Program-made: the position numbers and the translations under genes
Source of the DNA: Escherichia coli
GTDB taxonomy: Bacteria > Pseudomonadota > Gammaproteobacteria > Enterobacterales > Enterobacteriaceae
DNA: 64,000 nucleotides
Direction: 5' to 3' (one strand)
Assembly (NCBI RefSeq): GCF_048403405.1
Contig: NZ_CP183129.1
Shown here: positions 1 to 64,000 of the stretch, piece after piece
How positions within the stretch are numbered: position 1 is the first letter of the stretch
How the letters are laid out: the number at the start of each line of letters is the position of its first letter
The notes under the pieces: generated by a model
The model's database searches: none
Seen by the model: the letters and a program-made list of their open reading frames with translations, nothing else
Told to the model about the DNA's origin: nothing

Positions 1-11906: not shown

Positions 11907-12602
11907 ATGTCAAACACGCCAATCGAGCTTAAAGGCAGTAGCTTCACTTTATCTGTGGTTCATCTGCATGAGGCAGAACCTAAGGTTATCCATCAGGCGC
12001 TGGAAGACAAAATCGCTCAGGCCCCCGCATTTTTAAAACATGCCCCCGTTGTACTCAACGTCAGTGCACTGGAAGACCCGGTAAACTGGTCAGCGATGCA
12101 TAAGGCGGTTTCGGCAACCGGTTTGCGGGTTATTGGCGTAAGTGGCTGCAAAGATGCGCAACTTAAAGCCGAAATTGAAAAAATGGGGCTGCCTATCCTG
12201 ACGGAAGGAAAGGAAAAAGCGCCGCGTCCAGCTCCCGCACCGCAGGCTCCAGCGCAAAATACAACGCCGGTCACAAAAACGCGTTTAATAGATACCCCGG
12301 TGCGTTCCGGTCAGCGTATTTATGCTCCACAATGTGATCTGATTGTTACAAGCCACGTTAGCGCTGGGGCCGAATTGATTGCCGATGGGAACATTCATGT
12401 CTATGGCATGATGCGCGGTCGTGCGCTGGCAGGGGCAAGTGGTGACCGGGAAACGCAAATATTTTGTACGAACCTGATGGCGGAATTGGTGTCCATCGCA
12501 GGTGAATACTGGCTGAGTGATCAAATCCCAGCAGAATTTTATGGCAAAGCGGCGCGACTGCAGTTAGTCGAAAACGCTTTGACCGTTCAACCGTTAAATT
12601 GA
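11907..12602 (+). CDS. minC: Septum site-determining protein MinC
   Basis: From [44 protein letters not shown] recognised as MinC (231 aa); ORF in track starts at upstream TTG. Confidence 0.9.
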
Positions 12603-12625
12603 TCCCTTTTTAACAAGGAATTTCT

Positions 12626-13438
12626 ATGGCACGCATTATTGTTGTTACTTCGGGCAAAGGGGGTGTTGGTAAGACAACCTCCAGCGCGGCCATCGCCACT
12701 GGTTTGGCCCAGAAGGGAAAGAAAACTGTCGTGATAGATTTTGATATCGGCCTGCGTAATCTCGACCTGATTATGGGTTGTGAACGTCGGGTCGTTTACG
12801 ATTTCGTCAACGTCATTCAGGGCGATGCAACGCTAAATCAGGCGTTAATTAAAGATAAGCGTACTGAAAATCTCTATATTCTTCCGGCATCGCAAACTCG
12901 CGATAAAGATGCCCTCACCCGTGAAGGGGTCGCCAAAGTTCTTGATGATCTGAAAGCGATGGACTTTGAATTTATTGTTTGCGACTCCCCGGCAGGGATT
13001 GAGACCGGTGCGCTAATGGCACTCTATTTTGCAGACGAAGCCATTATTACCACCAACCCGGAAGTCTCCTCAGTACGCGACTCTGACCGTATTTTAGGCA
13101 TTCTGGCGTCGAAATCACGCCGCGCAGAAAATGGCGAAGAGCCTATTAAAGAGCACCTGCTGTTAACGCGCTATAACCCAGGCCGCGTAAGCAGAGGTGA
13201 CATGCTGAGCATGGAAGATGTGCTGGAGATCCTGCGCATCAAACTCGTCGGCGTGATCCCAGAGGATCAATCAGTATTGCGCGCCTCTAACCAGGGTGAA
13301 CCGGTCATTCTCGACATTAACGCCGATGCGGGTAAAGCCTACGCAGATACCGTAGAACGTCTGTTGGGAGAAGAACGTCCTTTCCGCTTCATTGAAGAAG
13401 AGAAGAAAGGCTTCCTCAAACGCTTGTTCGGAGGATAA
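12626..13438 (+). CDS. minD: Septum site-determining ATPase MinD
   Basis: 270-aa ORF MARIIVVTSGKGGVGKTTSSAAIATGLAQKGKKTVVIDFDIGLRNLD (deviant Walker A). Confidence 0.95.
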   Translation: MARIIVVTSGKGGVGKTTSSAAIATGLAQKGKKTVVIDFDIGLRNLDLIMGCERRVVYDFVNVIQGDATLNQALIKDKRTENLYILPASQTRDKDALTREGVAKVLDDLKAMDFEFIVCDSPAGIETGALMALYFADEAIITTNPEVSSVRDSDRILGILASKSRRAENGEEPIKEHLLLTRYNPGRVSRGDMLSMEDVLEILRIKLVGVIPEDQSVLRASNQGEPVILDINADAGKAYADTVERLLGEERPFRFIEEEKKGFLKRLFGG

Positions 13439-13441
13439 GTT

Positions 13442-13708
13442 ATGGCATTACTCGATTTCTTTCTCTCGCGGAAGAAAAACACGGCCAACATTGCAAAAGA
13501 ACGGCTGCAGATTATTGTTGCTGAACGCCGTCGCAGCGATGCAGAACCGCATTATCTGCCGCAGTTGCGTAAAGATATTCTTGAGGTCATTTGTAAATAC
13601 GTACAAATTGATCCTGAGATGGTAACCGTACAGCTTGAGCAAAAAGATGGCGATATTTCTATTCTTGAGCTGAACGTGACCTTGCCGGAAGCAGAAGAGC
13701 TGAAATAG
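13442..13708 (+). CDS. minE: Cell division topological specificity factor MinE
   Basis: 88-aa [34 protein letters not shown]... Confidence 0.95.
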
Positions 13709-13736
13709 GCCCGCTGTAAAAGCGCATTTCTCTTCA

Positions 13737-13768
13737 AGGCAGAGTCATCTCTGCCTTGCGTTTTTCAT
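13737..13768 (+). terminator. Intrinsic terminator after minCDE
   Basis: aaggcagagtcatctctgcctt hairpin followed by gcgttttt. Confidence 0.6.
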
Positions 13769-14072
13769 CCCCCTCATCCACGTTTGATAAGAGCGGCGAG
13801 TATTCTTGCTGATGCTACTCATTGCTTCCCCCCTTTACACCTTAATGCCGTTCCCCCCACACAGATCAAATTGTTTATACCTGGCTGAGTAAATAACCTT
13901 ATTGTTAGTATGGGTATACTGGGTGATGATAACCCCGCAATTTCATTATTCATTGTTCTCCCATAGGATGAGGTTTCCCGCCGTAACTGGCGGGCTTTTT
14001 TTGCCGCAGAATTTTTCCTTTTAACACCCTGTAAACGAAAACTGCGCCGAAGCGCAGTTTAATCGTTGATGG

Positions 14073-17000
14073 TCAGAACGACCAGTTCGCACCAGCCACC
14101 GCGTTCCACGGGGATTCCACACCGGCACCATGGCTATACCCCACCCCGAGATGCCCGCTTAACGAACTGCTGAATGAGGCTTTAATACCTGCCTGATATA
14201 TTCCACGTCTGCCCGACAAATCATTGACAAAATTACCGTCATTATTCACTTTCACCCGGTTATCATCGACAAATTCTTTGCGCACAGCCGCCTTCAGCCA
14301 CGGCTCAACTTCCATGCCGTTCCCCAGACGCATGTTGTAACTCAGCGTTGCGCCCAGTTCACGATATATACTGCGGGTATCGACTGATTTCGATTCCATG
14401 CCATTGGATAAATGATATTCGGGGTTATCAGCGGTGAACCCCGTTAACGATGCATACGGCGTCAGGTTCCAGTTACCATCGGTAAATCGCATCCCGGTTT
14501 CAATGTGCCCCCCCAGCCCGTTGCTATGATAACTGCCGTTGGCGGCTCCACCGCTGCTCATTTTACCGGCTACGTTACTTTCAAAGCGGTTCAGCTTCAC
14601 GATACCGTCCAGATAGAAACCACTTTCATGTTCCCAGCTGGCATAGCCCCCCAGAGAATAACTGCCCACACTGCCATGTCCTCCACGATCAAAACCGATA
14701 TGTGAATGGGAATAACCCATAAAAGCGCCCAGCGTCGCAATCCCCTCAGGAATATCATTACGACTGTCGATCCCCACTGTCATTCCGGTCAGCGTCTGCT
14801 CAAACCCGGCACCCGCATCGGTGGTGACATTATTACGGGTGTTATACGTCGTCCCCCAGACATTATTGTTGTGTGGACTCGCTTTCATTATGTTCAACCG
14901 CTCGCGAATACTGTTTAGCTCAGCATCAAAGACCAACGGTAATGTTGCTGCCATATTGAGTACGGCAGCCGTAGAAGGCGTGATGCGTTTCTCCGGAACG
15001 GGTGTCGGCGTTGGCTCGGGAGTCGGGTCTGGATTTGGATTTGGATTTGGATTTGGATTTGGATTTGGGTTCGGATTTGGATTTGGATTTGGATTTGGGT
15101 TCGGATTTGGGTTCGGATTTGGGTTCGGGTTCGGGTTCGGATTTGGATTTGGGTTGACATTATTAGTCAGGTTCCAGTTGCTGTTGCCGTCGCTTTTCAG
15201 GACATACTCATAGGTCCCAAGATCAACGAAACCGCCGGTATTGCCCAGCGTAAACGACGCATCCCCTCCCCCTGTTTTCACCAGCGTCATCGCATCGTCA
15301 GACTGAGGGCTGACGCCGGTATCCTGAACAAAGATTTTAAAATTACCAGTGGCGTTGTTGTTGACGATCAGTTGATCGCCCCGGGAGCCTGCAACGTTGG
15401 TATGCAGGTAGAAATTACCGCTGCCGGAAAGTTCACTGGTGGTCAGCGTATTGTAGATATCGTTAGTTGTGGCAGGCGCTGATAAATAAACATCACCGTC
15501 GTTGAGTAGCAAACTGTTTACTCTATATTCGCAGTTGCTGGTGCCTGCACAGGAATTATTGCTGTTAAGCCAGACACTGCCCCGGCTGGCAGCCGTCAGG
15601 TCGGCAAGCGTCGTATCAACGCCATTGCCGATAGTGAATGTCGCGCTATCGGTAATCCGGATCGCCCCTTCGAGTTTAACTGGCGTAACATTATCCCGTG
15701 GCGTCATTAACGACAGGCTTCCTGTCGCGCCACTGACCGATGCATCCGCCAGCGTACCTGCGTAGACGATTGCCGTCCCACCAGAGACCTGTAGATCTTC
15801 TGCCCGGGCCAGAGCCTGAAACTCATCTTTTGACCGCCCAAGGGTATATTGCCCACCAGAGTTAACCTTTGTGGCGGAGTCCTGACCCAGGTTTTGCATT
15901 GCACCACCCTTGTCAACCGTGGAGTCACGGGCTTCGGTACCTGCTAATACCAATAAATTACCGCCATTTTCCAGCAACATATTGGTCGCTAAATTGCTGG
16001 CAATGGAAAAGGTGCCGTACTGGTGCGTACCGCTGATTTCAATACCGTTAGCCGTGCTCGTCTGGAGAGCGGCACCGCTGTTCTGGACGATATCTGTCGC
16101 TTTGCCATTATCGTTGACTGTCAGCGTTCCGCCTTCATTGATCGTTGTTTTTATTGCCTCTCCGTTAGCTGAAACTGTTTGTATTCCGCCGTCGTTAATT
16201 GTTGTCTCATTTGCCACACCCTCGATGATTTGTTCACCGCCAGTGAGCGTCGTGCCTGTCGCAGTGGCTTTTGTTTTGACGATCTCCCGACCGCCCGCAT
16301 TAACCTGTGTTTTGGCGGAAGTGGTGTCTGACTCCACGGTTAACACGCCGCCATTTGTCAGCAGGATATTGTTCGCCGCACCCTGCTCGATGCTGAACGC
16401 GACGCCATCAGCGCGTGTCCCTGTGACCCGCGTCGCCCTGGTGGTTGCAACCAACGCGCCCTGACTACTCTGCTGTATCCCCGTTGCGCTGCCTTTCTCC
16501 CGCACATCGAGTATGCCGCCATTGTTAAGTCTGGTGGTATATGCTACGGCCTCCTCGTGGACAATCAGCTTACCGCCAGCATCAACGATGGTATCTACCG
16601 CCGAGGTTTGAGCTACGACCGTCAGTTGGCCGGTATTTTCCAGCACAACATGCTCAGCCCTGCCTCCGGTAATAGTGAAGTGAGATGACCTCTGGTATCC
16701 ATCAATATCAGTCCCCGCGCCCGTATTGGCAACTAAAGCGCTCCCCGTGTCCAGGTAAACCCCATGTGCGATACCGCCGGTATCGACAATCAGCGTGCCT
16801 CCGGCGCGAATATTGCTGCCAGTTGCCGTACCTCCTTTCTCAACAACCTGCTTGCTCCCGGAAGAGATATTTGTTGTGTCAGCTTTCCCGCCGCTCTTGA
16901 TATTTTGCGTGCCACTGTTGATATTGGTTCCCGTAGCAATACCATGATTATAAATATTCTGTGTACCGCCATTAATTATGGTATTAGTCGCGTTCCCGGC

Positions 17001-17441
17001 AACATCCATGGCCCCGCCGTTATCTATTCGGGTCGCATCAGCTTTAGCATTCGTTAAAACTGACATTGTTCCTTTATCGTTAATTATCGTCCCTGTAGAA
17101 ATTCCTCCCTCACTAATTGTCTGGCTGCCACCGTTAATGACTGTATTATTAGCCTGCCCCTGATAAGAGCCATGACCAGATACCTCTTGATGTCCACCAG
17201 TATCAATAACACTTCCATTAGAAATCCCGCCATATACCTCCTGATTGCCGTGATTGATGATATGAGCATTATTTGTTGTACCTCGTTCATCTACTCTTTG
17301 GCTGCCGTCTACAGTCTCATCATTTACAACGCCAATAACATTAGAAGTGAAGGCCGTCATCCCAGGCGGGGCATATATCATGGCAGCTATCAATAAGGAA
17401 AGTACTGAGCGGTGAAAATAATAGCGACTGATTCTGTTCAT
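14073..17441 (-). CDS. Type Va autotransporter adhesin (intact; positional equivalent of the K-12 ycgI pseudogene)
   Basis: 1165-aa ORF; N-terminal signal peptide (MNRISRYYFHRSVLSLLIAAMIYA), long Gly/Thr/Asn-rich passenger with repeated GG-x-x-I/V motifs, (NP)n linker, C-terminal beta-barrel ending ...GANWSF; start chosen at internal Met with RBS, ORF extends to 17570. Confidence 0.75.
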   Translation of the reverse strand: MNRISRYYFHRSVLSLLIAAMIYAPPGMTAFTSNVIGVVNDETVDGSQRVDERGTTNNAHIINHGNQEVYGGISNGSVIDTGGHQEVSGHGSYQGQANNTVINGGSQTISEGGISTGTIINDKGTMSVLTNAKADATRIDNGGAMDVAGNATNTIINGGTQNIYNHGIATGTNINSGTQNIKSGGKADTTNISSGSKQVVEKGGTATGSNIRAGGTLIVDTGGIAHGVYLDTGSALVANTGAGTDIDGYQRSSHFTITGGRAEHVVLENTGQLTVVAQTSAVDTIVDAGGKLIVHEEAVAYTTRLNNGGILDVREKGSATGIQQSSQGALVATTRATRVTGTRADGVAFSIEQGAANNILLTNGGVLTVESDTTSAKTQVNAGGREIVKTKATATGTTLTGGEQIIEGVANETTINDGGIQTVSANGEAIKTTINEGGTLTVNDNGKATDIVQNSGAALQTSTANGIEISGTHQYGTFSIASNLATNMLLENGGNLLVLAGTEARDSTVDKGGAMQNLGQDSATKVNSGGQYTLGRSKDEFQALARAEDLQVSGGTAIVYAGTLADASVSGATGSLSLMTPRDNVTPVKLEGAIRITDSATFTIGNGVDTTLADLTAASRGSVWLNSNNSCAGTSNCEYRVNSLLLNDGDVYLSAPATTNDIYNTLTTSELSGSGNFYLHTNVAGSRGDQLIVNNNATGNFKIFVQDTGVSPQSDDAMTLVKTGGGDASFTLGNTGGFVDLGTYEYVLKSDGNSNWNLTNNVNPNPNPNPNPNPNPNPNPNPNPNPNPNPNPNPNPNPNPNPNPDPTPEPTPTPVPEKRITPSTAAVLNMAATLPLVFDAELNSIRERLNIMKASPHNNNVWGTTYNTRNNVTTDAGAGFEQTLTGMTVGIDSRNDIPEGIATLGAFMGYSHSHIGFDRGGHGSVGSYSLGGYASWEHESGFYLDGIVKLNRFESNVAGKMSSGGAANGSYHSNGLGGHIETGMRFTDGNWNLTPYASLTGFTADNPEYHLSNGMESKSVDTRSIYRELGATLSYNMRLGNGMEVEPWLKAAVRKEFVDDNRVKVNNDGNFVNDLSGRRGIYQAGIKASFSSSLSGHLGVGYSHGAGVESPWNAVAGANWSF
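15029..15156. repeat. Hexanucleotide tandem repeat (ggattt/gggttc)n encoding an (Asn-Pro)~21 linker inside the autotransporter
   Basis: Direct reading: about 21 consecutive 6-nt units; translated on minus strand as NPNPNP...NPDPTPEPTPTP. Confidence 0.9.
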
Positions 17442-18046
17442 AAATTTCATCCTCTGAAAAATGAATACTGAGTAGCGTCTAAGTAACCTAAGCTCGGCTG
17501 CAACATCAGCCCGCAGGCACCAGACCAGGGGATTCATCCTGAAGAGACAGCGCAGGTGTATTGTGTTCACCGCTCACCAAAGACATCATGATGAAATGAT
17601 GATATCCCGCATAAGAAAGAGGCATTTTTTAAACGCAGTGCGCTGAAGTGTAGTTGGATAAAAAATCACTCTTTTCAGATAATACTGTCGTACGCTTATC
17701 TTTCGACAATGAGGCCGTCGGCAAAATAAAATGACTAATGTAATCGTTGCTGATGAATATCTTCTGCTCACATAAAAATCACACAATAATATTGATAAAT
17801 CAGATTATCTTACCTTTACAACATTGCGTTAACAGTCAATGACACTTCTTGAATAAAAATATTGTCAATCAATGAGTTATTTCTCATTTGAGATTATTCT
17901 CATTCCCGTAAAAAACATAATTCCTATCATCACCGTCACGCTCATTTTGAATTATCTGAATAATAGCGAGCGTTCTTTAGTTAAGCAGATCTTAATTGAA
18001 GACGAAATTATTGTGTGTGCAACTTACTTAATACCGGACATCTAAG

Positions 18047-18391
18047 TTGAAGAAAAAAATACTTGCCTTCGGGCTTATCTCAGCATTGTTCTGCTCCACG
18101 CCAGCGATGGCGGATATGAATCGCACCACGAAAGGTGCATTGCTAGGCGCAGGCGTTGGTTTACTTACTGGCAATGGTGTTAATGGCGTACTGAAAGGTG
18201 CAGCTGTTGGCGCTGGTGTTGGTGCAGTAACAGAAAAAGGCCGCGACGGTAAAAATGCGCGTAAAGGTGCAAAAGTGGGTGCCGCCGTTGGTGCTGTCAC
18301 TGGCGTTCTGACCGGCAATGGCCTCGAAGGGGCGATTAAAGGTGCCGTGATTGGCGGTACGGGTGGTGCAATTCTGGGTAAAATGAAATAA
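18047..18391 (+). CDS. ymgG: Glycine-zipper small protein YmgG (UPF0757)
   Basis: 114-aa ORF, signal peptide plus Gly/Ala/Val-rich repeats (GAxVGAxxG); TTG start as in track. Confidence 0.7.
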
Positions 18392-18394
18392 GGA

Positions 18395-18730
18395 ATGATG
18401 ATGAAAAAATTTGCTTTACTGGCGGGTCTGTTTGTTTTCGCACCAATGACCTGGGCGCAGGACTACAATATTAAAAACGGTTTGCCGTCAGAAACCTATA
18501 TTACTTGCGCAGAAGCCAACGAAATGGCAAAAACTGACAGCGCACAGGTTGCAGAAATTGTTGCGGTAATGGGTAATGCCAGCGTTGCCAGCCGTGATTT
18601 AAAAATTGAGCAATCTCCGGAACTGAGCGCCAAAGTGGTAGAAAAACTGAATCAGGTTTGCGCTAAAGACCCGCAAATGCTGTTGATCACGGCAATTGAT
18701 GACACCATGCGTGCTATCGGCAAAAAATAA
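18395..18730 (+). CDS. ymgD: Periplasmic protein YmgD
   Basis: 111-aa ORF with signal peptide MKKFALLAGLFVFAPMTWA; two-codon gap after ymgG. Confidence 0.7.
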   Translation: MMMKKFALLAGLFVFAPMTWAQDYNIKNGLPSETYITCAEANEMAKTDSAQVAEIVAVMGNASVASRDLKIEQSPELSAKVVEKLNQVCAKDPQMLLITAIDDTMRAIGKK

Positions 18731-18752
18731 TATTTAATATGTTACCGCGTCG

Positions 18753-18777
18753 ATGAATTCGACGCGGTATTTTAGCT
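18753..18777. terminator. Hairpin between convergent ymgD and downstream autotransporter
   Basis: accgcgtcgatgaattcgacgcggt palindrome followed by atttt. Confidence 0.5.
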
Positions 18778-18785
18778 AACGGGGA

Positions 18786-21434
18786 TCAGAACTTATATTT
18801 CAGGCCCACCATCACTGCGGTGTCATTGTAGCCATTATCACCCAGCTGCACGCCCACATTACCCCAGACGCTGGCCGCCGGATTCAGATTGCCATTTACG
18901 CCAAGTTTAATTTCCCCCAGATTACGCGCCCCGTCTTGTTCAACTTTCACACCGTTCATTGAGACAGCAAAATCTTTACTGTTATGGATCCAGTTCATTT
19001 CAACAAAAGGTTCAAAGTCGTCACCGTGCGGACCGCTGTTTTTCTCCTGAGTACGAATAAAGGTACGGAAGCCGAGTCGGGTCTGGATGTTGTTATTTGC
19101 GTCATTCTCAATACGTGAGCCATTGGCTTCCGTGTGCGCATTATGATCGACGCCCATCCAGATAGCCTGTGCCTGTGGCTGGAAGATCCACGTATATTTC
19201 GCCGCTTCCAGACCAAAGGATTTATTCAGGGCAAAACCGTAACCCGCTTCCAGCGAGACGGTTGCACCTTTCGCGCTATAGGATTCATAGGCTAACTCAT
19301 CCCCTTTCACCGAGTTTTTAAACCAGCTATATTGCGCCCAGGCGTCAATGTATGCGCCTTTTTTACTGATGTCATCGGCAAACCAGGTGGCATACAGCCC
19401 TGCGCTATAGCCTCTGACACTCCCTTTCGAACGATAATCCGACACGCTGGAATGAGTTGAGTTGTAGTCGCGGGCATAACCAGCCATCACTCCCAAACGC
19501 CAACTGTCACTGTCGGTAAAACCACCGGTTAACAGATCCGCCCCTAACTGCGAGACGTAGCGATGCGAGGTCGTTCTCAACTGTCCGTTGCTGTCACGCC
19601 AGGCATTATGCCCGCCAATTTGACGTAGCCAAAGTCGGCTTGAACGCTCCTGTTCAGTTACAGGATCGATGTAGCGCGTTTCACCTGCACGATCGTTCAG
19701 ACGCATAACAAAAAGAGTGTTAGCGGCTGCCAGATTGGCGACGTAACTTCCAGCTTCGGGGCGCAGGACGGGGGTAGGCGCAACAGTAGGCGCTGAACTT
19801 CCTCCGGAGTTTGTTTCACCGCCGCTCGTTGCCTGGAAGTTAGTCAGATACCAGTTTTTATTGGTCGCTTCGGTATTACCTCGGGTTAATGAATATTCGT
19901 AGGCACCGGCGAAAATCCTCGAATCCTTAATAAATTCCCCATTTGATTCCCCCTCAACGCTGATAATCTCTATCCCATTTAACGTGTAAGCCCCGCTGCC
20001 CCCAGCATTGGTAACTTTTACTCGGGTTGTTCCGGAGGTATTTCCATTAATAACAACTTTATCAGTAGCTGAATTATCATCACCCAATTCAGTTCTGAGA
20101 TGCAATACGCCATTATTACCAACGTAATTTTCAGTTATTGTTAACCTTGTTGGTTCGAAATCCTTTCCATCTGCCCGGGAAATATAGACCGTACTATTGT
20201 CAACCGTGAGCTTGCTCACCGTTGAGTCAGTTTTAATATCCCAGGTACTATTATCTGAAAGCGACAGATAGGTATGAGTGCTATCATCTGTTGAAAGATT
20301 GGCTGAACCCGTTATTTTTGAATTAGATGCATCGATGGCCAAATGACCTTTAATATTATTAATAAAAACATCTGCAGCCGATGATACCTCACTATCCGTA
20401 ATGGTCACGTTACTCGTCTCATTTTTATTGTAGAGGATTTCATTTGCTGACCGTAGTGAGCTACCAGATAAAATATCTACCGTTGCTTCCTGACCATTTA
20501 TGGAAGACTCCAGCACAATTCCAGCCCCCTGATGCGCGACTGCAGATGTATTTTTCAGCGTCACCTTGCCGCCATTATAAATTTTAGCAATCGCGGCGTC
20601 AGGACCCGTTGTATGAATTTCTCCCTGGTTAAATGAAACAGTCCCCTGGCGAGCAGCGATGGCATGAGCATTGTCCCCATACGTGGTAATATCAACATCG
20701 GTTAATGTAACGCTGGCATTGGTATAATCAAGCTTGCTACCCGCCTTGACGACAGTGCCATTAGCGTAAGCGGCATAACTTTCTGTTCCGAGGGTTGTTA
20801 TCTCCCCTTTTGCCATATCCAGTTTTGCTTTGGCGTTATTTTCATTACTTCCTGTATCGGCAGTACTTTCTTCATCAAGAGAAGATACACACGCACGCGC
20901 GCTTCCGGGAGATGCACAAGCAAGAACGCCGACTGCGTGATTACCCGCAGTAACAATAAAAGTATTACCTTCGTCAGATAAATGGGGGTTAACCGAACCG
21001 TCAGTGTTGACTCTTATTATGGTATCAGTATTCAGGTTTCCATTCGTTTGACTTAGCAAACCAATTGAGTAATCCCCCGTTGTGACAATCGTATTATTAC
21101 CCTGCAAAATAACTGCACCGCCATATTCACTTACGACTGCGCTAGCTGTATATACTGTGCTTAGAGGATTATTGCCAGAAGGATATAAACCACCCGTTGT
21201 TACAATGACGCCTTTGTTAATGGTTAAATTGCTACCCTCTCCTGCAACAGATACCCCGTAACTTCCATTACCCGTTGTTATAACTAGCGCATTATCAATA
21301 TCTTTTACTTCTCCATCTTTTATTGCCACAGCATGTTTATATTCATCGTACTGAATAAACTGTTCAGCATATGCATTACCCACCGCCAGAGCAATAAGTC
21401 CTAAACTAAACCCGGGGAGTTTTTTCAGTTTCAT
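18786..21434 (-). CDS. Type Va autotransporter (intact; positional equivalent of the K-12 ycgH pseudogene)
   Basis: 882-aa ORF; signal peptide MKLKKLPGFSLGLIALAVGNAYA, passenger domain, C-terminal beta-barrel ending ...VGLKYKF. Confidence 0.75.
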   Translation of the reverse strand: MKLKKLPGFSLGLIALAVGNAYAEQFIQYDEYKHAVAIKDGEVKDIDNALVITTGNGSYGVSVAGEGSNLTINKGVIVTTGGLYPSGNNPLSTVYTASAVVSEYGGAVILQGNNTIVTTGDYSIGLLSQTNGNLNTDTIIRVNTDGSVNPHLSDEGNTFIVTAGNHAVGVLACASPGSARACVSSLDEESTADTGSNENNAKAKLDMAKGEITTLGTESYAAYANGTVVKAGSKLDYTNASVTLTDVDITTYGDNAHAIAARQGTVSFNQGEIHTTGPDAAIAKIYNGGKVTLKNTSAVAHQGAGIVLESSINGQEATVDILSGSSLRSANEILYNKNETSNVTITDSEVSSAADVFINNIKGHLAIDASNSKITGSANLSTDDSTHTYLSLSDNSTWDIKTDSTVSKLTVDNSTVYISRADGKDFEPTRLTITENYVGNNGVLHLRTELGDDNSATDKVVINGNTSGTTRVKVTNAGGSGAYTLNGIEIISVEGESNGEFIKDSRIFAGAYEYSLTRGNTEATNKNWYLTNFQATSGGETNSGGSSAPTVAPTPVLRPEAGSYVANLAAANTLFVMRLNDRAGETRYIDPVTEQERSSRLWLRQIGGHNAWRDSNGQLRTTSHRYVSQLGADLLTGGFTDSDSWRLGVMAGYARDYNSTHSSVSDYRSKGSVRGYSAGLYATWFADDISKKGAYIDAWAQYSWFKNSVKGDELAYESYSAKGATVSLEAGYGFALNKSFGLEAAKYTWIFQPQAQAIWMGVDHNAHTEANGSRIENDANNNIQTRLGFRTFIRTQEKNSGPHGDDFEPFVEMNWIHNSKDFAVSMNGVKVEQDGARNLGEIKLGVNGNLNPAASVWGNVGVQLGDNGYNDTAVMVGLKYKF

Positions 21435-21833
21435 AGATTAACCATCCATTCATTGGATTAACAAACATTCCTGGTCAAATAACCTATGAGTTCAGATTAC
21501 CAAAACGGAGGGTAAAGACAAAAACAAAAGCACAAGAAATTTAAATAGATAAACAGCGACAATACATAAATGATAAATAAGTCAGCATTATCATTTTTCA
21601 CCTTATTTTCATGACATTGATCACTTTGGAGTGACGATTTTGTTTAACAAATAACTCTTCGACATCAAAATTATTAATAGTTGCCATGGGAATTATTTCG
21701 ATGATATATAAAAACAACTGTGATAACACCAGGGTTGGCAACTATTTGCGCAATAATACCTTTCCTTCAATGATCCAGGCGTTCACTGCCAGCAACCCAT
21801 TCAGCCGCATACTGACAGTGAGAAACTGAAAGA

Positions 21834-22052
21834 TTAGTGCTGATCCCTGTGGCTGACGAGTCTTTCCCTTAATCGATTAACCAGATTGATCGCCAGCCAA
21901 ACAAGGGCATTAAGCAAATTTATCGTCACAAGCACTTCTCCCAGCCCGGTACTGGGTTTTGCAATAAGGATGACCAGGAGAGTGATCAGCATAAATGCAA
22001 TGGAAAAGATGATATAGAGAGTGAAATAATCCAGATTATTACTATTGTTCAT
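21834..22052 (-). CDS. ymgF: Small inner-membrane protein YmgF
   Basis: From MNNSNNLDYFTLYIIFSIAFMLITLLVILIA... (72 aa, two TM helices); ORF in track extends to 22088. Confidence 0.6.
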   Translation of the reverse strand: MNNSNNLDYFTLYIIFSIAFMLITLLVILIAKPSTGLGEVLVTINLLNALVWLAINLVNRLRERLVSHRDQH

Positions 22053-22183
22053 GCTACTAATGGCAATCCTGTCAAAACTTTCAAACAATTATAGCAAACA
22101 AAATAATGAACAATAGTAACAAGAGGCAACGAGCTAATTAGCTGTCTATAATTACACCGCACTATGGCCTTACTGATCGATTT

Positions 22184-23707
22184 TTACTCAACCACAACCT
22201 TCACCTTCGGTTTAGAAAGGATAATTTTGACCAGGTCGATGTATGTTACCGGTTTATAGAAATAATAACCCTGCTGAAATGTGATATTATTTTGATTCAG
22301 ATAGTCAAGTTGTTCTTTCGTTTCGACACCTTCAGCGACGATACTGATCGAAAGTTTACGCGCCAGATCCAATACACAATCCAGAATCCGAGTTGATTCT
22401 GGGTCTGCGTTTACGCGGCCAACGAAACTGTGATCAATTTTGATATAATCAATATGCAGGTCATGCAGATAAGAAAGCCCTGAGTAGCCAGTACCGAAAT
22501 CATCCAGCGCAATGACAAAACCATTTTCATGCAGAATGTTCAACCGCTGAACCAGACTTTCATCAACATTTAATGGCTCACGCTCGGTAACTTCCAGAAC
22601 GAGGTTTAAATCGCGACGGGTAAAACTGTCACGGTAATTTAAGCACTCGTCGACAAATGTCGGCGAAATAATATGCGAGGCGCTAAAATTAATCCCAATA
22701 TGAAAACCTTCCGGCAGTTTACTCGCGATAGCGTTCATCTGTCTGGCAACCTGATTCATCAGGCTTCGCGTAAGCGGAACGATTAATCTGGATTTTTCAG
22801 CAAGTGGAATAAATGCCGCGGGTGATATATATCCACCGTGAGGTTGTTTCCAGCGGGCTAACACCTCAACTCCCCGCAATGTCCCTTCCCGACCATTTAC
22901 CACAGGTTGGTAAAATGGGACGATCTCCCCATTATTTATAGCCCGTCGCAGGATCTCTTCAGGCGTTGCGCTTTTATTGAAATACCTATCAAGCAGGAAG
23001 GCAGCGGCGCAGGCGATTAACAGAATAAATATCAAAATCCCAAAGCCTTTATCGATAAGTCTGTAGAAGCTAAAGAGTGGCGGCGGGTTAAAGATAATAG
23101 TGAAATGATATTTTGTGGAGTGAACCTTCTCGGTATAGGGATAGTGTCCATTAAGCGTCATCACATCACCCGTAGGTCCAATAATGTCATCTGCCACGCG
23201 TAATACATACCTTACCCCTTTCAAGGGTACATTAAGCGCCCCGCGAATATGCTGATCACTTATCGTAACCAAAATGCGCGTATCTGCAAATTGGCTCTGA
23301 TAGAGCAGGATAGGTAATCTATTAACGGTGTCGATTGCCGGAGCCAGCAGTAAATTACTGTCCGGGAAAACAGGAATACGAGACAGTAGGACCCGATTCC
23401 CCGGTAAGGATGTACACCAGACCGTTCCCTGTTTGAGAATGATGATTGTGCGCAGGTGAGGTTTCAGAGCTGCTTCAGTGCCAAGCTGATATTGCTCCTC
23501 GAGGTCGCATTCCTTCCCGGCAATGTTAACCGCCGTTTGAGTCGCCTGTGACGCTTCTTCAAGTATATGATTGATATTGTTGGCGGCATATCTTGCTCCC
23601 GCCAGGTACTCTGCTTTTGCGAAATACCAGAGCTGGATGTTCAAAATAGTGACACCGGTTATAAACAAGCATATCGCAATGAAGATGGGTATGAGTGTAT
23701 TGCGCAT
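22184..23707 (-). CDS. pdeG: c-di-GMP phosphodiesterase PdeG (YcgG); CSS-sensor plus EAL domain
   Basis: N-terminal TM/periplasmic region and C-terminal EAL domain; start trimmed to MRNTLIPIFIAICLF. Confidence 0.75.
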   Translation of the reverse strand: MRNTLIPIFIAICLFITGVTILNIQLWYFAKAEYLAGARYAANNINHILEEASQATQTAVNIAGKECDLEEQYQLGTEAALKPHLRTIIILKQGTVWCTSLPGNRVLLSRIPVFPDSNLLLAPAIDTVNRLPILLYQSQFADTRILVTISDQHIRGALNVPLKGVRYVLRVADDIIGPTGDVMTLNGHYPYTEKVHSTKYHFTIIFNPPPLFSFYRLIDKGFGILIFILLIACAAAFLLDRYFNKSATPEEILRRAINNGEIVPFYQPVVNGREGTLRGVEVLARWKQPHGGYISPAAFIPLAEKSRLIVPLTRSLMNQVARQMNAIASKLPEGFHIGINFSASHIISPTFVDECLNYRDSFTRRDLNLVLEVTEREPLNVDESLVQRLNILHENGFVIALDDFGTGYSGLSYLHDLHIDYIKIDHSFVGRVNADPESTRILDCVLDLARKLSISIVAEGVETKEQLDYLNQNNITFQQGYYFYKPVTYIDLVKIILSKPKVKVVVE

Positions 23708-24042
23708 TTGCTTGTCCCGGCCAAAGGGTTTAATACATGAAAATGCCATTCATTCGCTCGCACTGGCATCTACAGAGAGCATGGTAGAGAGCATAAGAAA
23801 TATCCACGCTGAAGATAAAATTTTCTCCATCTTCATCTAACCTATTAATTATTGAGCACAATGTAGTCAGAATTAAACAAATTAGGTGGGATATCAGGCG
23901 TCAAGAATGGAAAACGAGCGCTCTCCATTCCTGTTTGCCCCCTGATATTGCGGATATATTAAGAAAGCATAACGCCTGAAATGCTCACTTTGCACCAGCA
24001 TGATGATACAGCTGATGTTTATTCTATAACCTTACTCAAGTT

Positions 24043-24291
24043 CTAAGAGAGCACTGATTCCCTGTCATTAATAATGATATCCGTTAGTGTAGTCTTATGC
24101 ATTTCAATGTACTGCAAGATTTGCAGATAGAGATCAGAAAGAATCACACTAGTTTCATCTTTTAAACGCAAGCGTAAAGCCTTATCAATAATATGACTAT
24201 CAACATACCCGTGCGTCATGAGCACCTCCCTCTCGAGATTTTTAAACAAAGCACATTGAAAAATAAATCTCTCGGGGATTGAATTATTCAT
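24043..24291 (-). CDS. ymgC: YmgC
   Basis: Last gene of the ycgZ-ymgA-ariR-ymgC cluster; start trimmed to MNNSIPERF. Confidence 0.65.
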   Translation of the reverse strand: MNNSIPERFIFQCALFKNLEREVLMTHGYVDSHIIDKALRLRLKDETSVILSDLYLQILQYIEMHKTTLTDIIINDRESVLS

Positions 24292-24403
24292 GTCAGCCTC
24301 GTAGGAATATTGACCCAATAAAATTATGCTGTGTATAGTCTAAAGCGACAGACAAAAATAAGATGACTGAGTTTTCTATAAACTTATACTTAATAATTAA
24401 AAG

Positions 24404-24670
24404 TTACATATCATCAGCTGTGTATCGCAACACGATTTCCAGTGTTTTTCTAATCACATCAGCTTTGAGAATATCACTTGTTGTTTCCAGAGAGTGTATC
24501 AGACTTAAGATAATATTTTTATTATTAACATTATCGCCTGAAAGCATTAAATTGGTCACAGCCTGCCCTAACACAGCTGACTCTTCTTCTAACAAATTAC
24601 CTGAACTACGAAAGTAGCTTGATAACGCTTTATCAGTTATTGCATTATGAATTGTAGTATCTTCAAGCAT
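24404..24670 (-). CDS. ariR: Biofilm/acid-resistance regulator AriR (YmgB)
   Basis: 88-aa [41 protein letters not shown]... Confidence 0.75.
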
Positions 24671-24698
24671 GGTAACCTCTCATCTTACTTATGAAATT

Positions 24699-24971
24699 TT
24701 AATGTATTCTGTTTATTTTCTTACCATTGAACATACTTTTATTGTCAGCTATCGCTGTTCTTCTGTTTGGCTCTCCTGTATCACTGTTGCTAAAATCACG
24801 AATTATGCTGTCAATTAAATCTCGTCGGAAAGCATTTTCCTCAACCGATTTCATTACGAGTAATTGCTTAATAAGAGTCTGTAACGAAAAATTTATCTTC
24901 ATGCGCAGTATATGGAGCACCGCCTGGCCAGTAATTTCATATTTTGTACTTTCATTATCAGATGTTTTCAT
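24699..24971 (-). CDS. ymgA: Two-component connector protein YmgA
   Basis: 90-aa ORF in the ycgZ operon; AT-rich. Confidence 0.7.
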   Translation of the reverse strand: MKTSDNESTKYEITGQAVLHILRMKINFSLQTLIKQLLVMKSVEENAFRRDLIDSIIRDFSNSDTGEPNRRTAIADNKSMFNGKKINRIH

Positions 24972-25013
24972 AACGACTTCATAGCTAACCTGTTAAATAA
25001 TCAGGCTGTTGCA

Positions 25014-25250
25014 TTATTCAAAAAGCAACCCAATTAGTGCATTATAATGTTTCTGTTCCTCTTCCCCTGTCGCTTGTTCCAGTCGGCATAGAAGTTTGGC
25101 ACAAAGCGACTTTCGACTCAGATTACGTCCATCTTTCAAAATCTCAGTCACAATTTCCCCGAGAGTTTCCTGCTGAGTAGGCAAGTTAGCTTTTGCAAAG
25201 TAACGAGTGATTGCTCCCGCAGAATCTAAAGTCACTGAATTTTGATGCAT
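25014..25250 (-). CDS. ycgZ: Two-component connector protein YcgZ
   Basis: 78-aa ORF; divergent from bluF. Confidence 0.7.
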   Translation of the reverse strand: MHQNSVTLDSAGAITRYFAKANLPTQQETLGEIVTEILKDGRNLSRKSLCAKLLCRLEQATGEEEQKHYNALIGLLFE

Positions 25251-25563
25251 GCTACGCCTCTGTTAAAAATGTTAATCAATGTTAAGTGAGGTAACAATAG
25301 CAAACTTGTACGAAATATGTGTACAGAATGATAAATTAATTTTTTGCATTTAGTGCTAATACATATAAAACAACAGGTTATGATAAAAAATATTGCATCA
25401 TTTAAATGACAACCTATACAAAAATTTTCGCCAACTCATCTTCAACTTTTTCCATTTTTTATCAATGTAAAGAAACAGTTATGTTTTGGTATTAAAAGAA
25501 AGACACCGGAAGATATGTCTGTTACCGTCTTACTCTCGCCTCTCCCATTACCCTGGACAGTTA

Positions 25564-26775
25564 ATGCTTACCACCCTTATTTATCGTAGCCATATACGTG
25601 ACGACGAACCTGTCAAAAAAATCGAAGAAATGGTTTCGATAGCAAATCGCAGGAACATGCAGTCTGACGTAACAGGGATCTTACTGTTTAATGGTTCTCA
25701 TTTTTTCCAGCTTCTGGAAGGTCCGGAAGAACAGGTTAAAATGATATATCGGGCTATATGCCAGGATCCACGGCACTATAATATTGTTGAGCTGCTGTGC
25801 GATTACGCGCCTGCTCGCCGTTTTGGCAAAGCGGGAATGGAATTATTTGATTTGCGCCTGCACGAGCGAGATGACGTTTTACAGGCCGTATTCGACAAAG
25901 GCACATCAAAATTTCAGCTAACTTATGATGACAGAGCGCTACAATTTTTTCGTACTTTTGTCCTTGCAACCGAACAAGCAACCTATTTCGAGATCCCTGC
26001 CGAAGACTCCTGGCTTTTTATCGCTGACGGATCTGATAAAGAACTTGATTCTTGTACCCTTTCACCAACTATAAATGACCACTTTGCCTTTCATCCTATT
26101 GTCGATCCCTTATCGCGGCGGATAATCGCTTTTGAAGCCATTGTGCAAAAAAATGAAGATAGCCCATCAGCTATAGCGGTTGGGCAGCGTAAAGACGGGG
26201 AAATCTACAAAGCGGATCTCAAAAGTAAGGCGCTTGCATTCGCGATGGCACACGCACTTGAGCTCGGTGATAAAATGATTTCAATCAATCTATTACCTAT
26301 GACCCTGGTTAACGAACCTGACGCAGTCTCTTTTTTACTTGATGAAATAAAGGCCAATGCTCTGGTGCCTGAACAAATCATCGTTGAATTTACTGAAAGT
26401 GAAGTCATATCTCGGTTTGATGAGTTTGCAGAAGCGATTAAATCGCTTAAGGCTGCCGGTATCAGTGTAGCAATTGATCATTTTGGCGCAGGTTTTGCCG
26501 GTTTGTTACTCCTGTCACGCTTCCAGCCTGACAGAATTAAAATCAGTCAGGAATTGATTACCAATGTTCATAAAAGCGGGCCACGGCAGGCAATTATTCA
26601 AGCGATCATAAAATGCTGTACATCACTTGAAATTCAAGTCAGTGCTATGGGCGTGGCAACACCAGAAGAGTGGATGTGGCTTGAATCCGCAGGAATTGAG
26701 ATGTTTCAGGGAGATCTGTTTGCGAAAGCTAAATTGAATGGTATCCCTTCCATAGCGTGGCCAGAGAAAAAATAA
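25564..26775 (+). CDS. bluF: Blue-light sensor BluF (YcgF); BLUF domain plus degenerate EAL domain
   Basis: From MLTTLIYRSHIRDDEPVKKIEEMVSIANRRNMQSDVTGILLFNG (BLUF) with C-terminal EAL-like domain; ORF in track extends upstream to 25486. Confidence 0.85.
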   Translation: MLTTLIYRSHIRDDEPVKKIEEMVSIANRRNMQSDVTGILLFNGSHFFQLLEGPEEQVKMIYRAICQDPRHYNIVELLCDYAPARRFGKAGMELFDLRLHERDDVLQAVFDKGTSKFQLTYDDRALQFFRTFVLATEQATYFEIPAEDSWLFIADGSDKELDSCTLSPTINDHFAFHPIVDPLSRRIIAFEAIVQKNEDSPSAIAVGQRKDGEIYKADLKSKALAFAMAHALELGDKMISINLLPMTLVNEPDAVSFLLDEIKANALVPEQIIVEFTESEVISRFDEFAEAIKSLKAAGISVAIDHFGAGFAGLLLLSRFQPDRIKISQELITNVHKSGPRQAIIQAIIKCCTSLEIQVSAMGVATPEEWMWLESAGIEMFQGDLFAKAKLNGIPSIAWPEKK

Positions 26776-26979
26776 TTTTCAGCACATTCTTTCACATGAT
26801 TTCAGTAAATCATCGTGAAAATGAATACGTTATGTTTAAATTTAATCCACATTAAAAATAATGTTTCATCCAATTTAGCTGAAATCTTATTTATACTTTG
26901 TACAATTTTAGCGTATATTGTACAAAGTATTATTGGGTCGTGTACAGGCGACGGAGATTTGTGACCGCAAGGAGGAATT

Positions 26980-27711
26980 GTGGCTTATTACAGCATTGGT
27001 GATGTTGCTGAACGTTGCGGGATTAATCCTGTCACTCTCCGGGCCTGGCAACGCCGCTACGGTTTGTTAAAACCACAGCGCAGTGAAGGCGGACACCGAC
27101 TCTTTGATGAAGAAGACATACAACGCATCGAAGAGATCAAGCGTTGGATAAGTAATGGCGTCCCTGTAGGCAAAGTTAAAGCATTACTGGAAACCACCAG
27201 CCAGGATACGGAAGATGACTGGAGCCGCCTGCAAGAAGAGATGATGTCAATTCTTCGTATGGCTAATCCTGCCAAACTACGCGCGAGAATTATTTCACTG
27301 GGTCGAGAGTACCCAGTAGATCAATTGATTAATCATGTTTACCTTCCTGTTCGCCAGCGTCTCGTGCTTGATCACAACACCTCCCGCATTATGAGCAGTA
27401 TGTTTGACGGCGCATTAATTGAATACGCAGCAGCCTCGCTTTTCGAAATGCGCCGTAAGCCCGGTAAAGAAGCCATTCTGATGGCGTGGAATGTTGAAGA
27501 GAGAGCACGATTGTGGCTGGAAGCATGGCGTTTATCATTGTCAGGATGGCACATTTCTGTTCTTGCTGATCCCATTGAATCGCCGCGCCCGGAACTGTTC
27601 CCGACGCAAACATTGATTGTCTGGACAGGCATGGCACCAACGAGAAGGCAAAACGAACTTTTACAACACTGGGGTGAGCAAGGTTATAAAGTCATCTTTC
27701 ATGCCCCCTAA
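26980..27711 (+). CDS. bluR: MerR-family repressor BluR (YcgE)
   Basis: 243-aa [59 protein letters not shown] (MerR HTH). Confidence 0.85.
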
Positions 27712-27931
27712 TTTCACCTTTATCCCGCCCCTTAGACAGAATCTTATAATCTGAACCCACAACAGCGTTTGCACCGGAGCTGGTCCGTTGCAAAATGCTC
27801 ACCGGGAGAATTCAGGTAATCCCCCTTTCACACTTTGTACATATCACAGCCAAAGGACAGACCAGATTGAAGTGGTAAAACCGATCGTGCACACTACGCA
27901 GTCTCACAACTAACAAGAGGTTATTATCCTG

Positions 27932-28336
27932 ATGGATCAGGTTGTTGTTTTTCAAAAGATGTTTGAGCAAGTGAGAAAAGAGCAAAACTTCTCCTGGTTT
28001 TATTCAGAATTAAAACATCACCGTATTGCACATTACATTTATTATCTGGCTACGGATAACATCAGAATTATTACTCACGATGACACGGTTTTGTTATTAA
28101 GAGGAACCAGGAACCTGTTAAAAGTTAGTACGACCAAGAACCCTGCTAAAATAAAAGAGGCCGCATTGCTTCATATTTGCGGAAAATCAACATTTCGGGA
28201 ATACTGTTCAACACTGGCAGGCGCGGGCGTTTTCCGGTGGGTTACTGATGTTAATCATAACAAACGCAGTTACTACGCCATTGATAATACGCTTTTATAT
28301 ATTGAAGATGTAGAAAACAATAAACCATTAATCTAG
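27932..28336 (+). CDS. ycgX: YcgX (DUF1398-family)
   Basis: 134-aa ORF recognised as YcgX; neighbour of bluR and iraM. Confidence 0.7.
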   Translation: MDQVVVFQKMFEQVRKEQNFSWFYSELKHHRIAHYIYYLATDNIRIITHDDTVLLLRGTRNLLKVSTTKNPAKIKEAALLHICGKSTFREYCSTLAGAGVFRWVTDVNHNKRSYYAIDNTLLYIEDVENNKPLI

Positions 28337-29038
28337 CTAAAGTTGGAAGCTTAAGAAATGCTTCATAATTCAGTAAGGCATTAGCATAATGGAAATAAAA
28401 GTGCAGAGACTATCCCTATGGATGATATATACTATCTTTTTATTGCCACCCATAAATAATCACCAGGCCAATACTATCAAATTGATATTTGAAATGTGAT
28501 TACTTGACTTTCTATAAGTTATTTTATAACGGTTAACAAATTTATAAAACCAACGGGCGTGCCATACGCCCGTTTCAATACTTAACGCACATGTGTTTTG
28601 GTTTAGTCATCATCCGGTTATATGTATTTTAGCCAGGAATGGGTTAAACCATTCCTATATAACTAAAAAATTGAAACCTTATTCTCATGTCATGCTTATA
28701 TTCGTCATTATCGTTATATAAAAAGGCCAACCATAATGTTTAGCAAATTGGCACAAAGTAGTATAAAGGCTATGTTTTAATTACAGGATGTTCAGTCATT
28801 TGAATGTATAACATTTTAGCTAAACAAATCTAAAACGAAGTGAATAATTTAATGTTTTCACTAAATCTCATTTTGTTTAATATCTATTGAGATTTCTTGC
28901 TTTAAATTTTGCTTTATATAAACAATGGTTTTAATTTTTGATTAATTTGTTTTTTGGGGAGTAATATACACATATGCAAAGTCAAGAAATGAACATCCAA
29001 ATGAACTATATTAAGCACCGTGGGATAAGACATAACAA

Positions 29039-29362
29039 ATGAAGTGGATAGTAATTGACACGATAATTCAACCTACATGCGGCATATCTTTTTCAGCCAT
29101 ATGGGGTGATATGAAAATGATCATCTGGTATCAATCTACTATATTTCTCCCTCCTGGCAGTATATTTAAACCGGTTAAATCTGGTATTATCTTTAAGGAT
29201 AAAGAATACCCTATTACTATTTATAATATCGCACCATTCAACAAGGATTTATGGATTTTACTCAAAAGCAGTCAAGAGTGTCCTCCAGGAGAAAGCGAAA
29301 TAACAAATAAATGTTTACATAATAGTTGTATTATAAAAATATGCCCATATGGACTCAAGTAA
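29039..29362 (+). CDS. iraM: Anti-adaptor protein IraM (RssB inhibitor; PhoPQ-regulated in K-12)
   Basis: 107-aa [46 protein letters not shown]...; strongly AT-rich gene and upstream region. Confidence 0.8.
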
Positions 29363-29464
29363 TGGGCTTCATATAAATATGCTCGACATGCTATTAATAA
29401 TATCCACATAAATAAAACAACGGGCGTGTTATACGCCCGTTTCATTATTTAACACATGTAGAGA

Positions 29465-30715
29465 TTACATGTTCTTGATGATCGCATCACCAAACTCGCT
29501 ACATTTCAGCAATTTAGCGCCTTCCATCAGACGTTCGAAGTCATAGGTTACGGTCTTGGCGTTGATTGCGCCTTCCATACCTTTAACAATCAGGTCTGCG
29601 GCTTCAGTCCAGCCCATATGGCGCAGCATCATCTCAGCGGAGAGAATAATAGAGCCAGGGTTAACTTTGTCCTGACCGGCATATTTCGGCGCAGTACCGT
29701 GGGTGGCTTCAAACAGGGCGCATTCGTCACCGATGTTTGCGCCTGGGGCGATACCGATACCGCCGACCTGTGCAGCCAGAGCGTCAGAAATGTAGTCACC
29801 GTTCAGGTTCATACAGGCGATAACATCATATTCAGCCGGACGCAGCAGGATCTGTTGCAGGAATGCATCAGCAATCACATCTTTAATGACGATCTCTTTG
29901 CCGGTATTCGGGTTTTTAACTTTCAGCCACGGGCCGCCGTCGATCAGTTCACCGCCAAACTCTTCACGCGCCAGCTGGTAGCCCCAGTCTTTAAACGCGC
30001 CTTCGGTGAACTTCATGATGTTGCCTTTGTGCACCAGGGTCACAGAGTCACGATCGTTAGCAATTGCGTATTCGATCGCGGCACGGACCAGACGTTTGGT
30101 GCCTTCTTCAGAACACGGCTTAATACCGATACCGCAATGTTCCGGGAAGCGAATTTTCTTCACGCCCATCTCTTCACGCAGGAATTTAATCACTTTCTCG
30201 GCGTCGGCAGAGTCAGCTTTCCATTCGATACCCGCATAAATGTCTTCCGAGTTTTCACGGAAGATAACCATATCGGTCAGTTCAGGATGTTTAACCGGGC
30301 TTGGGGTGCCCTGATAGTAACGTACCGGACGCAGGCAGATGTAGAGATCCAGTTCCTGGCGCAGGGCAACGTTCAGAGAACGAATACCGCCACCAACCGG
30401 AGTGGTCAGAGGGCCTTTAATGGCAACGCGATATTCACGAATCAGATCAAGGGTTTCAGCAGGCAGCCAGACATCCTGACCATAAACCTGTGTGGATTTT
30501 TCACCGGTGTAAATTTCCATCCAGGAGATTTTACGCTCGCCTTTATAGGCTTTCTCGACTGCAGCGTCGACCACTTTCAGCATGGCTGGGGTTACATCTA
30601 CACCGATTCCATCACCTTCAATGTAAGGGATAATCGGATTTTCAGGAACGTTGAGTTTGCCGTTTTGCAGGGTGATCTTCTTGCCTTGTGCCGGAACAAC
30701 TACTTTACTTTCCAT
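29465..30715 (-). CDS. icd: NADP-dependent isocitrate dehydrogenase
   Basis: 416-aa [49 protein letters not shown]...; full-length. Confidence 0.95.
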
Positions 30716-30886
30716 TCACCTCTCCTTCGAGCGCTACTGGTTTGCTCGTCTGCCACCACGTTGCATATGCGTTTGCGTCCTGCGATACGGATGCATTAGA
30801 GCAATTTTTTGTTAATGATTTGTAATTGGCTTGTCAATACTACCCTATTGTTTGCCGTCATGAAAGATGCGCGTTATTAGGCTATA

Positions 30887-30937
30887 ATGCGGCAATTCAT
30901 AATCTCTGAAAATACCATGCAAAAAACTTCTTTTAGA
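30887..30937 (+). pseudogene. Displaced 5' remnant of rluE (first ~17 codons) separated from the gene body by ~1.5 kb of inserted DNA
   Basis: Reads ATG CGG CAA TTC ATA ATC TCT GAA AAT ACC ATG CAA AAA ACT TCT TTT AGA = MRQFIISENTMQKTSFR, matching my recollection of the K-12 RluE N-terminus; frame then diverges into nonsense and stops at 31030; an 11-bp motif cttcttttaga recurs at 32439-32449 inside the functional rluE. Confidence 0.45.
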
Positions 30938-31176
30938 CCAAAGACAGTATTTTTCAGACCTTCAAATAAGGCATTAAATATCAATAAGTTACACCAGTTT
31001 TTAAGCAATAAAAAAAACCACCAGAGATAACTAACAGGATGCTATTTGGTCAAAATTTGACATTACTCGACTCAGCGACTATCTCACTTTGAGCACTATT
31101 GGGAAAATTATCAAAAGTCATGGTTGAAGCGACAAGCAACGAGTAAATTATGGCATCCCCCCTTTTTGAGGTTCAC

Positions 31177-31263
31177 ATGAAACGCTTTGCACTGATAGCT
31201 GTGAAACTCGTTGCCTTTACTGGTTCTGCATCTGCTGCAACCGAAGAAATCAACTTCAAGTAA
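31177..31263 (+). CDS. Micro-ORF (28 aa, MKRFALIAVKLVAFTGSASAATEEINFK) preceding the two-gene module
   Basis: ATG 6 nt downstream of gagg; signal-peptide-like hydrophobic core; below 60-aa track cut-off, read directly from sequence. Confidence 0.3.
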   Translation: MKRFALIAVKLVAFTGSASAATEEINFK

Positions 31264-31296
31264 CAGAAACACTATATAACAATGGAGTGTTGACAA

Positions 31297-31746
31297 ATGG
31301 ATACTACCGAAGAACGCAATGGAACATATTTCTACAGAGGACACCCGAACCTGTCCAAAATAGAACTACTCAACGTCATATTCCTTGAAGAATTCTGTAA
31401 GGAATTGGGGATTGATTCGGTATCAGGTGCAGCAATCTTATCTGGTCAACCGTGGCTGGGTACAAGAGCGAAGCCGCAAGGGGCAACCCTGGGAACAAGT
31501 GTTGTCTCAAAGTATGCGCGTATACTGATGAGAGATGCACGCATGCCTTTTGGTATTTCTGTTCATACACCAGTGGGTGTAAGGATGCAGAAATCTAATA
31601 AGCTTGCTGCAATTATCGCTCGTTGGGTCCCGTGGATTGGTTGGGCTTCACTGTCGATGAGTCTTTACAGGGTTTCGACTCGTACCCAGGAAAAATACAA
31701 TCTGATTGCCAAACCTCAAGACCGTATTAAGTGGACTTCCTTCTAA
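31297..31746 (+). CDS. Hypothetical protein (149 aa) with C-terminal hydrophobic segment; first gene of islet module
   Basis: ORF in track; RBS ggag 9 nt upstream; C-terminal predicted helix LAAIIARWVPWIGWASLSMSLY; no family recognised. Confidence 0.55.
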   Translation: MDTTEERNGTYFYRGHPNLSKIELLNVIFLEEFCKELGIDSVSGAAILSGQPWLGTRAKPQGATLGTSVVSKYARILMRDARMPFGISVHTPVGVRMQKSNKLAAIIARWVPWIGWASLSMSLYRVSTRTQEKYNLIAKPQDRIKWTSF

Positions 31747-32081
31747 TGGCGACAACAATCACAGACGAAGTTTTAGCACTGTTCCGTGATGAGATTCCAG
31801 GTTATCAGGATGACCACGGGAAGGAAATTCCGTTAGAACTGGACTCTGATTTGTTCGACTATCCACGAGATGATTTAGAGGACGCTATACGGAAATACAA
31901 AGAGAGGTTTGGGATTAACCTGGATAATCTGGACTGGTCTTTGTACCTTCCATGGGAGTCTGCACCATTGCTTCAACGATGGTTCAAGCTCAAGCGGGAA
32001 GAGGTAGAAACAACACGTTTACCGTTAACTGTACGGATGTTTGCAGAATCAGCAGAAGCGGGAAAATGGCTGTATCAGTAG
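31746..32081 (+). CDS. Hypothetical acidic protein (111 aa); second gene of islet module, translationally coupled
   Basis: Start ATG overlaps stop of upstream gene (TAATG); Asp/Glu-rich N-terminal half (DEIPGYQDDHGKEIPLELDSDLFDYPRDDLEDAI); track ORF begins 5 codons earlier at 31731. Confidence 0.55.
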   Translation: MATTITDEVLALFRDEIPGYQDDHGKEIPLELDSDLFDYPRDDLEDAIRKYKERFGINLDNLDWSLYLPWESAPLLQRWFKLKREEVETTRLPLTVRMFAESAEAGKWLYQ

Positions 32082-32401
32082 AATAAAAAAGAAGGCTGCG
32101 ATGCCCCTCTTATTACTGCTGATGATGGTAGTGGTAAAGCATCATCCTGAACTTGAACAGTGAAGTGCTGTCACCCATCAGTAATACAGAAACACTATTT
32201 TTCATACCAGTATTTATTCAATTCATCAATGTAAAATGTGTTCATTGGGCCATATTTATCACCATGCAGCCACACAACCGCTGCTCACTAACCCAGGTAT
32301 TGATGAAACCGCGCTGAAGAGCCTGAACCCTGAACCTCTAACGAGTACCTTAAAAGTCCAATGCAATCCGACACTGTGCTACCCTCTGCGTATAGCTCTA
32401 T

Positions 32402-33052
32402 TTGGAATTTACCATGAAATACTTTAGCGATTCTAAATCTTCTTTTAGAAAAAAACAGGTTAGTCGACTAAACTCGCAACACTCCACTAAGCGTAAACCT
32501 GAAAACCAGCCCACGCGCGTGATCCTGTTCAATAAACCCTACGATGTTCTTCCGCAGTTCACCGATGAAGCCGGACGCAAAACATTAAAAGAATTCATCC
32601 CGGTTCAGGGCGTTTATGCAGCAGGTCGTCTTGACCGCGATAGCGAAGGGTTACTGGTGCTGACCAATAACGGCGCGTTGCAGGCGCGTTTAACCCAGCC
32701 GGGTAAACGCACCGGAAAAATCTATTATGTGCAGGTGGAAGGTATTCCCACACAAGACGCACTTGAAGCCTTGCGCAATGGCGTAACCTTAAATGATGGC
32801 TCTACCCTGCCCGCAGGCGTAGAGCTGGTTGACGAACCCGCGTGGTTATGGCCGCGGAATCCACCAATTCGTGAACGCAAAAGTATTCCCACCAGCTGGC
32901 TGAAGATCACCTTATATGAAGGACGTAATCGCCAGGTGCGCCGCATGACCGCCCATGTTGGTTTCCCCACGCTGCGACTGATTCGCTATGCGATGGGTGA
33001 TTACTCTTTGGATAATCTTGCCAACGGCGAATGGCGAGAAGCGACAGATTAA
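32402..33052 (+). CDS. rluE: 23S rRNA pseudouridine synthase RluE with non-K-12 N-terminus
   Basis: 216-aa ORF; ...[61 protein letters not shown] (RsuA/RluE fold); first ~30 residues differ from the K-12-like remnant at 30887. Confidence 0.85.
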
Positions 33053-33061
33053 GGACGCAAA

Positions 33062-34683
<1,622 letters not shown>

Positions 34684-34718
34684 TTATTATCTTTACTTAA
34701 AACAAGGAAGCAGTGAAC

Positions 34719-35360
34719 GTGGCAAAGAATTACTATGACATCACCCTCGCCCTAGCTGGTATTTGTCAGTCGGCACGCCTGGTGCAACAACTCGCTCACC
34801 AGGGGCATTGTGATGCCGATGCGCTACACGTCTCACTCAACAGTATTATTGATATGAACCCCAGCTCGACGCTGGCGGTTTTTGGCGGCAGCGAAGCCAA
34901 CCTGCGCGTCGGGCTGGAAACCTTGCTCGGCGTGCTCAATGCCAGCAGTCGCCAGGGCTTAAACGCTGAGTTAACCCGCTACACACTCAGCCTGATGGTG
35001 CTTGAGCGCAAACTCTCCTCAGCGAAAGGTGCGCTCGACACTCTGGGCAACCGGATCAACGGCCTGCAACGCCAGCTCGAACACTTCGATTTACAGTCCG
35101 AAACGCTGATGAGCGCGATGGCTGCTATCTATGTTGATGTGATTAGCCCGCTTGGCCCGCGCATTCAGGTAACCGGTTCCCCTGCTGTACTGCAAAGCCC
35201 ACAAGTGCAGGCGAAAGTTCGCGCAACCCTGCTGGCAGGCATTCGCGCCGCCGTGCTCTGGCACCAGGTTGGCGGCGGACGTCTGCAACTGATGTTTTCT
35301 CGTAATCGCCTGACCACTCAGGCAAAACAAATTCTTGCTCATTTAACCCCGGAGTTGTGA
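34719..35360 (+). CDS. hflD: High-frequency lysogenization protein HflD
   Basis: GTG start giving [29 protein letters not shown]... (213 aa). Confidence 0.85.
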
Positions 35361-36734
<1,374 letters not shown>

Positions 36735-36825
36735 GCCTCAAAACAGTGCCGGATGGCGATGCTGTCCGGCCTGCTTATTAAGATTATCCACTTTTTATTT
36801 TTTCACTTTACCTCCCCTCCCCGCT

Positions 36826-36842
36826 GGTTTATTTAATGTTTA
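36826..36842 (+). promoter_or_regulatory. PhoP box (direct repeat GGTTTA-N5-TGTTTA) in phoPQ promoter
   Basis: ggtttatttaatgtttac about 65-80 bp upstream of phoP start. Confidence 0.7.
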
Positions 36843-36903
36843 CCCCCATAACCACATAATCGCGTTACACTATTTTAATAATTAAGACAGGGAGAAATAA
36901 AAA

Positions 36904-37575
36904 ATGCGCGTACTGGTTGTTGAAGACAATGCGTTGTTACGTCACCATCTTAAAGTTCAGATTCAGGATGCTGGTCATCAGGTCGATGACGCAGAAGATG
37001 CCAAAGAAGCCGATTATTATCTCAATGAACATTTACCGGATATTGCGATTGTCGATCTCGGTTTGCCTGACGAGGACGGTCTGTCACTGATTCGCCGCTG
37101 GCGTAGCAATGATGTTTCACTGCCGATTCTGGTATTAACCGCCCGTGAAAGCTGGCAGGACAAAGTCGAAGTATTAAGTGCTGGCGCTGATGATTACGTG
37201 ACTAAACCATTTCATATTGAAGAGGTGATGGCGCGAATGCAGGCATTAATGCGGCGTAATAGCGGTCTGGCTTCACAGGTCATTTCGCTACCACCGTTTC
37301 AGGTTGATCTCTCTCGCCGTGAATTATCTATTAATGACGAAGTGATCAAACTGACCGCGTTCGAATACACCATTATGGAAACGTTGATACGCAATAATGG
37401 CAAAGTGGTGAGCAAAGATTCGTTAATGCTCCAACTCTATCCGGATGCGGAGCTGCGGGAAAGCCATACCATTGATGTACTGATGGGACGTCTGCGCAAA
37501 AAAATTCAGGCACAATATCCGCAAGAAGTGATTACCACCGTTCGCGGCCAGGGCTATCTGTTCGAATTGCGCTGA
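36904..37575 (+). CDS. phoP: Response regulator PhoP
   Basis: 223-aa [62 protein letters not shown]. Confidence 0.95.
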
Positions 37576-39035
37576 TGAAAAAATTACTGCGTCTTTTTTT
37601 CCCGCTCTCGCTGCGGGTACGTTTTCTGTTGGCAACGGCAGCGGTAGTACTGGTGCTTTCGCTTGCCTACGGAATGGTCGCGCTGATCGGTTATAGCGTC
37701 AGTTTCGATAAAACTACGTTTCGGCTGTTACGTGGCGAGAGCAATCTGTTCTATACCCTTGCGAAGTGGGAAAACAATAAGTTGCATGTCGAGTTACCCG
37801 AAAATATCGACAAGCAAAGCCCCACTATGACGCTAATTTATGATGAGAACGGGCAGCTTTTATGGGCGCAACGTGACGTGCCCTGGCTGATGAAGATGAT
37901 CCAGCCTGACTGGCTGAAATCGAATGGTTTTCATGAAATTGAAGCGGATGTTAACGATACCAGCCTCTTGCTGAGTGGAGATCATTCGATACAGCAACAG
38001 TTGCAGGAAGTGCGGGAAGATGATGACGACGCGGAGATGACCCACTCGGTGGCGGTAAACGTCTACCCGGCAACATCGCGGATGCCAAAGTTGACCATTG
38101 TGGTGGTGGATACCATTCCGGTGGAGCTAAAAAGTTCCTATATGGTCTGGAGCTGGTTTATCTATGTGCTCTCAGCCAATCTGCTGTTAGTGATCCCGCT
38201 GCTGTGGGTCGCCGCCTGGTGGAGTTTACGCCCCATCGAAGCCCTGGCAAAAGAAGTCCGCGAACTGGAAGAACATAACCGCGAATTGCTCAATCCAGCC
38301 ACAACGCGAGAACTGACCAGTCTGGTACGAAACCTGAACCGATTGTTAAAAAGTGAACGCGAACGTTACGACAAATATCGTACGACGCTCACCGACCTGA
38401 CCCATAGTCTGAAAACGCCACTGGCGGTGCTGCAAAGTACGCTGCGTTCTCTGCGTAGTGAGAAGATGAGCGTCAGTGATGCTGAACCGGTAATGCTGGA
38501 GCAAATCAGCCGCATTTCACAGCAAATTGGCTACTACCTGCATCGTGCCAGTATGCGCGGCGGGACATTGCTCAGCCGCGAGCTGCATCCGGTCGCCCCA
38601 CTGCTGGACAATCTCACCTCGGCGCTGAACAAAGTGTATCAACGCAAAGGGGTCAATATCTCTCTCGATATTTCGCCAGAGATCAGCTTTGTCGGTGAGC
38701 AGAACGATTTTGTCGAGGTGATGGGCAACGTGCTGGATAATGCCTGTAAATATTGCCTCGAGTTTGTCGAAATATCTGCAAGGCAAACAGACGAGCATCT
38801 CTATATTGTGGTCGAGGATGATGGCCCCGGTATTCCATTAAGCAAGCGAGAGGTCATTTTCGACCGTGGTCAACGGGTTGATACTTTACGCCCTGGGCAA
38901 GGTGTAGGGCTGGCGGTAGCCCGCGAAATCACCGAGCAATATGAGGGTAAAATCGTCGCCGGAGAGAGCATGCTGGGCGGTGCGCGGATGGAGGTGATTT
39001 TTGGTCGCCAGCATTCTGCGCCGAAAGATGAATAA
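37575..39035 (+). CDS. phoQ: Sensor histidine kinase PhoQ
   Basis: 486-aa ORF, two TM segments, H-box ([12 protein letters not shown]), ATPase domain; overlaps phoP stop. Confidence 0.95.
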
Positions 39036-39110
39036 ATATGTCCATACTTCACGCATTACGTTAAGCATCCGTTATAATCGGTTGCAGATACCAGCCTGTG
39101 GATGCTTAAC

Positions 39111-40232
39111 ATGGAATACCAACTCACTCTTAACTGGCCCGATTTTCTTGAACGTCACTGGCAGAAACGTCCGGTGGTGTTAAAACGCGGCTTTAATAAT
39201 TTTATTGACCCGATCTCTCCAGACGAGTTGGCGGGTTTGGCGATGGAAAGCGAAGTCGACAGTCGACTGGTCAGTCACCAGGATGGCAAATGGCAGGTCA
39301 GCCACGGCCCGTTCGAAAGCTACGATCATCTCGGTGAAACTAACTGGTCATTGTTAGTGCAGGCAGTGAACCACTGGCATGAGCCGACCGCCGCGCTGAT
39401 GCGACCGTTCCGTGAACTACCGGACTGGCGTATTGATGATCTGATGATCTCTTTTTCTGTACCTGGCGGCGGCGTCGGCCCGCATCTCGATCAGTACGAC
39501 GTGTTTATCATTCAGGGTACCGGACGTCGTCGCTGGCGAGTGGGCGAAAAGCTGCAAATGAAACAGCACTGCCCACATCCGGATCTGTTACAGGTCGATC
39601 CGTTCGAAGCCATCATCGATGAAGAGCTGGAGCCTGGCGATATCCTTTATATTCCGCCAGGATTCCCGCATGAAGGCTACGCGCTGGAAAATGCAATGAA
39701 CTATTCCGTGGGTTTTCGCGCGCCAAATACGCGGGAACTGATTAGCGGATTTGCCGATTATGTGCTGCAACGTGAACTGGGCGGCAACTACTACAGCGAT
39801 CCGGATGTTCCACCTCGCGCTCATCCTGCGGACGTTCTGCCGCAAGAGATGGATAAACTGCGTGAGATGATGCTCGAATTGATCAACCAGCCGGAACACT
39901 TTAAGCAATGGTTTGGCGAGTTTATATCCCAGTCACGTCATGAACTGGATATCGCGCCGCCAGAGCCGCCTTATCAGCCGGATGAAATCTACGATGCGCT
40001 GAAACAAGGTGATGTGCTGGTGCGCCTGGGTGGTCTGCGCGTATTGCGCATTGGCGACGACGTGTATGCCAATGGTGAGAAGATCGATTCCCCACACCGT
40101 CCGGCACTGGATGCGCTCGCCAGCAACATTGCGCTGACCGCGGAGAATTTTGGTGATGCACTGGAAGATCCGTCATTCCTCGCGATGCTCGCGGCGCTGG
40201 TCAATAGCGGATACTGGTTCTTCGAAGGGTAA
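39111..40232 (+). CDS. roxA: Ribosomal protein uL16 arginine hydroxylase RoxA (YcfD), JmjC/cupin
   Basis: From MEYQLTLNWPDFLERHWQKRPVVLKRGF...; ORF in track starts at 39102. Confidence 0.85.
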   Translation: MEYQLTLNWPDFLERHWQKRPVVLKRGFNNFIDPISPDELAGLAMESEVDSRLVSHQDGKWQVSHGPFESYDHLGETNWSLLVQAVNHWHEPTAALMRPFRELPDWRIDDLMISFSVPGGGVGPHLDQYDVFIIQGTGRRRWRVGEKLQMKQHCPHPDLLQVDPFEAIIDEELEPGDILYIPPGFPHEGYALENAMNYSVGFRAPNTRELISGFADYVLQRELGGNYYSDPDVPPRAHPADVLPQEMDKLREMMLELINQPEHFKQWFGEFISQSRHELDIAPPEPPYQPDEIYDALKQGDVLVRLGGLRVLRIGDDVYANGEKIDSPHRPALDALASNIALTAENFGDALEDPSFLAMLAALVNSGYWFFEG

Positions 40233-40243
40233 GTTTGGATTTA

Positions 40244-40272
40244 AGCCGGATGCGGCATCACATGCCGCATCC
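40244..40272. terminator. Hairpin between convergent roxA and pepT
   Basis: ggatgcggcatcacatgccgcatcc perfect 10-bp stem. Confidence 0.5.
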
Positions 40273-40280
40273 CTTTTCGC

Positions 40281-41507
40281 TTACTTCCGTTGCGCCGTCA
40301 ACTCGGCAATACGGACGATCACCTGCACCGCTTTTTCCATACCTTCCAGAGTCACAAACTCATGCTTACCATGATAGTTGTAACCGCCAGTGAACAGGTT
40401 CGGGCACGGTAATCCCATAAACGACAACTGCGCGCCGTCGGTACCGCCGCGGATCGGTTTCAGTTCCGGTTCAATATCGCAGTCACGCATCGCCTGCTGG
40501 GCGATATCGAGAATATGCGGATGCTCAACCACTTTCTCGCGCATATTGTAGTAACTGTCTTCAATCACCAGTTCAATGTAGCAATCAGGATGTAACCCTT
40601 TGCCCACTTTTTTGGCGATCTCCATCATTTTACGTTTACGCGCTTCAAACTGTTTACGGTCGAAATCACGGATGATGTAGTGCATATCGGCCCGTTCAAC
40701 GGTGCCTTTCATGCTCGCCAGGTGATAGAAACCTTCATAGCCTTCTGTCATTTCCGGGCTTTCATCCGCCGGAACTTCCGCATGAATACGTGCCGCCAGC
40801 GACAGCGCATTTACCATCACTCCTTTCGCCGTGCCCGGGTGAACATTGTTACCGACAATTTTGATATTGACCGACGCGGCGTTGAAGTTTTCAAACTCCA
40901 GTTCGCCTACGCCACCACCATCAACGGTGTAAGCCCAGCGGGCGTCGAAGGCGTCAACATCAAAATGTTTCGCCCCTTTGCCCACTTCTTCATCCGGGGT
41001 AAAGGCGACGCGAATATCACCATGCGGAATGTTTTTCTGTTGCAATACCGCCAGCGCGGTCATGATTTCTGCAATACCTGCTTTGTCATCGGCACCTAAC
41101 AAGGTTTTACCATCGGTGGTAATCAGCGTCTGACCCAGTAGCTGATGCAGCACCGGGAACATAACCGGTGATAAAACTTCATCGCCGATACCCAGCGCAA
41201 TATCGCCACCGCGATAGTTTTCAACAATTTGCGGATTCACATTTTTGCCGCTGCAATCCGGTGAGGTATCCACATGAGAAATAAAGCCAATCGCCGGGAT
41301 ATCGCCAGGGACGTTAGCCGGTAACGTCGCCATCAAAGTGCCCTTCTCACTTAAGGTCACATTGATAAGCCCCATCTCTTCGAGCTGCTCTTTCAGCAGA
41401 TGCAATAACTTCCATTGGCCTTCCGTGCTGGGAACCTGTCTCACCCCTGCTTTTGATTGGGTATCCAGAGACACGTAGTTCAAAAATCGCTCAAGTAGTT
41501 TATCCAT
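40281..41507 (-). CDS. pepT: Peptidase T (tripeptidase, M20 family)
   Basis: From [47 protein letters not shown]... (408 aa); ORF in track extends to 41549. Confidence 0.9.
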
Positions 41508-41756
41508 GTAGTCACCCTCACTTTTTGTGACAACATTATTAAGAAGCAAGAAAAGACAAATATTGCGTCAGGTCACTTTTACCCCTGCAAGCGGGAATAT
41601 TTATCAGCATTACCTTAATGAATATAAAGCTAAGCCAGTAATTCACAACAAAGATTGGCGATTCAAGCGGTTTGCCGTAGAATTACCGCCCTCATTAAGA
41701 GTCACCAAGGTGGTTAACCACAAACCCCGCATCGGTAAGCCATCCGTTGCGTTTAC

Positions 41757-42893
41757 ATGGGACAGAGTAAAAAATTGAATAAACAACCGAGTTCGCTTTC
41801 ACCGCTGGTGCAATTGGCGGGAATTCGCAAATGCTTTGATGGTAAAGAGGTCATTCCCCAGCTGGATCTGACTATCAACAATGGCGAGTTCCTCACGCTG
41901 CTTGGCCCTTCTGGCTGCGGTAAAACAACCGTTCTTCGCCTGATTGCAGGTCTGGAAACTGTTGATTCCGGACGCATCATGCTGGATAACGAGGACATCA
42001 CCCACGTTCCGGCGGAAAACCGCTATGTGAACACTGTTTTCCAAAGCTACGCACTTTTCCCCCACATGACCGTGTTCGAAAATGTGGCCTTTGGGTTACG
42101 CATGCAAAAAACCCCCGCTGCTGAAATTACGCCCCGCGTGATGGAAGCCCTGCGGATGGTGCAGCTGGAAACCTTCGCTCAACGTAAACCGCATCAGCTT
42201 TCTGGTGGTCAACAGCAACGCGTCGCCATTGCTCGCGCGGTGGTTAACAAGCCTCGTCTGTTGTTGCTGGATGAGTCGCTCTCAGCGCTGGATTACAAAC
42301 TGCGCAAACAGATGCAGAACGAGCTGAAAGCGCTACAGCGTAAGCTTGGCATTACATTCGTCTTCGTGACTCACGATCAGGAAGAAGCACTCACCATGTC
42401 GGACAGGATTGTGGTGATGCGCGATGGTCGCATTGAGCAAGACGGCACGCCGCGTGAAATCTACGAAGAGCCGAAAAACCTGTTTGTTGCTGGGTTTATT
42501 GGCGAAATCAATATGTTTAACGCCACTGTCATCGAACGTCTCGACGAGCAGCGCGTACGCGCCAACGTTGAAGGCCGCGAATGTAATATCTACGTTAACT
42601 TCGCCGTTGAACCGGGGCAAAAACTGCATGTTCTGCTGCGCCCGGAAGACTTACGTGTTGAAGAGATTAACGACGACAACCACGCTGAAGGGCTGATTGG
42701 TTACGTTCGCGAGCGTAACTACAAAGGCATGACGCTGGAGTCGGTTGTTGAACTGGAAAATGGCAAGATGGTGATGGTCAGCGAATTCTTCAATGAAGAC
42801 GACCCTGACTTTGACCACTCTCTCGACCAAAAAATGGCCATTAATTGGGTAGAAAGCTGGGAGGTCGTACTGGCTGATGAAGAACACAAGTAA
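41757..42893 (+). CDS. potA: Spermidine/putrescine ABC transporter ATPase PotA
   Basis: 378-aa ORF with Walker [10 protein letters not shown], signature LSGGQQQR, Walker B LLLLDE. Confidence 0.95.
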
Positions 42894-43740
42894 GTTCCAG
42901 AATGTAGTGATTGTCACTATTGTCGGTTGGCTTGTGTTGTTTGTCTTTCTGCCCAACCTGATGATCATTGGCACCAGCTTTTTGACCCGCGACGACGCCA
43001 GTTTCGTCAAAATGGTCTTTACGCTGGATAACTACACGCGTCTGCTCGATCCGCTCTATTTTGAAGTGCTATTGCACTCGCTGAATATGGCGCTGATCGC
43101 CACCCTCGCCTGCCTGGTGCTGGGCTTTCCTTTTGCCTGGTTTCTGGCGAAGTTGCCACACAAGGTGCGTCCGCTGCTGCTGTTTCTGCTGATTGTTCCG
43201 TTCTGGACCAACTCATTGATTCGTATCTACGGGCTGAAAATTTTCCTCAGCACCAAAGGCTATCTCAACGAGTTTTTGCTCTGGCTGGGCGTTATCGATA
43301 CACCAATTCGCATCATGTTCACACCCAGTGCGGTGATTATCGGTCTGGTTTACATTCTGCTGCCGTTTATGGTGATGCCGCTGTACTCCAGTATCGAAAA
43401 ACTGGATAAGCCGTTGCTGGAGGCGGCGCGCGATCTCGGTGCCAGCAAGTTGCAGACCTTTATCCGCATCATTATCCCACTGACGATGCCGGGGATTATT
43501 GCCGGATGCTTGTTGGTGATGCTGCCAGCGATGGGCCTGTTCTATGTGTCCGACCTGATGGGCGGTGCGAAAAACCTGCTGATCGGTAACGTCATCAAAG
43601 TACAGTTCCTCAATATTCGTGACTGGCCGTTTGGTGCAGCCACCAGCATTACGCTGACTATCGTAATGGGCCTGATGTTGCTGGTTTACTGGCGCGCTTC
43701 TCGCTTGCTGAATAAGAAGGTGAGCGAATTAGATGATTAA
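42877..43740 (+). CDS. potB: Spermidine/putrescine ABC transporter permease PotB (3' end abuts prophage DNA)
   Basis: 287-aa ORF, multi-TM permease with EAA-like loop ([23 protein letters not shown]); overlaps potA end; potC does not follow. Confidence 0.9.
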
Positions 43741-43971
43741 TCCTTTATATTCAATGCATTAAGTTTGTTTTTGAGTGGTTTTGCCGTTTAAGGTAACGGC
43801 GTTATAGATCCTATCAAAATCAATCAATTCCATTCTGGTTTTGGAGAAAGATTTTTCGAGAGCTTCGGTCTTTAACTAAAACTGATTGCGTATAATCCCA
43901 ATACCCCTCCCCGACTATCTGAATGGTCGGGGAGGCACTTCAAGCACAAAATATCATCCCTGCGCCGTTGA

Positions 43972-44238
43972 TTACTCTGCAGGTGAAGTCGGCCACTCAA
44001 TATCAGGTGCAGTTGATGTATCAACACGATTCAACAATACCCGATATTTATTCCATGCCTCCAGCAACGATCTTTCTTCCGCCGTTGCGATTTCCAGATC
44101 TACAGCATCCTGCAGTGGCGCAATATACTCACTGAATTCCTGGATGTGGAACTGTGTGGTGACGGTCTTCCAGTCATTCGGCTCCTGCTGTATCGAAGCA
44201 TACCAGGCTATTTCAATATCGCTATGCTGCGGCAGCAT
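43972..44238 (-). CDS. Tail fiber assembly protein fragment (Tfa C-terminal domain homolog, 88 aa)
   Basis: C-terminal 50 aa (...[52 protein letters not shown]) near-identical to the end of the full tfa at 45018-45602. Confidence 0.6.
43991..44134. repeat. Direct repeat copy 1 of tfa 3' end (about 85% identical to 45040-45183)
   Basis: ggccactcaatatcaggtgcagttgatgtatcaacacg... shared by both loci; also upstream shared motif ataatcccaat...gattactc. Confidence 0.85.
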
Positions 44239-44294
44239 TTAACCCCTTGTAATTCATCGCCATAATTGATTTAATTCACAAATAAAACTATAAC

Positions 44295-44963
44295 ATGGTG
44301 AAATCAATGAAAAAAAACACAGATGATGGGGCTAAAATTTACACACCACTTACCCTAAAGCTTTATGACTGGTGGGTTTTGGGAGTATCAAATCGGCTTG
44401 CATGGGGATGTCCTACAAAGGAACACCTTCTTCCACACTTTCTGGAACATGTAGGTAACAACCATCTGGATATTGGTGTTGGAACTGGGTTTTACCTTAC
44501 TCACGTACCTGAGAGTAGTCTGATATCTTTAATGGATTTGAACGAAGCTAGCCTGAACGCGGCATCTACAAGGGCTGGGGAATCAAAAATTAAACATAAA
44601 ATTAGCCATGATGTTTTTGAACCTTATCCCGCGGCGTTACATGGTCAATTTGATTCCATTTCCATGTTTTACCTTCTTCACTGCCTGCCTGGAAATATAT
44701 CTACAAAAAGCTGTGTAATACGCAATGCGGCGCAGGCCTTAACTGACGATGGAACTCTATACGGAGCCACAATTCTTGGCGATGGAGTTGTGCACAATAG
44801 CTTCGGTCAAAAACTGATGCGCATTTACAATCAGAAAGGCATCTTTTCAAACACAAAAGATTCCGAAGAAGGCTTAACACATATACTCTCAGAGCATTTC
44901 GAGAATGTTAAAACCAAGGTTCAAGGTACTGTAGTAATGTTTTCCGCTTCAGGGAAAAAATAG
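44295..44963 (+). CDS. Class I SAM-dependent methyltransferase (prophage moron)
   Basis: 222-aa ORF with Rossmann motif I (HLDIGVGTGFYL) and acidic motif II (LISLMDLNEASL); markedly AT-rich relative to flanks; opposite strand to phage structural genes; alternative start at 44307 (MKKNTDDG). Confidence 0.7.
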   Translation: MVKSMKKNTDDGAKIYTPLTLKLYDWWVLGVSNRLAWGCPTKEHLLPHFLEHVGNNHLDIGVGTGFYLTHVPESSLISLMDLNEASLNAASTRAGESKIKHKISHDVFEPYPAALHGQFDSISMFYLLHCLPGNISTKSCVIRNAAQALTDDGTLYGATILGDGVVHNSFGQKLMRIYNQKGIFSNTKDSEEGLTHILSEHFENVKTKVQGTVVMFSASGKK

Positions 44964-45017
44964 CATCCAACCGCAGCACGTTCTTGCTTAAGACGTGCTG
45001 CGGCATAATCCCAATGA

Positions 45018-45602
45018 TTACTCCCTGACAGGGTTCGTAGGCCACTCAATATCAGGTGCAGTTGATGTATCAACACGGTTCAGCAACACCCGATACTTTT
45101 TCCAGGCTTCCAGCAATGAGGTTTCTTCCTCCGTTGCAATTTCCAGATCTGCAGCATCCTGAAGCGGCGCAATATGCTCACTGGCTACCTGCATCAGGTT
45201 GTTTTTTGTTTCTTCCGCCTCCCGGATCCGGAACAGTTTTTCTGCTTCCGTATCCTTCACCCAGGCTGTGCCGTTCCACTTCTGAAACTCCCCTTCCGGC
45301 GATAACCAGGTAACATTTTCCGGTAACGGACCGAGTTCAGAAATAAATAACTCGTCCCCTGACGCTACGTCATAAACCGTTTTCCCCCGATGGTCTTCAA
45401 CGAGATGCCACGATGCCTCATCACTGTTGAAAACAGCCACAAAGCCAGCAGGAATATCTGGTGGTGCAATATCGGTACTGTTTGCTGGCAGACCTGTATG
45501 AGGCGGAATATATGCGTCACCTTCACCAATAAATTCATTAGTTCCGGCCAGCAGATTATAAATTTTTATGGTCCGTGCTTGTTCACTCATTCTGAATGCC
45601 AT
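45018..45602 (-). CDS. tfa: Tail fiber assembly protein Tfa
   Basis: 194-aa [82 protein letters not shown]... recognised as lambda Tfa-like. Confidence 0.9.
45040..45183. repeat. Direct repeat copy 2 of tfa 3' end
   Basis: See copy 1; the two copies bracket the methyltransferase gene. Confidence 0.85.
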
Positions 45603-48600
45603 TATGCAAGCCTCACAATATAGTTAAATGCGATGTTTTTGACGGTGTTTTCCGCGTTACCCGCAGCGTTAACGGTGATGGTGTGTCCATGTGAACCAAT
45701 CGCAACGGAGTGCGTATGCGCACCAATACCTACAGTATGTGCATGTGCGCCAGAACTTGCTGCAGTACCAGACAGCGAGTGGGTATGAGCACCTGCTGAC
45801 TGTGTCTGAATACGTTGATAATACGATCTATAGGAAGAAGTCTCCGGGCTTACTTGATACTGTGAATTCTGGACATAAGTGAACCCACCGCCATCATAAA
45901 ATGCTAACGCAGAACCGCCGCCTCCTGGCCAACGAATACCATTACCATGAGTATGAACACCGGCAGACCCCGTAGAGCCACTCAGACTGTGCGTATGCGC
46001 CCCGGTGTTATTCGTGGATTTAGTGCCGTAATCAAACGACGATGTGGTTTTCGTCCCCAAATCCGTACTGGATGCGCTGGCGCTGTGGGTGTGCGATTTT
46101 ATGCCGTCCTGTTCCTGAGACAATACGGCCCGGCCACTGGCGGGTTTGCCCTTGATTGTCCAGCCGCGCATATCTGGAATAACACCTGAAGGATAGGCAA
46201 TAGCCAGTTTCGGATATGCTGCCTTATCAAACGTCTGCCCCTGCATGATCGCATAACCTGCAGGTGGTGTATCTGATGGCCACGGCAGCGGAACACCTGG
46301 CGGAAACGCTTCAATATTTGCCGAGCCGTCAAATTTTACGCCGTTAATTGTCCTTGCAGTTTGCAATTTGGTTGCTGTGCTTGCATTACCCGATAAAGAT
46401 CCAGTGATACCACCACTCGCGTTTAATTTAGTTGCAATTGTAACATTGCCAGTATGGTTACTAATTATAAACGGCCTTAAGCTATTGTGCGTACCAAGAC
46501 TGTTACCCGAATCTGTCAACATAAAATATGTGTTTGATCCATCATTTCGGATAAAGAATCCATAGTTGCCATAGGCAATACGCAGACCATTTGCTGACCT
46601 TGAAATAACCTCACCAGCAGCAGTTAAACCACCTGAAAGAGTCCCTCCAGTTAATGCCAATGCCCCAATATTTGAAGGGGTCAATGTGATATTTGCACTA
46701 CCATCAAATGACACACCGTTAATCGTTCTGGCTGCCTGAAGTTTCGTGGCGGTCGCAGCATTACCTGTAGTGTTTTGATTACCGGTAGCGTTGACTCCAG
46801 GCAAGTTGATATCTGCCGATCCATCAAATGCCACGCCCCCAATCTTACGTGCTGTCTTGATCTTGGTCGCAGTATCTGCGTTTCCGGTCAAATTACCAGT
46901 AACACTACCACCAACTTTTAGTCCATTACCGATGGACACCAACCCTGATCTTAAGTTTATAGAGAATGGTCTTAATGAACCGATGTCTCCATTTTCCCCC
47001 TCCCCTTCATTAGTCGGAATAAGATGAAGATGATCTTCGGAACGCCTAAAAATAAGGCCAAAGGCTTGGTTGAATATTCGAAGAGCATTTATCGTGCTGA
47101 TTTTTAACTGCCCTCCCATTGTGTCGCCAGTTTTTTGAACTGAACTATCTTTAACAGTTTTAACTGCCTTTGGCGTTGCCGCCAGCTTTTCACTGGTGCT
47201 GTTTGTTGCACTGCTGAGCTGTACTATCCCCTTTTTCGTCGTGCTCGCATCCTCCAGCGCCACGGCGGATGCAATATCCTCTGCCCGTTTTGCTGCTGTC
47301 TCGGCGCGCGTTGCCGCGGATTCAGCAGCAACTTTGCTCTGAGATGCAGCCGTCGCACTGCCTGCCGCCTCTGATGCTTTCGTTGTTGCTGTCGTGGCAC
47401 TACCTTTCGCTGCTGACGCTTGTCTGGTCGCCTCATCTTTTGAAGCAGACGCAGATGATGCCGATGACGCCGCTGAACTGGCTGACGATGCGGCTGCCGC
47501 CTTAGAGGAAGCAGCATTGTCTGCTGAAGTCTTTGCATTTGTTTCAGAGGTTTTTGCTGCAGAAGCAGACCTCGCTGCTGCAGTGGCTTGCTCAGTGGCT
47601 TTGCCAGCCTTCGTTGTGGCTGTTGAAGCGGATGATGCGGCGCTTTCTGCCGATTTTCCGGCGGCGGTGGCACTGGCTGAGGCCTGCCCGGCACTTGTTG
47701 ACGCGGCACTGGCAGATAATGCAGCCGCTGTTTTTGAACCTGCCGCAGCTGAGGCGCTCTGTCCCGCTGCTGTTTCAGAAGACTTAGCGTTCGTCTCGGA
47801 CGTTTTTGCCGCCTTCGCGGAATTTCCTGCCGCCGTTGCCGAGGAAGCTGCACTACTGGCACTTGATGATGCATTCGTTTCTGAAGATTTCGCTGCCTCT
47901 TTTGAGGCCGCCGCACCCCGTGCCGAGGTGGCAGCTTCTGACGCCTTCATGGTCGCTGTGGATGCAGAAGTGGCTGCCGATTTTTGTGATGCTGCGGCAT
48001 TCGTTTCTGACGTTTTCGCGGCACTGGCGCTGGTAGCTGCCGCGCTTTTTGATGACTCTGCAGCAGCAGCACTTTTTGCTGCTTCACGGGCCTTTGTCGA
48101 TGCCGTTCCTGCGCTGGAAGACGCTGACTGAGCCGACGACGCGGCCTGTCCGGCTGACGTGCTGGCGGCACGTGCTGAGGCTGCAGCATCGGTTGCATGA
48201 GTTGCCGCCTCGCTGGCTGATGCACTGGCATCGCTGGCTGATTTTTTCGCGGCTGCCGTATTCTGTGCAACCGCGGAGGCGTTACGTGACACCTCTTCCA
48301 CCATCTGCTCAAAGCGGCGCAGTGCCTCCGGTCGGACATCATCCTCCGTCATGGCACCGAGAAAATCATTCAGCGTACCTGGTCTGGAACCTTCATAGAC
48401 GGTAATGGTCCCGGCATGTGAAGGCGGAAAACCTTCAACCAGCAGGGTGACGCTGTACTGGCCATGCTCAACATCCATGCTGTAACGTCCGGCTTCATCC
48501 GGATTTTCAGAGGCCACCGTGTTCACCACCACCGTGCTGCTGGTTCGTCTGGCCTTCAGCACAATGGTGCAGTTCTGTACTGGTTTTCCTGTGCCATCTT

Positions 48601-48628
48601 TAAGCACGCCAGAAATTTTTACTGTCAT
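45602..48628 (-). CDS. stf: Side tail fiber protein Stf
   Basis: 1008-aa ORF; lambda-Stf-like N-terminus ([30 protein letters not shown]), long Ala/Ser/Thr-rich low-complexity shaft, C-terminal receptor-binding region. Confidence 0.85.
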
Positions 48629-48640
48629 ACTTTTCCACCA

Positions 48641-48672
48641 ATAAAAAAAGCCCGCAGCAGTGACGCCACGGG
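48641..48672 (-). terminator. Intrinsic terminator downstream of lom
   Basis: On minus strand: agcccgtggcgtcactgctgcgggct hairpin followed by ttttttatt. Confidence 0.5.
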
Positions 48673-48779
48673 CTTCAGGACAGTGTAACTTTACGTTTCC
48701 TCAAACGCAGTTCACCCCATAAGGTGGATGAACCTGCGTATCATAACAATATTTACAGAAGATAAATCGGCGTCTGTTG

Positions 48780-49379
48780 TCAGAAACGGTATCCGATACC
48801 AACAATAAATGCATCCGTTCGCCAGTCGCCACTACCGGAACCTTCATAAGCAAGGTCAATGGTTACGGATTCGGTCGGGTTAAACTGCACGCCAGCCCCC
48901 CACGCCAGAGACGTGTTGCTGTGGCGACCGTCATCACTTCCGGTCAGCACATCGTGCGTTTTCCCCTTGTTGTCAGTTACGCGGAGATAATCCCCGGAGA
49001 AAGTCGACACACGGCTGTAAGCCACACCCACCATCGCATACGCGCTGAACCATTCATTCACGCGTACAGACGGCCCCGCCATCACGCTGAACCAGCGGTT
49101 ACGCACGGAATCTTCATGCCAGCGGGTATCGCTGTAGTGCGTTTTTTGCTCATCCTCAGCATTGGCATAACTGAAGGACGTAATCAGCCCCAGCGCGTCC
49201 GTAAACTCATAACGGTATTTCACGTTAATCCCGTTCAGATTATCGCTGCCGGGAGCGTTCGTACGGGCATGAAGATACCCCGCGCTCAGTGTGGACTGAT
49301 GTTCAGACGCCCATGCAGGCGCACCGGATACGGACAGACAGATGGCTGCGGACAAAATGGCTGCACAAACTTTACGCAT
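48780..49379 (-). CDS. lom: Lom-family outer-membrane beta-barrel protein
   Basis: 199-aa ORF with signal peptide MRKVCAAILSAAICLSVSGAPAWA and C-terminal ...IGYRF; Ail/Lom family. Confidence 0.85.
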   Translation of the reverse strand: MRKVCAAILSAAICLSVSGAPAWASEHQSTLSAGYLHARTNAPGSDNLNGINVKYRYEFTDALGLITSFSYANAEDEQKTHYSDTRWHEDSVRNRWFSVMAGPSVRVNEWFSAYAMVGVAYSRVSTFSGDYLRVTDNKGKTHDVLTGSDDGRHSNTSLAWGAGVQFNPTESVTIDLAYEGSGSGDWRTDAFIVGIGYRF

Positions 49380-49446
49380 AATTACCTCTCGCTTTTCTGC
49401 AATAAAAAAGGCGCCATTTCTGGCGCCCGTATATGGGTTATAAAAT

Positions 49447-52400
49447 TCAGCTGATACTGATGCCTGCGGTGGCTTTCTTCATCACCACAACCAGCAAATC
49501 GCTGATACTTGCTGTGGGATACCAGTTATTCACCAGCCATGCTGACACCGAAAACTCCAGCGTCATGTGGCCGCGACCAGCTGGCATATCAATAACACCA
49601 CTGTAAATCAGCGTATTATCCAGCGCGGTACGGTTATAAATTTCAGCACCGTTTTTCCGTACTATCAGGCGGCATGACGAATAAGTATCGCTGTTCTCCC
49701 GCTCATGTCTGGCACCGCTGAAAGCCACCGCCGGAATAACAATCTGCCGGTTAAACGGCTGATCGTCATAAACCCTGACGGTAATGGTTCCTGATGGCCA
49801 ACGCTCCGGTGCACGGGAGTCACGGGGGAAAGCCTTACCCACTGTTTTAACGAGATCGCCTTCAATCTGGTTTGCAGACAGTTTCCCTCTGATGACACAG
49901 TTCTCGTTAATGGTGACATTATTGAGCGTGCCGGTATTCGCCGTGATGGCTCCACTGATATCCGCATTGCGGGCTGTCAGCCTGCCATCCGGCGTCAGGG
50001 AAAACGTAGGAGGATTGCCGGATGACGTGATGCTCACCGCAAACAGTCGCTTCAGGAACACGTCGTTCATGAACAGCTGATTCCCCTGCGCCACAAACAG
50101 CGGCGTGGTGTTGCCATTCTCCGGGGTAATCATCGCGATACGGTCCGCCTGCAGCAGAATACTGCTCAGCGTCTGACCATCAACATCCTCAATCCCCGCA
50201 CCAATCCCGGCCACATAGGGAATACCGTTTTTTGTTTTCTGCACCTTCAGCATATACATGGCATTCAGCTCATTGCGCGTGTCTGACTGAACCCGCTGGA
50301 TTTGCTGTATGGTCACGGCCTGGTCACCCAGCTTTTTATCCGTGGTCGAGGTAATTTCACTCCCTTTTTTATCCACGTACTGGCGGACCTGTGCTATCTG
50401 TCGGGCGTTTTCTGACTGCCCCTGGCTGACAGTCTGTGAGATTTCACTGCTCACCCGGTCCACTTTCTGGCTCACCTGCGCGATGGCCAGTGTCTGGTCC
50501 TCATTCTTTTTCGCAACCAGCTGCGTGAGGCTGTTTTCCGCCTTCCCGATTTTCCGGGTCACTTCTGCGATATCCGTGTCCATCCGCTGACGGATGTCTT
50601 CTTCCAGTTGCGTGACCTCCGTACGCAGCGCTGAAGCATCAATGCGCTCTTTCAGTGCCTGGCCCAGAAGCGTCTCATCTATCAGCCCCCGGAAAATTTC
50701 CAGATACCCTTCACCATCATTGCTGGGCTGCCCGCTGGCTTCCACAAAAGCAGATTTTCCCACCAGGTTGACGCTTCGCACGTAAAACCAGAAATCCGTC
50801 CCCGGCTTAATCCGGCTCCCCTGGACAGTCCACTGACTGCCGGTCCCCAGATAACGGGCAGATTTTTCCACCTGTGCCGTGTTCGTGATGCGTTTTTCTG
50901 AGAACCAGAATTCAAACTGTACCGTCGGGTCATACACCGCAAGACGCGGGACCGCCGTTATCTGAAAATACCCCGGCGTCAGCTCAATGGTGGCGGGTTT
51001 TGCAGGCGCGTTAATCCGGAAGGTGGTGGTCGCAGGTTCGCCCTGCTGGCCGTAGCTGTTAATGGCCCGCACCGTCAGGGTGTATTCCCCCAGTGGCAGG
51101 CCGCTGAAACGGTGCTCCGTGTCTGCGGTGATGGCGGTGGTCACCAGTCTGGCATCCGTTCCCTTACCACTGGTCAGGCGCAGACTGAAGCGCACACCCT
51201 TCACCACCCGCGGCGTGTCCCATTTCGCCTGCGCCAGATACTGGCCGTCAGCTGCGCTCACCTCCACCGTCAGGTGCTGCACTGCCGGTGGGATGACGCT
51301 GTTCAGGGAACCTGACTGCGGCTCAAAGCGGGCACCGTTATCCACGATGGCTTCTTTTTCCGGTACGTGCTGCACCGCCGTGATGGCAAAGGTGCCGTCC
51401 GTGTTTTCCCGGACGGAGACACAGCGGAACAGGCGACGGCGCAGTGACGGCAGGGAGAGTCCCCACACCCCGTATGTCTCCACACCATCAGGCAGGGTAC
51501 TGACCTGTATCCGGTCCGGCGCGGGGTGTTCGGTGATGTCCACACTCACTGGCTTACCGCTGCCGTTAATCAGGTTCACCGTGGCGGCACCGGTCTCCGG
51601 AAGTGTCACTTCACGGTCCAGCGTCAGGGTGCGGGTGGCAGCATCAATGGACAGGACACGTCCGCCGGTCAGGGTCCCGGCATAGTCGTTATCACAGATT
51701 TCAATGATGTCACCGGGTGTGTGCCGCAGCCCCTGAGACCCGAGCGTGAAATCCACCGTCTGCGTTTCCAGCAGTTCGGTCTTTATCACCCACAGTCCGG
51801 CACGGTGGGCCTGACCGCGGCTGGTACAGCCGAACGCGTCCATCTTCAGCAGGTTGCGTCCGTAGCGCAGTATGGCTTCCGGGTCTTCCACCAGTTCCGT
51901 GGAGGTCTGCCAGCCGTTCTGCGGGTCGGTGTAATTCACCTCCACCGCCGTGTGCCGGTCCTTCAGGGCACTGAAGCTGTAGCGGAATCCCACGCCGTTA
52001 TCATCCACCACCACATCGCTGTTGGTGTACGGCCACACCACATCCGACGGGCGGTCCTGAACGAACGTCAGCGTCTGACCGTTCCATACCGGCATACAGC
52101 GCATCGCAGAGCAGAAATCACTGAGAACGTCCCACGCCTTACGCTGTTGTGCCAGGTACGCATTAAAGGTCATCCGCGGCTCGGTCCCCCCGAAACCATC
52201 CGGGACCGTCTGGTCGCAGTACTGCCCGATGGCATACAGCGCCCACTTGTCCACATCCGCCGCCCCCAGACGTTTTCCCATGCCGTAGCGCGGGTGAGTC
52301 AGCATGTCCCACAGGCACCAGGCCGGGTTGTTGCTGTATGCCGGTTTCAGACTGCCGTCCCAGATACCACTGTACGTGCGTTTTTCCGGGTCATAGTTTG

Positions 52401-53139
52401 ACGGCACCTGGATGATACGACCGCGGATATGGTAGTTCACCGTCATCTGCTGGCCGCCGAACTGCTCCGCATCCACCTGCAGCCCCACAATGGCCGTGTT
52501 CGGGTAGCACTGTTTCACATCGATGATTTCGGTGTATGACGACCACAGCGTCTTATTCTGCAGCTGGTCCGTGGTGCTGTCCGCCGTCTCCCTGACCATC
52601 CGGATGTTAAAGGGCCGGGGAGGCAGATTATCCAGAATCACCGAGGCCAGGAACTGTGAGGTGGTCTTGCCGTTAATGGTGACGTCCTTTTCTGTCACCC
52701 AGTTACCGTTACGCTGTAACTGAATCAGCAGGCGGACGGTTGCCGGGTTACGGTCACCCTTTGAGGTGGTCTCCACCAGTGACTGCACCCCGAAGGTAAC
52801 CCGCAGGCGGTCAATGTTCGCGGACGTAATGGTGCGCGTCACCGGTTTTGCCTTCGTCACTTCCACGCCCAGTCCGGTTTCAGCTCCGGAGGACTCAAAG
52901 CCTTCCGGTGGTGTCTGCTCCTGCTCCCCGGCACGCCAGACCGCGGTCACACCGTGTATCACGGGATTACCGTCCGTGTCCGTCAGCGGGGTTTTGTTCA
53001 CCAGAATACTCTGCAGTCCCTTCACCGGACCTTCTATCGGTCCCTCACCAATCGCATCAATCACACTCATCATCTGCGTGGATTTGAGATTATCCTTCGC
53101 CTCACGAGGCGTGTGTGCCTTACCGCCACCTTTTCCCAT
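49447..53139 (-). CDS. J: Tail tip host-specificity protein J
   Basis: 1230-aa [55 protein letters not shown]..., lambda J-like. Confidence 0.9.
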
Positions 53140-53241
53140 ACAGCCTTCCCCTGAATAAATTAACCGCCACTTGCCATTCCGTACAGAAGTCGGATATCCT
53201 TCGCCCGAAAAGCATGAAACACATTTCTGCCATGCTAAAGA

Positions 53242-53276
53242 GAAACCCCGGTATCAGCAGATACCGGGGTTTTCTT
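53242..53276 (+). terminator. Strong hairpin plus U-tract in the I–J gap
   Basis: aaaccccggtatc agca gataccggggttt (10-13 bp perfect stem) followed by tctttc. Confidence 0.45.
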
Positions 53277-53344
53277 TCATGCCCACCGATAATCCTGTTG
53301 GTTAAAACCGGTAATGGCATAAAAATTCTGAATATCTTCACATT

Positions 53345-53477
53345 TTCACACACTGACTGTGGCGCGTATAATTTCTCTGCGTTAATTTTTTTGTCGTGAT
53401 ATAAGAATAATTCCTTACACTTAATCTTCGTAACTCTCCCGCAGTTCCTGTCCGCGATCACTGCGGGATTTTTTTAT
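53345..53477 (+). ncRNA. Candidate small RNA unit in I–J intergenic insertion (promoter 53345-53372, terminator 53438-53477), antisense to tail operon
   Basis: TTCACA-16 nt-TATAAT with AT-rich upstream; no ATG-initiated ORF downstream; cccgcag...ctgcggg hairpin followed by atttttttatt about 65-100 nt after predicted start. Confidence 0.3.
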
Positions 53478-53482
53478 TCTTT

Positions 53483-54163
53483 TTACCCCTGCCGCCCGAT
53501 AACCACGACCTTTCCGCCCCCGCCTTCATCACGGGTGCTGATGTCCTGGGATATACGGCGGGAGCCAACCAGCATTTCCCCGTAAGGCACCGGCATCGGG
53601 TTCCCCTGGGCAATCATGTTATCCAGCGAGGAAAAGTACGTGTTCTGTCTGCCGTTATCCGTTGCGCGGTAATCCGGTGTTTTTGCCTTCGGGGCCAGCA
53701 TCTGGGCCACTCCGCCCAGTATCATGCTGGCACCCAGTGAAAACAGCATCGTGGTGGCAGAAAAACCACCGGCACTCAGGGCTGTACCCCATAACGCCAT
53801 CGAGCCTCCGGCCGTGAAGAAAGAGCCCACGATGGCTGCCGCCCCCAGCACAATCTGCAGTCCACCCTTTCCGGCCCCGGCCAGTCGCGGCACAATGTGG
53901 ATGACCGTTCCCTCACCCAGCTGTTCGTGAAGACGGGCGTACACCGCCTCCGGTGCCGTGTCATCACCGGCAATACGTATCTGGTACCAGCCTTCGTTCA
54001 TCTGACGGCGAAAGCCCGGCATCTGCATCGACAGGGCGCGAATGGCTTCCGCTGCCGTGTTCACATACAGGCTGAGGCGGCGGCCAAATCGTTGTAAATC
54101 CCCGTGAAGGCAGATGCGTGCCAGTGGCGGTGACGCCAGACAGAATGCGTTCGTCGTTGCCAT
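53483..54163 (-). CDS. I: Tail assembly protein I
   Basis: 226-aa ORF, lambda I-like, overlaps K. Confidence 0.8.
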   Translation of the reverse strand: MATTNAFCLASPPLARICLHGDLQRFGRRLSLYVNTAAEAIRALSMQMPGFRRQMNEGWYQIRIAGDDTAPEAVYARLHEQLGEGTVIHIVPRLAGAGKGGLQIVLGAAAIVGSFFTAGGSMALWGTALSAGGFSATTMLFSLGASMILGGVAQMLAPKAKTPDYRATDNGRQNTYFSSLDNMIAQGNPMPVPYGEMLVGSRRISQDISTRDEGGGGKVVVIGRQG

Positions 54164-54806
54164 TTTTCGGAATACCTCTCCCGTTTACTCAGTTGTTCAG
54201 GCAGATGGTGAAGCAGCTCACCGTTACCGCAGTAAATGGCGGCATGGTTCGGTACCGAAGCACCAAAGCAGCACAGCAGAATATCGCCCGCCTGTGCAGA
54301 GGACAGGGGCACCCGGTAAAAGCCGGTGACCGCCATATTGTCCAGGTAAAGGTTCTGGCCGTTGCGCCACCAGTCATCCTCGCGATGAAAATCCGGCATT
54401 TCAGTCCCCGCCAGATGATAAGCATCCCGGAACAGCGTGTAACAGTCCGTCACCCCGTGCTCAAAGCGCCGTCCCGTCAGATGTGGCACACAGCGGAATT
54501 TGTGAATGTCACCCCGGCAGACCAGCCACCAGGGCAGTGCGCTTTTTATCTGCAGCCGCCGGTCAGCCTCGCTCAGCCAGGGCAGCCCACCGGGATGACT
54601 GTGGACCAGTGCCACAATCTCCCCCTGCATCTCTGCCCGCAGCCAGTCTTCCGGTGCGATACGAAAATACGCCTCCGGCTCCGCGGAAATATTCACACAA
54701 GGGATATACCACTCCCCCTCCGGCGTGCTTATCACGAAGCCGCACGACTCCGCAGGCGCACACCGCCGGGCATGTGCCAGAATCGCTGATTCAGTCTGTG
54801 TCATAA
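54061..54806 (-). CDS. K: Tail assembly protein K (NlpC/P60–JAB-like)
   Basis: From MTQTESAILAHARRCAPAESCGFVISTPEGEWYIPCVNISAEPEAYF... with HSHP motif; ORF in track extends upstream to 55065. Confidence 0.8.
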
Positions 54807-54814
54807 ACCGGGAT

Positions 54815-55513
54815 TTACTGCGAAAGTTTATTAATGGAAAGGAAACCGCCAAAATTGCCGACATTCCTGCGCAGTTCACACCCGCGCATGCACTTGCTGC
54901 ATCTGTCCTTACGGATATCCGTGGTGGGTTTATCGAACTCATCCGCCACAGCCCCGCCCGTGTAACCACACTCATCAGAGCGGTAGGTCCACATACAGGT
55001 GTTCGCCAGCATGATACGACCGGGAAACAGCGCCCCGTCCGTCTCGGTCGGTGTGGCCAGCACAAACGAGGCCGTCATGGCTGTCAGCTGCGACATCTGC
55101 TCCACCACCCAGCGGTCACTCAGCTCCTGCTCCGGGTCCGCCGCCGGATTGCCCGCAACGAAATTCACCGCATCCAGAAAACGGGCATACACCCGGCGGC
55201 GGACCACCGTGGCCCCCACCAGACTCTGCAGGTCTTCCGCCATCCCGGTGACCAGACCGAACAGATTGGACACCGTCAGCGACGGTCTGGCACTGCTGCC
55301 CTTCCCGCTCATCTCAAAACCGCTGCCGTCAATCGGGTATGCCTGATATTGCCGCCCCTGCCAGGTGACCGGCTCCCCTTTTTCATTCAGCTCATTACAG
55401 AAAAAATACCGCTCACCGCCCTGTACCGTCAGGTCGATTTCCCAGAGTACCACCCGCGGTGACTGCTCTGACTTAACCGACTCGTTCAGACTTTCTTCGC
55501 GAATATCCTGCAT
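54815..55513 (-). CDS. L: Minor tail protein L
   Basis: 232-aa ORF MQDIREESLNESVKSEQSPRVVLWEIDLT..., Cys cluster near C-terminus. Confidence 0.85.
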   Translation of the reverse strand: MQDIREESLNESVKSEQSPRVVLWEIDLTVQGGERYFFCNELNEKGEPVTWQGRQYQAYPIDGSGFEMSGKGSSARPSLTVSNLFGLVTGMAEDLQSLVGATVVRRRVYARFLDAVNFVAGNPAADPEQELSDRWVVEQMSQLTAMTASFVLATPTETDGALFPGRIMLANTCMWTYRSDECGYTGGAVADEFDKPTTDIRKDRCSKCMRGCELRRNVGNFGGFLSINKLSQ

Positions 55514-55842
55514 CAGTTCACCACCTGCTTAAACTCCGCGCTGAACTCAACGCGCAACATCCCGACCCGCGCAGACCACCCGGCACAGGTCACCTTTATC
55601 TGCCGGTATGCATAGGGTGGCTTCCACAAAAATGCCTTCCAGCCACCGTGCTCTGCCAGGAACGCTTCCAGATGCCGGGCCTCCTCCCGGGTCACGGAAA
55701 GCGTCACCCTGTATGTTTTCAGGTCAGCATTCAGCCCTGCCGCCATACGCTGTGAGTACCCGTCACCAAAACGCACTTCACGCACCGATGGCTGCGAGTT
55801 CACCTCCATATCCGGCTTCACTTTCCAGCGAAATGTTTTCAT
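55513..55842 (-). CDS. M: Minor tail protein M
   Basis: 109-aa ORF MKTFRWKVKPDMEVNSQPSVREVRFGDGYSQR... Confidence 0.85.
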   Translation of the reverse strand: MKTFRWKVKPDMEVNSQPSVREVRFGDGYSQRMAAGLNADLKTYRVTLSVTREEARHLEAFLAEHGGWKAFLWKPPYAYRQIKVTCAGWSARVGMLRVEFSAEFKQVVN

Positions 55843-58400
55843 CGCCCGCTCCCCGATAACAGACCGCCATCACGCAACTGCAGCCGGAGCTCATCCTGCG
55901 CACCTTTACGGGCCATCTCATACACCGCTTTCATCAGCTGCGGCCCGGCCTGTCCGTTGATACCGTCGTTCTGAATCACCACGTGATTGTTCTGATTAAA
56001 ATTAATGCCTTCGGCCCGCCGCATCTGCGCCGGACTTCCGGCAGCACCCACATACCCCCCTTCCGCATAGCCCCGCATCAGGCGGTACAGGTTCCCGACA
56101 CCAATCCGGCTGGTTGCCTCCTTCGTGAAGACAAACTCCCCGCGGTGGACAATCCCCGCTGGCTCATATTTGCCGCCGGTTCCCGTAAATCCTCCGGTCG
56201 CAAAATGGAATTTCGCCGCAGCTGCCTGAATGGCTGTACCGCCTGACGCGGATGCGCCACCACCAACAGCCCCGCCAATAGCGCTGCCGATACTCCCGAC
56301 AATCCCCACCATTGCCTGCTTAAGCAGAATTTCTGTCATCATGGACAGCACGGAGCGGGTGAAGCTGCGCCAGTTCTGCTCACTGCCGGTCAGCATCGCC
56401 GCCATATTCTGTGCAATACCATCAAAGGTCTGCGTGGCAGCACTTTTTACCTGCGACATACTGTCCGTGGCACTCTCTTCCCACTCACTCCAGCCGGACC
56501 TGAGGCCTGCCATCCAGTTCCCGCGAAGCAGGTCTTCAGCCGCCCAGGTCTTTTTCTGCTCTGACATGACGTTATTCAGCGCCAGCGGATTATCGCCATA
56601 CTGTTCCTTCAGGCGCTGTTCCGTGGCTTCCCGTTCTGCCTGCCGGTCAGTCAGCCCCCGGCTTTTCGCATCAATGGCGGCCCGTTTTGCCCGTTGCTGC
56701 TGTGCGAATTTATCCGCCTGCTGCGCCAGCGCGTTCAGGCGCTCCTGATACGTAACCTTGTCGCCAAGTGCAGCCAGCTGGCGTTTGTACTCCAGCGTCT
56801 CATCTTTATGCGCCAGCAGGGATTTCTCCTGTGCAGACAGCTGGCGACGTTGCGCCGCCTCCTCCAGTACCGCGAACTGACTCTCCGCCTTCCACAAATC
56901 CCGGCGCTGCTGGCTGATTTTCTCATTCGCTCCGGCATGCTTCTCCAGCGTCCGGAGTTCTGCCTGAAGCGTCAGCAGGGCAGCATGAGCACTGTCTTCC
57001 TGACGATCGCCCGCAGACACCTTCACGCCGGACTGTTTCGGCTTTTTCAGCGTCGCTTCATAATCCTTTTTCGCCGCCGCCATCAGCGTGTTGTAATCCG
57101 CCTGCAGGATTTTCCCGTCTTTCAGTGCCTTGTTCAGTTCTTCCTGACGGGCGGTATATTTCTCCAGCGGCGTCTGCAGCCGTTCGTAAGCCTTCTGCGC
57201 CTCTTCGGTATATTTCAGCCGTGACGCTTCGGTATCGCTCTGCTGCTGCGCATTTTTGTCCTGTTGAGTCTGCTGCTCAGCCTTCTTTCGGGCGGCTTCA
57301 AGCGCAAGACGGGCCTTTTCACGATCATCCCAGTAACGCGCCCGCGCTTCATCGTTAACAAAATAATCATCCTTGCGCAGATTCCAGATGTCGTCTGCTT
57401 TCTTAAACGCAGCCTCTGCCTTAATCAGCATCTCCTGCGCGGTATCAGGACGACCAATATCCAGCACCGCATCCCACATGGATTTGAATGCCCGCGCTGT
57501 CCTGTCTGCCCAGGTCTCCAGCGTGCCCATGTTCTCTTTCAGGCGGCGGGTCTGGTCATCAAACCCTTTCGTTGCGGCCTCGTTCGCCGCCTGCAATGCC
57601 CCGGTTTCATCGCCGGAACGCTGCAACTGAGCAACATACGCAATCTGCTCCGCCGTCACGTTATGGAACTGCTTCGCCATCGCAATCAGCCCCGACGTCG
57701 GGTCAGTGGTCAGTTTTCCGAAAGCCTCTGCAACCTTGTCCACCTCCACACCGGATGCAGAAGCAAAACGCGCGACACTCTGGTTGATGGCATCAAACTG
57801 TTCACCACCACGCACACCGGCATTCACCATGGCTGCCAGTGACTCACTCGCCTGGTTAAACGTCAGCCCTGCGGCCTGTCCGGCTCTGGAGAGCGTCAGC
57901 ATGCGATCGGCAGTCAGTCCGGACTGATTACCGGAAAGAACCAGGGTTTTATTAAACGCTGAAAGCGTGGAATCTCCCTGGTACCAGGCGTACACCAGCG
58001 CACCTGTCGCCACCGCCAGCGAGGTGACCCCGACCATCGGCAGGGTGATCGCACCGGCAAGCCCCCTGAACATGGGGATCATCCCGCCGAAGGAGTCCTT
58101 CACCTGACCGCCCTGTTGCAGCAGGATCAGCCAGGGATTCTGACCACCGGCAAGCTGCGTGGCGATATCCGTAAACTGTGCGGGCAGGGTTCGCATGGCC
58201 GCTTTATACTGCCCGACGGAAATCCCTGCTTTTTGTGCAGCCAGCGCCTGGTGGCTCAGCCCCTGCTCAACGACAGTTGCGGTTTTTCTGGCGTCAGTAT
58301 CCAGACCTGAAAAATGACGCCTTACCCGGCTCATCTGCTCATCGAAACGGACCGCATCCAGACTCAGGTCAATAACAAGATCACCAACCGGCTGGGACAT
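55839..58400 (-). CDS. H: Tail tape-measure protein H
   Basis: 853-aa ORF, near-identical over long stretches to lambda H as I recall it (MSQPVGDLVIDLSLDAVRFDEQMSRVRRHFSG...). Confidence 0.9.
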   Translation of the reverse strand: MSQPVGDLVIDLSLDAVRFDEQMSRVRRHFSGLDTDARKTATVVEQGLSHQALAAQKAGISVGQYKAAMRTLPAQFTDIATQLAGGQNPWLILLQQGGQVKDSFGGMIPMFRGLAGAITLPMVGVTSLAVATGALVYAWYQGDSTLSAFNKTLVLSGNQSGLTADRMLTLSRAGQAAGLTFNQASESLAAMVNAGVRGGEQFDAINQSVARFASASGVEVDKVAEAFGKLTTDPTSGLIAMAKQFHNVTAEQIAYVAQLQRSGDETGALQAANEAATKGFDDQTRRLKENMGTLETWADRTARAFKSMWDAVLDIGRPDTAQEMLIKAEAAFKKADDIWNLRKDDYFVNDEARARYWDDREKARLALEAARKKAEQQTQQDKNAQQQSDTEASRLKYTEEAQKAYERLQTPLEKYTARQEELNKALKDGKILQADYNTLMAAAKKDYEATLKKPKQSGVKVSAGDRQEDSAHAALLTLQAELRTLEKHAGANEKISQQRRDLWKAESQFAVLEEAAQRRQLSAQEKSLLAHKDETLEYKRQLAALGDKVTYQERLNALAQQADKFAQQQRAKRAAIDAKSRGLTDRQAEREATEQRLKEQYGDNPLALNNVMSEQKKTWAAEDLLRGNWMAGLRSGWSEWEESATDSMSQVKSAATQTFDGIAQNMAAMLTGSEQNWRSFTRSVLSMMTEILLKQAMVGIVGSIGSAIGGAVGGGASASGGTAIQAAAAKFHFATGGFTGTGGKYEPAGIVHRGEFVFTKEATSRIGVGNLYRLMRGYAEGGYVGAAGSPAQMRRAEGINFNQNNHVVIQNDGINGQAGPQLMKAVYEMARKGAQDELRLQLRDGGLLSGSGR

Positions 58401-58845
58401 ATCTCACACCTCCCGGAATCCCCGCTGAAGCCATCATTAATGCGGCATCATCCACCATGACATCCGCCACATCCGCAGACGATAAAATATCGCGCCCTCC
58501 GTCCCCACCGAACCGGACGCCTCCGGCAAGTCCTGCCGCTTTCTGCATCAGCATTTTGTCCTCATCCGGCCTCTCCACCTGCTCTTCCTCATGCCGGGGG
58601 ACAAGCAGACTGAAATCAGAGGGATGCATATCCGGATCGCAAAAAAACAGGCTGAGTACAGCGTACGTCAGCCCGGAAAAATGCATATCCAGCTGGGTAT
58701 CCTGAAAATAATGCGTGCGGTAAAAACGGTGCCAGTCGGCATATTCGGTGGATGTCATCCCGGCAAGCATGGCGCGCCAGTCGGGTCTCCCCATCTCACG
58801 CGCCAGTCTGAGGGCAAAGTTCAGCTCGCCGTCGAAGACTTTCCC
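58381..58845 (-). CDS. T: Tail assembly protein T, expressed as G-T fusion via programmed -1 frameshift
   Basis: ORF in -1 frame relative to G beginning at the slippery site; T-like sequence (…AMLAGMTSTEYADWHRFYRTHYF…). Confidence 0.75.
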   Translation of the reverse strand, partial: GKVFDGELNFALRLAREMGRPDWRAMLAGMTSTEYADWHRFYRTHYFQDTQLDMHFSGLTYAVLSLFFCDPDMHPSDFSLLVPRHEEEQVERPDEDKMLMQKAAGLAGGVRFGGDGGRDILSSADVADVMVDDAALMMASAGIPGGVRYVPAGW

Positions 58846-59252
58846 GCAGAAAAATCATCATCAGTCAGCGTGTTATTTTTCGCCACTTCAGTAATATCAG
58901 TATCCGGACGAACAGCTTCGATCATCCCGGACAGGCACAACACCACGTCTTCCGCCCGGGCAATGGCATCGGCAGGCCAGGTGGTGAGCACTTCCTGCTC
59001 TATCTTCATCACGGCCTCATTCATTGACGGTGACCCCGTTTTCTGCGGATGGTTATGCCACAGGGACATCGCCACCAGAAACGCGCCGGTTCTGACGAGA
59101 TCTTCCACGCTTACCTGCAGGTTGCCGCTGGATTCTGCCTGTTCTGCACGCCGTTTCAGGAGGGCAAGATGCTCGATACGCTGCAGCGCAGACAATTCGG
59201 AAAGCGTGACAGACACACCGTTATATTCAAATTGTTCTGTTTTCAGAAACAT
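58821..59252 (-). CDS. G: Tail assembly chaperone G
   Basis: 143-aa ORF MFLKTEQFEYNGVSVTLSELSALQRIEHLALLKRRAEQAESS... Confidence 0.85.
   Translation of the reverse strand: MFLKTEQFEYNGVSVTLSELSALQRIEHLALLKRRAEQAESSGNLQVSVEDLVRTGAFLVAMSLWHNHPQKTGSPSMNEAVMKIEQEVLTTWPADAIARAEDVVLCLSGMIEAVRPDTDITEVAKNNTLTDDDFSAGKSSTAS
58839..58845 (-). other. G-T programmed -1 ribosomal frameshift slippery heptamer G GGA AAG
   Basis: Minus-strand sequence gcG GGA AAG tct near the 3' end of G, same heptamer as lambda. Confidence 0.8.
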
Positions 59253-59265
59253 GTATTACCTCCGT

Positions 59266-60018
59266 TTACCCTGCAGCGCCCGCTTCAGTAACGGTGACTT
59301 GAGCCACTGCGGCGAACTGACCATTTCCGCTCACCACAGGGATCTGCACCTTACCTGTCGCCACGCCGTTTACCGTAATTGTCATATCTTTCACACTAAT
59401 GGTGGCTTTCGACGGATCGGCGGAAACCGCTCTGAACGTCTTGTCGGTTGCACTTTCCGGCTCAAAAGAAACCGTCAGGGTGGTTGTTTTCCCTTTTGCC
59501 ACCGTACCGGATGTAGGCGTCACCTTAATCGCACTGACCGGCGTAATTTTGCTGCGTTCTTCCGCTACAGAAGGTTTACCCACGTTAGTGACTTTCACCG
59601 TGCGGGTGATCACTTCTTTCGCCGTCACGGCCTTACCGATACTGCTGACCCAGCCACGAAACACATCCACCGTGCCATTCGGAAAACGGATTTTATAGGC
59701 CCGGACATCGCCGCTTTCAAACCAGCCTATAAGCCCTTTCTGGCCTTCCTCTCCCGGTTTCCAGGCCAGCGTAAAACTGGTATCACCTGCAGATTTCTGC
59801 CCCTGCCCGGTCGCGGTCCAGTCCGCGTCTTCATCATCCAGGTAGTTATCATCGTAGGATTCTGCCGTCATCTCGCCCGGCGTCAGATCCTTCACCTTAG
59901 CCAGTCGCTGCCAGTCATCGTCTGACAACGGGTTTGCATAAGCATCACCCTTGCCGTTGTAAACCCACAGAGTGGTACCGGCACCTTTTACCGGCTCAAG
60001 GGGATTTGGTGTTGCCAT
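59266..60018 (-). CDS. V: Major tail protein V (with C-terminal Ig-like domain)
   Basis: 250-aa [60 protein letters not shown]... Confidence 0.9.
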
Positions 60019-60025
60019 ATCGTCC

Positions 60026-60421
60026 TCACATCTCGTATGTAATGGAATAAGTCAGATCTGCAGAACTCCATAACGCCATATCGTCATCACGACGATACTC
60101 ATAGCCCTGCGTAACCATCGTGGTAATCAGTCCTGCCAGTGCCGGGATCGCGGTCATCGCCGGGTAAATCCGGCTTTCCATCCACTGATCAAGCTCTGAA
60201 TCCGGTACCTGTGCCGGTAAAAACACCTCAATATGCAGCGTGGCCCGCCAGGTATCTGCATCCAGCTCTTCACCGGTATACTCTGCATCCGTCAGATAAA
60301 CCGCGATCGCCGGAAAATCCTCTTCGTCAAAAACAACGGGGCGACCATCAAACAGCGTCGCCCCGTGTTCATGCTGCTCGAGTGCATCCAGCACTGCGGC
60401 ACGAATGTCAGTGTGTTTCAT
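60026..60421 (-). CDS. U: Tail terminator protein U
   Basis: 131-aa [46 protein letters not shown]... Confidence 0.85.
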
Positions 60422-60993
60422 CGTTTTATCGCAATCCTCAGTTGTTGTTTCAGCGCGGATGCCAGTTCTCCGGGCAGGCGTTCACGCCGGATACGGTCAA
60501 CATTCTCATCAAATGCCTGTTTCAGTGGGGCCGCCATCGGGATTTTCACCACCTGAATGGGAAGGCGATTACGCTTTTTCCTGCCCTTGTCGTCATTGCC
60601 CTCCTCATATCTGGCCTGGGGAAGACGTTGCATAACATGCCAGCGCCCATTATTTAATCGCTGGATAAATGCCCGCTGATAACGATGCTGACCGGCTTTG
60701 AGTATGCTGTCCGGACGACGCCCCAGCATTCTGATCCCCAGCTTAATCACAGGGAGATCACCGCGGTTAACGATAATTCTGGCATTCGGATTTCTGACCG
60801 TCGCCCGTTTCAGTCTGGACCGTTCCTTAACCAGTTTCCGTCTCACCCTGGTTTCCCGGGCAACCTGTGACGAAGACTGATTAATCGCCGTTGTGGCCAC
60901 GCGGTTAATCGTCATTGCTGAAGCCGCCGGAATGGCGTTTTTACGAACCCGGCTCAGATTGTCAATCGCCTGATCAAGCCCTTTTATCGCCAT
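60418..60993 (-). CDS. Z: Tail completion protein Z
   Basis: 191-aa ORF MAIKGLDQAIDNLSRVRKNAIPAASAMTINRVATTAINQSS... Confidence 0.85.
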   Translation of the reverse strand: MAIKGLDQAIDNLSRVRKNAIPAASAMTINRVATTAINQSSSQVARETRVRRKLVKERSRLKRATVRNPNARIIVNRGDLPVIKLGIRMLGRRPDSILKAGQHRYQRAFIQRLNNGRWHVMQRLPQARYEEGNDDKGRKKRNRLPIQVVKIPMAAPLKQAFDENVDRIRRERLPGELASALKQQLRIAIKR

Positions 60994-61008
60994 AATTTCC
61001 CCCTGCGT

Positions 61009-61362
61009 TTATCGTCGCCGGTTAACAGCGGGTGGTTGCCCACGGTTGAGCCAGAGATAACAGCTTCCCCCGTCATCCGGAGAAACACGATCCACCCAGA
61101 ACATCTCGCCGTTAATGGTCAGCGTGTCACCACGCCGCACGGCACGCACCGTATCCGTCCGCACAAATAATGACGGGCTGCTTCCTTCAATACGGACCCC
61201 GCCACCGGCAAAACCCAGCGACTCCGGATCGTCAAAAACCCCCTGAACTTCGCCGCCACGTTGTGCTCCGGAGGTGAACTGCGCACGGATCCCCATCACT
61301 TCAACAATCGTACTGTCCACCCCGGCAAGGGCGGCATCAAAGGCATTCTGAAAATCACGCAT
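61009..61362 (-). CDS. FII: Head–tail connector protein FII
   Basis: From MRDFQNAFDAALAGVDSTIVEVMG... ending ...WLNRGQPPAVNRRR (117 aa), lambda FII-like. Confidence 0.8.
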   Translation of the reverse strand: MRDFQNAFDAALAGVDSTIVEVMGIRAQFTSGAQRGGEVQGVFDDPESLGFAGGGVRIEGSSPSLFVRTDTVRAVRRGDTLTINGEMFWVDRVSPDDGGSCYLWLNRGQPPAVNRRR

Positions 61363-61777
61363 AAACAGCCATTCCACCATCAACGTGTGTTTTTGCATCT
61401 GAGGACATAATCAGAATCACCCGACCAACATCCGCAAGCTCAACGGATTCCCCCGTTTCACCATCAACGCCACAGAGATGGAGGCAGGTCAGAACTCTGA
61501 TGCGCGTTAACGCGCCGGATGTTTCCTCACGAACATCATGAGCCGCGGTTTCCCGCTCCCGGATATCCATATTCATAACCTGTACATCATCGCCGGATGA
61601 CTGCATTTCCTCTTCCCATTCTGCCACCCGCTGCGCTATCTCTGCGGCACTCCCGGATATATCCGGCTCACGCCCCAGAATCAGGGCCAGTTCATCAAGC
61701 CGTTTCAGATTTTGCTCTTTCGTTGCCATATCAGCCCCCTGTGAAAAAAGACACGGGGGCATTTCGCCCCCGCTCAC
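61355..61777 (-). CDS. FI: DNA-packaging protein FI
   Basis: 140-aa ORF in lambda FI position between E and FII. Confidence 0.7.
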   Translation of the reverse strand: MSGGEMPPCLFSQGADMATKEQNLKRLDELALILGREPDISGSAAEIAQRVAEWEEEMQSSGDDVQVMNMDIRERETAAHDVREETSGALTRIRVLTCLHLCGVDGETGESVELADVGRVILIMSSDAKTHVDGGMAVYA

Positions 61778-61780
61778 GGA

Positions 61781-62809
61781 TTATTTCACCTGTACCACCA
61801 CAAACTCATCCGGGTCCGGCAACACCATCAGCGGCGCGGACTGCGTCATGGTAAATTCACGGGCGGGATCCCCTACCGTCAGCCAGTGTTTCGGATAACG
61901 GGAAGAGGCCACCACACCTTCGGACAACGCCTGAGCATCCTGAATGGCACCGTAACAACGGATCCCATCTGCAGCAGTATTCCCCAGAACCAGCATGCCA
62001 TCTGGAAGATAACGTTTTTCGATACCGTCTTCTGCTATATAAGACGTTTTCGCCACCACAATGGCCAGATCGCCGTAATACCCCTTGAAGGACACCACTG
62101 CGCCCAGATCTTTCACTGCCGTTTCGAGTTGAGAATTTGAACCGCGACGGGTATCCAGTTTTTCGCGGAACAGCTTAAAACCATTCAGAAGACGCCAGCC
62201 GGTACCGTCCATAATGGCAATATTCACAAGACCGCTGGCCTGGTCGCAGTAGAGGTCAATATCATGTGTAGGATCGAACGTGTCACGATCCTGTTTTGAC
62301 CACTCCTTACCACTACCCTGAGTGATGTTATTCTTCGTCGACCTGCCAAAATCGACCTCAATTTTCTCGAACTGGTCTCCTTCCATGGTGTATTTGCCAT
62401 ACAACACAGCATTTACCGCCTGCATTTCTTCCACCTGGACAATGGCGTGCTCTTCCTGTTTGAGGTTATCGGTAATGATACGCAGACGGCGGTAAGCCGG
62501 ATCATTCAGTTGAGATGGATCTTCACCAGGAAGGCGCTCAACCGCCTGCTGGTAATTAAATTCGTGTTTCGGCTTGACGTAGCCCGGACGCAACACGCGG
62601 GTTTCACCACCACGATGGCGCAGCACTTTTCCTTCAACGATCGGGGAGACATAGGCCGCCACCGGCGTTTTTCCGGTAATTTTGTCCAGCATCACCTCTT
62701 CGGTGTGGAAATTCACCGTACGGCGGAAAAACAGCTCCAGAAATAGCGCACGGAATTTAACTTTTTGTTCGGTATAACCGAGTAACTGGCGGGTCGTAAA
62801 CAATCCCAT
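61781..62809 (-). CDS. E: Major capsid protein E
   Basis: 342-aa ORF; ...YVSPIVEGKVLRHRGGETR...PGYVKPKHE...EEMQAVNAVLYGKYTM..., lambda E-like. Confidence 0.9.
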   Translation of the reverse strand: MGLFTTRQLLGYTEQKVKFRALFLELFFRRTVNFHTEEVMLDKITGKTPVAAYVSPIVEGKVLRHRGGETRVLRPGYVKPKHEFNYQQAVERLPGEDPSQLNDPAYRRLRIITDNLKQEEHAIVQVEEMQAVNAVLYGKYTMEGDQFEKIEVDFGRSTKNNITQGSGKEWSKQDRDTFDPTHDIDLYCDQASGLVNIAIMDGTGWRLLNGFKLFREKLDTRRGSNSQLETAVKDLGAVVSFKGYYGDLAIVVAKTSYIAEDGIEKRYLPDGMLVLGNTAADGIRCYGAIQDAQALSEGVVASSRYPKHWLTVGDPAREFTMTQSAPLMVLPDPDEFVVVQVK

Positions 62810-62866
62810 AAATCAGTTCCTTTCATTCAGAAATCAGTCAGGCCACCATGGTGGCCTGATAACGTG

Positions 62867-63214
62867 TTACGGCAGAGCCGCGTGACTCAGGGCTGTGCCG
62901 GCAAAGGCATTTGCCTTTTTGTGTTCATCCACACTTTCAGGCCAGTGGATTGCCTCCGTCGCAAAGGTTCCCGACTTGTAATACGTCAGCGCTGTCTCTG
63001 TGCCTTCAAGCGGCAGTACCAGTATGCCAACCGCACTACCGGCTTTCTGTCCATCCCAGACCACCAGTTTCCCGGTGGCTTCATCCAGCATCAGGGGCGT
63101 CAGAGCCGGTGTTGCGGAAGAAATCCCGCTGCTGCCTGTGGCGGTATGAGCCGGATCATTACCGGCAAAAATACGTACTTCCGCACGCTGTTCAGTGATG
63201 GTTTTCGTCACCAT
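62867..63214 (-). CDS. D: Head decoration protein D
   Basis: 115-aa ORF ...NDPAHTATGSSGISSATPALTPLMLDEATGKLVVWDGQKAGSAVGILVL... Confidence 0.85.
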   Translation of the reverse strand: MVTKTITEQRAEVRIFAGNDPAHTATGSSGISSATPALTPLMLDEATGKLVVWDGQKAGSAVGILVLPLEGTETALTYYKSGTFATEAIHWPESVDEHKKANAFAGTALSHAALP

Positions 63215-63250
63215 TTTGTTAAAACCTCATATTGATGGTCAGCACTGACT

Positions 63251-64000
63251 TCATGGCATGGCCATGAGCATTTTCACGTCCGCATCACCGTCTGCTGACG
63301 TCTGTGACACGCCACCCCGCACCGCTGCCGGTGAATGATTCGCCATGAAATGTTCAAACAGGGCGGTTGTGGATGCAGAGACCGGTTCGGCCTTACCTGA
63401 TCCCGCAGCCAGCACAGCCCGGGCGTTCTCCACGGTCATTCCCGGGCAGGCCGCCAGTTTTTCAGCCTGCGCTTCTGCCCCTTTTGCCTCATCCAGGGCC
63501 ATGATCTGATCACGAAGTGAGGGCCCGGCATCCGCCAGTGGTGCAGCCGCCAGGATCGGGCGGGCTTTTTCCACCGTCATCTCCGGCATCGCCGCCAGCG
63601 TTGCCGCCAGTTGTTCACGACCGTTCGCTTCTTCACACGCCATAATGCGATCGGCTTCACTCTGCGCGGATGCCACCGGCTGCTGCGGTGCCGCCGCGGC
63701 CAGAATCGCCCGGGCCTGTTCAACGCTCATGCCCTGTTGCCCTGCCAGCATCGTGGCAAGCTGTTCACGTCCTTTCGCTTCCTGGCATGTCAGGATCCCC
63801 ATCACTCGCTGGTTCTCCTGCACGGCGGCTTCCGTTGCAGTTAATTGCGGCATAGTGCCTCCTCTGACATTACTGTTCAGCGCCGTGGCCATCACACTGA
63901 TGGCATCCGACGCATTGATTAATTCATCCGCCAGCCCGGCCTCAATGCCGGACTGACCTTCAAAAACGGCGGCCTCTGTTCCCGTGACCGCATCCACAGA
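63251..64000 (-). CDS. C: Prohead protease C C-terminal region / nested scaffold Nu3 (5' end outside window)
   Basis: Ala-rich repetitive ORF in the lambda C/Nu3 position immediately upstream of D; truncated by window edge. Confidence 0.65.
   Translation of the reverse strand, partial: SVDAVTGTEAAVFEGQSGIEAGLADELINASDAISVMATALNSNVRGGTMPQLTATEAAVQENQRVMGILTCQEAKGREQLATMLAGQQGMSVEQARAILAAAAPQQPVASAQSEADRIMACEEANGREQLAATLAAMPEMTVEKARPILAAAPLADAGPSLRDQIMALDEAKGAEAQAEKLAACPGMTVENARAVLAAGSGKAEPVSASTTALFEHFMANHSPAAVRGGVSQTSADGDADVKMLMAMP

Follow-up and report, generated by a model that had tools for sequence, protein, structure and literature searches.

An intact AIDA-I-type autotransporter at the ycgI locus of Escherichia coli with an Asn-Pro spacer encoded by a hexanucleotide array of variable copy number

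The slot between ymgJ and minE, which in K-12 holds the pseudogene ycgI (b4521), is occupied in Escherichia coli contig NZ_CP183129.1 by a long reading frame with a run of Asn-Pro pairs. The locus raises the question of what this gene encodes, whether the number of pairs differs between isolates and what such differences might do to the protein. The stretch analysed, called the window below, comprises 64,000 nucleotides. The order ymgJ-gene-minE was common to the 15 genomes whose loci were fetched, and the 344-bp ycgI remnant aligned with the last 345 nt of the gene at 94% identity; together with the shared neighbours, this bears out the positional assignment to ycgI made in an earlier note on this DNA.

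The translation is free of internal stops and ends in ...NWSF. The RefSeq coding sequence WP_181261135.1 of strain 4621 is the identical gene with the same ATG start; the longest program-made open reading frame reaches a GTG at 17570, and the RefSeq start is the ATG at the 17441 end. The features of the locus, in window coordinates, are as follows.

14073..17441, minus strand: autotransporter coding sequence at the ycgI locus, 1122 aa plus stop; reading frame intact, with domain matches
17450..17454, minus strand: Shine-Dalgarno-like GAGGA, 8 nt 5' of the ATG, read off the sequence
17352..17441, minus strand: putative Sec signal peptide, residues 1-30 (MNRISRYYFHR / SVLSLLIAAMIYA / PPGMTA), by inspection
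15165..17351, minus strand: passenger, a predicted beta-helix with AIDA repeats and a pertactin-like junction at its end (six PF16168 matches, PF03212, PDB matches)
15165..15521, minus strand: pertactin-like junction (autochaperone), residues 641-759 (PF03212, E 1e-45)
15030..15155, minus strand: (Asn-Pro)21 array, residues 763-804, 21 six-nt units, read directly and by TRF
14973..15029, minus strand: non-repetitive X-Pro tail of the spacer (DPTPEPTPTPVPEKR region), residues 805-823, from the sequence
14880..14978, minus strand: alpha-helical linker, predicted pore filler, residues 822-854 (AlphaFold, model residues 223-255)
14076..14864, minus strand: translocator beta-barrel of 12 predicted strands, residues about 860-1122 (PF03797, BrkA 3qq2, predicted fold)
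14418..17470, no strand assigned: stretch missing in K-12 MG1655, which aligns only to 17900..17471 and 14417..13600

The earlier note had described an intact autotransporter of 1100+ aa, and sequence profiles, solved homologues and the predicted fold all uphold this for the 1122-aa protein, with no frameshift elsewhere in the gene. On inspection, the signal peptide shows an n-region with three Arg, a hydrophobic core of 13 residues and, at position -1, Ala. Pfam detected AIDA repeats (PF16168) in six stretches (E 1e-87), while the PDB sequence search matched the passenger to Ag43 (4kh3) and TibA (4q1q), with E-values of 1e-27 to 1e-29 for the Ag43/TibA/AIDA-I family, and aligned pertactin (1dab) over query residues 616-760. 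The junction region was modelled by AlphaFold as beta-helix rungs, with strands up to model residue 160 (protein residue 759). Downstream, the helix motif RITPSTAAVLNMAA... is invariant among homologues, and the barrel was recognised by Pfam (PF03797 at 861-1100, E 3e-46), by NCBIfam (TIGR01414, E 1e-92) and through BrkA (3qq2, E 2e-23). The predicted fold matched the BrkA beta-domain in Foldseek with a target-normalised TM of 0.90-0.91, and further matches were EspP, Hbp, AIDA-I (4mee) and NalP.

The protein thus combines a signal peptide (by inspection), a beta-helical passenger, a junction, a helix with a 12-strand barrel and an aromatic C-terminus, the features of type Va. Profiles and predicted fold identify an intact gene for a classical (type Va) autotransporter of the AIDA-I type, a putative adhesin. 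It has repeats in common with the Ag43 and AIDA-I families and, by profile score, belongs to neither: the NCBIfam equivalogs for Ag43 (NF033177) and AIDA-I (NF033176) scored 184 and 160, both below the cut-off of 1200.

The passenger ends at about residue 759 and the pore helix spans 822-854; the Asn-Pro tract lies in between and is thus the spacer that joins passenger to barrel. The AlphaFold model (mean pLDDT 81.9) confined disorder to residues 764-816, followed by the helix and the 12 strands; the pLDDT below 50 at residues 764-816 is uninformative on rigidity. Matches to residues 750-830 from Trypan_PARP (Pfam), TonB and BimA (NCBIfam) and the circumsporozoite protein (PDB) were rejected as compositional rather than homologous.

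The whole X-Pro spacer has 61 residues, (Asn-Pro)21 followed by DPTPEPTPTPVPE, and its tail is kept in ypjA and in other alleles. The sequences AACTGGAACCTGAC and GAGAAACGCATCAC would serve as anchors for the array. With a for AATCCA, b for AACCCA, c for AATCCG and d for AACCCG, its units run b a c d d b c b c b a a a c b a a a a a a, so that AATCCA occurs ten times, AACCCA five times, AATCCG four times and AACCCG twice. TRF reported the array at 15030..15152 with period 6, 20.5 copies, 86% matches, 0% indels and a score of 162. An exact period of 6 extends over 39 nt at most, in the tract with the six AATCCA units that close the array on its 3' side. The linker of about 21 Asn-Pro pairs from about 21 six-nt units that had been noted earlier is therefore exactly 21 pairs long; its description as a perfect hexanucleotide repeat holds for the peptide and the periodicity, but not for the DNA, in which four synonymous units are mixed and TRF finds 86% matches. 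No second tandem repeat in the 64-kb window scored 50 or more, which places the array far beyond chance.

Copy number proved far from invariant when compared across E. coli genomes, and the length polymorphism between isolates that had been predicted from this one sequence was found. The 15 fetched loci carry 19, 20, 21, 22, 23, 24, 25, 26, 27, 28, 29, 30, 33 or 38 units, and the array lengths always differ by multiples of 6 nt, with the frame kept. A full open reading frame of 1118-1146 aa is present in 13 of the 15 sampled alleles, and the length of an intact frame is exactly 1122 + 2 x (units - 21). Four pairs of alleles with 0 SNPs in the 3,162 nt outside the array are 1-6 units apart, and pairs with 1 SNP in the same 3,162 nt are up to 11 units apart. 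Copy number thus changes fast in comparison with point substitutions. Within haplotypes, the changes are confined to three perfect sub-tracts: the 3' run of a units varies from 5 to 13, the inner a run from 2 to 5 and the 12-nt cb unit from 2 to 8 copies.

A rule relating match span to copy number was checked on 13 of 13 fetched loci and then applied to 120 listed genomes, the best-ranked of roughly 424. Among these best 120, the span differences were again multiples of 6, give or take a 1-nt intergenic indel. Because the ranking prefers lengths near that of the query, allele frequencies among the 120 are biased. Among the matches listed, the +19-nt allele recurs in 15 genomes, the 26-unit allele in 29 and the 27-unit allele in 31; that many related genomes share one allele indicates that the rate of change is not extreme.

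An array within a reading frame, with a unit that is a multiple of 3 and copy differences between near-identical flanks, has the properties of a VNTR. As a variable repeat in a surface protein it is of an ordinary type, and no novel kind of system. An ON/OFF phase-variable contingency gene was considered and rejected: all 13 intact alleles are in frame, and the two frameshifted alleles (L004 and L007), when checked for breaks inside the array, proved to have them in the barrel instead, around residues 933 and 980.

We propose that whole units are gained or lost in the three perfect sub-tracts, namely the 3'-terminal (AATCCA)n, the inner (AATCCA)n and (AATCCGAACCCA)n, by replication slippage or unequal exchange. 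Slippage is the mechanism that we infer, and RecA-dependent unequal exchange fits the end-point alleles too. Because the unit equals two codons, every change in copy number stays in frame, and the outcome would be a longer or shorter spacer in a gene that stays on. Outside the barrel, the spacer would act as an extended tether stiffened by its prolines. At full polyproline-II extension, with about 0.31 nm for each residue, the whole X-Pro spacer would measure about 19 nm in the window protein and from about 18 to 29 nm over the alleles found. Its length would determine the distance by which the passenger stands out through LPS and capsule, and may alter the reach of the putative adhesin. We hold the whole proposal, from architecture and spacer array through slippage or exchange to extended tether and reach, with good confidence.

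The closest named relative is YpjA/EhaD (K-12 b2647 / EHEC EhaD), which is 80.7% identical to the window protein over residues 119-1122 and has the same domain order, alpha-helix and barrel, with an X-Pro spacer in the same place ending in a ...TPDPTPTPVPEKR-like tail. An annotated conserved 39-codon open reading frame lies 64 nt upstream of both ypjA and the window gene. The differences are considerable, however. The ypjA locus (4,575 bp) is a tRNA-Ile-linked island, whereas the window gene lies in the min region; at 1524 aa against 1122 aa, YpjA is longer by 402 aa, which corresponds to about 400 aa of passenger; the N-terminal thirds are only 37-47% identical; and the YpjA spacer consists of about 20 mixed KP/DP/NP/IP pairs rather than a homogeneous (NP)n. 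Most genomes with the window gene gave two matches, one at each locus (ypjA and min). Orthology with YpjA/EhaD, as the RefSeq name ypjA would imply, was rejected on the grounds of the different locus and the lack of full-length collinearity; by sequence comparison, the window gene is a shorter paralog of this biofilm-associated adhesin. YpjA has been grouped with the biofilm-forming autotransporter adhesins (PMC9289746).

Homologues in E. albertii, Citrobacter, Salmonella and Erwinia also carry X-Pro spacers in the same position, varying in length and composition. This cross-genus comparison and the alignment used for folding comprised homologues of residues 600-1122, outside the clusters of full-length alleles. 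An exact-sequence look-up of two alleles in the protein cluster collection found neither of them there.

Outside this family, pertactin of Bordetella pertussis is also of type Va and has a homologous junction domain (PF03212; 1dab). Its passenger bears polymorphic in-frame Pro-rich repeats, (GGxxP)n and (PQP)n, near the C-terminal end; these have 15-nt and 9-nt units in few copies and lie inside the folded passenger, whereas the 6-nt unit of the window gene occurs in 19-38 copies and makes up a spacer of its own, placed after the passenger and before the pore helix. The Ser-Asp R region of Staphylococcus aureus ClfA/ClfB/Sdr reportedly works as a stalk that must reach a minimum length before the binding domain clears the cell envelope, and is built from synonymous short DNA units with length polymorphism from strain to strain. 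It belongs to Gram-positive, sortase-anchored proteins without homology to ours, and the functional length requirement was shown for the R region; it is nevertheless the closest analogue for how the Asn-Pro tract may act. TonB likewise contains an X-Pro dipeptide run, and its NCBIfam model matches residues 762-823 by composition. The (Glu-Pro)n(Lys-Pro)n rod of TonB is reportedly regarded as an extended polyproline-II spacer; it is periplasmic rather than surface-exposed, and its run is not hypervariable at the DNA level.

The gene itself is gone from about 90% of complete E. coli genomes, and the barrel and linker adjoining minE are kept in about 8%. The majority of E. coli retain a deletion remnant only, forming a 48% coverage class that corresponds to the gene's final 345 nt. 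In K-12 the deletion removed 3,053 bp, with the start codon, the passenger, the spacer and most of the barrel. Two of the 15 fetched loci with a window-type allele are disrupted, L004 by an IS66-family element and both L004 and L007 by frameshifts in the barrel, and O157:H7 strain 2159 carries IS1203 within the array, plus a deletion. The widespread loss, the disrupted loci and the insertion in strain 2159 show that the gene is dispensable. Between alleles, with the array excluded, pN/pS is about 0.15 (0.13-0.20), and 50 polymorphic codons are synonymous only, against 23 that change an amino acid. These values indicate purifying selection where the gene is kept, which argues that the protein outside the array is under constraint.

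Against this background, the repeat variation might be read as relaxed constraint in a silent, cryptic gene heading for loss. The deletion remnants in most E. coli, the insertions and deletion in L004 and strain 2159 and the barrel frameshifts would fit such decay, and K-12 relatives such as YpjA are reportedly poorly expressed in the laboratory. The full reading frame in 13 of 15 alleles and the low pN/pS count against it, and we consider it unlikely. A neutral hypermutable spacer, for which any length within a wide range is tolerated and copy differences amount to drift, is quite possible, if short of probable. The spread from 19 to 38 units is broad and continuous, without a clearly favoured value across haplotypes, and relatives differ widely, since YejO lacks an X-Pro spacer and that of YpjA is a 40-residue mixture of Lys-, Asp- and Asn-Pro. 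Yet all units in all alleles encode Asn-Pro, with third-position differences only, and none of the about 120 matches listed has fewer than 19 units, a weak point because the ranking prefers similar lengths.

Changes in length could also matter for antibody binding rather than reach, if the Asn-Pro run were an immunodominant epitope serving as a decoy or for antigenic variation. The tract is predicted to be exposed and unstructured, and the PDB sequence matches to Asn-Pro-rich Plasmodium circumsporozoite repeats, compositional only, point the same way; a change in copy number leaves the epitope itself unaltered, however, and we think this explanation decidedly improbable. Finally, an array of 114-228 nt is near the length of short reads, and some of the assemblies are long-read only, so that a collapsed or expanded repeat had to be considered. 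That the differences are artefacts of sequencing or assembly is hardly credible, given that they consist of whole 6-nt or 12-nt units in perfect sub-tracts and never break the frame, that the same alleles occur in many independent assemblies of related strains, and that the interspersed synonymous units give each allele a consistent internal pattern.

The array provides a concrete and easily assayed E. coli example of a spacer that is hypervariable in frame in a type Va autotransporter. Our literature search found no published account of the Asn-Pro array at the ycgI locus, nor any on a tandem repeat in ypjA. Lineages that have kept the gene might be typed at high resolution by copy number; judging from strain names, these may be ST405-like, O166:H15 and pig ETEC. 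The array was also suspected of being one of the generic E. coli MLVA (GECM-10) markers, CVN014, CVN016 or CVN017, and this was rejected: the 20 primers in Table 1 of PMC8143711 found no match with up to 3 mismatches in the window, ypjA or K-12 loci. For virulence-gene surveys, the RefSeq label 'ypjA' on the min-locus paralog can inflate or confuse counts of ypjA/ehaD.

A further-reaching idea is that the array is an evolvable length control, in which fast, reversible, in-frame slippage tunes projection to the O-antigen or capsule thickness of each lineage. We regard this as doubtful; were it true, copy number would track surface-polysaccharide type and decide whether the passenger is exposed or shielded, and E. 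coli would have, in the array, a means of varying exposure by degrees instead of by ON/OFF phase variation. The alleles of 19-38 units would in any case offer a natural series on tether length versus adhesin exposure through LPS and capsule.

The gene between ymgJ and minE is a single uninterrupted frame in the window, and the domains recognised in its product agree with the earlier note's reading of an intact autotransporter of more than 1100 amino acids:

14073..17441, minus strand: autotransporter coding sequence, 1122 codons
Residues 641-759: Pertactin domain (Pfam, E 1e-45)
Residues 861-1100: Autotransporter beta-domain (Pfam, E 3e-46)

Pfam also recognised six AIDA repeats (E 1e-87), and NCBIfam the autotransporter barrel domain TIGR01414 (E 1e-92). 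The ORF computed mechanically reaches a GTG at 17570, beyond the ATG at 17441; GAGGA can be read 8 nt upstream of this ATG, which is also the RefSeq start of the identical gene in strain 4621 (WP_181261135.1). By sequence, the solved relatives of the passenger are those of Ag43, TibA and the AIDA-I family, the pertactin C-terminal region aligns to residues 616-760 and the BrkA beta-domain to residues 840-1122. Membership of the Ag43 or AIDA-I equivalogs was rejected, with NCBIfam scores far under the cut-offs.

Residues 600-1122 were folded with a 21-sequence alignment, giving a mean pLDDT of 81.9. In the predicted fold, beta-helix rungs extend to residue 759, residues 764-816 form the sole low-confidence stretch, and a long helix (822-854) is followed by twelve strands up to the C-terminal NWSF. 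Because of this arrangement, the 61 residues comprising the Asn-Pro run and its DPTPEPTPTPVPE tail are predicted to be a separate spacer leading from the folded passenger to the pore helix, where a passenger-to-barrel linker had been proposed. With Foldseek, the C-terminal unit matched the BrkA beta-domain (target-normalised TM 0.90-0.91), followed by EspP, Hbp, AIDA-I (4mee) and NalP.

The Asn-Pro run proper occupies residues 763-804 (window 15030..15155) and consists of exactly 21 pairs. TRF reported a period of 6, 20.5 copies, no indels, 86% matches and a score of 162, making this the sole tandem repeat scoring at least 50 across the 64-kb window. Four synonymous units are used, a (AATCCA, ×10), b (AACCCA, ×5), c (AATCCG, ×4) and d (AACCCG, ×2), in the order b a c d d b c b c b a a a c b a a a a a a, and the longest exact tract (39 nt) corresponds to the six AATCCA units at the 3' end. 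The array is thus perfect as peptide and imperfect as DNA, so that the earlier description of a perfect hexanucleotide repeat was overstated; the rest of that observation is correct.

Copy number was compared by querying 5,426 complete E. coli genomes with window 13600..15300 (minE through barrel and spacer). At least 80% of the query was present in 424 genomes (7.8%); in most others, all that is left of the gene is its final 345 nt beside minE, as in K-12. Among the matches listed, span length departed from that of the query in steps of 6 nt, ± 1 nt, the extra nucleotide being an intergenic indel. Fourteen loci picked to span the range of match lengths were fetched and their arrays read directly. 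Thirteen carry 19, 20, 22, 23, 24, 25, 26, 27, 28, 29, 30, 33 and 38 units (the window and strain 4621 have 21), and the fourteenth (L006, strain E500002) is a long allele resembling ypjA, its spacer being of KP/DP type. Unit number equalled 21 + round((span - 1701)/6) in 13 of 13 fetched cases, and ORF length was exactly 1122 + 2 × (units - 21) codons in all 13 intact alleles. The anticipated in-frame length polymorphism between isolates is therefore real. A second haplotype, queried separately, had 26 units in 29 genomes and 27 in 31 (best 60 matches).

Within a haplotype, allele differences are confined to three perfect sub-tracts:

Sub-tract 1: 3'-terminal AATCCA run, 5-13 units
Sub-tract 2: inner AATCCA run, 2-5 units
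Sub-tract 3: 12-nt AATCCGAACCCA run, 2-8 units

In four allele pairs the 3,162 nt outside the array show no SNP at all, and the arrays are 1, 1, 2 and 6 units apart; in pairs with one SNP the distance reaches 11 units; array turnover is thus much faster than point substitution, and falls where slippage is expected. That these differences are assembly artefacts is very unlikely, since identical alleles recur in many independent assemblies and the reading frame is kept in every change. Replication slippage would be the simplest mechanism for adding and removing units; unequal recombination could also change their number, and the end-point alleles fit both processes.

Between intact alleles, a pN/pS of 0.13-0.20 outside the array, with 50 synonymous-only against 23 amino-acid-changing polymorphic codons, indicates purifying selection where the gene is retained. 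The gene is clearly dispensable, because it is lost in about nine in ten of the 5,426 genomes, two of 15 sampled alleles are disrupted, and IS1203 (IS3 family) has inactivated it in O157:H7 strain 2159. In the last (L018 6775..8160), the insertion lies inside the array after ~9.5 Asn-Pro units, and what remained of the spacer is deleted together with the helix and the first strands of the barrel. Of the two disrupted alleles, L004 is interrupted by an IS66-family element and also frameshifted, and L007 carries a frameshift; both frameshifts lie in the barrel, outside the array. The breaks (L004 ~4250-4270, L007 ~4329-4359) lie within some 50 codons of each other, near residues 933 and 980.

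K-12 MG1655 carries the 344-bp pseudogene ycgI (b4521) at the ymgJ-minE position, as the earlier note had stated. The K-12 sequence aligns to window 17900..17471 and 14417..13600, so that 14418..17470 is absent; the start codon is lost, as are the passenger, the spacer and the larger part of the barrel. An intact 882-aa autotransporter (18786..21434, minus strand; RefSeq 'ECIAI39_1904 family autotransporter adhesin') occupies the position of ycgH, a K-12 pseudogene (b4491); no repeat was found at its passenger-barrel junction. The strain thus keeps both min-region autotransporters lost by K-12. A 39-codon ORF (17506..17625, minus strand), 64 nt upstream of the gene and overlapping the end of ymgJ, may encode a leader peptide, be a regulatory element or result from faulty annotation; true ypjA has a RefSeq-annotated upstream ORF of equal size at equal distance.

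RefSeq names the window-type gene 'ypjA: adhesin-like autotransporter YpjA/EhaD'. True ypjA (4,575 bp) adjoins tRNA-Ile, and most genomes with the min-locus gene have two match places. The window protein is 80.7% identical to YpjA over residues 119-1122, only 37-47% identical in the N-terminal part, and 402 aa shorter; with its separate locus, this rules out orthology, and the gene is a paralog of ypjA. As PGAP gives both the same name, 'ypjA' appears twice in genomes with both, a possible source of error in virulence-gene surveys.

At the equivalent position YpjA has the spacer KPNPDPIPNPKPDPKPDPKPDPNPKPDPTPDPTPTPVPEKR, which suggests that the (Asn-Pro)n run arose by unit expansion inside a mixed X-Pro spacer that predates it. 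In homologues from E. albertii, Citrobacter, Salmonella and Erwinia, the X-Pro spacer found there varies in length and composition; YejO has none. True ypjA spacers also differ between lineages in 6-nt steps (match spans 1184, 1190 and 1196 for the same query part). Long sequences were found as follows:

L006 1..4674: long min-locus allele of 4,677 bp or more, its spacer ypjA-like (KP/DP/NP) in place of (NP)n
L002 5130..9704: further long ypjA-type sequence

Since a long allele is possible at the min locus, the short allele looks like an in-frame deletion among the AIDA repeats plus Asn-Pro expansion. An 883-aa E. coli database variant (P0006) lacks the pertactin-like junction and most of the array, its passenger (…LQVAGGT) running straight into a short PNPNPNPNPDPTPEPT… stretch; this looks like another deletion with its end point in the repeat.

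YpjA has been placed among biofilm-forming autotransporter adhesins (PMC9289746), and homology suggests that the window protein may act in adhesion or biofilm formation. A literature search found no description of the min-locus gene or its repeat, and the array does not coincide with any marker of the generic E. coli MLVA scheme. Surface-protein repeats that are rich in proline or dipeptides and vary in copy number without loss of frame are a familiar class; it includes pertactin repeat regions and staphylococcal Ser-Asp stalks, and the present finding is a well-supported case within it. A fully extended polyproline-II conformation measures 0.31 nm per residue; on that assumption the whole spacer would span ~19 nm in the window and ~18-29 nm across the alleles seen, the same order as an O-antigen layer. 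Short adhesins are reportedly shielded by capsule and O-antigen. It is plausible that spacer length alters the 'reach' of the passenger, and a neutral spacer tolerant of length changes accounts for the data just as well. Beyond correcting the 'ypjA' label in RefSeq, the finding has practical value in that the array could serve as a typing marker and as a natural allelic series for tether-length effects.

What the first reader, a model, noticed from the sequence alone, without database searches (positions are those of the whole stretch)
18786..21434. Second intact autotransporter at the ycgH position
This is an 882-aa ORF with signal peptide and C-terminal barrel, at the position where K-12 carries a split pseudogene. 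Together with the neighbouring autotransporter and the ymgG/ymgD periplasmic proteins, this strain retains a surface-protein cluster that the laboratory strain has lost.
Basis: partly seen in the sequence, partly recalled or inferred. Interest (0 to 1): 0.3.

Follow-up and report, generated by a model that had tools for sequence, protein, structure and literature searches.

The report
Intact variant autotransporter at ycgH locus
This E. coli strain has an intact gene for a surface-displayed "autotransporter" protein where the lab strain K-12 has a broken one, but its exposed part is a different, already catalogued variant, so the finding is real but ordinary.

Summary
The 882-codon ORF at 18786-21434 (minus strand) is real and uninterrupted. 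It has every hallmark of a classical type Va, AIDA-I-type autotransporter: a 23-aa signal peptide, a beta-helical passenger, an autochaperone domain, a linker helix and a 12-strand barrel.

It lies at the K-12 ycgH position, and K-12's copy is broken. However, it is not simply the intact form of K-12 ycgH. The upstream spacer, signal peptide and translocator (aa 552-882) are 97-100% identical to YcgH. The passenger (aa 24-551) is only 44% identical in protein and about 55% in DNA, with sharp junctions. NCBI and VFDB already treat it as a separate family, "ECIAI39_1904 family autotransporter adhesin", and this exact protein occurs on 192 public contigs.

Among 5,426 complete E. coli genomes, about 33% carry this passenger type and about 61% the YcgH type. 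Roughly three quarters of all copies are inactivated by independent lesions, so intact copies like this one are a minority.

Passenger type does not track the flanking background, which indicates cassette exchange. A third passenger type sits at the same locus in another Escherichia lineage.

The function (probable adhesin, probably H-NS-silenced) is inferred, not shown. Known kind, low interest.

The parts
18786..21434 (-). Complete CDS, 882 aa plus stop: ECIAI39_1904-family type Va autotransporter at the ycgH locus
   Evidence: ORF with no internal stop. (domains). (the identical protein WP_000768532.1 / P0270 is named ECIAI39_1904 family autotransporter adhesin and occurs on 192 contigs).
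21366..21434 (-). Signal peptide codons 1-23 (MKLKKLPGFSLGLIALAVGNAYA|EQ). This is the 5' conserved anchor shared with YcgH.
   Evidence: Read from the sequence. 23/23 aa and 67/69 nt are identical to YcgH. AF2 pLDDT is below 50 for residues 1-32.
19782..21365 (-). Passenger, aa 24-551: the divergent cassette. Predicted right-handed beta-helix with GC 43% and GC3 35%.
20889..20918 (-). The only two cysteines, C173 and C182 (ACASPGSARAC): a putative small disulfide loop, followed by an acidic, low-confidence insert.
   Evidence: The Cys pair is conserved in all three Escherichia passenger types. It is also present in distant relatives, which include proteins named by their sources as Providencia, Enterobacter and Stenotrophomonas. 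pLDDT is 54-71 over residues 171-200.
21254..21257 (-). G4 tract (gene nt 178-181), intact here. A G4-to-G3 slip at this point is the frameshift that inactivates this allele in at least 1,400 complete genomes.
19887..20225 (-). Autochaperone domain (AC_1), aa 404-516, lying inside the divergent cassette
   Evidence: Pfam PF18883, E = 6e-30. IcsA autochaperone 3ML3, E = 1e-20. 57% aa identity to the YcgH autochaperone.
18786..19781 (-). Translocator, aa 552-882 plus stop: linker helix (aa 559-573, window 19716-19760) and 12-strand barrel (aa 600-881), ending ...GLKYKF. This is the 3' conserved anchor.
21435..21833 (-). 399-nt AT-rich (34% GC) spacer between ymgF and the gene, presumed to hold the promoter and silencing region
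   Evidence: 385/399 nt are identical to K-12. In K-12 the homologous spacer is reported to hold a sigma-70 promoter with H-NS binding (PMC3946193), and a sigma-S ChIP peak is assigned to ycgH (PMC4447067). No convincing consensus promoter was found here.
18743..18769 (.). 11-bp-stem GC-rich hairpin between the convergent ymgD and autotransporter stop codons. Likely a shared terminator, with a clear T-run only on the + strand.
14073..17570 (-). Neighbouring intact autotransporter at the K-12 ycgI position. It has AIDA repeats and is a ypjA/ehaD paralogue. The likely true start is near M41/M44 of the 1165-codon ORF.
18047..18730 (+). ymgG (18047-18391) and ymgD (18395-18730), convergent with the autotransporter. 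Both are also present in K-12.

Best explanation
The ORF encodes an intact classical (type Va) monomeric autotransporter of the AIDA-I structural type. It belongs to the already-named 'ECIAI39_1904 family' and sits at the ycgH locus of an E. coli chromosome.

**Allelic relationship.** It is an allelic alternative to YcgH, not its unbroken form. The two share the upstream spacer, the signal peptide and the translocator at 97-100% identity. Between two sharp junctions they carry different ~530-aa passengers that are homologous but only 44% identical. The junctions fall at the signal-peptidase site and at the start of the linker.

**Mechanism (inferred from the family).**
1. The 23-aa signal peptide directs Sec export.
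2. The C-terminal 12-strand barrel is inserted into the outer membrane by BAM.
3. The passenger is threaded out C-terminus first, and the autochaperone segment nucleates folding of a pertactin-like beta-helix.
4. The linker helix plugs the pore.

**Likely role and regulation (inferred).** The passenger has no protease, lipase or AIDA-repeat module, so the most likely role is a surface adhesin or biofilm factor. It probably stays covalently attached. It is probably H-NS-silenced in laboratory culture.

**Population context.** The locus is a recombining passenger-cassette polymorphism. Most lineages have inactivated it, and this strain is in the minority with an intact copy.
For: **Shown here: gene integrity and architecture.**
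- The ORF is intact.
- AC_1, Pertactin and Autotransporter domains are present.
- The AF2 model has pLDDT 84.6 and shows a beta-helix, a helix and 12 strands.
- The passenger's nearest solved structures are Vag8, pertactin and UpaB.

**Shown here: locus and mosaic.**
- The gene order is syntenic with K-12 ycgH.
- Signal peptide 23/23 aa, passenger 219/498 aa, translocator 328/331 aa identical to YcgH. The nucleotide mismatch density changes abruptly at gene nt ~70 and ~1654.
- The identical protein is named ECIAI39_1904 family and is seen on 192 contigs. It is a VFDB label (PMC5654935).

**Shown here: population.**
- This passenger type is in 1,786 of 5,426 genomes and the YcgH type in 3,294.
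- Independent lesions: a G4-to-G3 frameshift in at least 1,400 genomes, an O157 nonsense at codon 326, other stops and frameshifts, the K-12 nonsense in at least 1,493 genomes, and B2-type decay.

**Shown here: recombination.**
- The flanks of K-12 (Y-type) are closest to SE11 (W-type), at 98.6% and 99.8%. The window's flanks are closest to E700025 (Y-type), at 98.7% and 99.5%. The passengers of the two types differ by ~45%.
- A third N-terminal passenger type, carrying a YcgH-like autochaperone segment, sits at the syntenic locus of another Escherichia lineage.

**Inferred.**
- H-NS silencing. The spacer is 34% GC and 96% identical to the K-12 spacer, where H-NS binding is reported. H-NS represses other E. 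coli autotransporters (PMC3966885).
- No AIDA-I-type self-cleavage. The equivalent of AIDA-I E897 is Ala477, although the D878 equivalent, D458, is kept. The roles of those two residues are from my own memory of Charbonneau et al. 2009.
Against: - No expression, secretion or binding data exist for this protein or for YcgH in the searched literature. The adhesin role rests only on fold class and on the absence of enzymatic domains.
- No signal-peptide predictor was available.
- No convincing sigma-70 promoter was located in the spacer. The published K-12 hexamer string could not be found in either K-12 or the window.
- At least 79% of carriers of this allele have a frameshift. That argues the gene is often dispensable, so it may be non-functional even when intact.
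- The recombination inference rests on five strains plus one outgroup, not on a full phylogeny.
- The fraction of intact copies is a sample-based estimate: 5 intact of 10 labelled records inspected.
Confidence: 0.8

Rival explanations
1. One reading: this is simply the intact, ancestral form of the gene that K-12 carries as the split pseudogene ycgH, so the same gene is unbroken here.
For: It occupies the same locus with the same neighbours. The signal peptide, the translocator and 96% of the upstream spacer are identical or nearly so. The gene lengths are almost the same, 2649 versus 2648 nt.
Against: The passenger is 44% identical in protein and ~55% in DNA to both K-12 ycgH and intact YcgH. 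Repairing the K-12 lesions yields the 887-aa-type YcgH passenger, not this protein. PGAP assigns the two to different named families.
Confidence: 0.08
2. The ORF is intact but functionally cryptic: a silenced gene drifting towards pseudogenisation that has not yet been hit in this lineage and has no current role.
For: Roughly three quarters of complete genomes carry an inactivated copy at this locus, through at least six independent lesions across both allele types. The upstream spacer is AT-rich and H-NS-associated. ST131 lacks the gene.
Against: - Intact 882/892-aa forms persist in several sub-lineages at 90-99% passenger identity.
- The Cys loop and autochaperone motifs are conserved across very divergent alleles, which implies past purifying selection.
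- The locus is retained intact in another Escherichia lineage.
Confidence: 0.3
3. The protein is a self-associating autotransporter (SAAT, like Ag43, AIDA-I or TibA) whose main activity is cell-cell aggregation.
For: The translocator and autochaperone are AIDA-I-type. The genomic neighbourhood is rich in biofilm and c-di-GMP genes: pdeG, ycgZ-ymgA-ariR-ymgC, bluF and bluR.
Confidence: 0.12
4. The passenger is an enzyme or toxin, for example a glycan-degrading beta-helix, a protease or a lipase, and not an adhesin.
Against: Those matches have 7-13% identity and score below the autotransporter passengers, which is generic beta-helix similarity. There is no Peptidase_S6, GDSL or other catalytic Pfam or NCBIfam hit.
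Confidence: 0.05

Closest known systems
YcgH (E. coli; intact 887-aa form, for example WP_000768550.1; K-12 b4491 is the pseudogene)
   Same: Same chromosomal locus and neighbours. The 23-aa signal peptide is identical, the translocator is 99% identical and the upstream spacer is ~96% identical. The overall architecture and length match, and the Cys-x8-Cys loop is conserved.
   Different: The passenger (aa 24-551) is only 44% identical: 41% before the autochaperone and 57% within it. NCBI names it as a different family. The two types have different lineage distributions and different inactivating lesions.
ECIAI39_1904 family autotransporter adhesin (NCBI PGAP name and VFDB gene label)
   Same: The exact protein sequence carries this name in NCBI and UniRef and occurs on 192 contigs. 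Other family members are 90-99% identical over the passenger, as 882- or 892-aa forms.
   Different: Nothing structural. No functional study of the family was found in the searched literature.
AIDA-I (E. coli adhesin involved in diffuse adherence; transport unit PDB 4MEE)
   Different: - The passenger has no 19-aa AIDA repeats, and no adjacent heptosyltransferase gene is present.
- The signal peptide is short (23 aa), not extended.
- The equivalent of AIDA-I E897 is Ala, so AIDA-I-type autoprocessing is doubtful (combined with my own knowledge of the residue roles).
Pertactin, Vag8 (Bordetella) and UpaB (UPEC CFT073) passengers
   Different: Sequence identity is only 18-21%. The ligand-binding features of those proteins cannot be mapped onto this one. 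The conserved Cys loop is specific to this subfamily.
Mosaic, allelic passenger variation in Ag43 (flu) classes
   Same: A conserved translocator carries divergent, recombining passenger modules within one species (general pattern; PMC10058404 listed but not read in detail).
   Different: This is a single fixed chromosomal locus with two sharply distinct E. coli passenger types. It is not a multi-copy, island-borne gene with phase variation.

Membership tests
Classical (type Va) autotransporter, AIDA-I structural type | N-terminal Sec signal peptide | tested here: met
   By inspection only, since no predictor was available: MKLKK, a 14-aa hydrophobic core, then AYA|E. AF2 pLDDT is below 50 for residues 1-32.
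Classical (type Va) autotransporter, AIDA-I structural type | C-terminal 12-strand beta-barrel (PF03797) with a terminal aromatic residue | tested here: met
Classical (type Va) autotransporter, AIDA-I structural type | Alpha-helical linker plus autochaperone (AC_1) preceding the barrel | tested here: met
   PF18883 E = 6e-30. Helix at aa 559-573. IcsA autochaperone 3ML3 E = 1e-20.
Classical (type Va) autotransporter, AIDA-I structural type | Beta-helical passenger | tested here: met
Classical (type Va) autotransporter, AIDA-I structural type | Actual secretion and surface display | not testable with these tools
   Requires experiment.
YcgH (NCBI 'autotransporter YcgH') | Located at the ymgF / ymgD locus | tested here: met
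   Synteny with K-12 and with strain E700025.
YcgH (NCBI 'autotransporter YcgH') | Full-length close identity to YcgH, including the passenger | tested here: not met
   The passenger is 44% identical in protein (219/498) and ~55% in DNA. PGAP gives this protein a different family name.
ECIAI39_1904 family autotransporter adhesin (NCBI) | Carries NCBI's family name, or is near-identical to named members | tested here: met
   The identical sequence (WP_000768532.1 / P0270) carries this name. Named members are 90-99% identical. No HMM of that name was returned by the NCBIfam scan, so NCBI's own naming rule could not be re-run here.
Self-associating autotransporters (AIDA-I, Ag43, TibA) | AIDA-type imperfect repeats in the passenger (PF16168 / TIGR04415) | tested here: not met
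   Absent from this protein. The same scans detected them in the neighbouring autotransporter.
Self-associating autotransporters (AIDA-I, Ag43, TibA) | Self-association or aggregation phenotype | not testable with these tools
   Requires experiment.
AIDA-I-type autoprocessing | Two acidic junction residues (AIDA-I D878 and E897; residue roles from my memory of Charbonneau et al. 2009, a paper not held) | tested here: not met
   In the 4MEE alignment, D878 aligns with D458 (conserved) and E897 aligns with A477. The index mapping (chain index + 817) lands exactly on D and E in AIDA-I, which supports the mapping.
SPATE or other enzymatic autotransporters | Peptidase_S6, GDSL lipase or another catalytic passenger domain | tested here: not met
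   No such Pfam or NCBIfam hit.

The most novel reading that the evidence does not exclude
The ycgH locus may be a long-lived, modular passenger-cassette polymorphism of the genus Escherichia. At least three N-terminal passenger modules and two autochaperone modules swap on one conserved signal peptide and translocator. On this reading the polymorphism is maintained by balancing or diversifying selection on an exposed antigen or receptor, for example through host immunity or phage, while individual lineages repeatedly switch the gene off by mutation. The conserved Cys-x8-10-Cys loop would mark the functional site of a wider, uncharacterised passenger subfamily whose named members come from Providencia, Enterobacter and Stenotrophomonas.
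Probability: 0.3. Interest if true: 0.35.

Novelty: already known. Interest (0 to 1): 0.15.

Why it matters
**Practical value: annotation hygiene.**
- 'Intact ycgH' is the wrong label. Two or three non-interchangeable passenger types share one locus and one translocator.
- The PGAP product names do not indicate whether a copy is intact.
- The published count of ECSE_1215 as an intact autotransporter in SE11 appears to be an artefact of a frameshift.

**Biological value.** The locus is a compact example of passenger-cassette exchange combined with recurrent gene inactivation in a core-genome surface protein. This is relevant to anyone using autotransporter presence or absence as a virulence marker or vaccine antigen. 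It does not reveal a new kind of system, and function remains untested.

Tried and rejected
- **K-12 promoter string.** I searched for the published K-12 promoter string TTGACA-19-TATAAG. It is absent from both the window and the K-12 spacer, so it was not used. The consensus promoter scan gave nothing convincing in the spacer.
- **Rfam.** A scan of window 13500-25500 found no RNA family.
- **PDB sequence search.** The N-terminal passenger (aa 24-401) has no meaningful hit.
- **Literature.** 'ycgH' appears only as a K-12 pseudogene or neutral integration site, in 16 papers with no functional study. 'ECIAI39_1904' appears only in a VFDB-based heat map. A 2025 UPEC autotransporter review does not mention it.
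- **AIDA-I autoprocessing.** The Charbonneau 2009 paper is not held, so the roles of D878 and E897 remain my own recollection.
- **PGAP product names as a proxy for intactness.** Rejected: 5 of 10 records labelled 'ECIAI39_1904 family' are flagged as pseudogenes.
- **Apparent low-identity patches between K-12 and intact YcgH.** These appeared in the three-way alignment and are gap-placement artefacts. The pairwise alignment shows only 65 substitutions and 2 indels.
- **Phase variation at the G4 tract.** Considered and rejected. The tract is short, and the same deletion is fixed in at least 1,400 genomes that share the SE11-like sequence, which fits inheritance and not switching.
- **Large collection scans.** I did not run the metagenome or GTDB genome scans. 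Exact look-ups had already located the outgroup locus.
Full report
**1. Observation**

The six-frame ORF list shows a single uninterrupted ORF at 18786-21434 on the minus strand: 882 codons, from ATG to TGA. Direct translation confirms there is no internal stop, and the plus-strand frame is full of stops.

The N-terminus, MKLKKLPGFSLGLIALAVGNAYA|EQ, reads as a standard 23-aa Sec signal peptide with an A-x-A cleavage motif. This is from inspection of the sequence, since no predictor was available.

Domain scans:
- Pfam finds Autochaperone type 1 (aa 404-516, E = 6e-30), Pertactin (aa 406-531) and the Autotransporter beta-domain (aa 601-860, E = 6e-41).
- NCBIfam finds the generic barrel domain TIGR01414 (E = 2e-111). 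Matches to MisL, AIDA-I, ShdA and YfaL are partial, cover mainly the C-terminal part, and fall below each family's cut-off.

The strand, which the finding did not state, is minus.

**2. Where it sits**

A 3.3-kb query is 100% identical to E. coli TUM14771. Over about 21 kb the window differs from that genome by one 6-nt indel and one SNP.

The gene order is minC-minD-minE, a second autotransporter, ymgJ, ymgI, ymgG, ymgD, this gene (convergent with ymgD), ymgF, pdeG, then ymgC-ariR-ymgA-ycgZ, bluF and bluR.

K-12 has the same order. In place of this gene it carries 'ycgH, frameshifted; internal stop', and at the second autotransporter's position (ycgI) it has only a 344-bp barrel remnant. K-12 keeps ymgG and ymgD, with identical proteins.

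**3. It is not the unbroken form of K-12 ycgH**

K-12-type records cover only about 52% of the query at megablast level. PGAP names the window's protein 'ECIAI39_1904 family autotransporter adhesin', while other strains carry an intact 887-aa 'autotransporter YcgH' at the same spot.

The window protein compares with intact YcgH as follows:

| Region | Identity to YcgH |
|---|---|
| Signal peptide, aa 1-23 | 23/23 aa; 67/69 nt |
| Passenger before the autochaperone, aa 24-403 | 41% aa |
| Autochaperone, aa 404-516 | 57% aa |
| Whole passenger, aa 24-551 | 219/498 aa (44%) |
| Translocator, aa 552-882 | 328/331 aa; 985/996 nt |

- At DNA level the 500 nt upstream are 93-100% identical in 60-nt windows. 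Identity collapses to about 50% at gene nt ~70 and returns to 95-100% at nt ~1654-1666.
- The 399-nt spacer to ymgF is 385/399 identical to K-12.
- The passenger is AT-richer than the translocator: GC 43% versus 52%, and GC3 35% versus 54%.

The two genes therefore share promoter region, signal peptide and translocator, and carry different, anciently diverged passenger cassettes.

**4. Population picture (5,426 complete E. coli genomes)**

- The window-type (W) passenger is present in 1,786 genomes.
- The YcgH-type (Y) passenger is present in 3,294 genomes. Of these, 2,108 cover at least 80% of the query. The remaining ~1,186 mostly match only the 5' half. That class includes Seattle 1946, where the locus is broken into fragments.

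Inactivating lesions are numerous and independent:

| Lesion | Where seen |
|---|---|
| G4-to-G3 slip at gene nt 178-181, stop at codon 70, leaving 69-aa and 773-aa ORFs | SE11; the exact 71-mer carrying the deletion is in 1,400 of the 1,781 genomes matching that 71-mer (a lower bound) |
| TCA-to-TAA at codon 326 | O157:H7 strain 1130 |
| Other stops and frameshifts | CLSC36, MINF_1A, AST217, C325 |
| Stop at codon 507 plus a 1-nt deletion at nt 2589 | K-12; the exact 71-mer with the stop is in 1,493 genomes, including BL21(DE3) |

Of 10 records labelled 'ECIAI39_1904 family' that I inspected, 5 are intact. This implies:
- At most about 381 genomes (7%) can have an intact W-type gene, and probably about half that number do.
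- Roughly three quarters of all genomes carry a dead copy of one type or the other.

In the wider protein collection, the exact window protein occurs on 192 contigs. Truncated 773-aa forms dominate the W-type clusters.

**5. Evidence for cassette exchange**

In 1.5 kb upstream, 1 kb downstream and the translocator, K-12 (Y-type) is closest to SE11 (W-type), at 98.6% and 99.8% in the flanks. The window strain (W-type) is closest to E700025 (Y-type), at 98.7% and 99.5%. The W and Y passengers are about 55% identical, and passengers within the W type are 94.7-95.6% identical. Passenger type is thus decoupled from the local background.

A third variant, P0121 (880 aa), lies at the syntenic locus (pdeG-ymgF-AT-ymgD-ymgG-minEDC) of another Escherichia lineage. 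That lineage is 92.4% identical in minD DNA and 84% in translocator DNA.
- Its N-terminal passenger is about 40-50% identical to both W and Y.
- Its autochaperone segment is 88-100% identical to the Y type, which is higher than its translocator in most windows (80-95%).

The passenger is therefore itself modular, and the locus predates E. coli.

**6. Structure and mechanism**

An AlphaFold2 model built from a 40-sequence alignment is confident, with mean pLDDT 84.6 and pTM 0.78. It shows a disordered stretch at residues 1-32, a beta-rich passenger at 34-531, a helix at 559-573 and 12 long strands at 600-881.

- **N-terminal 378 aa of the passenger.** There is no sequence relative in the PDB.
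- **Domains absent.** No protease, lipase or AIDA-repeat domain is present. The neighbouring autotransporter does have AIDA repeats.
- **Mechanism.** It follows from established knowledge of type Va secretion and was not tested here: Sec export, BAM-mediated barrel insertion, C-to-N passenger translocation with autochaperone-templated folding, and a linker helix in the pore.
- **Cleavage.** In the 4MEE alignment, the equivalent of AIDA-I D878 is conserved (D458) and the E897 equivalent is Ala477. If my recollection of those residues' role is right, the passenger is probably not self-cleaved. The source paper is not held.

**7. Regulation (inference)**

The 399-nt upstream spacer is 34% GC. For the near-identical K-12 spacer, genomic SELEX reports a sigma-70 promoter and H-NS binding (PMC3946193), and a sigma-S ChIP-seq peak is assigned to ycgH (PMC4447067). 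H-NS is known to repress other E. coli autotransporters (PMC3966885).

I could not locate the published hexamers. No Rfam family is present. A GC-rich hairpin at 18743-18769 lies between the convergent stop codons.

**8. Relatives beyond Escherichia**

An exhaustive profile-free search found 2,067 proteins at E <= 1e-3 but only 23 at E <= 1e-30. Most share only the autochaperone region. Those that align over the whole passenger include proteins named by their sources as Providencia, Enterobacter and Stenotrophomonas.

These relatives share the only two cysteines of the mature protein, a C-x8-10-C loop: window C173 and C182, in 'GVLACASPGSARAC'. The loop is followed by an acidic, low-confidence insert in the model. 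Its role is unknown.

**9. Comparison with what is known, and verdict**

The protein meets every sequence and structural criterion I could test for a classical AIDA-I-type autotransporter. It fails the YcgH membership criterion on passenger identity, and it is a member of the already-named ECIAI39_1904 family.

No functional study of either family was found. One VFDB-based survey notes that ECIAI39_1904 is absent from ST131 and present in ST38, ST405 and ST648.

- **Observation:** confirmed.
- **Interpretation:** partly supported.
- **Novelty:** already known.
- **Interest:** low (0.15).

The modest added value is the documented mosaic and the decay pattern. There is also a likely mis-call in the SE11 genome paper, which lists the signal-peptide-less 773-aa fragment ECSE_1215 as an intact autotransporter.

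Noticed in passing
window 14073-17570 (-): The neighbouring intact autotransporter at the K-12 ycgI position is a paralogue of ypjA/ehaD, and PGAP even names it ypjA. Its passenger matches two places in TUM14771. K-12 strains match it only at ~93%, at the true ypjA locus. Matches of at least 95% identity, which represent this copy, occur in only ~444 of 5,426 complete-genome records. The 1165-codon GTG ORF probably starts at M41/M44 (MKFMNRISRYYFHRSVLSLLIAAMIYAPPGMTA).
   Followed up: partly
L005 (E. coli SE11) 1732-4379; corresponds to window 18786-21434: The SE11 genome paper (PMC2608844, Table 4) counts ECSE_1215 (773 aa) among the 'intact' autotransporters. It is in fact the downstream piece of this gene after a 1-nt G-tract deletion. 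It starts at a TTG equivalent to about aa 110 and has no signal peptide, so it should not be exportable. At least 1,400 complete genomes share this lesion.
   Followed up: yes
window 20889-20918 (-); alignment A1: The only two cysteines of the mature protein form a C-x8-C motif (ACASPGSARAC). The motif is conserved in YcgH, in the third Escherichia variant and in distant full-length relatives, some named as Providencia, Enterobacter and Stenotrophomonas. It marks an uncharacterised passenger subfamily. An acidic, low-pLDDT insert follows it.
   Followed up: partly
L016 (GCA_004211955.1, RHJI01000009.1) 3326-5968: In another Escherichia lineage (minD 92.4% nt identical) the syntenic locus holds a third N-terminal passenger type. 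Its autochaperone segment is 88-100% identical to the E. coli YcgH type, which is more conserved than its translocator in most windows. This suggests separate exchange of the autochaperone module. That lineage lacks the ycgI-position autotransporter.
   Followed up: partly
window 15029 and 22633: Over ~21 kb the window differs from TUM14771 (NZ_CP128875.1) only by a 6-nt indel inside the neighbouring autotransporter and one SNP in pdeG. The source is therefore a near-identical but not identical strain.
   Followed up: yes
window ~29.4-30.7 kb (by offset from L001 19966-21216): In the near-identical TUM14771, icd is intact and directly follows iraM. K-12 has the e14 prophage remnant (mcrA, pinE) and a partial icd copy at this point. 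This is a known K-12 feature and was not examined in the window itself.
   Followed up: no
L004 (Seattle 1946) 8555-9448: In this strain pdeG is also annotated as truncated ('missing N-terminus'), alongside the decayed YcgH-type autotransporter fragments. Decay at this locus therefore extends beyond the autotransporter in that strain.
   Followed up: no
L003 (E700025) 2896-3231: A strain with an intact YcgH has ymgD annotated as a pseudogene ('internal stop'). This is a single observation.
   Followed up: no

Follow-up and report, generated by a model that had tools for sequence, protein, structure and literature searches.

The 3′ end of icd is a known phage-integration hotspot, and in the Escherichia coli DNA analyzed here (a stretch of 64,000 nucleotides, hereafter the window) the gene that faces it, iraM, is bracketed by two short direct repeats. 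The question raised by this locus is whether the iraM segment is itself an old insertion at the hotspot and, if so, what the repeats at its borders represent; an initial annotation had read them as att-like scars. From 28300 to 29700, the window matches E. coli TUM14771 at 100% identity; it is oriented in reverse relative to the K-12 map. On its plus strand lie bluF (25486–26775), bluR (26980–27711), ycgX (27932–28336, encoding a DUF1398 protein; ORF and annotation), and the small ORF ymgL (28389–28499; TUM14771 annotation and alignment), ycgX being the chromosomal neighbor on the far side of the first repeat (R1) and ymgL converging on it. Between R1 and the second repeat (R2) extends an AT-rich cassette of ~820 bp (X; 28595–29411, plus strand), which comprises ymgK (28736–28780, plus strand), the upstream/promoter region of iraM, and iraM itself (29039–29362, plus strand), the gene for an anti-adaptor of RssB (PmrD-like, PF11183). 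Beyond R2 is icd (29465–30715, minus strand; ORF and annotation), which is intact, encodes 416 aa, and contains no inserted element. By ORFs and annotation, the bracketed segment encodes only ymgK and iraM, and no integrase or excisionase gene, or remnant of one, is present inside it. The initial description of this layout holds in that icd is free of e14 (neither mcrA/pinE/tfa-side nor ymfD/ymfE/lit-side sequences have a match in the whole 64-kb window), in that iraM and icd converge within about 100 bp (the gap is 102 bp), and in that the iraM region is AT-rich: G+C content is 23 to 35% between the repeats versus 50 to 56% in icd.

The two direct repeats around iraM are real and are the sole copies in the window. 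Ungapped comparison yields a 43-nt repeat (28547–28589 versus 29414–29456; 86% identical, 867 bp from start to start), and gapped local alignment extends it to 28544–28594 for R1 and 29412–29459 for R2, both on the minus strand, with 44 of 48 aligned bases identical, 4 mismatches, and 3 gap columns. Each repeat contains the hairpin AACGGGCGT-loop-ACGCCCGTT; a pattern of this hairpin plus its flank (≤3 mismatches) matches twice in the 64-kb window and never in 100 shuffles, and a word-7 blastn scan of the window finds no third copy. R2 had been described as ending exactly at the icd stop codon, but the homology ends at 29459, 5 nt short of the codon at 29465–29467 (plus-strand coordinates). Among E. 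coli genomes, R occupies a median of 2 places per genome and at most 5 (blastn, E ≤ 10), with all copies linked to icd contexts; R is therefore not a generic terminator found elsewhere in the genome, an outcome that the initial annotation had named as refuting its interpretation. With only ~2 copies per genome, R is also unlike insertion sequences and the dispersed repeat families (REP/BIME, ERIC, and MITEs). An Rfam search of R returns no family above threshold, and no terminal inverted repeats are seen at the ends of X when these are read by eye.

Read in the sense of icd, R2 starts 5 nt after the TAA and consists of ACATGTGTTAAATAATGA, a 9-bp GC-rich stem, the loop ATAAC, and GTTTTAT. Its hairpin (29419–29441), with a stem of 9 to 10 bp, 6 GC pairs, and a T-run on both strands, lies 5 nt past the icd stop and 50 nt past iraM, and R2 folds at −19.6 kcal/mol (z = −3.9). 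Repetition, fold, and conservation together identify R2 as the resident icd 3′-UTR with a predicted intrinsic (rho-independent) terminator, and, since it is terminator-like on both strands, it is predicted to serve the convergent iraM as well. R1, by repeat and fold analyses a displaced copy of the same 3′-UTR and terminator, has its hairpin at 28552–28574, with the loop ATGGC and, relative to R2, a CG insertion and one A>G change. That the repeats contain terminators, as first proposed, is borne out insofar as both possess a GC-rich hairpin and a minus-strand T-run; R1 shows the terminator pattern on the minus strand only, where no gene ends.

The two copies differ in how well they have been kept. 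R was compared in nine iraM-positive strains (the window strain, two K-12-type strains, IAI39, O55:H7, E110019, Z30, EECO1006, and C41), four iraM-less strains, and one prophage arm. The stem and loop of the icd-proximal R (whether R2, the repeat of an empty site, or that of the phage arm) are invariant in 14/14 sequences, whereas R1 has its three diagnostic changes in 9/9 iraM-positive strains and stem-breaking substitutions in five of the nine; in K-12, R1 no longer folds into a hairpin at all (z = −0.35). This contrast indicates that R2 is under selection and that R1 is a decaying relic. No R1-type sequence sits beside any icd stop in E. coli genomes (best match, 96.0%), and, because R1 differs from every icd-adjacent R, it either arrived already diverged or goes back to an event far older than the E. 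coli radiation.

Natural alleles show the unit that the repeats define. A megablast survey of the region in 5,426 complete E. coli genomes returned records in which both flanks match but are only ~460 to 530 bp apart. STEC299, Nissle (EcN), AR_0086, and CU532-9 have ycgX, ymgL, one R, and the stop of icd or of an icdC fragment in this order, with ymgL converging on the single R, and alignment places the iraM-less junction exactly inside the repeat. As such, R plus the intervening DNA constitutes one discrete 867-bp unit that is either present or exactly absent. The unique part of X is present in 3,936/5,426 genomes (72.5%), the contiguous iraM-less junction (ymgL flank, one R, and icd stop) in 1,037 (19%), and the remainder have other rearrangements. 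The single R of iraM-less strains has the R2 state at the CG, A/G, and loop sites but that of R1 in its T-tract and flank, and this mixture confines the exchange, in whichever direction it ran, to CACGCCCGTTGTTTT.

The flank distal to R1 (28497–28549, minus strand), which is of the same kind as the single-R flank of iraM-less strains, also has a counterpart in mobile elements. An e14-family arm contains a terminator, the hairpin of which (AACGGGAGCGTAACGCTCCCGTT) has diverged, and then ~55 nt with homology to the R1-adjacent flank; past its hairpin the arm reads TGTTAGGCTGCTAACGGTTATCAAAATTTTATCAAAA, which aligns to ATAAATATGTTAACCGTTATAAAATAACGTATCAAAA on the far side of R1 or of the single R, and the arm sequence after the terminator, to which the R1 flank is homologous, holds TTATCAAAA-type repeats. 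The score of the arm against the R1-side flank is reached by none of 500 shuffles, while against the iraM-side flank of R2 there is no alignment (z = −0.1). When the arms of K-12 e14, of the WP7 element, and of an element on metagenome contig L055 were scanned against the 64 kb in all of its 4,260 overlapping windows of 120 nt, all three scored best on the R1-side flank (33, 43, and 37, versus 15 ± 3.3). These best scores on the ymgL-side flank indicate that a terminator followed by a ymgL-type flank is an old contiguous arrangement that iraM has interrupted. This adjacency would be old both if the phage took its copy from a host and if the flank in the host represents a fossil arm.

We consider it probable that the iraM cassette entered at the icd terminator by an event that duplicated R, after which R2 was maintained by selection and R1 decayed. 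That the iraM segment is an insertion at the icd 3′ hotspot, as the initial annotation supposed, is supported by the exact one-R allele in 1,037/5,426 genomes, the AT-richness of X, the mobile paralogues of iraM described below, the confinement of R to icd contexts, and the iraM-less order of terminator and flank in e14-family arms. The older arrangement would have been convergent ymgL and icd with one common R, as kept in B2-type strains and mirrored in the e14-family arms. Into it, an AT-rich cassette of ~820 bp, containing iraM and its own regulatory region and possibly of phage-related origin, would have entered at the icd terminator with duplication of R. The simplest route would be one Campbell-type crossover in which an incoming circular DNA recombined, through an R-like segment, with the R of the chromosome; the exchange point would lie in the 14 to 15 nt of CACGCCCGTTGTTTT, which extend from the hairpin loop to where the T-tract ends. 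From then on, the icd-adjacent R2 would have been under selection as a bidirectional terminator for icd and iraM, and R1, beside the ymgL flank, would have lost its function and decayed. R1 and R2 would also be the only place at which the unit could be lost precisely, a possible route to iraM-less B2 strains. Several points count against this account: for the iraM unit, neither a donor molecule nor an integrase nor an excised form came to light; the noncoding part of X is unmatched in phage DNA, and homology to the Stx-phage iraM-like genes stops at the coding sequence; R1, as noted, differs from every icd-adjacent R; and the ~15 nt of identity at the presumed exchange point are short for RecA-dependent recombination.

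The polarity of the iraM-less state is a separate matter from the route of entry. We mildly favor the reading in which the last common ancestor of E. coli already possessed the cassette, the B2-type empty site having arisen by precise deletion between R1 and R2 through recombination or slippage. iraM is present across strains of different lineages (K-12, C41/B, E110019, O55:H7, and IAI39, assigned in the literature to phylogroups A, B1, E, and F), while all sampled empty sites share one ycgX allele (WP_000373104.1) and come from B2-type strains, among them Nissle, NU14, APEC O18, and ATCC 11775. IAI39, of phylogroup F, which is usually placed near B2, has iraM plus the sit island of Nissle in its icd. 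Moreover, R1 has 3 to 4 changes common to all iraM-positive strains versus ~1 that is lineage specific, such that the duplication looks older than the crown group. On the other hand, homologous recombination could have spread the cassette among phylogroups, and no independent deletion was found in other backgrounds: EcN_Sk aside, the best full-length match to a synthetic empty junction of K-12 type reaches 94.8%, making repeat-mediated loss rare at most. EcN_Sk itself, considered as an independent deletion of K-12 type, was rejected, because its K-12 alleles sit on a Nissle structure, which probably reflects an artifact of assembly or polishing or a laboratory recombinant. The evidence leans toward the insertion being old and having been lost once, later, in B2, a pattern that recombination between lineages could mimic.

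Outgroups contribute little here. A contig search with BluR yielded no Escherichia; it recovered Citrobacter, Klebsiella, Kluyvera, and others, in which bluF-bluR has no icd, ycgX, or iraM within 8 kb, and these genomes are uninformative on polarity. A search with RluE likewise gave no entry labeled as an Escherichia other than E. coli. C. koseri was discarded as an outgroup for R since its icd terminator and neighboring genes are unrelated. Two kinds of YcgX homologue, labeled Escherichia sp. E10V10 and E. albertii, turned out to be paralogues, one located beside yedE/yedF and the other in lambdoid prophages. Metagenome contig L055, whose core genes are ~84% identical, has its icd occupied by an e14-type element and stops short of the far flank.

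What the repeats are not is an integration core. The junctions of phage 21, of K-12 icdC, and of IMG/VR prophage calls with host icd all fall at ~29629–29631, placing the crossover 165 to 167 nt upstream of the last base of the icd stop codon; R, at a distance of ~170 bp, is therefore not the att core of e14 or phage 21. The interpretation of the repeats as att-like scars is accordingly not borne out, the core lying ~165 nt inside icd, and the comparison of repeat and core that had been suggested as a check shows R to be a terminator within the host-homologous arm only. Phage 21 and ~28 other lambdoid phages match the window over 29412–29628/29629 at 93 to 96% identity, with R2 fully included. 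The homologous stretch (29412–29631, minus strand) comprises the terminal ~165 nt of icd, a further 5 nt, and R in full, and the phage arms end within 2 bp of the R2/X boundary. R2 is 95 to 96% identical to the terminator segment of these arms, R1 84.6 to 88.2%. In the phage 21 record (OL657228), the hairpin is annotated as “terminator” and lies between an ICDH-like pseudogene and the Int arm-type sites P1 to P3 beside int. Judged by its sequence, R makes up the distal ~50 bp of the arm that phage 21-like phages have in common with the host, and it is through this arm, not through the att core, that the iraM unit is tied to the icd phage hotspot. No R1-type terminator was found in the phage arms; the R1 hairpin has four matches in IMG/VR, all in the host flank of prophage calls.

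Such arms invite a reading of the locus as the layered remains of prophages: a phage integrating at the icd core would have brought a new icd end, the terminator now seen as R2, and iraM as cargo, with the old terminator (R1) pushed outward in the manner of icdC, and deletions would later have removed the phage body and the icd fragment. We consider this unlikely, although e14 and phage 21 do reshape the locus in this way (in K-12, the order is icd, e14 arm, e14, icdC, R2, iraM, and R1) and R is carried by all icd-integrating phages. The near-coincidence of the phage 21 arm end with the R2/X boundary fits it too, as does the e14-family-arm-like sequence that R1 abuts. IraM-like and YcgX-like genes, furthermore, occur as reverse-oriented cargo in the late regions of lambdoid phages, in the order and orientation of ycgX…iraM. 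The displaced icd 3′ end, however, cannot be traced: upstream of R1, local alignment detects no icd pseudogene remnant (z = −0.7, with 399 of 500 shuffles scoring as well). The Int arm-type sites (YYTTCCCCAAAA, three times in phage 21) remain at chance level, with 24 matches in the window at ≤2 mismatches versus 22 expected, and they do not cluster at either repeat. Phage DNA offers no counterpart to X beyond the iraM coding sequence; for its noncoding part (28596–29040, 445 bp upstream of iraM), a search of 50,697 phage records gave no hit. That a deletion should end just 5 nt beyond the old stop would have to be a coincidence, and more events are needed than in the single crossover that we prefer.

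Set beside e14/icdC of K-12, the iraM unit shares the hotspot, the supply of a substitute gene end and terminator by the incoming element, and the duplicated segment that flanks the insert. The duplication in K-12, however, is of 165 to 168 nt of icd coding sequence around a 15-kb element with an integrase, whereas in the iraM unit it is of a noncoding terminator of 48 to 51 nt around 0.8 kb with no recombinase. The phage 21 arm differs as well, in that its crossover core is at the opposite arm end, ~165 nt inside icd, while R1 and R2 of the window adjoin no int, xis, or YYTTCCCCAAAA sites and R1 is not preceded by icd sequence. A further likeness is to direct-repeat-flanked genomic islets: the border repeats have the same orientation and a natural allele exists with one repeat and no insert, target repeats occur at both ends, the composition is deviant, and the cargo has mobile paralogues. 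In contrast with such islets, the iraM unit has no mobility gene, terminal inverted repeats, or signs of current mobility, and the event appears to be unique. More speculatively, the icd terminator might act as a secondary recombination target, separate from the core inside icd, at which small integrase-less cassettes are captured and can be lost precisely via ~15 nt at the T-tract, with ycgX-ymgL-iraM representing stacked captures. We hold this to be quite improbable; if true, the order of the captures in ycgX-ymgL-iraM would record the history of the hotspot.

It would be very surprising if R1 and R2 belonged to a dispersed repeat family or were terminators that are unrelated or have converged, their likeness being without history. 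The shared hairpin and minus-strand T-run are what such a view would lead one to expect, but the homology reaches ~20 nt past the hairpin on the icd-proximal side (ACATGTG..TTAA.T.TTGA), and the stem of R1 is unconserved. Together with the absence of the hairpin-plus-flank pattern from shuffled sequence, the paucity of copies and their linkage to icd, and the lack of an Rfam family at threshold, these observations have effectively refuted this view already.

The cargo is itself of a mobile kind. Paralogues of IraM (PF11183, PmrD-like) that are 60 to 67% identical occur in Stx2 phages, where their genes lie between stx2B and nanS-p in opposite orientation; another lies on an island with an integrase, PerC, and a GGDEF protein, and more distant copies occur on plasmids. 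We rejected the Stx-phage iraM-like genes as sharing flanks with iraM, since the homology is limited to the coding sequence (71% nucleotide identity) and the flanks are not homologous to those of iraM. IraL (potB island, CFT073), the Stx2-phage iraM-like genes, and RssC of Salmonella belong to the same PmrD-like family (PF11183; 59 to 67% identity) (PMC4045071) and likewise occupy horizontally acquired contexts, often on the opposite strand to their neighbors. Their loci differ from that of iraM in having no R-like repeats, and none of them adjoins icd. Both iraM and iraL have been reported in Escherichia and Shigella only, with variable presence, and CFT073 is without iraM (PMC4045071).

The IraL paper places iraM “on e14” (PMC4045071), and in K-12 the gene does lie only ~100 bp beyond the e14 end, but this is almost certainly mistaken, since the window carries iraM and zero e14 sequence, the K-12 iraM is outside both icdC and R2, past the e14/chromosome junction, and many strains have an intact icd followed directly by R2 and iraM.

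Setting iraM outside e14, contrary to that statement, these results fix the boundaries and the likely origin of a regulator of RpoS stability that is variably present among E. coli lineages. The iraM-less state of B2/ExPEC strains amounts to one exact 867-bp unit and offers a simple PCR or in silico marker. The results also show that the segment shuffled by phages at this hotspot includes the noncoding icd terminator and not just the last 165 coding bases. This is a minor new structural detail in well-known biology and introduces no new mechanism or class of element. Individual genomes add further variants at the locus: in strain 138, a lambdoid prophage adjoins icd with the arm layout of phage 21, and in NT1F31, iraM is truncated by IS5.

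The stretch from ymgL to the iraM promoter is far more diverged among E. coli haplotypes than the neighbouring bluR or ycgX: positions 28350-29100 of the window are only 89-95% identical to K-12, whereas the adjoining bluR and ycgX reach 99-100%. IAI39 is mosaic, being window-like (99-100%) over 28649-28950 and 95-96% identical beyond this stretch. The iraM gene is frameshifted in E110019 (L044, 833-1157) and truncated by IS5 in NT1F31 (L008, 4002-4169), which indicates that it is dispensable in some lineages even when the segment that carries it is kept.

Relatives of the chromosomal genes also occur in phages. Stx2 phages carry iraM-like genes between stx2B and nanS-p, on the opposite strand (L009, 4001-4324), and lambdoid prophages carry ycgX-like DUF1398 genes between the lysis genes and Nu1, likewise on the opposite strand (L039, 8001-8405). 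The order and orientation of ycgX and iraM on the chromosome are the same as those of their phage-borne counterparts.

Within icd, the same sitABCD-carrying element is present in Nissle (B2, iraM-less) and in IAI39 (F, iraM-positive); in both (L001 and L032), it leaves a 168-nt icdC, the displaced 3′ fragment of icd, adjoining a copy of the icd-terminator repeat, and the features at these loci are icdC, a gene for the hypothetical protein WP_000567449.1, and sitABCD. A further Nissle-labelled E. coli genome, EcN_Sk (NZ_CP172017.1; L054, 3153-6354), encodes the K-12 protein alleles of BluF, BluR, YcgX, and a YmgL-like open reading frame (ORF), and matches a synthetic iraM-less junction of K-12 type with 100% identity, while retaining the Nissle structure (iraM absent and the sit island in icd). 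This mixture is probably the product of reference-guided polishing, contamination, or laboratory recombination.

On the other side of icd, a 1.5-kb insertion (30938-32434), extra relative to both K-12 and the iraM-less strain STEC299, separates icd from rluE and carries an STM2901-family gene (31297-31746) and a DUF1493 gene (31746-32081). It lies in rluE, at the 5′ end: what remains of the K-12-type start (MRQFIISENTMQKTSFR...) is a truncated ORF (30887-31030), and rluE now begins at 32414 with a different N terminus. Similar segments of ~20 nt (..ACCATG..CTTCTTTTAGA..) lie at both borders, and the insertion looks like a second gene-end-replacing event, across icd from the iraM segment.

When the BluR of the window was searched against a contig collection, Citrobacter, Klebsiella, Kluyvera, and others were matched and Escherichia, E. 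coli included, was not, such that the collection seems either to lack this genus or not to report it. In a metagenomic contig (L055; ENA ERZ827464 NODE_967, 3800-12227), mnmA-purB is just ~84% identical to the window, whereas the stretch from icd through rluE, with the STM2901/DUF1493 insertion counted in, reaches 92%; this contrast in sequence identity suggests that the icd neighbourhood has been exchanged across species. The same contig contains an e14-type arm (the host-homologous arm of e14-family elements integrating in icd) with a hairpin of the type found in the icd-proximal repeat (R2, 29412-29459).

Follow-up and report, generated by a model that had tools for sequence, protein, structure and literature searches.

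A probable serine-recombinase island remnant with a putative T6SS-linked toxin-immunity pair at the 5' end of rluE in Escherichia coli

Analyses of the icd-rluE region indicated that positions 30938-32494 of the window (the whole 64-kb stretch of E. coli DNA that was analysed) are probably what remains, decayed and no longer mobile, of a serine-recombinase island carrying a putative T6SS-linked toxin-immunity pair, a reading to which we assign a probability of about 0.7. The first-pass annotation had described a small accretion or replacement islet at this locus. The insert is real, and its relationships point to the relic of a recombinase island whose cargo is an hcp-linked toxin-immunity cassette.

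Homology to K-12 (NCM3722) extends from the icd start through the icd-rluE spacer and the first 51 nt of rluE with a single base difference, and ends at 30937, beyond which the sequence is unrelated. After approximately 1.5 kb rluE appears again, with a new N-terminus. It had been proposed from the sequence alone that an islet entered rluE at its 5' end and left a K-12-like rluE start at 30887-30937, 172 bp from the icd start, and the K-12 alignment, which stops at 30937 and resumes within rluE, bore this out. K-12 itself was checked for the same insert and does not contain it. The features of the junctions and of rluE are as follows.

30860-30888, plus strand: predicted sigma-70 promoter (ATGAAA-17-TATAAT) between icd and rluE, identical to K-12; a consensus match only
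30887-31030, plus strand: displaced rluE start, 17 K-12-type codons (MRQFIISENTMQKTSFR) to 30937 and then island DNA, giving a 47-codon ORF
30923-30942, plus strand: left junction repeat (attL side), containing the perfect 11-mer at 30927-30937; junction also present in Citrobacter-like islands
30938-31236, plus strand: conserved island left end, non-coding except for the secreted-protein relic at 31177-31263; homologous to L032 and L029
32311-32438, plus strand: conserved island right end, supplying the new rluE start codon and first codons (MKYFSDSK)
32414-33052, plus strand: functional rluE of the RefSeq annotation, 212 aa
32435-32454, plus strand: right junction repeat (attR side); its perfect 11-mer lies at 32439-32449, in the reading frame of the shared SFR codons
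32450-32494, plus strand: rluE patch of 45 nt that is not K-12-like

The 11-mer CTTCTTTTAGA, reported at both boundaries in the first-pass annotation, was found in exactly two exact copies in the window, both at the junctions (30927-30937 and 32439-32449), when none would be expected by chance (100 shuffles). It is not an incidental motif but the core of an attachment-site repeat: in E. coli the junction repeat extends beyond 11 nt, to 20 nt at 85% identity (30923-30942 versus 32435-32454), and at this rluE site an island of Citrobacter is bordered by a perfect 16-mer repeat, AAAACTTCTTTTAGAA. The insert therefore has what is expected of an integrative island, namely repeats on both flanks and an empty site in related genomes. 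A perfect 11-nt direct repeat at both borders could also represent the target-site duplication of a transposon or insertion sequence. However, we found no inverted repeats at the insert borders and no transposase ORF, the right repeat is not a duplicated target but one part of a longer in-frame stand-in for the rluE 5' end, the enzyme at the end of a related island (L034, below) is a serine recombinase, and there were no copies at other sites in 5,426 complete E. coli genomes. We give a transposon origin almost no weight.

The recombinase-island reading is supported by islands at the same rluE site in a Citrobacter chromosome (L029) and two Citrobacter-like contigs (L032 and L034). These sister islands came solely from a RluE protein search, in which the full-length sequence exposed the Citrobacter variants; a 49-residue query with the new RluE N-terminus matched three E. 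coli fragments and nothing else. All three islands have a replacement RluE N-terminus of the same kind (KYxxDSKxSFR). The left end of the window insert, together with the shared 222-nt spacer, has 78-79% DNA identity to L032 and L029 (alignments covering window positions 30716-31236 and 30716-31199, E values of approximately 1e-112 to 1e-117), and its right end is 80.5% identical to that of L032 over 223 nt (E 3e-56).

The L034 island encodes an intact, 555-aa large serine recombinase with PF00239 (Resolvase) and PF07508 (Recombinase) domains. Its gene is divergent from rluE, and 39 nt separate its start codon from that of rluE. In the window, the equivalent position has the following feature.

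32288-32374, minus strand: relic of a large serine recombinase N-terminus (VSDCIGLLRYSLEVQGSGSSARF...), 28 codons, then stops

L032, L029 and L034 all have the same 39-nt distance between the recombinase start codon and the rluE ATG as the relic does. Decay of this gene was seen to several extents, with recombinase residues 1-66 kept in L029, L030 and L031 at 91% identity and approximately 23-28 codons kept, at the same 39-nt spacing, in L032 and the window. In ungapped comparisons the window relic was identical to the L034 recombinase at 8 of 23 residues and to the L032 relic at 17 of 23, and the L032 relic matched L034 at 11 of 23; in the window the catalytic-serine motif RYSS is altered to RYSL. 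DNA alignment of the window relic to the intact L034 recombinase was no better than with shuffled sequences, and tblastn gave no match between them at E<=1. The divergence of the relic leaves no significant direct match, and the link to the recombinase rests on its position, its register and the L032 intermediate. The earlier statement that the insert holds no integrase or transposase was thus accurate for intact genes, but it missed this relic on the minus strand, and sister islands at the rluE site have longer recombinase relics or an intact gene. The left end of the L034 island was not recovered, so that attL, cargo, intact recombinase and attR are not seen side by side on any one contig. 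The L034 enzyme has weak matches to CcrA/CcrB, far under the cut-offs, and approximately 26% identity to its nearest phage relatives. No intact recombinase was present in the 5,426 complete E. coli genomes, which is why integration in E. coli itself was never observed.

The 45 nt past the right repeat (32450-32494) have 13 mismatches to K-12, and identity returns to approximately 99% afterwards. This patch accompanies the islet in every background examined, and is not predicted by simple site-specific integration into a K-12-like rluE; an additional step, import from a diverged donor, would be needed to account for it. A 32-nt block identical in E. coli and Citrobacter ends at the left junction and could host a crossover; on the right side the first K-12-matching stretch begins past the patch. 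We considered whether the whole insert could be the product of a one-off, homology-facilitated illegitimate recombination, in which chance microhomology joined the ends and no mobile element took part. The islet has no intact mobility gene, the return of K-12-like sequence would put the right boundary at approximately 32495, and the patch within that boundary looks donor-derived. Against such an event, Citrobacter-like genomes have the same left junction, the same island ends, the same style of N-terminus and the recombinase or its relics. In the Citrobacter-like islands the host rluE is canonical again directly past AGAA, and in Citrobacter the host sequence restarts immediately after the perfect 16-nt repeat. 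The recurrence of the junction across genera argues that it is not chance microhomology, and we regard this explanation as unlikely.

Based on these comparisons, we propose that a large serine recombinase would have inserted an island at a short attachment sequence, with CTTCTTTTAGA as its core, within the opening codons of rluE. The right end of the island carries an ATG and roughly twelve codons of its own, which enter the rluE frame at the shared Ser-Phe-Arg, so that the catalytic body of RluE stays complete. The original start is left by the promoter and now opens a junk ORF that runs into the island. In this E. coli lineage the recombinase has decayed to 28 codons, a secreted-protein gene to its signal-peptide codons and hcp to its stop codon, and a translationally coupled pair survives, a putative STM2901/DUF8209 toxin and DUF1493 as its putative cytoplasmic immunity protein. 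Having no recombinase, the islet would depend entirely on homologous recombination in the core genes on either side for its spread, and its loss would occur by deletion between the two junction repeats.

The rluE gene 3' of the insert is intact and scores 466 bits against the RluE equivalog NF008487 (cut-off 284). The restart of rluE with a different N-terminus had been recognized correctly in the first-pass annotation, as had the stranding of the original start copy beside the icd/rluE promoter region; in place of TTG 32402, which it took as the new start, the NCBI pipeline uses ATG 32414 (MKYFSDSK..., 212 aa). The -10 box of the predicted promoter at 30860-30888 overlaps the annotated rluE ATG at 30887, and no other plus-strand promoter was predicted inside the islet. 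In strain 100248, DUF1493 and rluE are separated by an IS3 element. Islands specialised for rluE would carry a surrogate start codon for the gene that they interrupt and, presumably, a promoter as well; the mode of rluE transcription is one that we infer. The literature searched held nothing on rluE as an integration site.

The islet was present at this same site with identical junctions in 374 of the 5,426 complete E. coli genomes (approximately 7%), and occupies this single site throughout them; the site is empty in K-12 and in approximately 93% of E. coli. An islet ancestral in Escherichia, of which the K-12 arrangement is a later deletion, would be consistent with its internal diversity of up to 2% and with its occurrence in Escherichia sp. 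E1V33. Deletions between the repeats do happen, as strains TR01 and HS-02 have a K-12-type start fused to the 45-nt patch, and these two alleles, which we interpreted as scars of islet loss, differ at two bases, as they should if each arose by crossing over at its own point between the repeats. However, such deletion yields the patch-bearing TR01 and HS-02 alleles and not the K-12 allele, and the K-12-type N-terminus (MQKTSFRNH.V.RF) is the one common to Citrobacter, Enterobacter and Kluyvera. Relics of a recombinase, of hcp and of another gene are, moreover, the marks of an acquired, decaying element. We consider an ancestral islet very unlikely, and favor acquisition of a recombinase island followed by its decay.

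The cargo of the islet is, judging from its sequence relationships, probably a decayed hcp-toxin-immunity cassette whose first surviving gene would encode a T6SS toxin. Its features are listed here with the remaining small features of the insert.

31177-31263, plus strand: relic of a 120-aa secreted-protein gene, with the first ~20 signal-peptide codons homologous (MKRFALIAVKLVAFTGSASA...)
31277-31296, plus strand: stop codon of a deleted hcp and the hcp-toxin spacer with a ribosome-binding site, by homology to L032
31297-31746, plus strand: STM2901-family/DUF8209 protein, putative toxin, 149 aa; NF045926 at 156 bits (cut-off 110), PF26636
31746-32081, plus strand: DUF1493 protein, putative cognate immunity protein, 111 aa, acidic, no signal peptide
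32082-32287, no strand: spacer including a second micro-ORF (32041-32163), no assigned feature

The profile searches that had been suggested for the two proteins gave a match to NF045926 above cut-off for the toxin; the second gene encodes a DUF1493 protein, and the two genes form a coupled module, as had been described, with a one-base overlap (TAATG). A KELAA Pfam-A match of the toxin was rejected as chance, and its assignment to PF26636/DUF8209 came from precomputed annotations only. In RefSeq the pair is annotated as "STM2901 family protein" and "DUF1493 family protein".

Several observations connect the pair to T6SS delivery. A full-length hcp lies directly upstream of the pair in nine of the 11 loci from non-Escherichia species, and also in L024 and L032, with 12-17 nt between the end of hcp and the toxin gene in these loci. 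Relatives that have hcp include Enterobacter soli and Lelliottia nimipressuralis. Relics of the hcp 3' end were found at hcp-less loci, including that of Salmonella STM2901 and the window, where hcp is reduced to the stop codon and spacer. Homology to L032 begins exactly at the hcp stop codon (L032 7051-7123 versus window 31277-31349, 86%). The position of the toxin gene directly downstream of hcp in relatives implies delivery by the T6SS Hcp tube; no T6SS was noticed in the window. A search of a representative library for the STM2901-family domain gave 392 matches, among them five long proteins that have an RHS-associated core (TIGR03696, 46-67 bits, cut-off 32.5) and the STM2901-family domain at the C-terminus, placed after a PxxxxDPxG motif. 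The toxin domain is thus reused as the C-terminal module of an Rhs delivery scaffold. We also considered that the donor species might have the pair upstream of rluE, and rejected this, as none of the 11 species toxin loci is near rluE or icd.

In all loci examined the DUF1493 gene comes next after the toxin, also behind an Rhs tip in a distant organism, and it varies with the toxin: the L032 and window pairs have 46% and 40% identity, the toxin and immunity genes diverging together. An immunity gene directly downstream of its toxin and co-varying with it is the expected arrangement. The structure model of DUF1493 has an acyl-carrier-protein (ACP)-like fold, and DUF1493 did not qualify as an ACP in the strict sense, in which a conserved serine opens helix II of the four-helix fold and serves as the phosphopantetheine attachment site. 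A protector that mimics ACP and has no carrier serine might suggest that the target of the toxin is ACP or an ACP-binding step of lipid synthesis, and the protector would then act as a decoy of that target. The toxin model matched no solved fold, and sequence searches found no PDB relatives for either protein. The literature searched described no activity or function for DUF8209, STM2901 or DUF1493. We infer that the pair is toxic, protective and T6SS-dependent. We raise only tentatively the broader suggestion that DUF8209 is a new family of antibacterial toxins delivered by Hcp or Rhs proteins with an ACP-mimic protector, and that serine-recombinase islands targeting the first codons of rluE form a family of their own.

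The pair could instead work inside the producing cell, as a self-contained toxin-antitoxin module of the addiction or abortive-infection type. The genes are small and overlapping, E. coli, Salmonella, Lelliottia amnigena and others carry the pair without an hcp, and both ORFs are intact in all variants examined, synonymous and non-synonymous counts in both genes being too few to show purifying selection. However, hcp adjoins the pair in most species and has left relics at hcp-less loci, the toxin domain is found as the C-terminal tip of an Rhs delivery scaffold, and neither protein matched the PADLOC defence-system models at E<=1. The order of the genes, toxin and then protector, is also that of effector-immunity cassettes. 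A toxin-antitoxin module is rather improbable in our estimation, and a decayed hcp-toxin-immunity cassette is the reading that we prefer.

Such a cassette has counterparts in known systems. Orphan ("auxiliary") hcp-effector-immunity cassettes resemble the islet family in having a small protein directly after hcp and a co-diverging protector next, and decayed copies of them are likewise scattered in genomes; the window differs from them in having no hcp, the effector-immunity pair alone being left. Rhs polymorphic toxin tips have the same toxin domain in the same C-terminal position after the PxxxxDPxG boundary. A close counterpart of the pair itself is Salmonella STM2901-STM2902 (by invH, at the SPI-1 edge), in which both families occur in matching order, with 69% DNA identity to the pair and an hcp 3' relic upstream, but at a different site that has no rluE junction, no such repeats and no recombinase relic. 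In the literature searched, STM2901 and STM2902 occurred as landmarks only.

As an integrative element, the island is comparable to SCCmec (CcrA/CcrB, end of rlmH/orfX), with which it shares a large serine recombinase, a target site at the extreme end of a gene for rRNA modification, short direct border repeats, preservation of the target frame by the element and variable cargo between conserved ends. It differs from SCCmec in occurring in enterobacteria rather than staphylococci, in the loss of the enzyme from the E. coli copy and in targeting the 5' rather than the 3' end of the gene, a position that obliges the element to bring a start codon and, probably, a promoter. Prophage e14 and its relatives integrate at the 3' end of icd and carry a surrogate gene end. 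The rluE island is in the same neighborhood and has a similar surrogate-end arrangement that keeps the target functional, whereas e14 has a different recombinase and attachment site and targets icd. No e14 genes were seen in the window, in which iraM is directly beside icd.

These findings do not overturn current understanding, and the islet is already annotated in hundreds of RefSeq genomes. They offer a testable function for two widespread enterobacterial families, including STM2901 and STM2902, and the ACP-like immunity model is a route to finding the target of the toxin. The islet is also an example of a 5'-end-targeting island that decays to a fixed islet and then acts as an ordinary allele, subject to homologous exchange and occasional deletion at the repeats. 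The intact recombinase and its core site of approximately 16 nt may be of interest as a serine integrase for genome engineering.

The two micro-ORFs reported in the insert fared differently. The second (32041-32163) was without support, as neither it nor the spacer at 32082-32287 had a homologue outside this locus; no Rfam family was matched in 30600-32600 at E<=1, and a terminator-like hairpin was predicted solely on the minus strand (32107-32092). The first, at 31177-31263, is the signal-peptide relic of the 120-aa gene, which is present in sister islands: tblastn aligned it to residues 1-18 of the L032 protein at 75% identity (E 6e-4), and in other strains it has frameshifts or indels of 5 or 6 nt.

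The islet described in the 5' end of rluE is real, and most of it can now be accounted for. Its type is ordinary: a decaying island that carries a putative toxin-immunity pair, preserved in a neat and informative condition. The left side of the locus has the following features:

29465-30715, minus strand: icd
From 30716: spacer upstream of icd, then the 51-nt beginning of an rluE of the K-12 type (ATG 30887), reading MRQFIISENTMQKTSFR

Relatedness to K-12 ends at that point, and the first-pass annotation was borne out in describing a K-12-like rluE start at 30887 that runs into unrelated sequence (from 30938 on). The 11-bp motif it had placed at both boundaries, CTTCTTTTAGA, occurs in the 64-kb window only at 30927-30937 and 32439-32449, with no occurrence expected, and its coupled two-gene module was found as two genes overlapping by one base. 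Its proposal of a functional rluE beginning at 32402 stood in part: a complete rluE body lies 3' of the insert (466 bits to the RluE equivalog model), but RefSeq starts the gene at ATG 32414 rather than at TTG 32402. On the other side of icd (29039-29465), iraM directly adjoins the icd 3' end with no e14 gene between them. At this iraM/icd site, the complete genome closest to the window (CFSAN061763) carries a copy of IS200C that is absent here.

A megablast search of 5,426 complete E. coli genomes with 30716-32520 as query found its first 222 nt in all but one genome, and the whole insert in 374, every time at the rluE locus and annotated as "STM2901 family protein", "DUF1493 family protein" and rluE. 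The site is empty in K-12, the O157:H7 reference strains, ST131 and Nissle. Divergence among islet copies was at most about 2%. The most variable part among strains is the non-coding left flank (30938-31296), which among E. coli strains had 10-18 substitutions plus indels per 359 nt, compared with 0-2 substitutions in each gene; its length differs between strains near 31010, where an A-run varies, and near 31225, where an indel of 5 or 6 nt occurs. Escherichia sp. E1V33 carries the insert with identical junctions, and its islet is 95-98% identical to that of the window while its rluE body is only 91% identical. The islet's first 785 nt also match the E. coli plasmid record CP088590.1 (175 kb) at 147518-148303, with 99.9% identity, and the record has one more place that matches; this could be plasmid-captured chromosomal DNA or an assembly artefact.

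A search with full-length RluE identified some Citrobacter-like genomes with similarly odd RluE N-termini (MSNARKYSSDSKTSFR... and MRYYNDSKSSFR...). Three of these loci have islands at the same site:

L029, Citrobacter chromosome: icd, rluE start fragment, left end homologous to that of the window, two small secreted-protein genes, IS110, recombinase relic (residues 1-66), rluE
L032, human-gut metagenomic contig, Citrobacter-like: left end as in L029, a 120-aa gene, hcp, DUF8209 gene, DUF1493 gene, 23-codon recombinase relic, rluE
L034, Citrobacter-like contig: intact 555-aa large serine recombinase (Resolvase and Recombinase domains), divergent from rluE

The left flank of the window is 78-79% identical to the left ends of L032 and L029, in alignments that begin in the shared spacer (30716) and extend to 31236 and 31199, respectively, and its right flank (32311-32533) is 80.5% identical to the right end of L032. 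Matches of the L034 recombinase to CcrA/CcrB were weak, and it shares 26% identity with phage enzymes whose annotation is large serine recombinase or YbcK. In all three islands and in the window, 39 nt separate the recombinase start codon from the rluE ATG. In this fixed register the putative window relic (28 codons, 32288-32374, minus strand) reads VSDCIGLLRYSLEVQGSGSSARF and L034 reads MCVAIGYMRYSSKLQVAGSTIHR, with 8/23 identities. This direct match was not significant alone; the L032 relic is an intermediate (17/23 to the window, 11/23 to L034), and it is position, register and this chain of homology that suggest a recombinase relic in the window. In Citrobacter, a perfect 16-mer, AAAACTTCTTTTAGAA, is common to both junctions and canonical host rluE sequence restarts directly after it, as site-specific integration predicts. 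Together, these Citrobacter-like loci would explain the presence of the islet in rluE. The vehicle resembles cassettes of the SCCmec type, whose large serine recombinase inserts them at the end of a gene for rRNA modification, with the differences that the islet targets the 5' end and its enzyme has decayed. The searchable literature yielded no mention of rluE as a target for integration. A candidate rluE-specific serine-recombinase island is a modestly novel lead. Of the two genes beside the L034 recombinase (188-2257; 358 and 311 aa), neither matched Pfam, NCBIfam or PADLOC; at the DNA level they are about 65% similar to hypothetical genes carried by a few E. coli chromosomes and by 105-kb plasmids.

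The right boundary was aligned to K-12 in a register fixed from the rluE stop codon, in which the right-hand 11-mer falls exactly on the K-12 11-mer. Over the following 45 nt (32450-32494) there are 13 mismatches to K-12, and beyond this stretch identity is back at about 99%. This patch, for which simple integration into a K-12-like rluE fails to account, travels with the islet in every background examined (the window, UTME-7, 23S01245-7, 100248 and E1V33). It occurs without the islet in only 2 of the 5,426 genomes, TR01 (E. coli O157:H7; L004, 1965-2104) and HS-02 (E. coli; L025, 2501-2640), whose alleles are ...CTTCTTTTAGA-CC-AAAACAGG and ...CTTCTTTTAGA-AA-AAAACAGG. The left repeat, CTTCTTTTAGACCAAAGACAG, and right repeat, CTTCTTTTAGAAAAAAACAG, differ by the same CC/AA, and these alleles are the two products expected from a crossover between them on either side of that difference. 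One of the two strains could possibly represent a never-occupied site; we read both as probable scars of islet loss, in keeping with two separate deletion events at the junction repeats. The best account of the patch itself is that the E. coli copy would have been imported from a diverged donor already bearing the island, through homologous recombination in which each crossover fell within the closest conserved stretch on its side. On the left, a 32-nt block identical in E. coli and Citrobacter ends at the junction; on the right, the first stretch matching K-12 again begins after 32494. The identical boundaries in E1V33 and strain 100248 fit import from such a donor.

Family searches of the two islet proteins, which the first-pass annotation had proposed, assigned both. 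The 149-aa protein matches the NCBIfam STM2901-family model (156 bits, cut-off 110) and belongs to Pfam PF26636/DUF8209; the 111-aa protein is DUF1493 (E 1e-29). Homology at the DNA level between the islet and other genera is limited to exactly these two genes. The genome collection yielded loci from 11 species outside Escherichia, and in 9 of them a full-length hcp ends 12-17 nt 5' of the gene for the 149-aa putative toxin; the same holds for two metagenomic contigs. Loci that lack hcp (Cronobacter, Lelliottia amnigena, isolate RIT714 and Salmonella STM2901) retain recognisable relics of its last codons, and in the window the hcp stop codon and spacer remain from 31277 onward. A profile search of 1.84 billion representative proteins identified 392 relatives, and in many of them the domain forms the very C-terminus of a longer protein. 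Five tested proteins combined an RHS repeat-associated core (above cut-off) with the STM2901-family domain, preceded by a PxxxxDPxG boundary motif, and one such Rhs tip has a DUF1493 gene next downstream. The L032 pair is only 46% and 40% identical to that of the window, indicating that the putative toxin and protector diverge together. Hcp linkage, reuse in Rhs proteins and co-divergence are the marks of a polymorphic toxin and its cognate immunity protein, with delivery here predicted to be via Hcp. The cargo appears similar to an orphan hcp-effector-immunity cassette, but without hcp adjacency in the window, and the putative toxin domain appears similar to an Rhs tip. The searchable literature held no report on the function of the STM2901/DUF8209 or DUF1493 families; a putative toxin family with a predicted ACP-mimic protector is a second modestly novel lead.

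In Salmonella Senftenberg (L006, 5950-6783), STM2901-STM2902 adjoins invH at the SPI-1 edge, and the last-hcp-codon relic upstream indicates that the "STM2901-2908" islet starts with a decayed hcp-toxin-immunity cassette. Another decayed cassette of the same kind is found in about 42 E. coli genomes, where a truncated hcp is fused directly to a truncated DUF1493 gene (AR_0128; L005, 5789-6111). It neighbours a His-Xaa-Ser radical-SAM system (hxsABCD), and the region also holds an integrase pseudogene and a gene for a relaxase.

A predicted promoter at 30860-30888 has a -10 box, TATAAT, that covers the annotated K-12-type rluE ATG at 30887 (interval 30883-30889). The annotation of several Citrobacter RluE proteins begins at the second Met (MQKTSFR), as does the NCBIfam RluE model, and together these observations suggest that translation in K-12 may really start at the second ATG (30917); only seven true codons would then be displaced. 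Promoter prediction gave no convincing plus-strand promoter inside the islet; since all islet genes are co-directional with rluE, its transcription by read-through from the old promoter is possible. In strain 100248 (E. coli; L038, 2822-3999), an IS3-family element lies between the DUF1493 gene and an intact rluE. At most, this arrangement hints at an rluE promoter in the last 230 nt or so of the islet, the recombinase-relic segment that every decayed island has kept.

Follow-up and report, generated by a model that had tools for sequence, protein, structure and literature searches.

The gene pair described here lies in an accessory islet of 1,497 bp (30938..32434) between icd and rluE in a 64-kb stretch of E. 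coli DNA, which we refer to in its entirety as the window. K-12 lacks this islet, whereas 374 of the 5,426 complete genomes of E. coli (~7%) carry it. Its GC content is 36–46%, compared to 50–54% in the flanks, and we read it as a horizontally acquired segment. In blast alignments with K-12, the two flanks of the islet have 15 bp of K-12 sequence in common. The left alignment ends at 30937 and K-12 homology restarts at 32435, so that the islet is bracketed by a 15-bp direct repeat (repeat family D4) with a left copy, AAAACTTCTTTTAGA, at 30923..30937 and a right copy, AAATCTTCTTTTAGA, at 32435..32449.

The borders of the islet have remodeled the start of rluE. The ORF list and the K-12 alignment show that the original 5' end of this gene was left behind at the left border (30887..31030, plus strand), where it encodes MRQFIISENTMQKTSFR and runs on into the islet as an ORF of 47 amino acids, the first 17 of which we take to be the N-terminus of K-12 RluE. 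A promoter scan located a promoter-like site native to rluE at 30860-30888. A diverged duplicate of the region where rluE starts forms the right end of the islet (32405-32419 vs 30908-30922), and the present rluE (32414..33052, plus strand) draws its first codons from this end, as indicated by the PGAP call in an identical genome, by repeats D4 and D6 and by the sequence itself. Two smaller features accompany the gene pair. An ORF of 28 codons, MKRFALIAVKLVAFTGSASAATEEINFK (31178..31264, plus strand), was read from the sequence and resembles a signal peptide followed by eight residues; a version of 37 amino acids is annotated as hypothetical in ON470584.1. This ORF shows no homology to hcp of other species and may be the remnant of a gene for a periplasmic protein or a small leader. 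Just past the gene pair lies a GC-rich hairpin (32092..32107) with a terminator-like score for the minus strand, which may be bidirectional. An Rfam scan of the islet returned no match.

The pair itself consists of gene 1 (31297..31746, plus strand), which starts with ATG 9 nt downstream of a GGAG Shine-Dalgarno sequence (31284..31287, plus strand) and encodes a protein of 149 residues (16.8 kDa, pI 10.0), and gene 2 (31746..32081, plus strand), which encodes a protein of 111 residues (13.2 kDa, pI 4.49). The TAA of gene 1 (31744-31746) and the ATG of gene 2 (31746-31748) have one base in common, forming TAATG. PGAP calls both coding sequences and their 1-nt overlap identically in E. coli genomes with 100% identical sequence. 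The initial annotation of this DNA, made from the sequence alone, had described two coupled genes for a basic protein and an acidic partner, the latter with a strongly acidic N-terminal half. The coordinates and isoelectric points bear out this description, as does the composition of the N-terminal half of gene 2 (16 Asp or Glu versus 7 Lys or Arg, pI 4.2).

Profile searches matched both proteins, at significance levels well outside chance, to curated families that are officially of unknown function. Gene 2 belongs to DUF1493 (PF07377; E 1.3e-29, residues 4-110 on positions 3-107 of the 108-position model), and PGAP names it accordingly as a DUF1493 family protein. Hydropathy analysis revealed no hydrophobic segment and no apparent signal peptide. 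Since it lacks a hydrophobic segment, the protein is predicted to be cytoplasmic. The suggestion that gene 2 resembles small ACP-like proteins of unknown function was correct at the level of the family, and DUF1493 has presumably been placed in a Pfam clan in connection with an ACP-like fold. The similarity to ACP itself was not significant in our tests: matches to ACP chains in the PDB are weak (E 0.63-0.84), hhalign assigns a probability of 0.2% to homology with E. coli AcpP, and the serine in LELDSDL, which aligns by eye with the attachment serine of ACP, varies between Ser, Tyr, Thr, Phe and Asp across DUF1493.

Gene 1 matches the NCBIfam family NF045926 (STM2901_fam) over residues 8-142 of 149 with 156 bits (E 5.7e-46), well above the curated cutoff of 110 bits, and its homologs carry the precomputed Pfam label PF26636 (DUF8209). 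A search with a copy of Pfam-A that did not include PF26636 produced only a spurious match to KELAA (E 0.012). No RHS or TIGR03696 match was found for gene 1 in NCBIfam or Pfam, so gene 1 is not itself an Rhs protein. Comparison of a structure model of moderate quality (pLDDT 69) with the PDB gave no match and hence no functional analogy. A further lead is a similarity between the C-terminal helix motif and 32 residues of a tape-measure protein from a phage (PDB 8vjh_Q, E 2.4e-4), and PHROG scans with this motif did not return a tape-measure family.

Gene 1 had been described as membrane-anchored by a hydrophobic helix at its C-terminus. This description is not supported. The stretch in question, LAAIIARWVPWIGWASLSMSLY, spans residues 103-124 and is followed by 25 polar residues. 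It is weakly hydrophobic on the simple scales that we used, with a best 19-residue Kyte–Doolittle mean of 1.24 (usual transmembrane threshold ~1.6) and a summed Hessa value of +5.3 kcal/mol; the family medians are 1.47 and +5.95 kcal/mol. Furthermore, the stretch contains the family-invariant Arg109 and the near-invariant Pro112. Given this weak hydrophobicity and these two residues, the scales predict no transmembrane anchor. Some DUF8209 family members are named "Phage membrane protein" or "Membrane protein" in databases. These names, together with the tape-measure match and the weak ACP matches (E ~0.6), would suit a scenario in which gene 1 encodes an integral phage membrane protein of the holin or superinfection-exclusion type, gene 2 encodes an ACP-like accessory, and no toxin system exists. 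We consider this scenario highly improbable, given that hydrophobicity stays under transmembrane thresholds, that Arg and Pro are conserved within the segment, that the ACP similarity lacks both significance and a conserved attachment serine, and that the pair occurs in no more than a single true phage. It would also leave the Rhs fusions and the hcp linkage described below unexplained.

An indication of what gene 1 may do came from searching 1.84 billion representative proteins with a profile. This search returned 404 DUF8209 matches, many of which are long and end in the domain at their extreme C-terminus. In 8 of 10 such long matches tested, a TIGR03696 RHS core scored above its cutoff upstream of DUF8209, and RHS and YD-shell Pfam matches were also found on long DUF8209-bearing proteins. 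By virtue of this Rhs core and these YD repeats, gene 1 has its domain in common with bona fide polymorphic toxins. The free-standing form is distinguished by a conserved N-terminal beta-hairpin (MDTTEE.NGTYFY), which the Rhs-fused subfamily lacks. The small ORFs downstream of two Rhs-fused DUF8209 domains share homology (E 8e-20). We also considered DUF1493 as a universal partner of the domain, and compared these two ORFs with DUF1493 by hhalign. The probability was below 2%, which indicates that DUF1493 is not the sole partner.

A further indication came from the neighborhood of free-standing homologs. The initial annotation had proposed a survey of genomic context for association with mobile elements or defense islands, and this survey was productive: hcp lies upstream of the pair in most related species, and plasmid-borne copies as well as one in a P2-like phage were found. 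For example, a Citrobacter homolog with 68% identity to gene 1 starts 12 nt past a T6SS_HCP gene, with DUF1493 behind it. Of 49 Enterobacterales loci, sampled at the species level, 48 have DUF1493 directly after DUF8209. In 26 of 45 intact pairs, a full-length hcp of the same orientation ends 6-13 nt upstream, and in six further loci hcp lies within 2.5 kb. The same hcp-DUF8209-DUF1493 triad recurs in distant assemblies with 55-62% GC, and at another locus a Tai4 T6SS immunity gene comes after the DUF8209-DUF1493 pair. Adjacency is preserved even in decay products, which include fusions of truncated toxin to truncated immunity genes and of truncated hcp to truncated toxin genes. A single Hcp-DUF8209 fusion of 139 residues was observed, and this protein appears to be a deletion product.

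The three proteins of these operons diverge at different rates. Mean pairwise identity is 0.83 for Hcp, 0.64 for the toxin and 0.54 for the immunity protein, which therefore diverges fastest of the three. At loci with Hcps more than 85% identical, the toxins range from 46 to 99% identity and the immunity proteins from 23 to 98%. Pairwise identities of toxin and immunity protein correlate with a Spearman coefficient of 0.78 (0.81 when controlling for Hcp), those of toxin and Hcp with 0.73, and those of immunity protein and Hcp with 0.36.

Since gene 1 corresponds to a free-standing Rhs toxin tip, and since hcp-toxin-DUF1493 operons are found in most related species, we read the pair as a T6SS or polymorphic-toxin effector-immunity pair. 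Gene 1 would be a free-standing DUF8209 antibacterial toxin, as suggested by its NCBIfam match, the PF26636 label of its homologs, the Rhs C-termini and the upstream hcp in other species. Gene 2 would be the cognate cytoplasmic immunity protein, as suggested by its Pfam match, its adjacency to DUF8209, its co-divergence with the toxin and its hydropathy. In the family's usual arrangement, the two are the second and third genes of an operon headed by hcp. We consider this reading probable. The initial annotation had likewise envisaged a toxin with a tightly coupled neutralizing partner. This idea gains support from Rhs tips and hcp operons, a route that had not been named at the time.

The following mechanism, from toxicity and binding-based neutralization to loading into Hcp and the place where the toxin acts, is our inference. 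The 17-kDa toxin would be loaded into the ring of its cognate Hcp and fired by the T6SS into neighboring bacteria. Its size of 16.8 kDa is compatible with what has reportedly been found for cargo of the Hcp lumen. In the target cell, the toxin would act either in the cytoplasm or at the cytoplasmic side of the inner membrane. Translational coupling would supply the producer and its kin with the acidic DUF1493 protein, which would protect them by binding and blocking the basic toxin. The same toxin domain is also deployed as the C-terminal tip of Rhs proteins. As to the toxic activity, the residues conserved across the DUF8209 family do not include Asp, Glu, His or Cys, and because of this we offer the tentative, low-confidence guess that the long C-terminal helix may perturb membranes in a non-enzymatic manner.

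The E. coli copy departs from the usual operon in that it is an orphan cassette without its hcp. Neither the islet nor any other part of the 64-kb window contains hcp, vgrG or PAAR genes. A remnant of hcp upstream of gene 1 was also considered and dismissed, as tblastn gave no signal and DNA homology to the loci of other species begins exactly at the ATG. The one carrier genome that we inspected encodes a complete T6SS, both Hcps of which are 29-30% identical to the module-type Hcp. Given that toxin and Hcp co-vary, and that the carrier Hcps are so distant, export of gene 1 from this E. coli strain is doubtful. A DNA search for module-type hcp matched 1,356 E. coli genomes, a count over islet carriers and other E. 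coli together. The orphan may borrow another carrier, or it may mainly confer immunity to DUF8209 toxins of competitors as an addictive pair.

The absence of the cognate hcp, and the presence of T6SS Hcps of unrelated type in the carrier, also invite the stricter interpretation that the islet is retained solely for immunity against DUF8209 toxins of Citrobacter, Enterobacter and other neighbors, with gene 1 as a non-exported, decaying passenger. Remnants in other E. coli in which truncated hcp is joined to truncated DUF1493, and frameshifted toxins next to intact DUF1493 at four loci in several other species, are consistent with such a fate. We regard this as a possible, somewhat doubtful interpretation. 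Gene 1 is intact, has a good Shine-Dalgarno site in front of it, and varies so little that ~370 genomes carry it at 99-100% identity. An Escherichia sp. with 97% DNA identity likewise has an intact copy, and intact DUF8209-DUF1493 pairs without hcp are common in other genera, which suggests that such pairs are maintained.

Homologs also reside on mobile elements. They are present on 153 plasmids, including a Salmonella plasmid-borne copy with 66-68% identity, and each of the two proteins has PHROG families. The P2-like Erwinia phage EtG carries the pair as cargo between the tail-fibre-assembly and sheath genes. This site we take to be the Z/fun moron position of P2, a known defense hotspot. 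The plasmid and P2-like phage copies thus also fit a role in toxin–antitoxin or defense systems. Accordingly, the pair could be a chromosomal toxin–antitoxin or abortive-infection module, the toxin of which stays inside the cell and is freed from a labile acidic partner when a phage infects or the locus is lost. The lack of hcp in the E. coli copy would agree with this explanation. So would the gene architecture, since two small overlapping genes for a basic and an acidic protein on horizontally acquired DNA are also what a type II toxin–antitoxin system looks like.

Nevertheless, we judge this explanation unlikely. The toxin gene comes first, neither protein matches a toxin–antitoxin family in NCBIfam or Pfam, and gene 2 matches only DUF1493, with no DNA-binding antitoxin domain. 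A search of both proteins against PADLOC-DB v2 returned no family at E <= 1. The apparent Escherichia phage match to the E. coli locus (vB_EcoM-689R6) is a record of host flank, from icd to hflD, next to an e14-like prophage, rather than phage cargo, and we therefore dismissed the idea that the E. coli copy stems from a phage. Unlike in type II systems, the toxin domain is common to exported Rhs toxins and linked to hcp. Its position as a C-terminal Rhs tip and the hcp operons in most species argue for export rather than self-intoxication. Thus, among the roles put forward in the initial annotation, the toxin–immunity pair was strengthened, and classical toxin–antitoxin and known phage-defense modules lost ground.

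A combined explanation would make DUF8209 a non-enzymatic toxin, with a fold that resembles no solved structure, that serves as cargo for Hcp, Rhs proteins and phages alike. Pairs without hcp, such as the E. coli islet and the EtG copy, would have been re-purposed as intracellular modules for abortive infection or addiction, with DUF1493 as an ACP-like decoy inhibitor. We find this explanation quite unlikely; if it were true, one toxin family would serve both interbacterial killing and phage defense.

If the effector-immunity reading is correct, DUF8209/STM2901 and DUF1493 would gain a testable role as a new family of T6SS or Rhs antibacterial effectors with immunity proteins. We found no functional studies in the literature on the toxicity, secretion or binding of members of either family. 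Database entries for DUF8209 extend to Burkholderia, Paracidovorax and Pseudomonas and to Rhs proteins of other lineages. As the family lacks conserved acidic, His and Cys residues and has no structural neighbor in the PDB, the mode of killing could be new. In the gut, the E. coli islet may decide survival against attackers of the Citrobacter or Enterobacter type.

The effector-immunity reading would also explain a set of Salmonella genes beside SPI-1. STM2901, the namesake of the NCBIfam family, is pigA (PMC7232297), and pigA-D are listed with no adjacent hcp and no known function (PMC7232297). The gene pairs pigA/pigB (STM2901/2902) and pigC/pigD (STM2904/2905) appear to constitute two pairs of an STM2901-family and a DUF1493 protein. 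They are located in the invH-pphB region and interrupted by IS elements, in contrast to the E. coli pair at icd-rluE. To our knowledge, no function has been assigned to pigA-D since their naming.

Among characterized systems, the closest parallel may be Tse2-Tsi2 of the Pseudomonas aeruginosa H1-T6SS, reportedly a small, Hcp-dependent effector that acts in the cytoplasm, paired with a small acidic cytoplasmic immunity protein. In both cases, a toxin of ~16-18 kDa without a delivery domain has Hcp as the inferred carrier, rather than VgrG or PAAR. Both immunity proteins are small, acidic and free of a signal peptide, and are encoded directly downstream of a toxin the activity of which is not obvious from sequence. 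A second parallel is provided by the orphan hcp islands or Hcp-ET modules that have reportedly been described in Enterobacteriaceae. Unlike in Hcp-ET proteins, the DUF8209 toxin is encoded by a separate gene 6-13 nt after hcp instead of forming a C-terminal extension of Hcp, and unlike in orphan hcp islands, the copy in the E. coli window has no hcp at all. Relatives of the DUF8209 module nonetheless reproduce the layout of such islands, with hcp outside the main T6SS cluster followed by toxin and immunity genes, and with polymorphic cassettes behind a conserved Hcp. Finally, the Rhs C-terminal toxins and their RhsI immunity proteins are said to form comparable systems. E. coli gene 1 differs from these toxins in that it has no YD repeats, Rhs core or PAAR and begins with its own Met and an N-terminal beta-hairpin, and the ORFs downstream of the Rhs forms are, unlike the partner in the free-standing pair, not detectably DUF1493. 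In these Rhs proteins, DUF8209 occupies the exact position of an Rhs C-terminal toxin after the TIGR03696 core and is followed, as in Rhs/RhsI systems, by a small conserved ORF.

The stretch between icd and rluE contains two same-strand genes, as the initial annotation stated and as PGAP also records: gene 1 (31297..31746; 149 amino acids, with GGAG 9 nt before its ATG) and gene 2 (31746..32081; 111 amino acids). They meet in a TAATG junction, where the TAA stop of gene 1 and the ATG of gene 2 have one base in common. The window is E. coli chromosome, in which bluR-ycgX-iraM-icd lie to one side of the pair and rluE-nudJ-mnmA-hflD-purB-phoPQ to the other. In 100%-identical genomes, PGAP names the products "STM2901 family protein" and "DUF1493 family protein". 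Gene 1 matches NCBIfam NF045926 with 156 bits (E 5.7e-46; cutoff 110 bits), and its homologs bear Pfam PF26636 (DUF8209); gene 2 matches Pfam DUF1493 at 1.3e-29. Both families are catalogued yet functionally blank. From the comparisons described below, gene 1 most likely encodes an exported antibacterial toxin in its free-standing form, and gene 2 the matching immunity protein.

The gene 1 product is a basic protein (16.8 kDa, pI 10.0) for which a C-terminal membrane anchor had been proposed. The hydrophobic stretch actually lies at residues 103–124 of 149, and simple hydrophobicity scales place it under transmembrane thresholds (best 19-mer Kyte-Doolittle, 1.24; summed Hessa, +5.3 kcal/mol). 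This stretch includes the family-invariant Arg109 and the near-invariant Pro112. The designation "phage membrane protein", which rests on database names, fails the same hydropathy test. The gene 2 product (13.2 kDa, pI 4.49) does have a strongly acidic N-terminal half by computation, as first described. For the resemblance to acyl carrier proteins (ACP) suggested for gene 2, the similarity of DUF1493 did not reach significance in these tests, and the family does not conserve the serine that, in an alignment by eye, corresponds to the attachment serine of ACP. Hydropathy analysis found no hydrophobic segment in gene 2. With neither a signal peptide nor a membrane span therefore apparent, this protein would neutralize the gene 1 toxin in the cytoplasm, and the toxin's site of action would be either the cytoplasm or the membrane's inner face.

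Every close homolog of gene 1 is a stand-alone Enterobacterales protein of ~149 amino acids. A profile search covering 1.84 billion representative proteins returned 404 relatives, many of them long and with DUF8209 at the extreme C-terminus. An RHS repeat-associated core domain (TIGR03696, above cutoff) precedes DUF8209 in 8 of the 10 long relatives scanned, and some of these ten contain YD repeats; RHS and YD-shell matches in Pfam are in agreement. The extreme C-terminus after the Rhs core is the defining place of the toxic tip in Rhs polymorphic toxins. In further long forms the N-terminal region is not Rhs but lipoprotein-like or Cys-rich; because these regions vary, DUF8209 is modular and joined to different delivery regions. 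AFDB50 lists family members in Burkholderia, Paraburkholderia, Paracidovorax and Pseudomonas savastanoi. The ORFs directly 3' of two Rhs-DUF8209 proteins (L003, ~6370–6758; L004, 1253–1669) are homologs of one another (31% identity, E 8e-20) and match no Pfam family. They are candidates for a second family of DUF8209 immunity proteins.

[quoted passage not shown] In Citrobacter, yajR and cyoE are separated by an insert of three genes, the triad: a T6SS_HCP gene, a homolog 68% identical to gene 1 that lies 12 nt behind it, and DUF1493. A scan of one genome per species gave 49 loci, every one in Enterobacterales, in which we scored DUF8209 and DUF1493 by HMM and Hcp by phmmer. DUF1493 directly follows DUF8209 in 48 of these loci; the remaining locus ends at a contig edge. 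A full-length same-strand hcp ends 6–13 nt 5' of the pair in 26 of the 45 intact pairs, and at six further loci hcp lies within 2.5 kb but is arranged differently. The triad recurs in assemblies of 55–62% GC. Small cargo effectors in the Hcp lumen are a known class, and gene 1 fits this class because it is 16.8 kDa in size, has no delivery domain and is encoded right behind hcp in the triads. The toxin would be carried inside the Hcp lumen. Two Mangrovibacter loci (L037 and L038, ~1200–9100) contain several hcp, DUF8209 and DUF1493 units and fragments within a few kb, and look like arrays of alternative or decayed effector-immunity cassettes. At a 66%-GC locus (L058, 5865–6323), DUF8209-DUF1493 without hcp is followed by a gene for Tai4, a T6SS amidase immunity protein; this arrangement looks like a small immunity/effector islet.

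Pairwise identities among 26 triads average 0.83 for Hcp, 0.64 for the toxin and 0.54 for DUF1493. Loci with Hcps more than 85% identical encode toxins that are 46–99% and DUF1493 proteins that are 23–98% identical. Toxin and DUF1493 identities correlate with a Spearman coefficient of 0.78 (0.81 controlling for Hcp); the coefficient is 0.73 for toxin versus Hcp and just 0.36 for DUF1493 versus Hcp. A carrier that stays conserved ahead of a cassette whose genes diverge quickly and co-vary is an effector-immunity signature, which we regard as supportive, not decisive, because shared ancestry inflates these correlations. Decay products keep the gene adjacency: P0056 and P0064 are toxin'-'DUF1493 fusions, P0170 is an Hcp'-'toxin fusion, and ~42 other E. 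coli genomes carry only an hcp'-'DUF1493 deletion remnant on an integrative element. In the one remnant inspected, on an integrative/mobilizable element (L064, NZ_CP121149.1, 8789–9111), the remnant adjoins a His-Xaa-Ser (hxsABCD) radical-SAM system.

The Rhs tips, the hcp linkage and this co-divergence back the original idea of a toxin with a neutralizing partner. They also bear on whether the pair could be a toxin-antitoxin (TA) or defence module, as its architecture, its plasmid copies and its true phage carriage would allow. In the P2-like Erwinia phage EtG (L057, 4001–4761), the pair EtG_24/EtG_23 lies on the opposite strand between a tail-fibre-assembly gene and a tail-sheath gene, where P2 has its Z/fun moron. 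Neither protein has a PADLOC or TA family match, and the Rhs and hcp evidence counts against such a module, which we disfavour. A separate "Escherichia phage" match proved to be host flank and was rejected as phage cargo.

How the toxin may act is suggested by its conservation pattern. Among 60 diverse sequences of the gene 1 family, only T67, S68, S71 and R109 are invariant, and L24, G38, G50, P112 and G115 come close. This set has no conserved Asp, Glu, His or Cys, a pattern that speaks against nuclease, protease, lipase and ADP-ribosyltransferase chemistries of the usual kinds. An AF2 model (pLDDT 69, pTM 0.54) predicts an N-terminal beta-hairpin followed by three helices, another hairpin and a C-terminal helix of 35 residues; model confidence is low for the loop that is most conserved (residues 49–67). 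The C-terminal motif GR..P..GW..L.YD....Y (residues ~108–140; window ~31618–31716) matches, over GR..P..GW..L.YD, 32 residues of a phage tape-measure protein (PDB 8vjh_Q, residues 765–796; E 2.4e-4), and a PHROG scan of the motif returned no tape-measure family. This match could be a coincidence of two hydrophobic helices or point to a membrane-insertion element in common. Tentatively, and with low confidence, we suggest a non-enzymatic, membrane-directed action.

In E. coli, the pair resides on an islet. Homology to K-12 stops at 30937 and restarts at 32435, giving an insert of 1,497 bp. Because 15 bp of K-12 sequence are common to both flanks, the islet is bracketed by a direct repeat; repeat analysis places its imperfect copies within the rluE 5' end (left, AAAACTTCTTTTAGA, 30923–30937; right, AAATCTTCTTTTAGA, 32435–32449). 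Either a single-crossover insertion or the reverse, a deletion between repeats in K-12-like strains, would fit. The islet has 36–46% GC versus 50–54% in the flanks, and occurs in 374 of the 5,426 complete E. coli genomes, in almost every case with at least 99% identity, and in an Escherichia sp. at 97%. The old rluE start is stranded in a 47-aa ORF (30887..31030; first 17 codons original rluE) behind the native promoter-like site at 30860–30888. The right end of the islet repeats the rluE start region in diverged form, and rluE now starts at 32414; the junction regions span 30887–31030 and 32402–32450. With the rluE 5' end split and its replacement start supplied by the islet, rluE and nudJ may be transcribed through, or from inside, the islet in carrier strains. 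An Rfam scan of the islet gave no matches. Upstream of gene 1, a 28-codon plus-strand ORF read from the sequence (MKRFALIAVKLVAFTGSASAATEEINFK, 31178..31264) resembles a Sec signal peptide (ASA|A) with just 8 residues beyond, and may be the stump of a donor periplasmic-protein gene or a leader peptide. ON470584.1 has a longer form of this ORF (37 aa), annotated as hypothetical. In the icd region (26980–30715), icd is intact and the e14 prophage is not adjacent.

The E. coli copy of the pair is an orphan without hcp. No hcp remnant precedes gene 1, homology to the loci of other species starting exactly at its ATG, and the whole 64-kb window contains no Hcp-like ORF. The one carrier genome inspected, CFSAN061763, has a complete T6SS at aspV, with two Hcps just 29–30% identical to those of the triads. 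Given the lack of an islet hcp and these distant Hcps, the pair may be exported by a non-cognate carrier. It may also serve mainly to make cells immune to neighbours' DUF8209 toxins, or be kept as an addictive pair. In this aspV cluster, the gene for the Rhs element core is annotated as frameshifted (L066, NZ_CP042899.1, 14232–18732). Two IS200C copies flank iraM in the otherwise identical CFSAN061763 and, judging from position offsets, are apparently missing from the window.

STM2901, the namesake of the family, is Salmonella pigA, adjoining SPI-1 (PMC7232297). We infer that pigB, pigC and pigD make up, with pigA, two putative such pairs. Our literature search found no experiment on any family member, and a T6SS/Rhs link of DUF8209/DUF1493 is absent from the literature that could be searched; toxicity, binding, Hcp loading and secretion are what we infer for the pair. 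Gene 1 fits the class of small Hcp-lumen cargo effectors of which Tse2-Tsi2 is the archetype. T6SS/Rhs effector-immunity pairs are a well-known kind of system, and DUF8209/DUF1493 is a new, uncharacterized family within it.

Follow-up and report, generated by a model that had tools for sequence, protein, structure and literature searches.

Is the direct repeat that stands in front of phoP in this Escherichia coli DNA the site through which PhoP acts on its own operon, and does the closeness of iraM, a PhoP-induced target, carry any meaning? The window, by which we mean the whole stretch of 64,000 bases that was analyzed, is colinear over its entire length with E. coli MS 69-1 (NZ_CP146675.1, 3003780-3067779), from which it differs at 19 of 64,000 bases, and the RefSeq annotation of MS 69-1 can therefore be transferred to it. 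The gene order is ycgX (27932-28336), the tiny open reading frame ymgK (28736-28780), iraM, icd (29465-30715, - strand), a two-gene islet, rluE, nudJ, mnmA, hflD, purB (35364-36734), phoP and phoQ, with roxA, pepT, potA, potB and a lambdoid prophage reaching to the window end on the 3′ side of phoQ. The response regulator PhoP (223 aa; WP_001265481.1) is encoded at 36904-37575 (+ strand) and the sensor kinase PhoQ (486 aa) at 37575-39035 (+ strand); the two genes overlap by one base and belong to the same operon.

The PhoP box of the phoPQ promoter

A sequence-only reading of this DNA had placed a PhoP box of the form GGTTTA-N5-TGTTTA before phoP, and its letters and coordinates are borne out. 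Positions 36826-36842 (+ strand) read GGTTTA-TTTAA-TGTTTA, with the half-sites GGTTTA at 36826-36831 and TGTTTA at 36837-36842 separated by the spacer TTTAA. The box sits in the 169-bp spacer between purB and phoP, 61 nt upstream of the phoP ATG (36904). On both strands of the 64-kb window it is the sole match to GGTTTA-N5-TGTTTA, a pattern for which 0.01 chance matches per window are expected (1 of 100 dinucleotide-preserving shuffles had any match). The repeat also fits the consensus (T/G)GTTTA-N5-(T/G)GTTTA with 0 mismatches and, when up to one mismatch is allowed, is still the only site that the window yields (1.02 expected by chance).

Scoring the motif with a position-weight matrix was the check that the same reading had proposed. 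The matrices were built from 44 published sites, with phoP excluded; the training set consists of DNase-footprinted Salmonella boxes (PMC3335776, Table 1) and eight Shigella boxes (PMC5775216, Table 5). With the full 19-nt matrix the phoP box scores 15.8, relative to a training median of 14.6, and ranks second in the window. When scoring is restricted to the 12 hexamer positions, both matrices, with scores of 16.9 and 18.4, put it at the top of ~128,000 positions. The full-length matrix of canonical sites gives 15.3, slightly below its lowest training site (15.9) because the spacer differs; the hexamer-only score of 18.4 lies above the training median. Among shuffles of the 169-bp purB-phoP spacer, only 0-0.3% reach the score of the phoP box.

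The surroundings of the box have the anatomy of an activator-dependent promoter. The last base of purB is 36734. Between purB and the phoPQ promoter region stands a terminator-like hairpin (36748-36770, + strand; a 10-bp stem with 7 G-C pairs, then a T-rich tail); the box starts 55 nt after this hairpin. The box is in direct orientation and is followed, after a gap of 12 nt (36843-36854), by the predicted -10 hexamer CATAAT (36855-36860, + strand). The transcription start of the PhoP-dependent promoter is predicted at ~36866-36868, giving a leader of ~37 nt, and a Shine-Dalgarno-like GGGAGAAA is found at 36890-36897 upstream of the phoP ATG. The A-run between this element and the ATG (36898-36903, AAAAAATG) has one A more than in four other alleles (AAAAATG). 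In 36600-37000, a generic sigma-70 promoter scan detects no -35/-10 consensus pair, and no -35 hexamer is recognizable, as is expected because the activator site fills the -35 position of an activator-dependent promoter. The generic sigma-70 scan also gives no consensus candidate for the constitutive P2 promoter in the purB-phoP spacer. The box presumably belongs to the "P1" promoter, an assignment that follows secondary citations of Kato et al. 1999.

Together with its predicted -10 hexamer, the box forms the class II PhoP-activated promoter of phoPQ that has been published as "architecture I". Architecture I denotes a single direct PhoP box 12 nt 5′ of the -10 (Zwir et al. 2012, PMC3335776), and the architecture I/class II promoters are those of phoP, mgtA, yrbL, slyB, and pmrD (PMC3335776). 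The Salmonella phoP promoter is like that in the window, with a single direct box, 12 nt to the -10 and class II activation (PMC3335776). The DNase-footprinted Salmonella enterica phoP box, TGGTTTATTAACTGTTTAT (PMC3335776, Table 1), has the same hexamers, GGTTTA and TGTTTA, whereas its spacer (TTAAC versus TTTAA in the window) and its 3′ flank differ, and the leader is 34 nt in Salmonella phoP compared with the ~37 nt predicted here. The agreement with Shigella flexneri 2a 301 is complete: its phoP box (PMC5775216, Table 5) is the same 19-mer, tGGTTTAtttaaTGTTTAc, and only the host lineage differs. Shigella phoPQ belongs to the 11 operons for which EMSA and lacZ reporter assays gave confirmation, and its autoregulation has been demonstrated (Lin et al. 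2018, PMC5775216). That the motif is the canonical PhoP box of phoPQ, as had been read from the letters, is thus upheld by identity to an EMSA-positive site. The E. coli K-12 phoPQ promoter shares with the window the purB-phoP spacer, the operon and the consensus (T/G)GTTTA-N5-(T/G)GTTTA. Nothing substantial differs between the window and the K-12-type promoter, and the allele differences from other strains are all outside the box. As far as the accounts in PMC8355897, PMC5775216 and PMC3750022 convey the work of Kato et al. 1999, the K-12 phoPQ operon has a Mg2+-responsive promoter with a PhoP box; one PhoP-P-activated and one constitutive promoter drive phoPQ (PMC3750022).

Conservation within the species is close to complete. 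The 701 bases around the box have a match, annotated purB/phoP, in 5425 of 5426 complete E. coli genomes. A 56-mer covering 36815-36870 is present in 5424 of the 5426, with at least 98% identity in all except one; the records comprise 2644 identical, 2781 with one difference, and one outlier. When five divergent E. coli alleles are aligned, the 17-bp box and the -10 hexamer are invariant, and the differences are confined to an upstream C-rich tract, a single position in the 12-nt spacer and the A-run that precedes the ATG. The outlier, E. coli P276M (NZ_CP044293.1), carries a 9-bp deletion equivalent to window positions 36842-36851, which shortens the distance from box to -10 from 12 to 3 nt. 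This deletion should disable the autoregulated phoPQ promoter; alternatively, it could be an assembly error.

With its 12 specified bases the motif is short, it is also A/T-rich, and relaxed forms of it turn up about once per 64 kb by chance (the degenerate pattern with one mismatch has an expectation of 1.02), yet an origin as a chance A/T-rich repeat in an intergenic spacer, with no regulatory role, is effectively refuted and exceedingly improbable: the exact pattern is expected 0.01 times, it stands at the one predicted place in the window in the correct orientation and with 12-nt spacing to the -10, an orthologous site of the same sequence is EMSA-positive, and the motif is invariant while adjacent bases vary. 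The observed sequence, uniqueness, geometry and conservation of the element, its identity to bound orthologous sites, and PhoP binding, activation and feedback as drawn from the literature together argue that 36826-36842 is almost certainly where phosphorylated PhoP binds in the inducible phoPQ promoter. Nothing in the data speaks against this reading. On sensing low Mg2+, acid pH, antimicrobial peptides or an osmotic upshift, PhoQ would phosphorylate PhoP, and a PhoP-P dimer would then bind both direct-repeat hexamers. Because the box replaces the -35 element and lies 12 nt 5′ of the -10, PhoP-P is expected to recruit RNA polymerase as a class II activator. Both phoP and phoQ would be transcribed more strongly as a consequence, creating a positive feedback loop that is added to the separate constitutive promoter.

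The box is hence the cis-element of PhoQ/PhoP positive autoregulation, a textbook two-component feedback loop that bears on Mg2+ homeostasis, antimicrobial-peptide resistance and acid resistance. Calling it was correct, and the site is a long-known, ordinary regulatory element; its confirmation adds no new knowledge and serves as a positive control that reading from sequence picks out real regulatory sites.

Candidate PhoP boxes upstream of iraM

The window had also been said to contain iraM as a PhoP-activated gene, for which no clear box could be found by eye. The gene is present at 29039-29362 (+ strand; RefSeq annotation of MS 69-1) and encodes an RssB anti-adaptor of 107 aa, and the literature reports it as a PhoQ/PhoP-induced target (PMC5740661, PMC5775216). 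Its induction is ~20-fold and PhoQ-dependent (PMC5740661), and in Shigella delta-phoPQ the gene, there named ycgW, is expressed at 0.09x, i.e., 11-fold down (PMC5775216). phoP and iraM are the two genes in the window with reported PhoP activation. With regard to the strict consensus, the by-eye result holds: the window scan with up to one mismatch has no site upstream of iraM, and the Shigella study, using a strict pattern, likewise lists no box for ycgW/iraM (PMC5775216). Since the strict search was blank at iraM, the matrices derived from published sites were used instead, and here the by-eye result gives way. The matrix scan that had been proposed for this region returns three above-chance candidates, at 28873-28891 (+), 28820-28838 (-), and 28644-28662 (-).

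The promoter-proximal candidate is a direct box, TGTTTA-ATATC-TATTGA, at 28874-28890 (+ strand; 19-nt hit 28873-28891), with a matrix score of 15.2-15.9, which ranks 2-3 in the window and exceeds the median of the published training sites. A predicted -10 hexamer, TAAATT (28903-28908, + strand), lies 12 nt 3′ of it, and the iraM transcription start is predicted at ~28915. The second candidate, TCGTTTTAGATTTGTTTAG at 28820-28838 (- strand), is in reverse orientation, 36 nt 5′ of the direct box; its score is 15.2 with the all-sites matrix, and the canonical-site matrix gives it 17.9, the highest value in the window. The third and weaker hit, TTATATAGGAATGGTTTAA at 28644-28662 (- strand), lies 377 nt ahead of iraM and 74 nt ahead of ymgK. 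It scores 16.2 with the full matrix but only 12.2 for the hexamers alone, and among strains it varies, with scores of 4.8-12.2; it is probably nonfunctional. Three of the top five matrix hits in the window are thus upstream of iraM. With the hexamer-only matrices, phoP (rank 1) and iraM (rank 2-3) are the only high-ranking hits that are correctly oriented upstream of a gene start.

Direct control by PhoP probably extends to iraM as well, where the weaker proximal box at 28874-28890 and the upstream reverse box at 28820-28838 would mediate it. The specific proposal that iraM is a direct target with a two-box promoter (reverse 28820-28838, direct 28874-28890, -10 at 28903-28908) stands, in our judgment, about an even chance of being right. 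The 702-bp spacer between ycgX and iraM (30% G+C) holds three matrix sites scoring at least 14.8, a number reached by 0 of 300 dinucleotide-preserving shuffles of this spacer (mean, 0.14 such sites). This count speaks against the view that PhoP controls iraM only indirectly and that the matrix hits are by-products of A/T-rich, horizontally acquired DNA, a view that we consider quite possible, if somewhat doubtful. In its favor, a region of 30% G+C favors A/T-rich motifs, no strict-consensus site is present, and the strict-pattern search in Shigella was blank for ycgW/iraM despite the 11-fold fall (PMC5775216). The second half-site of the direct box moreover deviates, being TATTGA in the window and CATTGA in K-12 (K-12 allele, TGTTTA-ACATC-CATTGA). 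However, TATTGA- and CATTGA-like half-sites are present in Salmonella boxes that have been footprinted, e.g., those of pipD, pgtE, and orgB (PMC3335776), and the best-placed hit combines one perfect half-site with a distance of exactly 12 nt to a -10-like hexamer, the spacing by which functional proximal boxes are defined.

The position of the second box, 36 nt upstream, also argues against purely indirect control, as it recalls the ybjX/virK-type promoters. In architecture II, represented by ybjX, virK, mig-14, and yobG/mgrB, the proximal box is essential, while the upstream box, often reverse, boosts transcription or counteracts H-NS silencing (PMC3335776). The candidate iraM promoter and Salmonella architecture II have in common a direct box 12 nt from a -10 or -10-like hexamer, an additional upstream box, and a location in A/T-rich accessory DNA; the distance of the upstream box is 36 nt here compared with 30 nt for ybjX and 26 nt for virK. 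Unlike the architecture II promoters, the candidate promoter is a prediction, and its second half-site is degenerate.

Among eight strains (92-100% identity), the iraM reverse box and the -10 hexamer are invariant, and in the direct box two spacer positions and the first base of half-site 2 (T/C) vary. In one of the eight, half-site 1 is TGTTTG and the score drops to 10-11, which, like the overall conservation of the boxes, is in keeping with indirect control: 11 of 89 columns of the iraM module are variable relative to 77 of 543 in its surroundings, i.e., the module is no better conserved than background. Phylogenetic footprinting is uninformative for the iraM promoter, given eight strains of such high identity and a module that varies as much as the DNA around it, and conservation neither supports nor refutes the boxes.

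If PhoP does act directly on iraM, the boxes would tie it directly to RpoS stabilization. The proximal half-site is TATTGA in the window and CATTGA in K-12, B1 and O111-type alleles, and PhoP-dependent RpoS stabilization might therefore differ among lineages. The iraM boxes may already have been described in Bougdour et al. 2008; all that the present analysis adds is to give candidate PhoP boxes in the iraM promoter concrete positions that can be tested.

The distance between phoPQ and iraM

The sequence-only reading had further remarked that regulator and target sit in one neighborhood. The distance of 7.5 kb in the window is as described; the proximity has no demonstrable meaning, with iraM being accessory and e14 lying between the two genes in K-12. 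Of 5426 complete E. coli genomes, 3937 (73%) have iraM, compared with 5425 for the phoP region. K-12 is colinear with the window only over 26002-29629, after which a displaced icd 3′ fragment is followed by e14 genes (mcrA, pinE). The e14 prophage is inserted at icd in K-12 and therefore separates phoPQ from iraM there. Moreover, as colinearity extends to ~29629 and e14 genes appear only beyond it, iraM is outside e14; this alignment contradicts PMC4045071, which places iraM on the prophage. In the window e14 is absent at 29363-29629, and iraM abuts an intact icd.

It could be argued that the closeness of phoPQ and iraM was selected as regulator-target clustering, e.g., for co-transfer or for a high local concentration of the regulator, given that two top-ranked, correctly placed PhoP-box-like sites in 64 kb serve genes 7.5 kb apart. 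This is very improbable. iraM and its A/T-rich surroundings (30% G+C) are accessory, as the genome counts above indicate, e14 lies between both genes in K-12 at icd without known loss of regulation, and six unrelated housekeeping genes (icd, rluE, nudJ, mnmA, hflD, and purB) intervene in the window. The PhoP targets mgtA, mgrB, rstA, slyB, yrbL, and pagP are scattered around the chromosome, which also counts against clustering. The proximity of phoP and iraM hence looks coincidental.

Accessory DNA in the window

A PhoP-matrix scan had also been proposed for the islet at 30940-32400. In this case the outcome was negative: across 30716-32413, which takes in the islet with its flanks, no position scores above 10.2, relative to a mean shuffle maximum of 10.7, and there is no site. 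The islet occupies 30938-32434 and is inserted in the 5′ end of rluE, as seen from ATCC 8739, whose alignment to the window covers 29816-30937 and picks up again at 32435. Two genes lie on the islet, one of the STM2901 family (31297-31746) and a DUF1493 gene (31746-32081), and the full islet is present in 374 of 5426 complete E. coli genomes. Its insertion alters the RluE N-terminus, and a remnant of the old rluE 5′ end remains at ~30887-30937.

Directly after potB, the lambdoid prophage (~43900-64000) encodes a tail fiber, Lom, J, tape measure and capsid proteins, among others. As many as 16 of the 19 mismatches to MS 69-1 are clustered at 49295-49582, at the lom/gpJ junction. The "potB genomic island" of CFT073, which carries iraL (PMC4045071), has the same insertion site as this prophage; a tblastn search with IraM finds neither a second IraM copy nor iraL in the part of the potB prophage inside the window.

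One more PhoP-box-like site, TCGTTTACAGGGTGTTAAA at 14020-14038 (- strand), scores 13.9-15.7 and lies in the convergent minE/ypjA spacer with no gene start nearby. About 0.5-0.8 hits of such strength are expected per window by chance, and the site is therefore probably noise. Farther along, on the 5′ side of the bluF-iraM region, small ymg genes are interspersed with two large genes for autotransporter adhesins (14073-17441 and 18786-21434), of the YpjA/EhaD-like and ECIAI39_1904 families, and the whole has the look of a mosaic of accessory DNA.

Follow-up and report, generated by a model that had tools for sequence, protein, structure and literature searches.

The DNA that follows potB in the window (the whole 64,000-nucleotide stretch of Escherichia coli DNA analyzed here) belongs to a lambdoid prophage, and positions 43709-43860 are very probably its int-distal junction. 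This junction would be equivalent to lambda attR, in a prophage of ~48 kb acquired by Campbell-type insertion in the last codons of potB. Prophage insertion at the end of potB is correct but already known and common. The potB/potC boundary is a recognized prophage site, which has been described under the names Phi-CFT073-potB (the "potB genomic island"), PP_potB of O157:H7, and the "potC" Stx-phage site in LEE-negative STEC (PMC9997748, PMC4632033, PMC3573123, PMC4045071, PMC8065619). The core, crossover, and arm anatomy of the site was not found spelled out in the literature searched, and it is this anatomy that is described below.

The end of potB is supplied by the phage

The features of the potB region and of the adjoining prophage are as follows.

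41757-42893, + strand: potA
42877-43740, + strand: potB, full reading frame (open reading frame list), with prophage DNA immediately 3′
42877-43715, + strand: host part of potB, with codon 282 closing at 43722; certainly host DNA as far as the crossover region 43709-43715 and no further
43723-43740, + strand: phage-supplied end of potB, AGC GAA TTA GAT GAT TAA (SELDD*), which replaces the native GAA CTC GAA TGA (ELE*)
43972-44238, − strand: C-terminal fragment of a tail-fiber-assembly gene, covering only positions 75-131 of Pfam Caudo_TAP; a partial pseudogene in RefSeq (L001 and L002)
44295-44963, + strand: class I SAM-dependent methyltransferase (Pfam Methyltransf_12/23/25/11; RefSeq), a cargo gene (moron) between two tfa copies
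45018-64000, − strand: prophage late region (tfa, tail fiber, lom, J, tail and head genes), running off the end of the window
45018-45602, − strand: tfa
45602-48628, − strand: tail fiber
48780-49379, − strand: lom
49447-53139, − strand: J

The window PotB is that of K-12 except for Y74F and an exchanged C terminus, as judged by sequence comparison. Upon alignment with K-12 and with the reconstructed empty site, the identity of host and phage stops at 43722; in the native arrangement potB ends in ELE*, and the ATG of potC overlaps its stop codon (ATGA). The earlier note had regarded the last codons of potB (NKKVSELDD) as undecidable from the window. The comparison with prophage-free sequence that it had proposed now divides them, with native ELE* set against SELDD* here: NKKV is native, and SELDD with the stop codon is phage-encoded.

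That potB runs directly into prophage DNA and not into potC, as the note had also said, holds throughout the window. Lambdoid prophage DNA extends from the 3′ end of potB to the last position, and no potC, potD, xis, or int was found in the 64 kb by blastn or tblastn. Close to the junction, a second copy of the 3′ end of full-length tfa occupies 43988-44145 and is 87% identical to 45037-45194.

The integrase end in near-identical genomes

The window does not reach the integrase end of the prophage, whose structure is taken from near-identical genomes. The nearest complete genome, MS 69-1, differs at 17 positions over window positions 43001-64000 (21,000 positions). By the annotation of this 99.9% identical prophage, int, xis, and potC would lie ~28 kb beyond the end of the window. 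The MS 69-1 prophage measures 48,454 bp from core to core and ends in the order xis-int-potC-potD; the distance from the end of int to the core is 144 bp (L002). In these genomes, the end that the earlier note had suggested locating is xis-int-core-potC, with a 14-bp repeat at both prophage ends. The note's reading of a site-specific integration at the potB 3′ end or potC 5′ end, with displacement of potC, is supported by this far end. It had offered potC immediately beyond the window, with no int/att pair, as the sign of a rearrangement; in MS 69-1, potC is instead 48.4 kb away and follows xis-int.

The integrase contains an Arm-DNA-bind_1 domain (PF09003, E 3.8e-21) and a Phage_integrase domain (PF00589, E 1.5e-18). 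Alignment with lambda Int gives 35% identity across residues 27-372, almost the full length (E 5e-61), and the best matches of the integrase in the PDB are lambda Int (1Z1B and 5J0N). The catalytic residues align with those of lambda: R (VTGQR), H-x-x-R (HEQRSLS), H (LLGHK), and Y (DRYND). An 89-residue open reading frame that overlaps the start of int is annotated as "excisionase" in RefSeq; its match to PF07825 (E 7e-5, 23.2 bits) only just passes the cut-off of 23.

Core and crossover

The attachment site itself comprises the following elements.

43709-43722, + strand: att core, the 14-bp block TGAATAAGAAGGTG; the longest common substring of the two junctions and the junction point in contiguous attP contigs
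43709-43715, + strand: inferred overlap (strand-exchange) region, the 7 bp TGAATAA, from a polymorphism at core position 8
43723-~43860, + strand: att arm of the phage on the side away from int, corresponding to the lambda P arm; its outer limit is where the two known arm types stop aligning
43839-43850, + strand: candidate arm-type site for Int, TTTTGGAGAAAG; found exactly once in the 64 kb, kept in arm type B

The core TGAATAAGAAGGTG occurs once in the window. Its second copy, outside the window, is seen in the near-identical genomes L001 and L002, just upstream of the potC ATG. The lysogen 05-3629, which carries a Stx2a prophage, is informative about the crossover. Core position 8 is G (the phage type) on its potB side and A (the host type) on its potC side, and the A allele is one of the native attB alleles of prophage-free genomes. 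Strand exchange is therefore placed within TGAATAA. In attP this overlap is flanked by the inverted sequences CCTTA and GAAGG, which, as read from the letters, are candidate core-type Int sites. The earlier note had expected the attachment site in 43741-43970. The core lies ~20 bp further upstream, inside potB, although the phage arm does overlap that interval.

Empty sites, occupied sites, and attP

The empty attB is the left flank, core, and right flank joined together, and reads ...AATAAGAAGGTGGAACTCGAATGATCGG in K-12. A search of 5,426 complete E. coli genomes gave 3,800 with the reconstructed attB uninterrupted (100% matches) and about 1,600 (~30%) with the site occupied. The potB junction of the window type was found in 905 genomes and the int-arm-core-potC junction in 1,397. 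A further 210 genomes carry a two-gene cassette directly after int, and in the one example inspected potC follows the cassette.

The predicted attP, in which the int-side arm, the core, and the arm seen in the window are joined, is contiguous in three IMG/VR contigs over aligned lengths of 430-600 nt, and a variant is present in a fourth; such contigs could derive from tandem lysogens rather than from excised circles. In L005 the genes are ordered tail fiber, tfa, methyltransferase, att, and int. No free-phage attP with both arms contiguous was found among the INPHARED phage records. Two of these records, vB_EcoS-640R1 and 813R8, match the int-side half of the site and were rejected as attP; they are attL junctions, and 640R1 continues into host potC and potD.

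The phage arm and its repeats

Two types of the distal arm were compared, type A from the window and type B from the Stx2a phage of 05-3629; the comparison is confined to this arm. A search of IMG/VR for diverged relatives of the integrase gave 80 loci, all encoding Int proteins that are 99-100% identical. The two types are collinear and nearly gapless for ~160 nt and then diverge completely, with nothing in common beyond ~43860. The block CGAAnTAGATGATTA at the potB end is kept in both. Whether the phage-supplied end of potB is a diverged copy of the host end was also considered, and no such claim is made. The resemblance (GAAnTnGA-TGAT) does not exceed that of shuffled sequence: among 2,000 shuffles, the real alignment was equaled or bettered by 738 with type A and by 428 with type B.

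Type B carries the TTTTGGAGAAAG motif at the same distance from the core as type A. In the int-side arm the same motif is present as three tandem copies, GTTTTGGGGAAAC, GTTTTGGAGAGA, and TTTTGGAGAAAG. Repeats of the TTTTGGAGA type stand at −80, −67, −56, and +130 relative to the start of the core, all in one orientation. In L089, the 9-mer TTTTGGAGA was found nowhere but in the two att arms; L002 has one extra copy in the immunity region, at position 42324. These repeats are candidate arm-type sites to which Int may bind. An exact IHF consensus (WATCAANNNNTTR) is absent from the window-type (type A) attP. On visual reading of the arm alignment, type B matches this consensus exactly (AATCAAATAGTTA), and the corresponding type A sequence, AATCAATCAATTC, is one base off.

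Two hairpins, one in the arm

Both hairpins that had been pointed out in the earlier note are present, together with a block of DNA that bears on the second.

43783-43800: hairpin 1, the palindrome GCCGTT-taaggt-AACGGC, inside the phage arm
43906-43935: hairpin 2, with 13-nt arms at 43906-43918 and 43923-43935; −24.2 kcal/mol (z −5.7)
43859-44022: block in common with cargo DNA of phage cdtI, holding hairpin 2 and the start of the tfa fragment; not specific to the potB att site

The suggestion that they belong to the att arm is borne out for hairpin 1, which lies within 43723-~43860, and fails for hairpin 2. The latter sits in the 164-bp block 43859-44022, outside the arm, and this block is 96.4% identical to cdtI 23726-23889, between cdtA and cif and away from the cdtI att site.

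Hairpin 1 is predicted to fold with −9.3 kcal/mol (z −2.1) when read as the + strand and with −8.8 kcal/mol (z −4.5) as the − strand. A different palindrome occupies its position in arm type B, with a stem of 14 bp and −22 kcal/mol as against 6 bp and −9 kcal/mol in type A. Neither hairpin qualifies as a rho-independent terminator. On the + strand they are followed by GTTATAGATC and CACTTCAAGC, neither of which contains a T-run, so that each is a stem without a U-run, and a terminator scan of 43500-44400 called no site on either strand.

A functional RNA element at 43783-43800 is nevertheless conceivable, if rather unlikely. The palindrome might stabilize or terminate the truncated potAB transcript at its 3′ end and shield the prophage from read-in, or act as a retroregulator of int in the manner of sib/tI; retroregulation of lambda int by sib is an established precedent. 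Such a role is favored by the matching placement of a palindrome in two arm types that have little but short islands in common and whose stem sequences differ, and by its location on the strand that potAB transcription in the lysogen, and int transcription in attP, would read. The sib/tI-like version would apply to the unintegrated phage, the only state in which int and the palindrome are linked. Against this, there is no U-run on either strand and no terminator was called, two arm types do not amount to a real test of covariation, and the palindrome could equally be bound by protein or be neutral. Natural single-base variants of the stem occur in L004/L097 and in L094. They are uninformative as to the strand, because a wobble pair is kept on the + strand in one and on the − strand in the other, and hence they point to neither.

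Alternative origins of the junction

The window holds only one prophage end, and taken by itself this would also fit a chromosomal rearrangement, be it an inversion, recombination between resident prophages, or an illegitimate insertion, that owes nothing to the integrase. Some of the ~18 genomes among ~1,625 occupied ones that fall outside the two types of int-potC junction may indeed be rearranged. For the junction in the window, such an origin is effectively refuted and is given almost no weight. Hundreds of genomes with different phages (including Stx1a, Stx2a, and non-Stx phages) have their breakpoint at exactly this base, the prophage is bounded on each side by a 14-bp direct repeat and carries int and xis next to the far one, the empty site reconstructs exactly, and a contiguous attP exists.

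Integration could also have taken place in the intergenic region, with the att site proper in 43741-43970, both hairpins serving as functional parts of the arm, and the last potB codons native. The phage arm does span 43723-~43860 and contains hairpin 1, and the diverged arm has a palindrome there too. However, host and phage identity ends at 43722 and the crossover maps to 43709-43715, native potB ends in ELE* with the potC ATG overlapping the stop, and hairpin 2 lies in the cdtI-shared block, the two arm types sharing nothing past ~43860. An intergenic site is accordingly refuted as to the core position and hairpin 2, and is very unlikely as a whole.

Proposed route of insertion and its consequences

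If insertion into the last codons of potB is accepted, the phage would enter by means of a lambda-type tyrosine integrase with an N-terminal arm-binding domain, together with an excisionase. The predicted attP would cover ~250 bp: an int-side arm of at most ~98 bp with three tandem TTTTGGAGA-type repeats, the core CCTTA-TGAATAA-GAAGG, and a distal arm of ~140 bp with one more TTTTGGAGAAAG. Its junction is predicted to read CCTTATGAATAAGAAGGTGAGCGAA. Strand exchange would occur within the 7-bp TGAATAA common to the phage and potB (...CTG AAT AAG AAG GTG...), and the int-side junction would become TGAATAAGAAGGTG-GAACTCGAATG (potC). After integration, potB would retain 282 native codons followed by the phage SELDD* in place of ELE*, and potC would keep its ATG and its Shine-Dalgarno sequence (AAGGTG, inside the core). 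The whole prophage would then separate potC from potAB and the potA promoter, with potC 166 bp downstream of int in the same orientation.

Because the insertion cuts potABCD in two, the downstream pot genes lose their promoter, and an altered expression of potCD through integration, as raised in the earlier note, is plausible. Scans of the 166 bp between int and potC showed neither a promoter-like nor a terminator-like site, and the promoter scan of the potB junction likewise gave no site at either hairpin. Perhaps, then, potCD in strains with a split operon (~30% of complete E. coli genomes) is transcribed only by read-through from int-xis, which would make spermidine uptake dependent on the prophage, while the arm palindrome could be a dedicated RNA element (a potAB 3′ end or stabilizer, or a sib-like int retroregulator). 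This combined proposal is speculative and unlikely. A literature search on potCD expression or spermidine uptake in potB lysogens returned nothing relevant.

The gain at this stage is chiefly in annotation: the prophage boundary in the window is fixed to the base (43709-43715), the potB frame is seen to end in phage codons, and the true att arm is separated from the neighboring cargo DNA. In E. coli, the potB/potC boundary is among the lambdoid insertion sites in heavier use, including by Stx1a and Stx2a phages. Given such use (~30% of complete genomes), a precise description of the core and arm should be useful for prophage typing and for the design of junction PCR.

Comparison with known systems

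The prophages published at potB/potC share the locus and the lambdoid character of the one described here. Cargo of the iraM/iraL type is reported for the CFT073 island, and the MS 69-1 prophage likewise carries it. The window shares its potB junction with the Stx2a prophage of 05-3629 and with the Stx1a phage record LC744180, and 05-3629 has the same int and xis at the potC end. The cargo beside the att arm differs, being a methyltransferase in the window, YkgJ in 05-3629, and stx in other members.

The resemblance to lambda extends to the architecture of the site. In both systems, Int is a tyrosine recombinase with an arm-binding N-terminal domain and Xis is of the lambda type, and int adjoins attP and is transcribed toward it. 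Both have an attP of ~250 bp, with tandem arm-type repeats on the int side and one or more arm sites 100-150 bp out on the distal side (as judged for lambda from its annotated Int-binding sites; candidate sites in the potB phage), and a 7-bp overlap, putative in the potB phage, inside an identity block of ~15 bp. In contrast, the potB phage targets a coding sequence, whereas the lambda target is the gal-bio intergenic region, and its core (TGAATAA) and arm-type (TTTTGGAGA) sequences are different. The potB phage also has only one clear candidate site on the distal arm, and a palindrome within the arm.

Insertion of e14 and phage 21 at icd is an established case of a target inside a gene. As with e14 and phage 21 at icd and rac at ttcA, which integrate at the 3′ or 5′ end of a protein gene, the potB phage inserts in a reading frame that stays open, its arm supplying the last codons and the stop. 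For rac, the insertion is described as altering the end of the TtcA protein (PMC4632033). Compared with these, the substitute end of potB is short (five codons for three) and cannot be shown to copy the native one. The potB insertion, moreover, splits an operon, at a point where potB and potC are translationally overlapped (ATGA).

Both Prophage Junctions and the Attachment Core

In the window gene list, potB runs straight into prophage DNA that reaches base 64000.

Genes flanking the potB/prophage junction
phoQ: 37575-39035; upstream chromosomal order phoQ, roxA, pepT, potA, potB
pepT: minus strand; between roxA and potA
potA: 41757-42893; chromosomal, E. coli
potB: 42877-43740; last chromosomal gene before the prophage
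Tail-fibre-assembly gene, C-terminal fragment: 43972-44238, minus strand; first prophage gene after potB
Class I SAM-methyltransferase: 44295-44963, plus strand
tfa, full gene: 45018-45602, minus strand
Tail fibre (1,008 aa), lom, J, tail and head genes: beyond tfa, up to base 64000

No match to potC, potD, xis or int was found anywhere in the 64-kb window by blastn or tblastn, and this gene content confirms that potB is followed directly by prophage DNA and not by potC. The 1-kb junction 43300-44300 (≥80% coverage) is present in 905 of 5,426 complete E. coli genomes. Strain MS 69-1 is the closest match to window 43001-64000, differing at 17 of 21,000 bases; 16 of these differences fall within ∼290 bp at the lom/J boundary (49295-49582), which looks like a small recombination patch. 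Further along, the MS 69-1 prophage has lysis, Q, replication, and immunity genes, followed by exonuclease, xis, and int; potC and potD come directly after int. Strain 4621 has the same prophage ends and a partly different interior mosaic. Exactly 14 bp, TGAATAAGAAGGTG, are common to both junctions, one copy at window 43709-43722 and the other 8 bp upstream of the potC ATG; core to core, the MS 69-1 prophage measures 48,454 bp.

The two junctions in MS 69-1 support the earlier note's proposal of site-specific integration at potB/potC with displacement of potC. Its alternative, in which potC would lie just past the prophage without an intervening int/att pair, is not what MS 69-1 shows, the order there being xis-int-core-potC. 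The attachment site had been placed in 43741-43970; the 14-bp repeat puts the core at 43709-43722 instead.

In strain 05-3629, an Stx2a prophage has this int and xis next to potC, and its two cores differ, reading TGAATAAGAAGG at the potB side and TGAATAAAAAGG at the potC side. Many genomes free of the prophage contain the reconstructed A-allele attB uninterrupted and 100% identical, so A is a native attB allele. Core position 8 is phage-type at potB and host-type at potC, which places the exchange to its left; on the other side it is bounded by the flanks, which already differ at the base preceding the T. On these alleles, strand exchange must have occurred within TGAATAA (43709-43715). In attP this heptamer is flanked by the inverted pair CCTTA/GAAGG, conserved in all arm variants seen, from which we infer a 7-bp overlap bordered by candidate core-type Int sites. 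In one IMG/VR contig with the int-side junction (L041), the core reads CCTTATGAACAA, near the contig end; this T to C change inside the inferred overlap may reflect variation of the overlap in host or phage, or a sequencing error.

Empty, Occupied, and Phage Sites

The reconstructed attB (potB flank, core, potC flank) is uninterrupted in 3,800 of the 5,426 genomes, in some at 100% identity. In K-12 it reads CTG AAT AAG AAG GTG GAA CTC GAA TGA, the potB stop being overlapped by the potC ATG. The int-arm-core-potC junction was found in 1,397 genomes, and an additional 210 have a two-gene cassette directly 3′ of int that separates its stop codon from the int-side att arm, with ∼98 bp of arm intact (strain BCE049) and potC after the cassette (one example inspected). 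Together, these junction types cover nearly all of the ∼1,625 genomes with an interrupted attB. The cassette genes, on the opposite strand, encode a DUF2335 protein and a small hypothetical protein (BCE049 locus, L090, 3670-4700).

The predicted attP junction (int-side arm, core, window arm) is exact in three IMG/VR contigs over 430-600 aligned nt, and a fourth has a variant of it. Gene order in one attP contig (tail fibre, tfa, methyltransferase, att, int, exonuclease) is a circular permutation, as the Campbell model predicts; the contigs derive either from excised circles or from tandem lysogens. GenBank record ON470612.1 (vB_EcoS-640R1, "partial genome") extends from int across the att core and on into host potC, potD, ymfA, and ycfZ, either a flank kept in prophage extraction or packaged host DNA.

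In cdt-carrying lambdoid phages (L093 from 577; L096 at about 5150-5353; IMG/VR), the whole potB-type distal arm and the right part of the core, with CCGAT running into AAGAAGGTGAGCGAATTAGATGATTAA, occupy the interval between tfa and cdtABC. The arrangement resembles a relic att junction, suggesting that the cdt genes were acquired through aberrant excision from a secondary site.

The Phage Arm and the Two Hairpins

Two arm types were compared. Type A is represented by the window, Stx1a_EH2115, and others, type B by 05-3629 plus several IMG/VR contigs. The two types align over ∼150 nt from the core start, gapless except for one 1-nt gap near the alignable end, and share nothing beyond it; this abrupt end places the arm's outer boundary near 43860.

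Islands conserved between arm types A and B
About 43725-43739: CGAAnTAGATGATTA
43747-43754: ATATTCAA
43816-43823: AAAATCAA
43839-43848: TTTTGGAGAA

TTTTGGAGAAAG has a single exact copy in the 64-kb window, and the motif recurs in tandem on the int-side arm, in three copies located -80, -67, and -56 relative to the core start. Across 50 kb of one locus with both arms (L089), the motif 9-mer is confined to those arms. The integrase carries the arm-binding domain of lambda Int and shares 35% identity with that protein over nearly its entire length (residues 27-372), with catalytic residues aligned; the repeats accordingly read as candidate arm-type Int sites. Since the cassette leaves ∼98 bp of int-side arm in 210 genomes, that arm is bounded, and the predicted attP of ∼250 bp would match that of lambda in size and layout, judged by lambda's annotated Int sites. 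In the MS 69-1 prophage (L002), the sole TTTTGGAGA copy outside the att arms, at 42324 in the immunity region, lies inside a helix-turn-helix repressor-like gene (42130-42537) and may be due to chance.

Both hairpins described in the earlier note are real by sequence and folding, and only the first belongs to the att arm. Hairpin 1 (43783-43800; 6-bp stem, ∼-9 kcal/mol) lies inside the conserved arm. The type B arm has a palindrome of unrelated sequence (14-bp stem, -22 kcal/mol) whose centre falls at nearly the same column of the alignment, and from these two examples the shared position may point to a function. The palindrome might serve as a 3′ end or insulator of the truncated potAB transcript, as a sib-like int element, or as a protein-binding site. 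Neither palindrome has a U-run, the scan calls no terminator, and the few natural stem variants of hairpin 1 point to neither strand. Hairpin 2 (43906-43935) folds at -24 kcal/mol and falls outside the conserved arm. The 164-bp block that contains it (43859-44022) matches, at 96% identity, DNA between cdtA and cif of phage cdtI, far from the cdtI int. By this comparison hairpin 2 belongs to mobile cargo and tfa-end DNA and is not part of the potB att site.

A 158-nt direct repeat of 87% identity (43988-44145 and 45037-45194; tfa fragment and tfa 3′ end) brackets the plus-strand methyltransferase gene, which has a promoter-like site nearby (44239-44266) and resembles a moron that came in with a duplication of the tfa end. 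Full-length Rfam matches are IS009 (RF02111, 225 bits), within the tfa coding sequence (45061-45259, minus strand), and the sRNA C0299 (RF00119, 112 bits; 7281-7359, minus strand).

Consequences for potB, potC, and potD

The origin of the final potB codons, left undecided previously, is settled by host comparison: codons 1-282 (...RLLNKKV) match the host, and 43723-43740 (AGC GAA TTA GAT GAT TAA) is phage DNA, giving SELDD* in place of ELE*. Other arm variants yield NELDD* or ATEIDD*. The phage-supplied end resembles the native end no better than chance.

The MS 69-1 lysogen and K-12 encode the same PotC. The potC Shine-Dalgarno sequence (inside the core) and start codon are kept after integration; the translational overlap with potB is lost, and the potA promoter is ∼48 kb away. 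Simple scans of the 166 bp between int and potC gave no promoter-like or terminator-like site, which makes read-through from the prophage, whose int and xis have the same orientation as potCD, the most evident candidate source of potCD transcripts. No literature on potCD expression in potB lysogens was found. At the potC-side junction, the phage base before the core is an A, creating an ATG (attP; L002 49160-49190) and an eight-codon mini-ORF, ATG AAT AAG AAG GTG GAA CTC GAA TGA, its stop overlapping the potC ATG in just the way that the native potB stop does. The upstream sequence (CTCCACCTT) has no Shine-Dalgarno, so the mini-ORF is probably untranslated.

Relation to Known Prophage Sites

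The integration reading is supported, and three of its points are corrected: where the core lies, where the last potB codons come from, and whether hairpin 2 belongs to the arm. The site itself is already recognised in the literature: Phi-CFT073-potB, or the "potB genomic island," carries iraL (PMC4632033, PMC3573123, PMC4045071), PP_potB is a prophage at the same locus in O157:H7 (PMC9997748), and "potC" is an insertion site for Stx phages (PMC8065619). Both Stx1a and Stx2a phages were directly observed at the same potB junction.

In this strain icd (29465-30715, minus strand) directly adjoins the ycgX/iraM/bluR/ymgK region (window 27600-30715), so the e14/phage 21 site at the icd 3′ end appears unoccupied. 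The window prophage uses a standard lambda-type Int/Xis system, and its insertion into a gene end with substitute codons resembles that of e14 and phage 21 at icd and of rac at ttcA.
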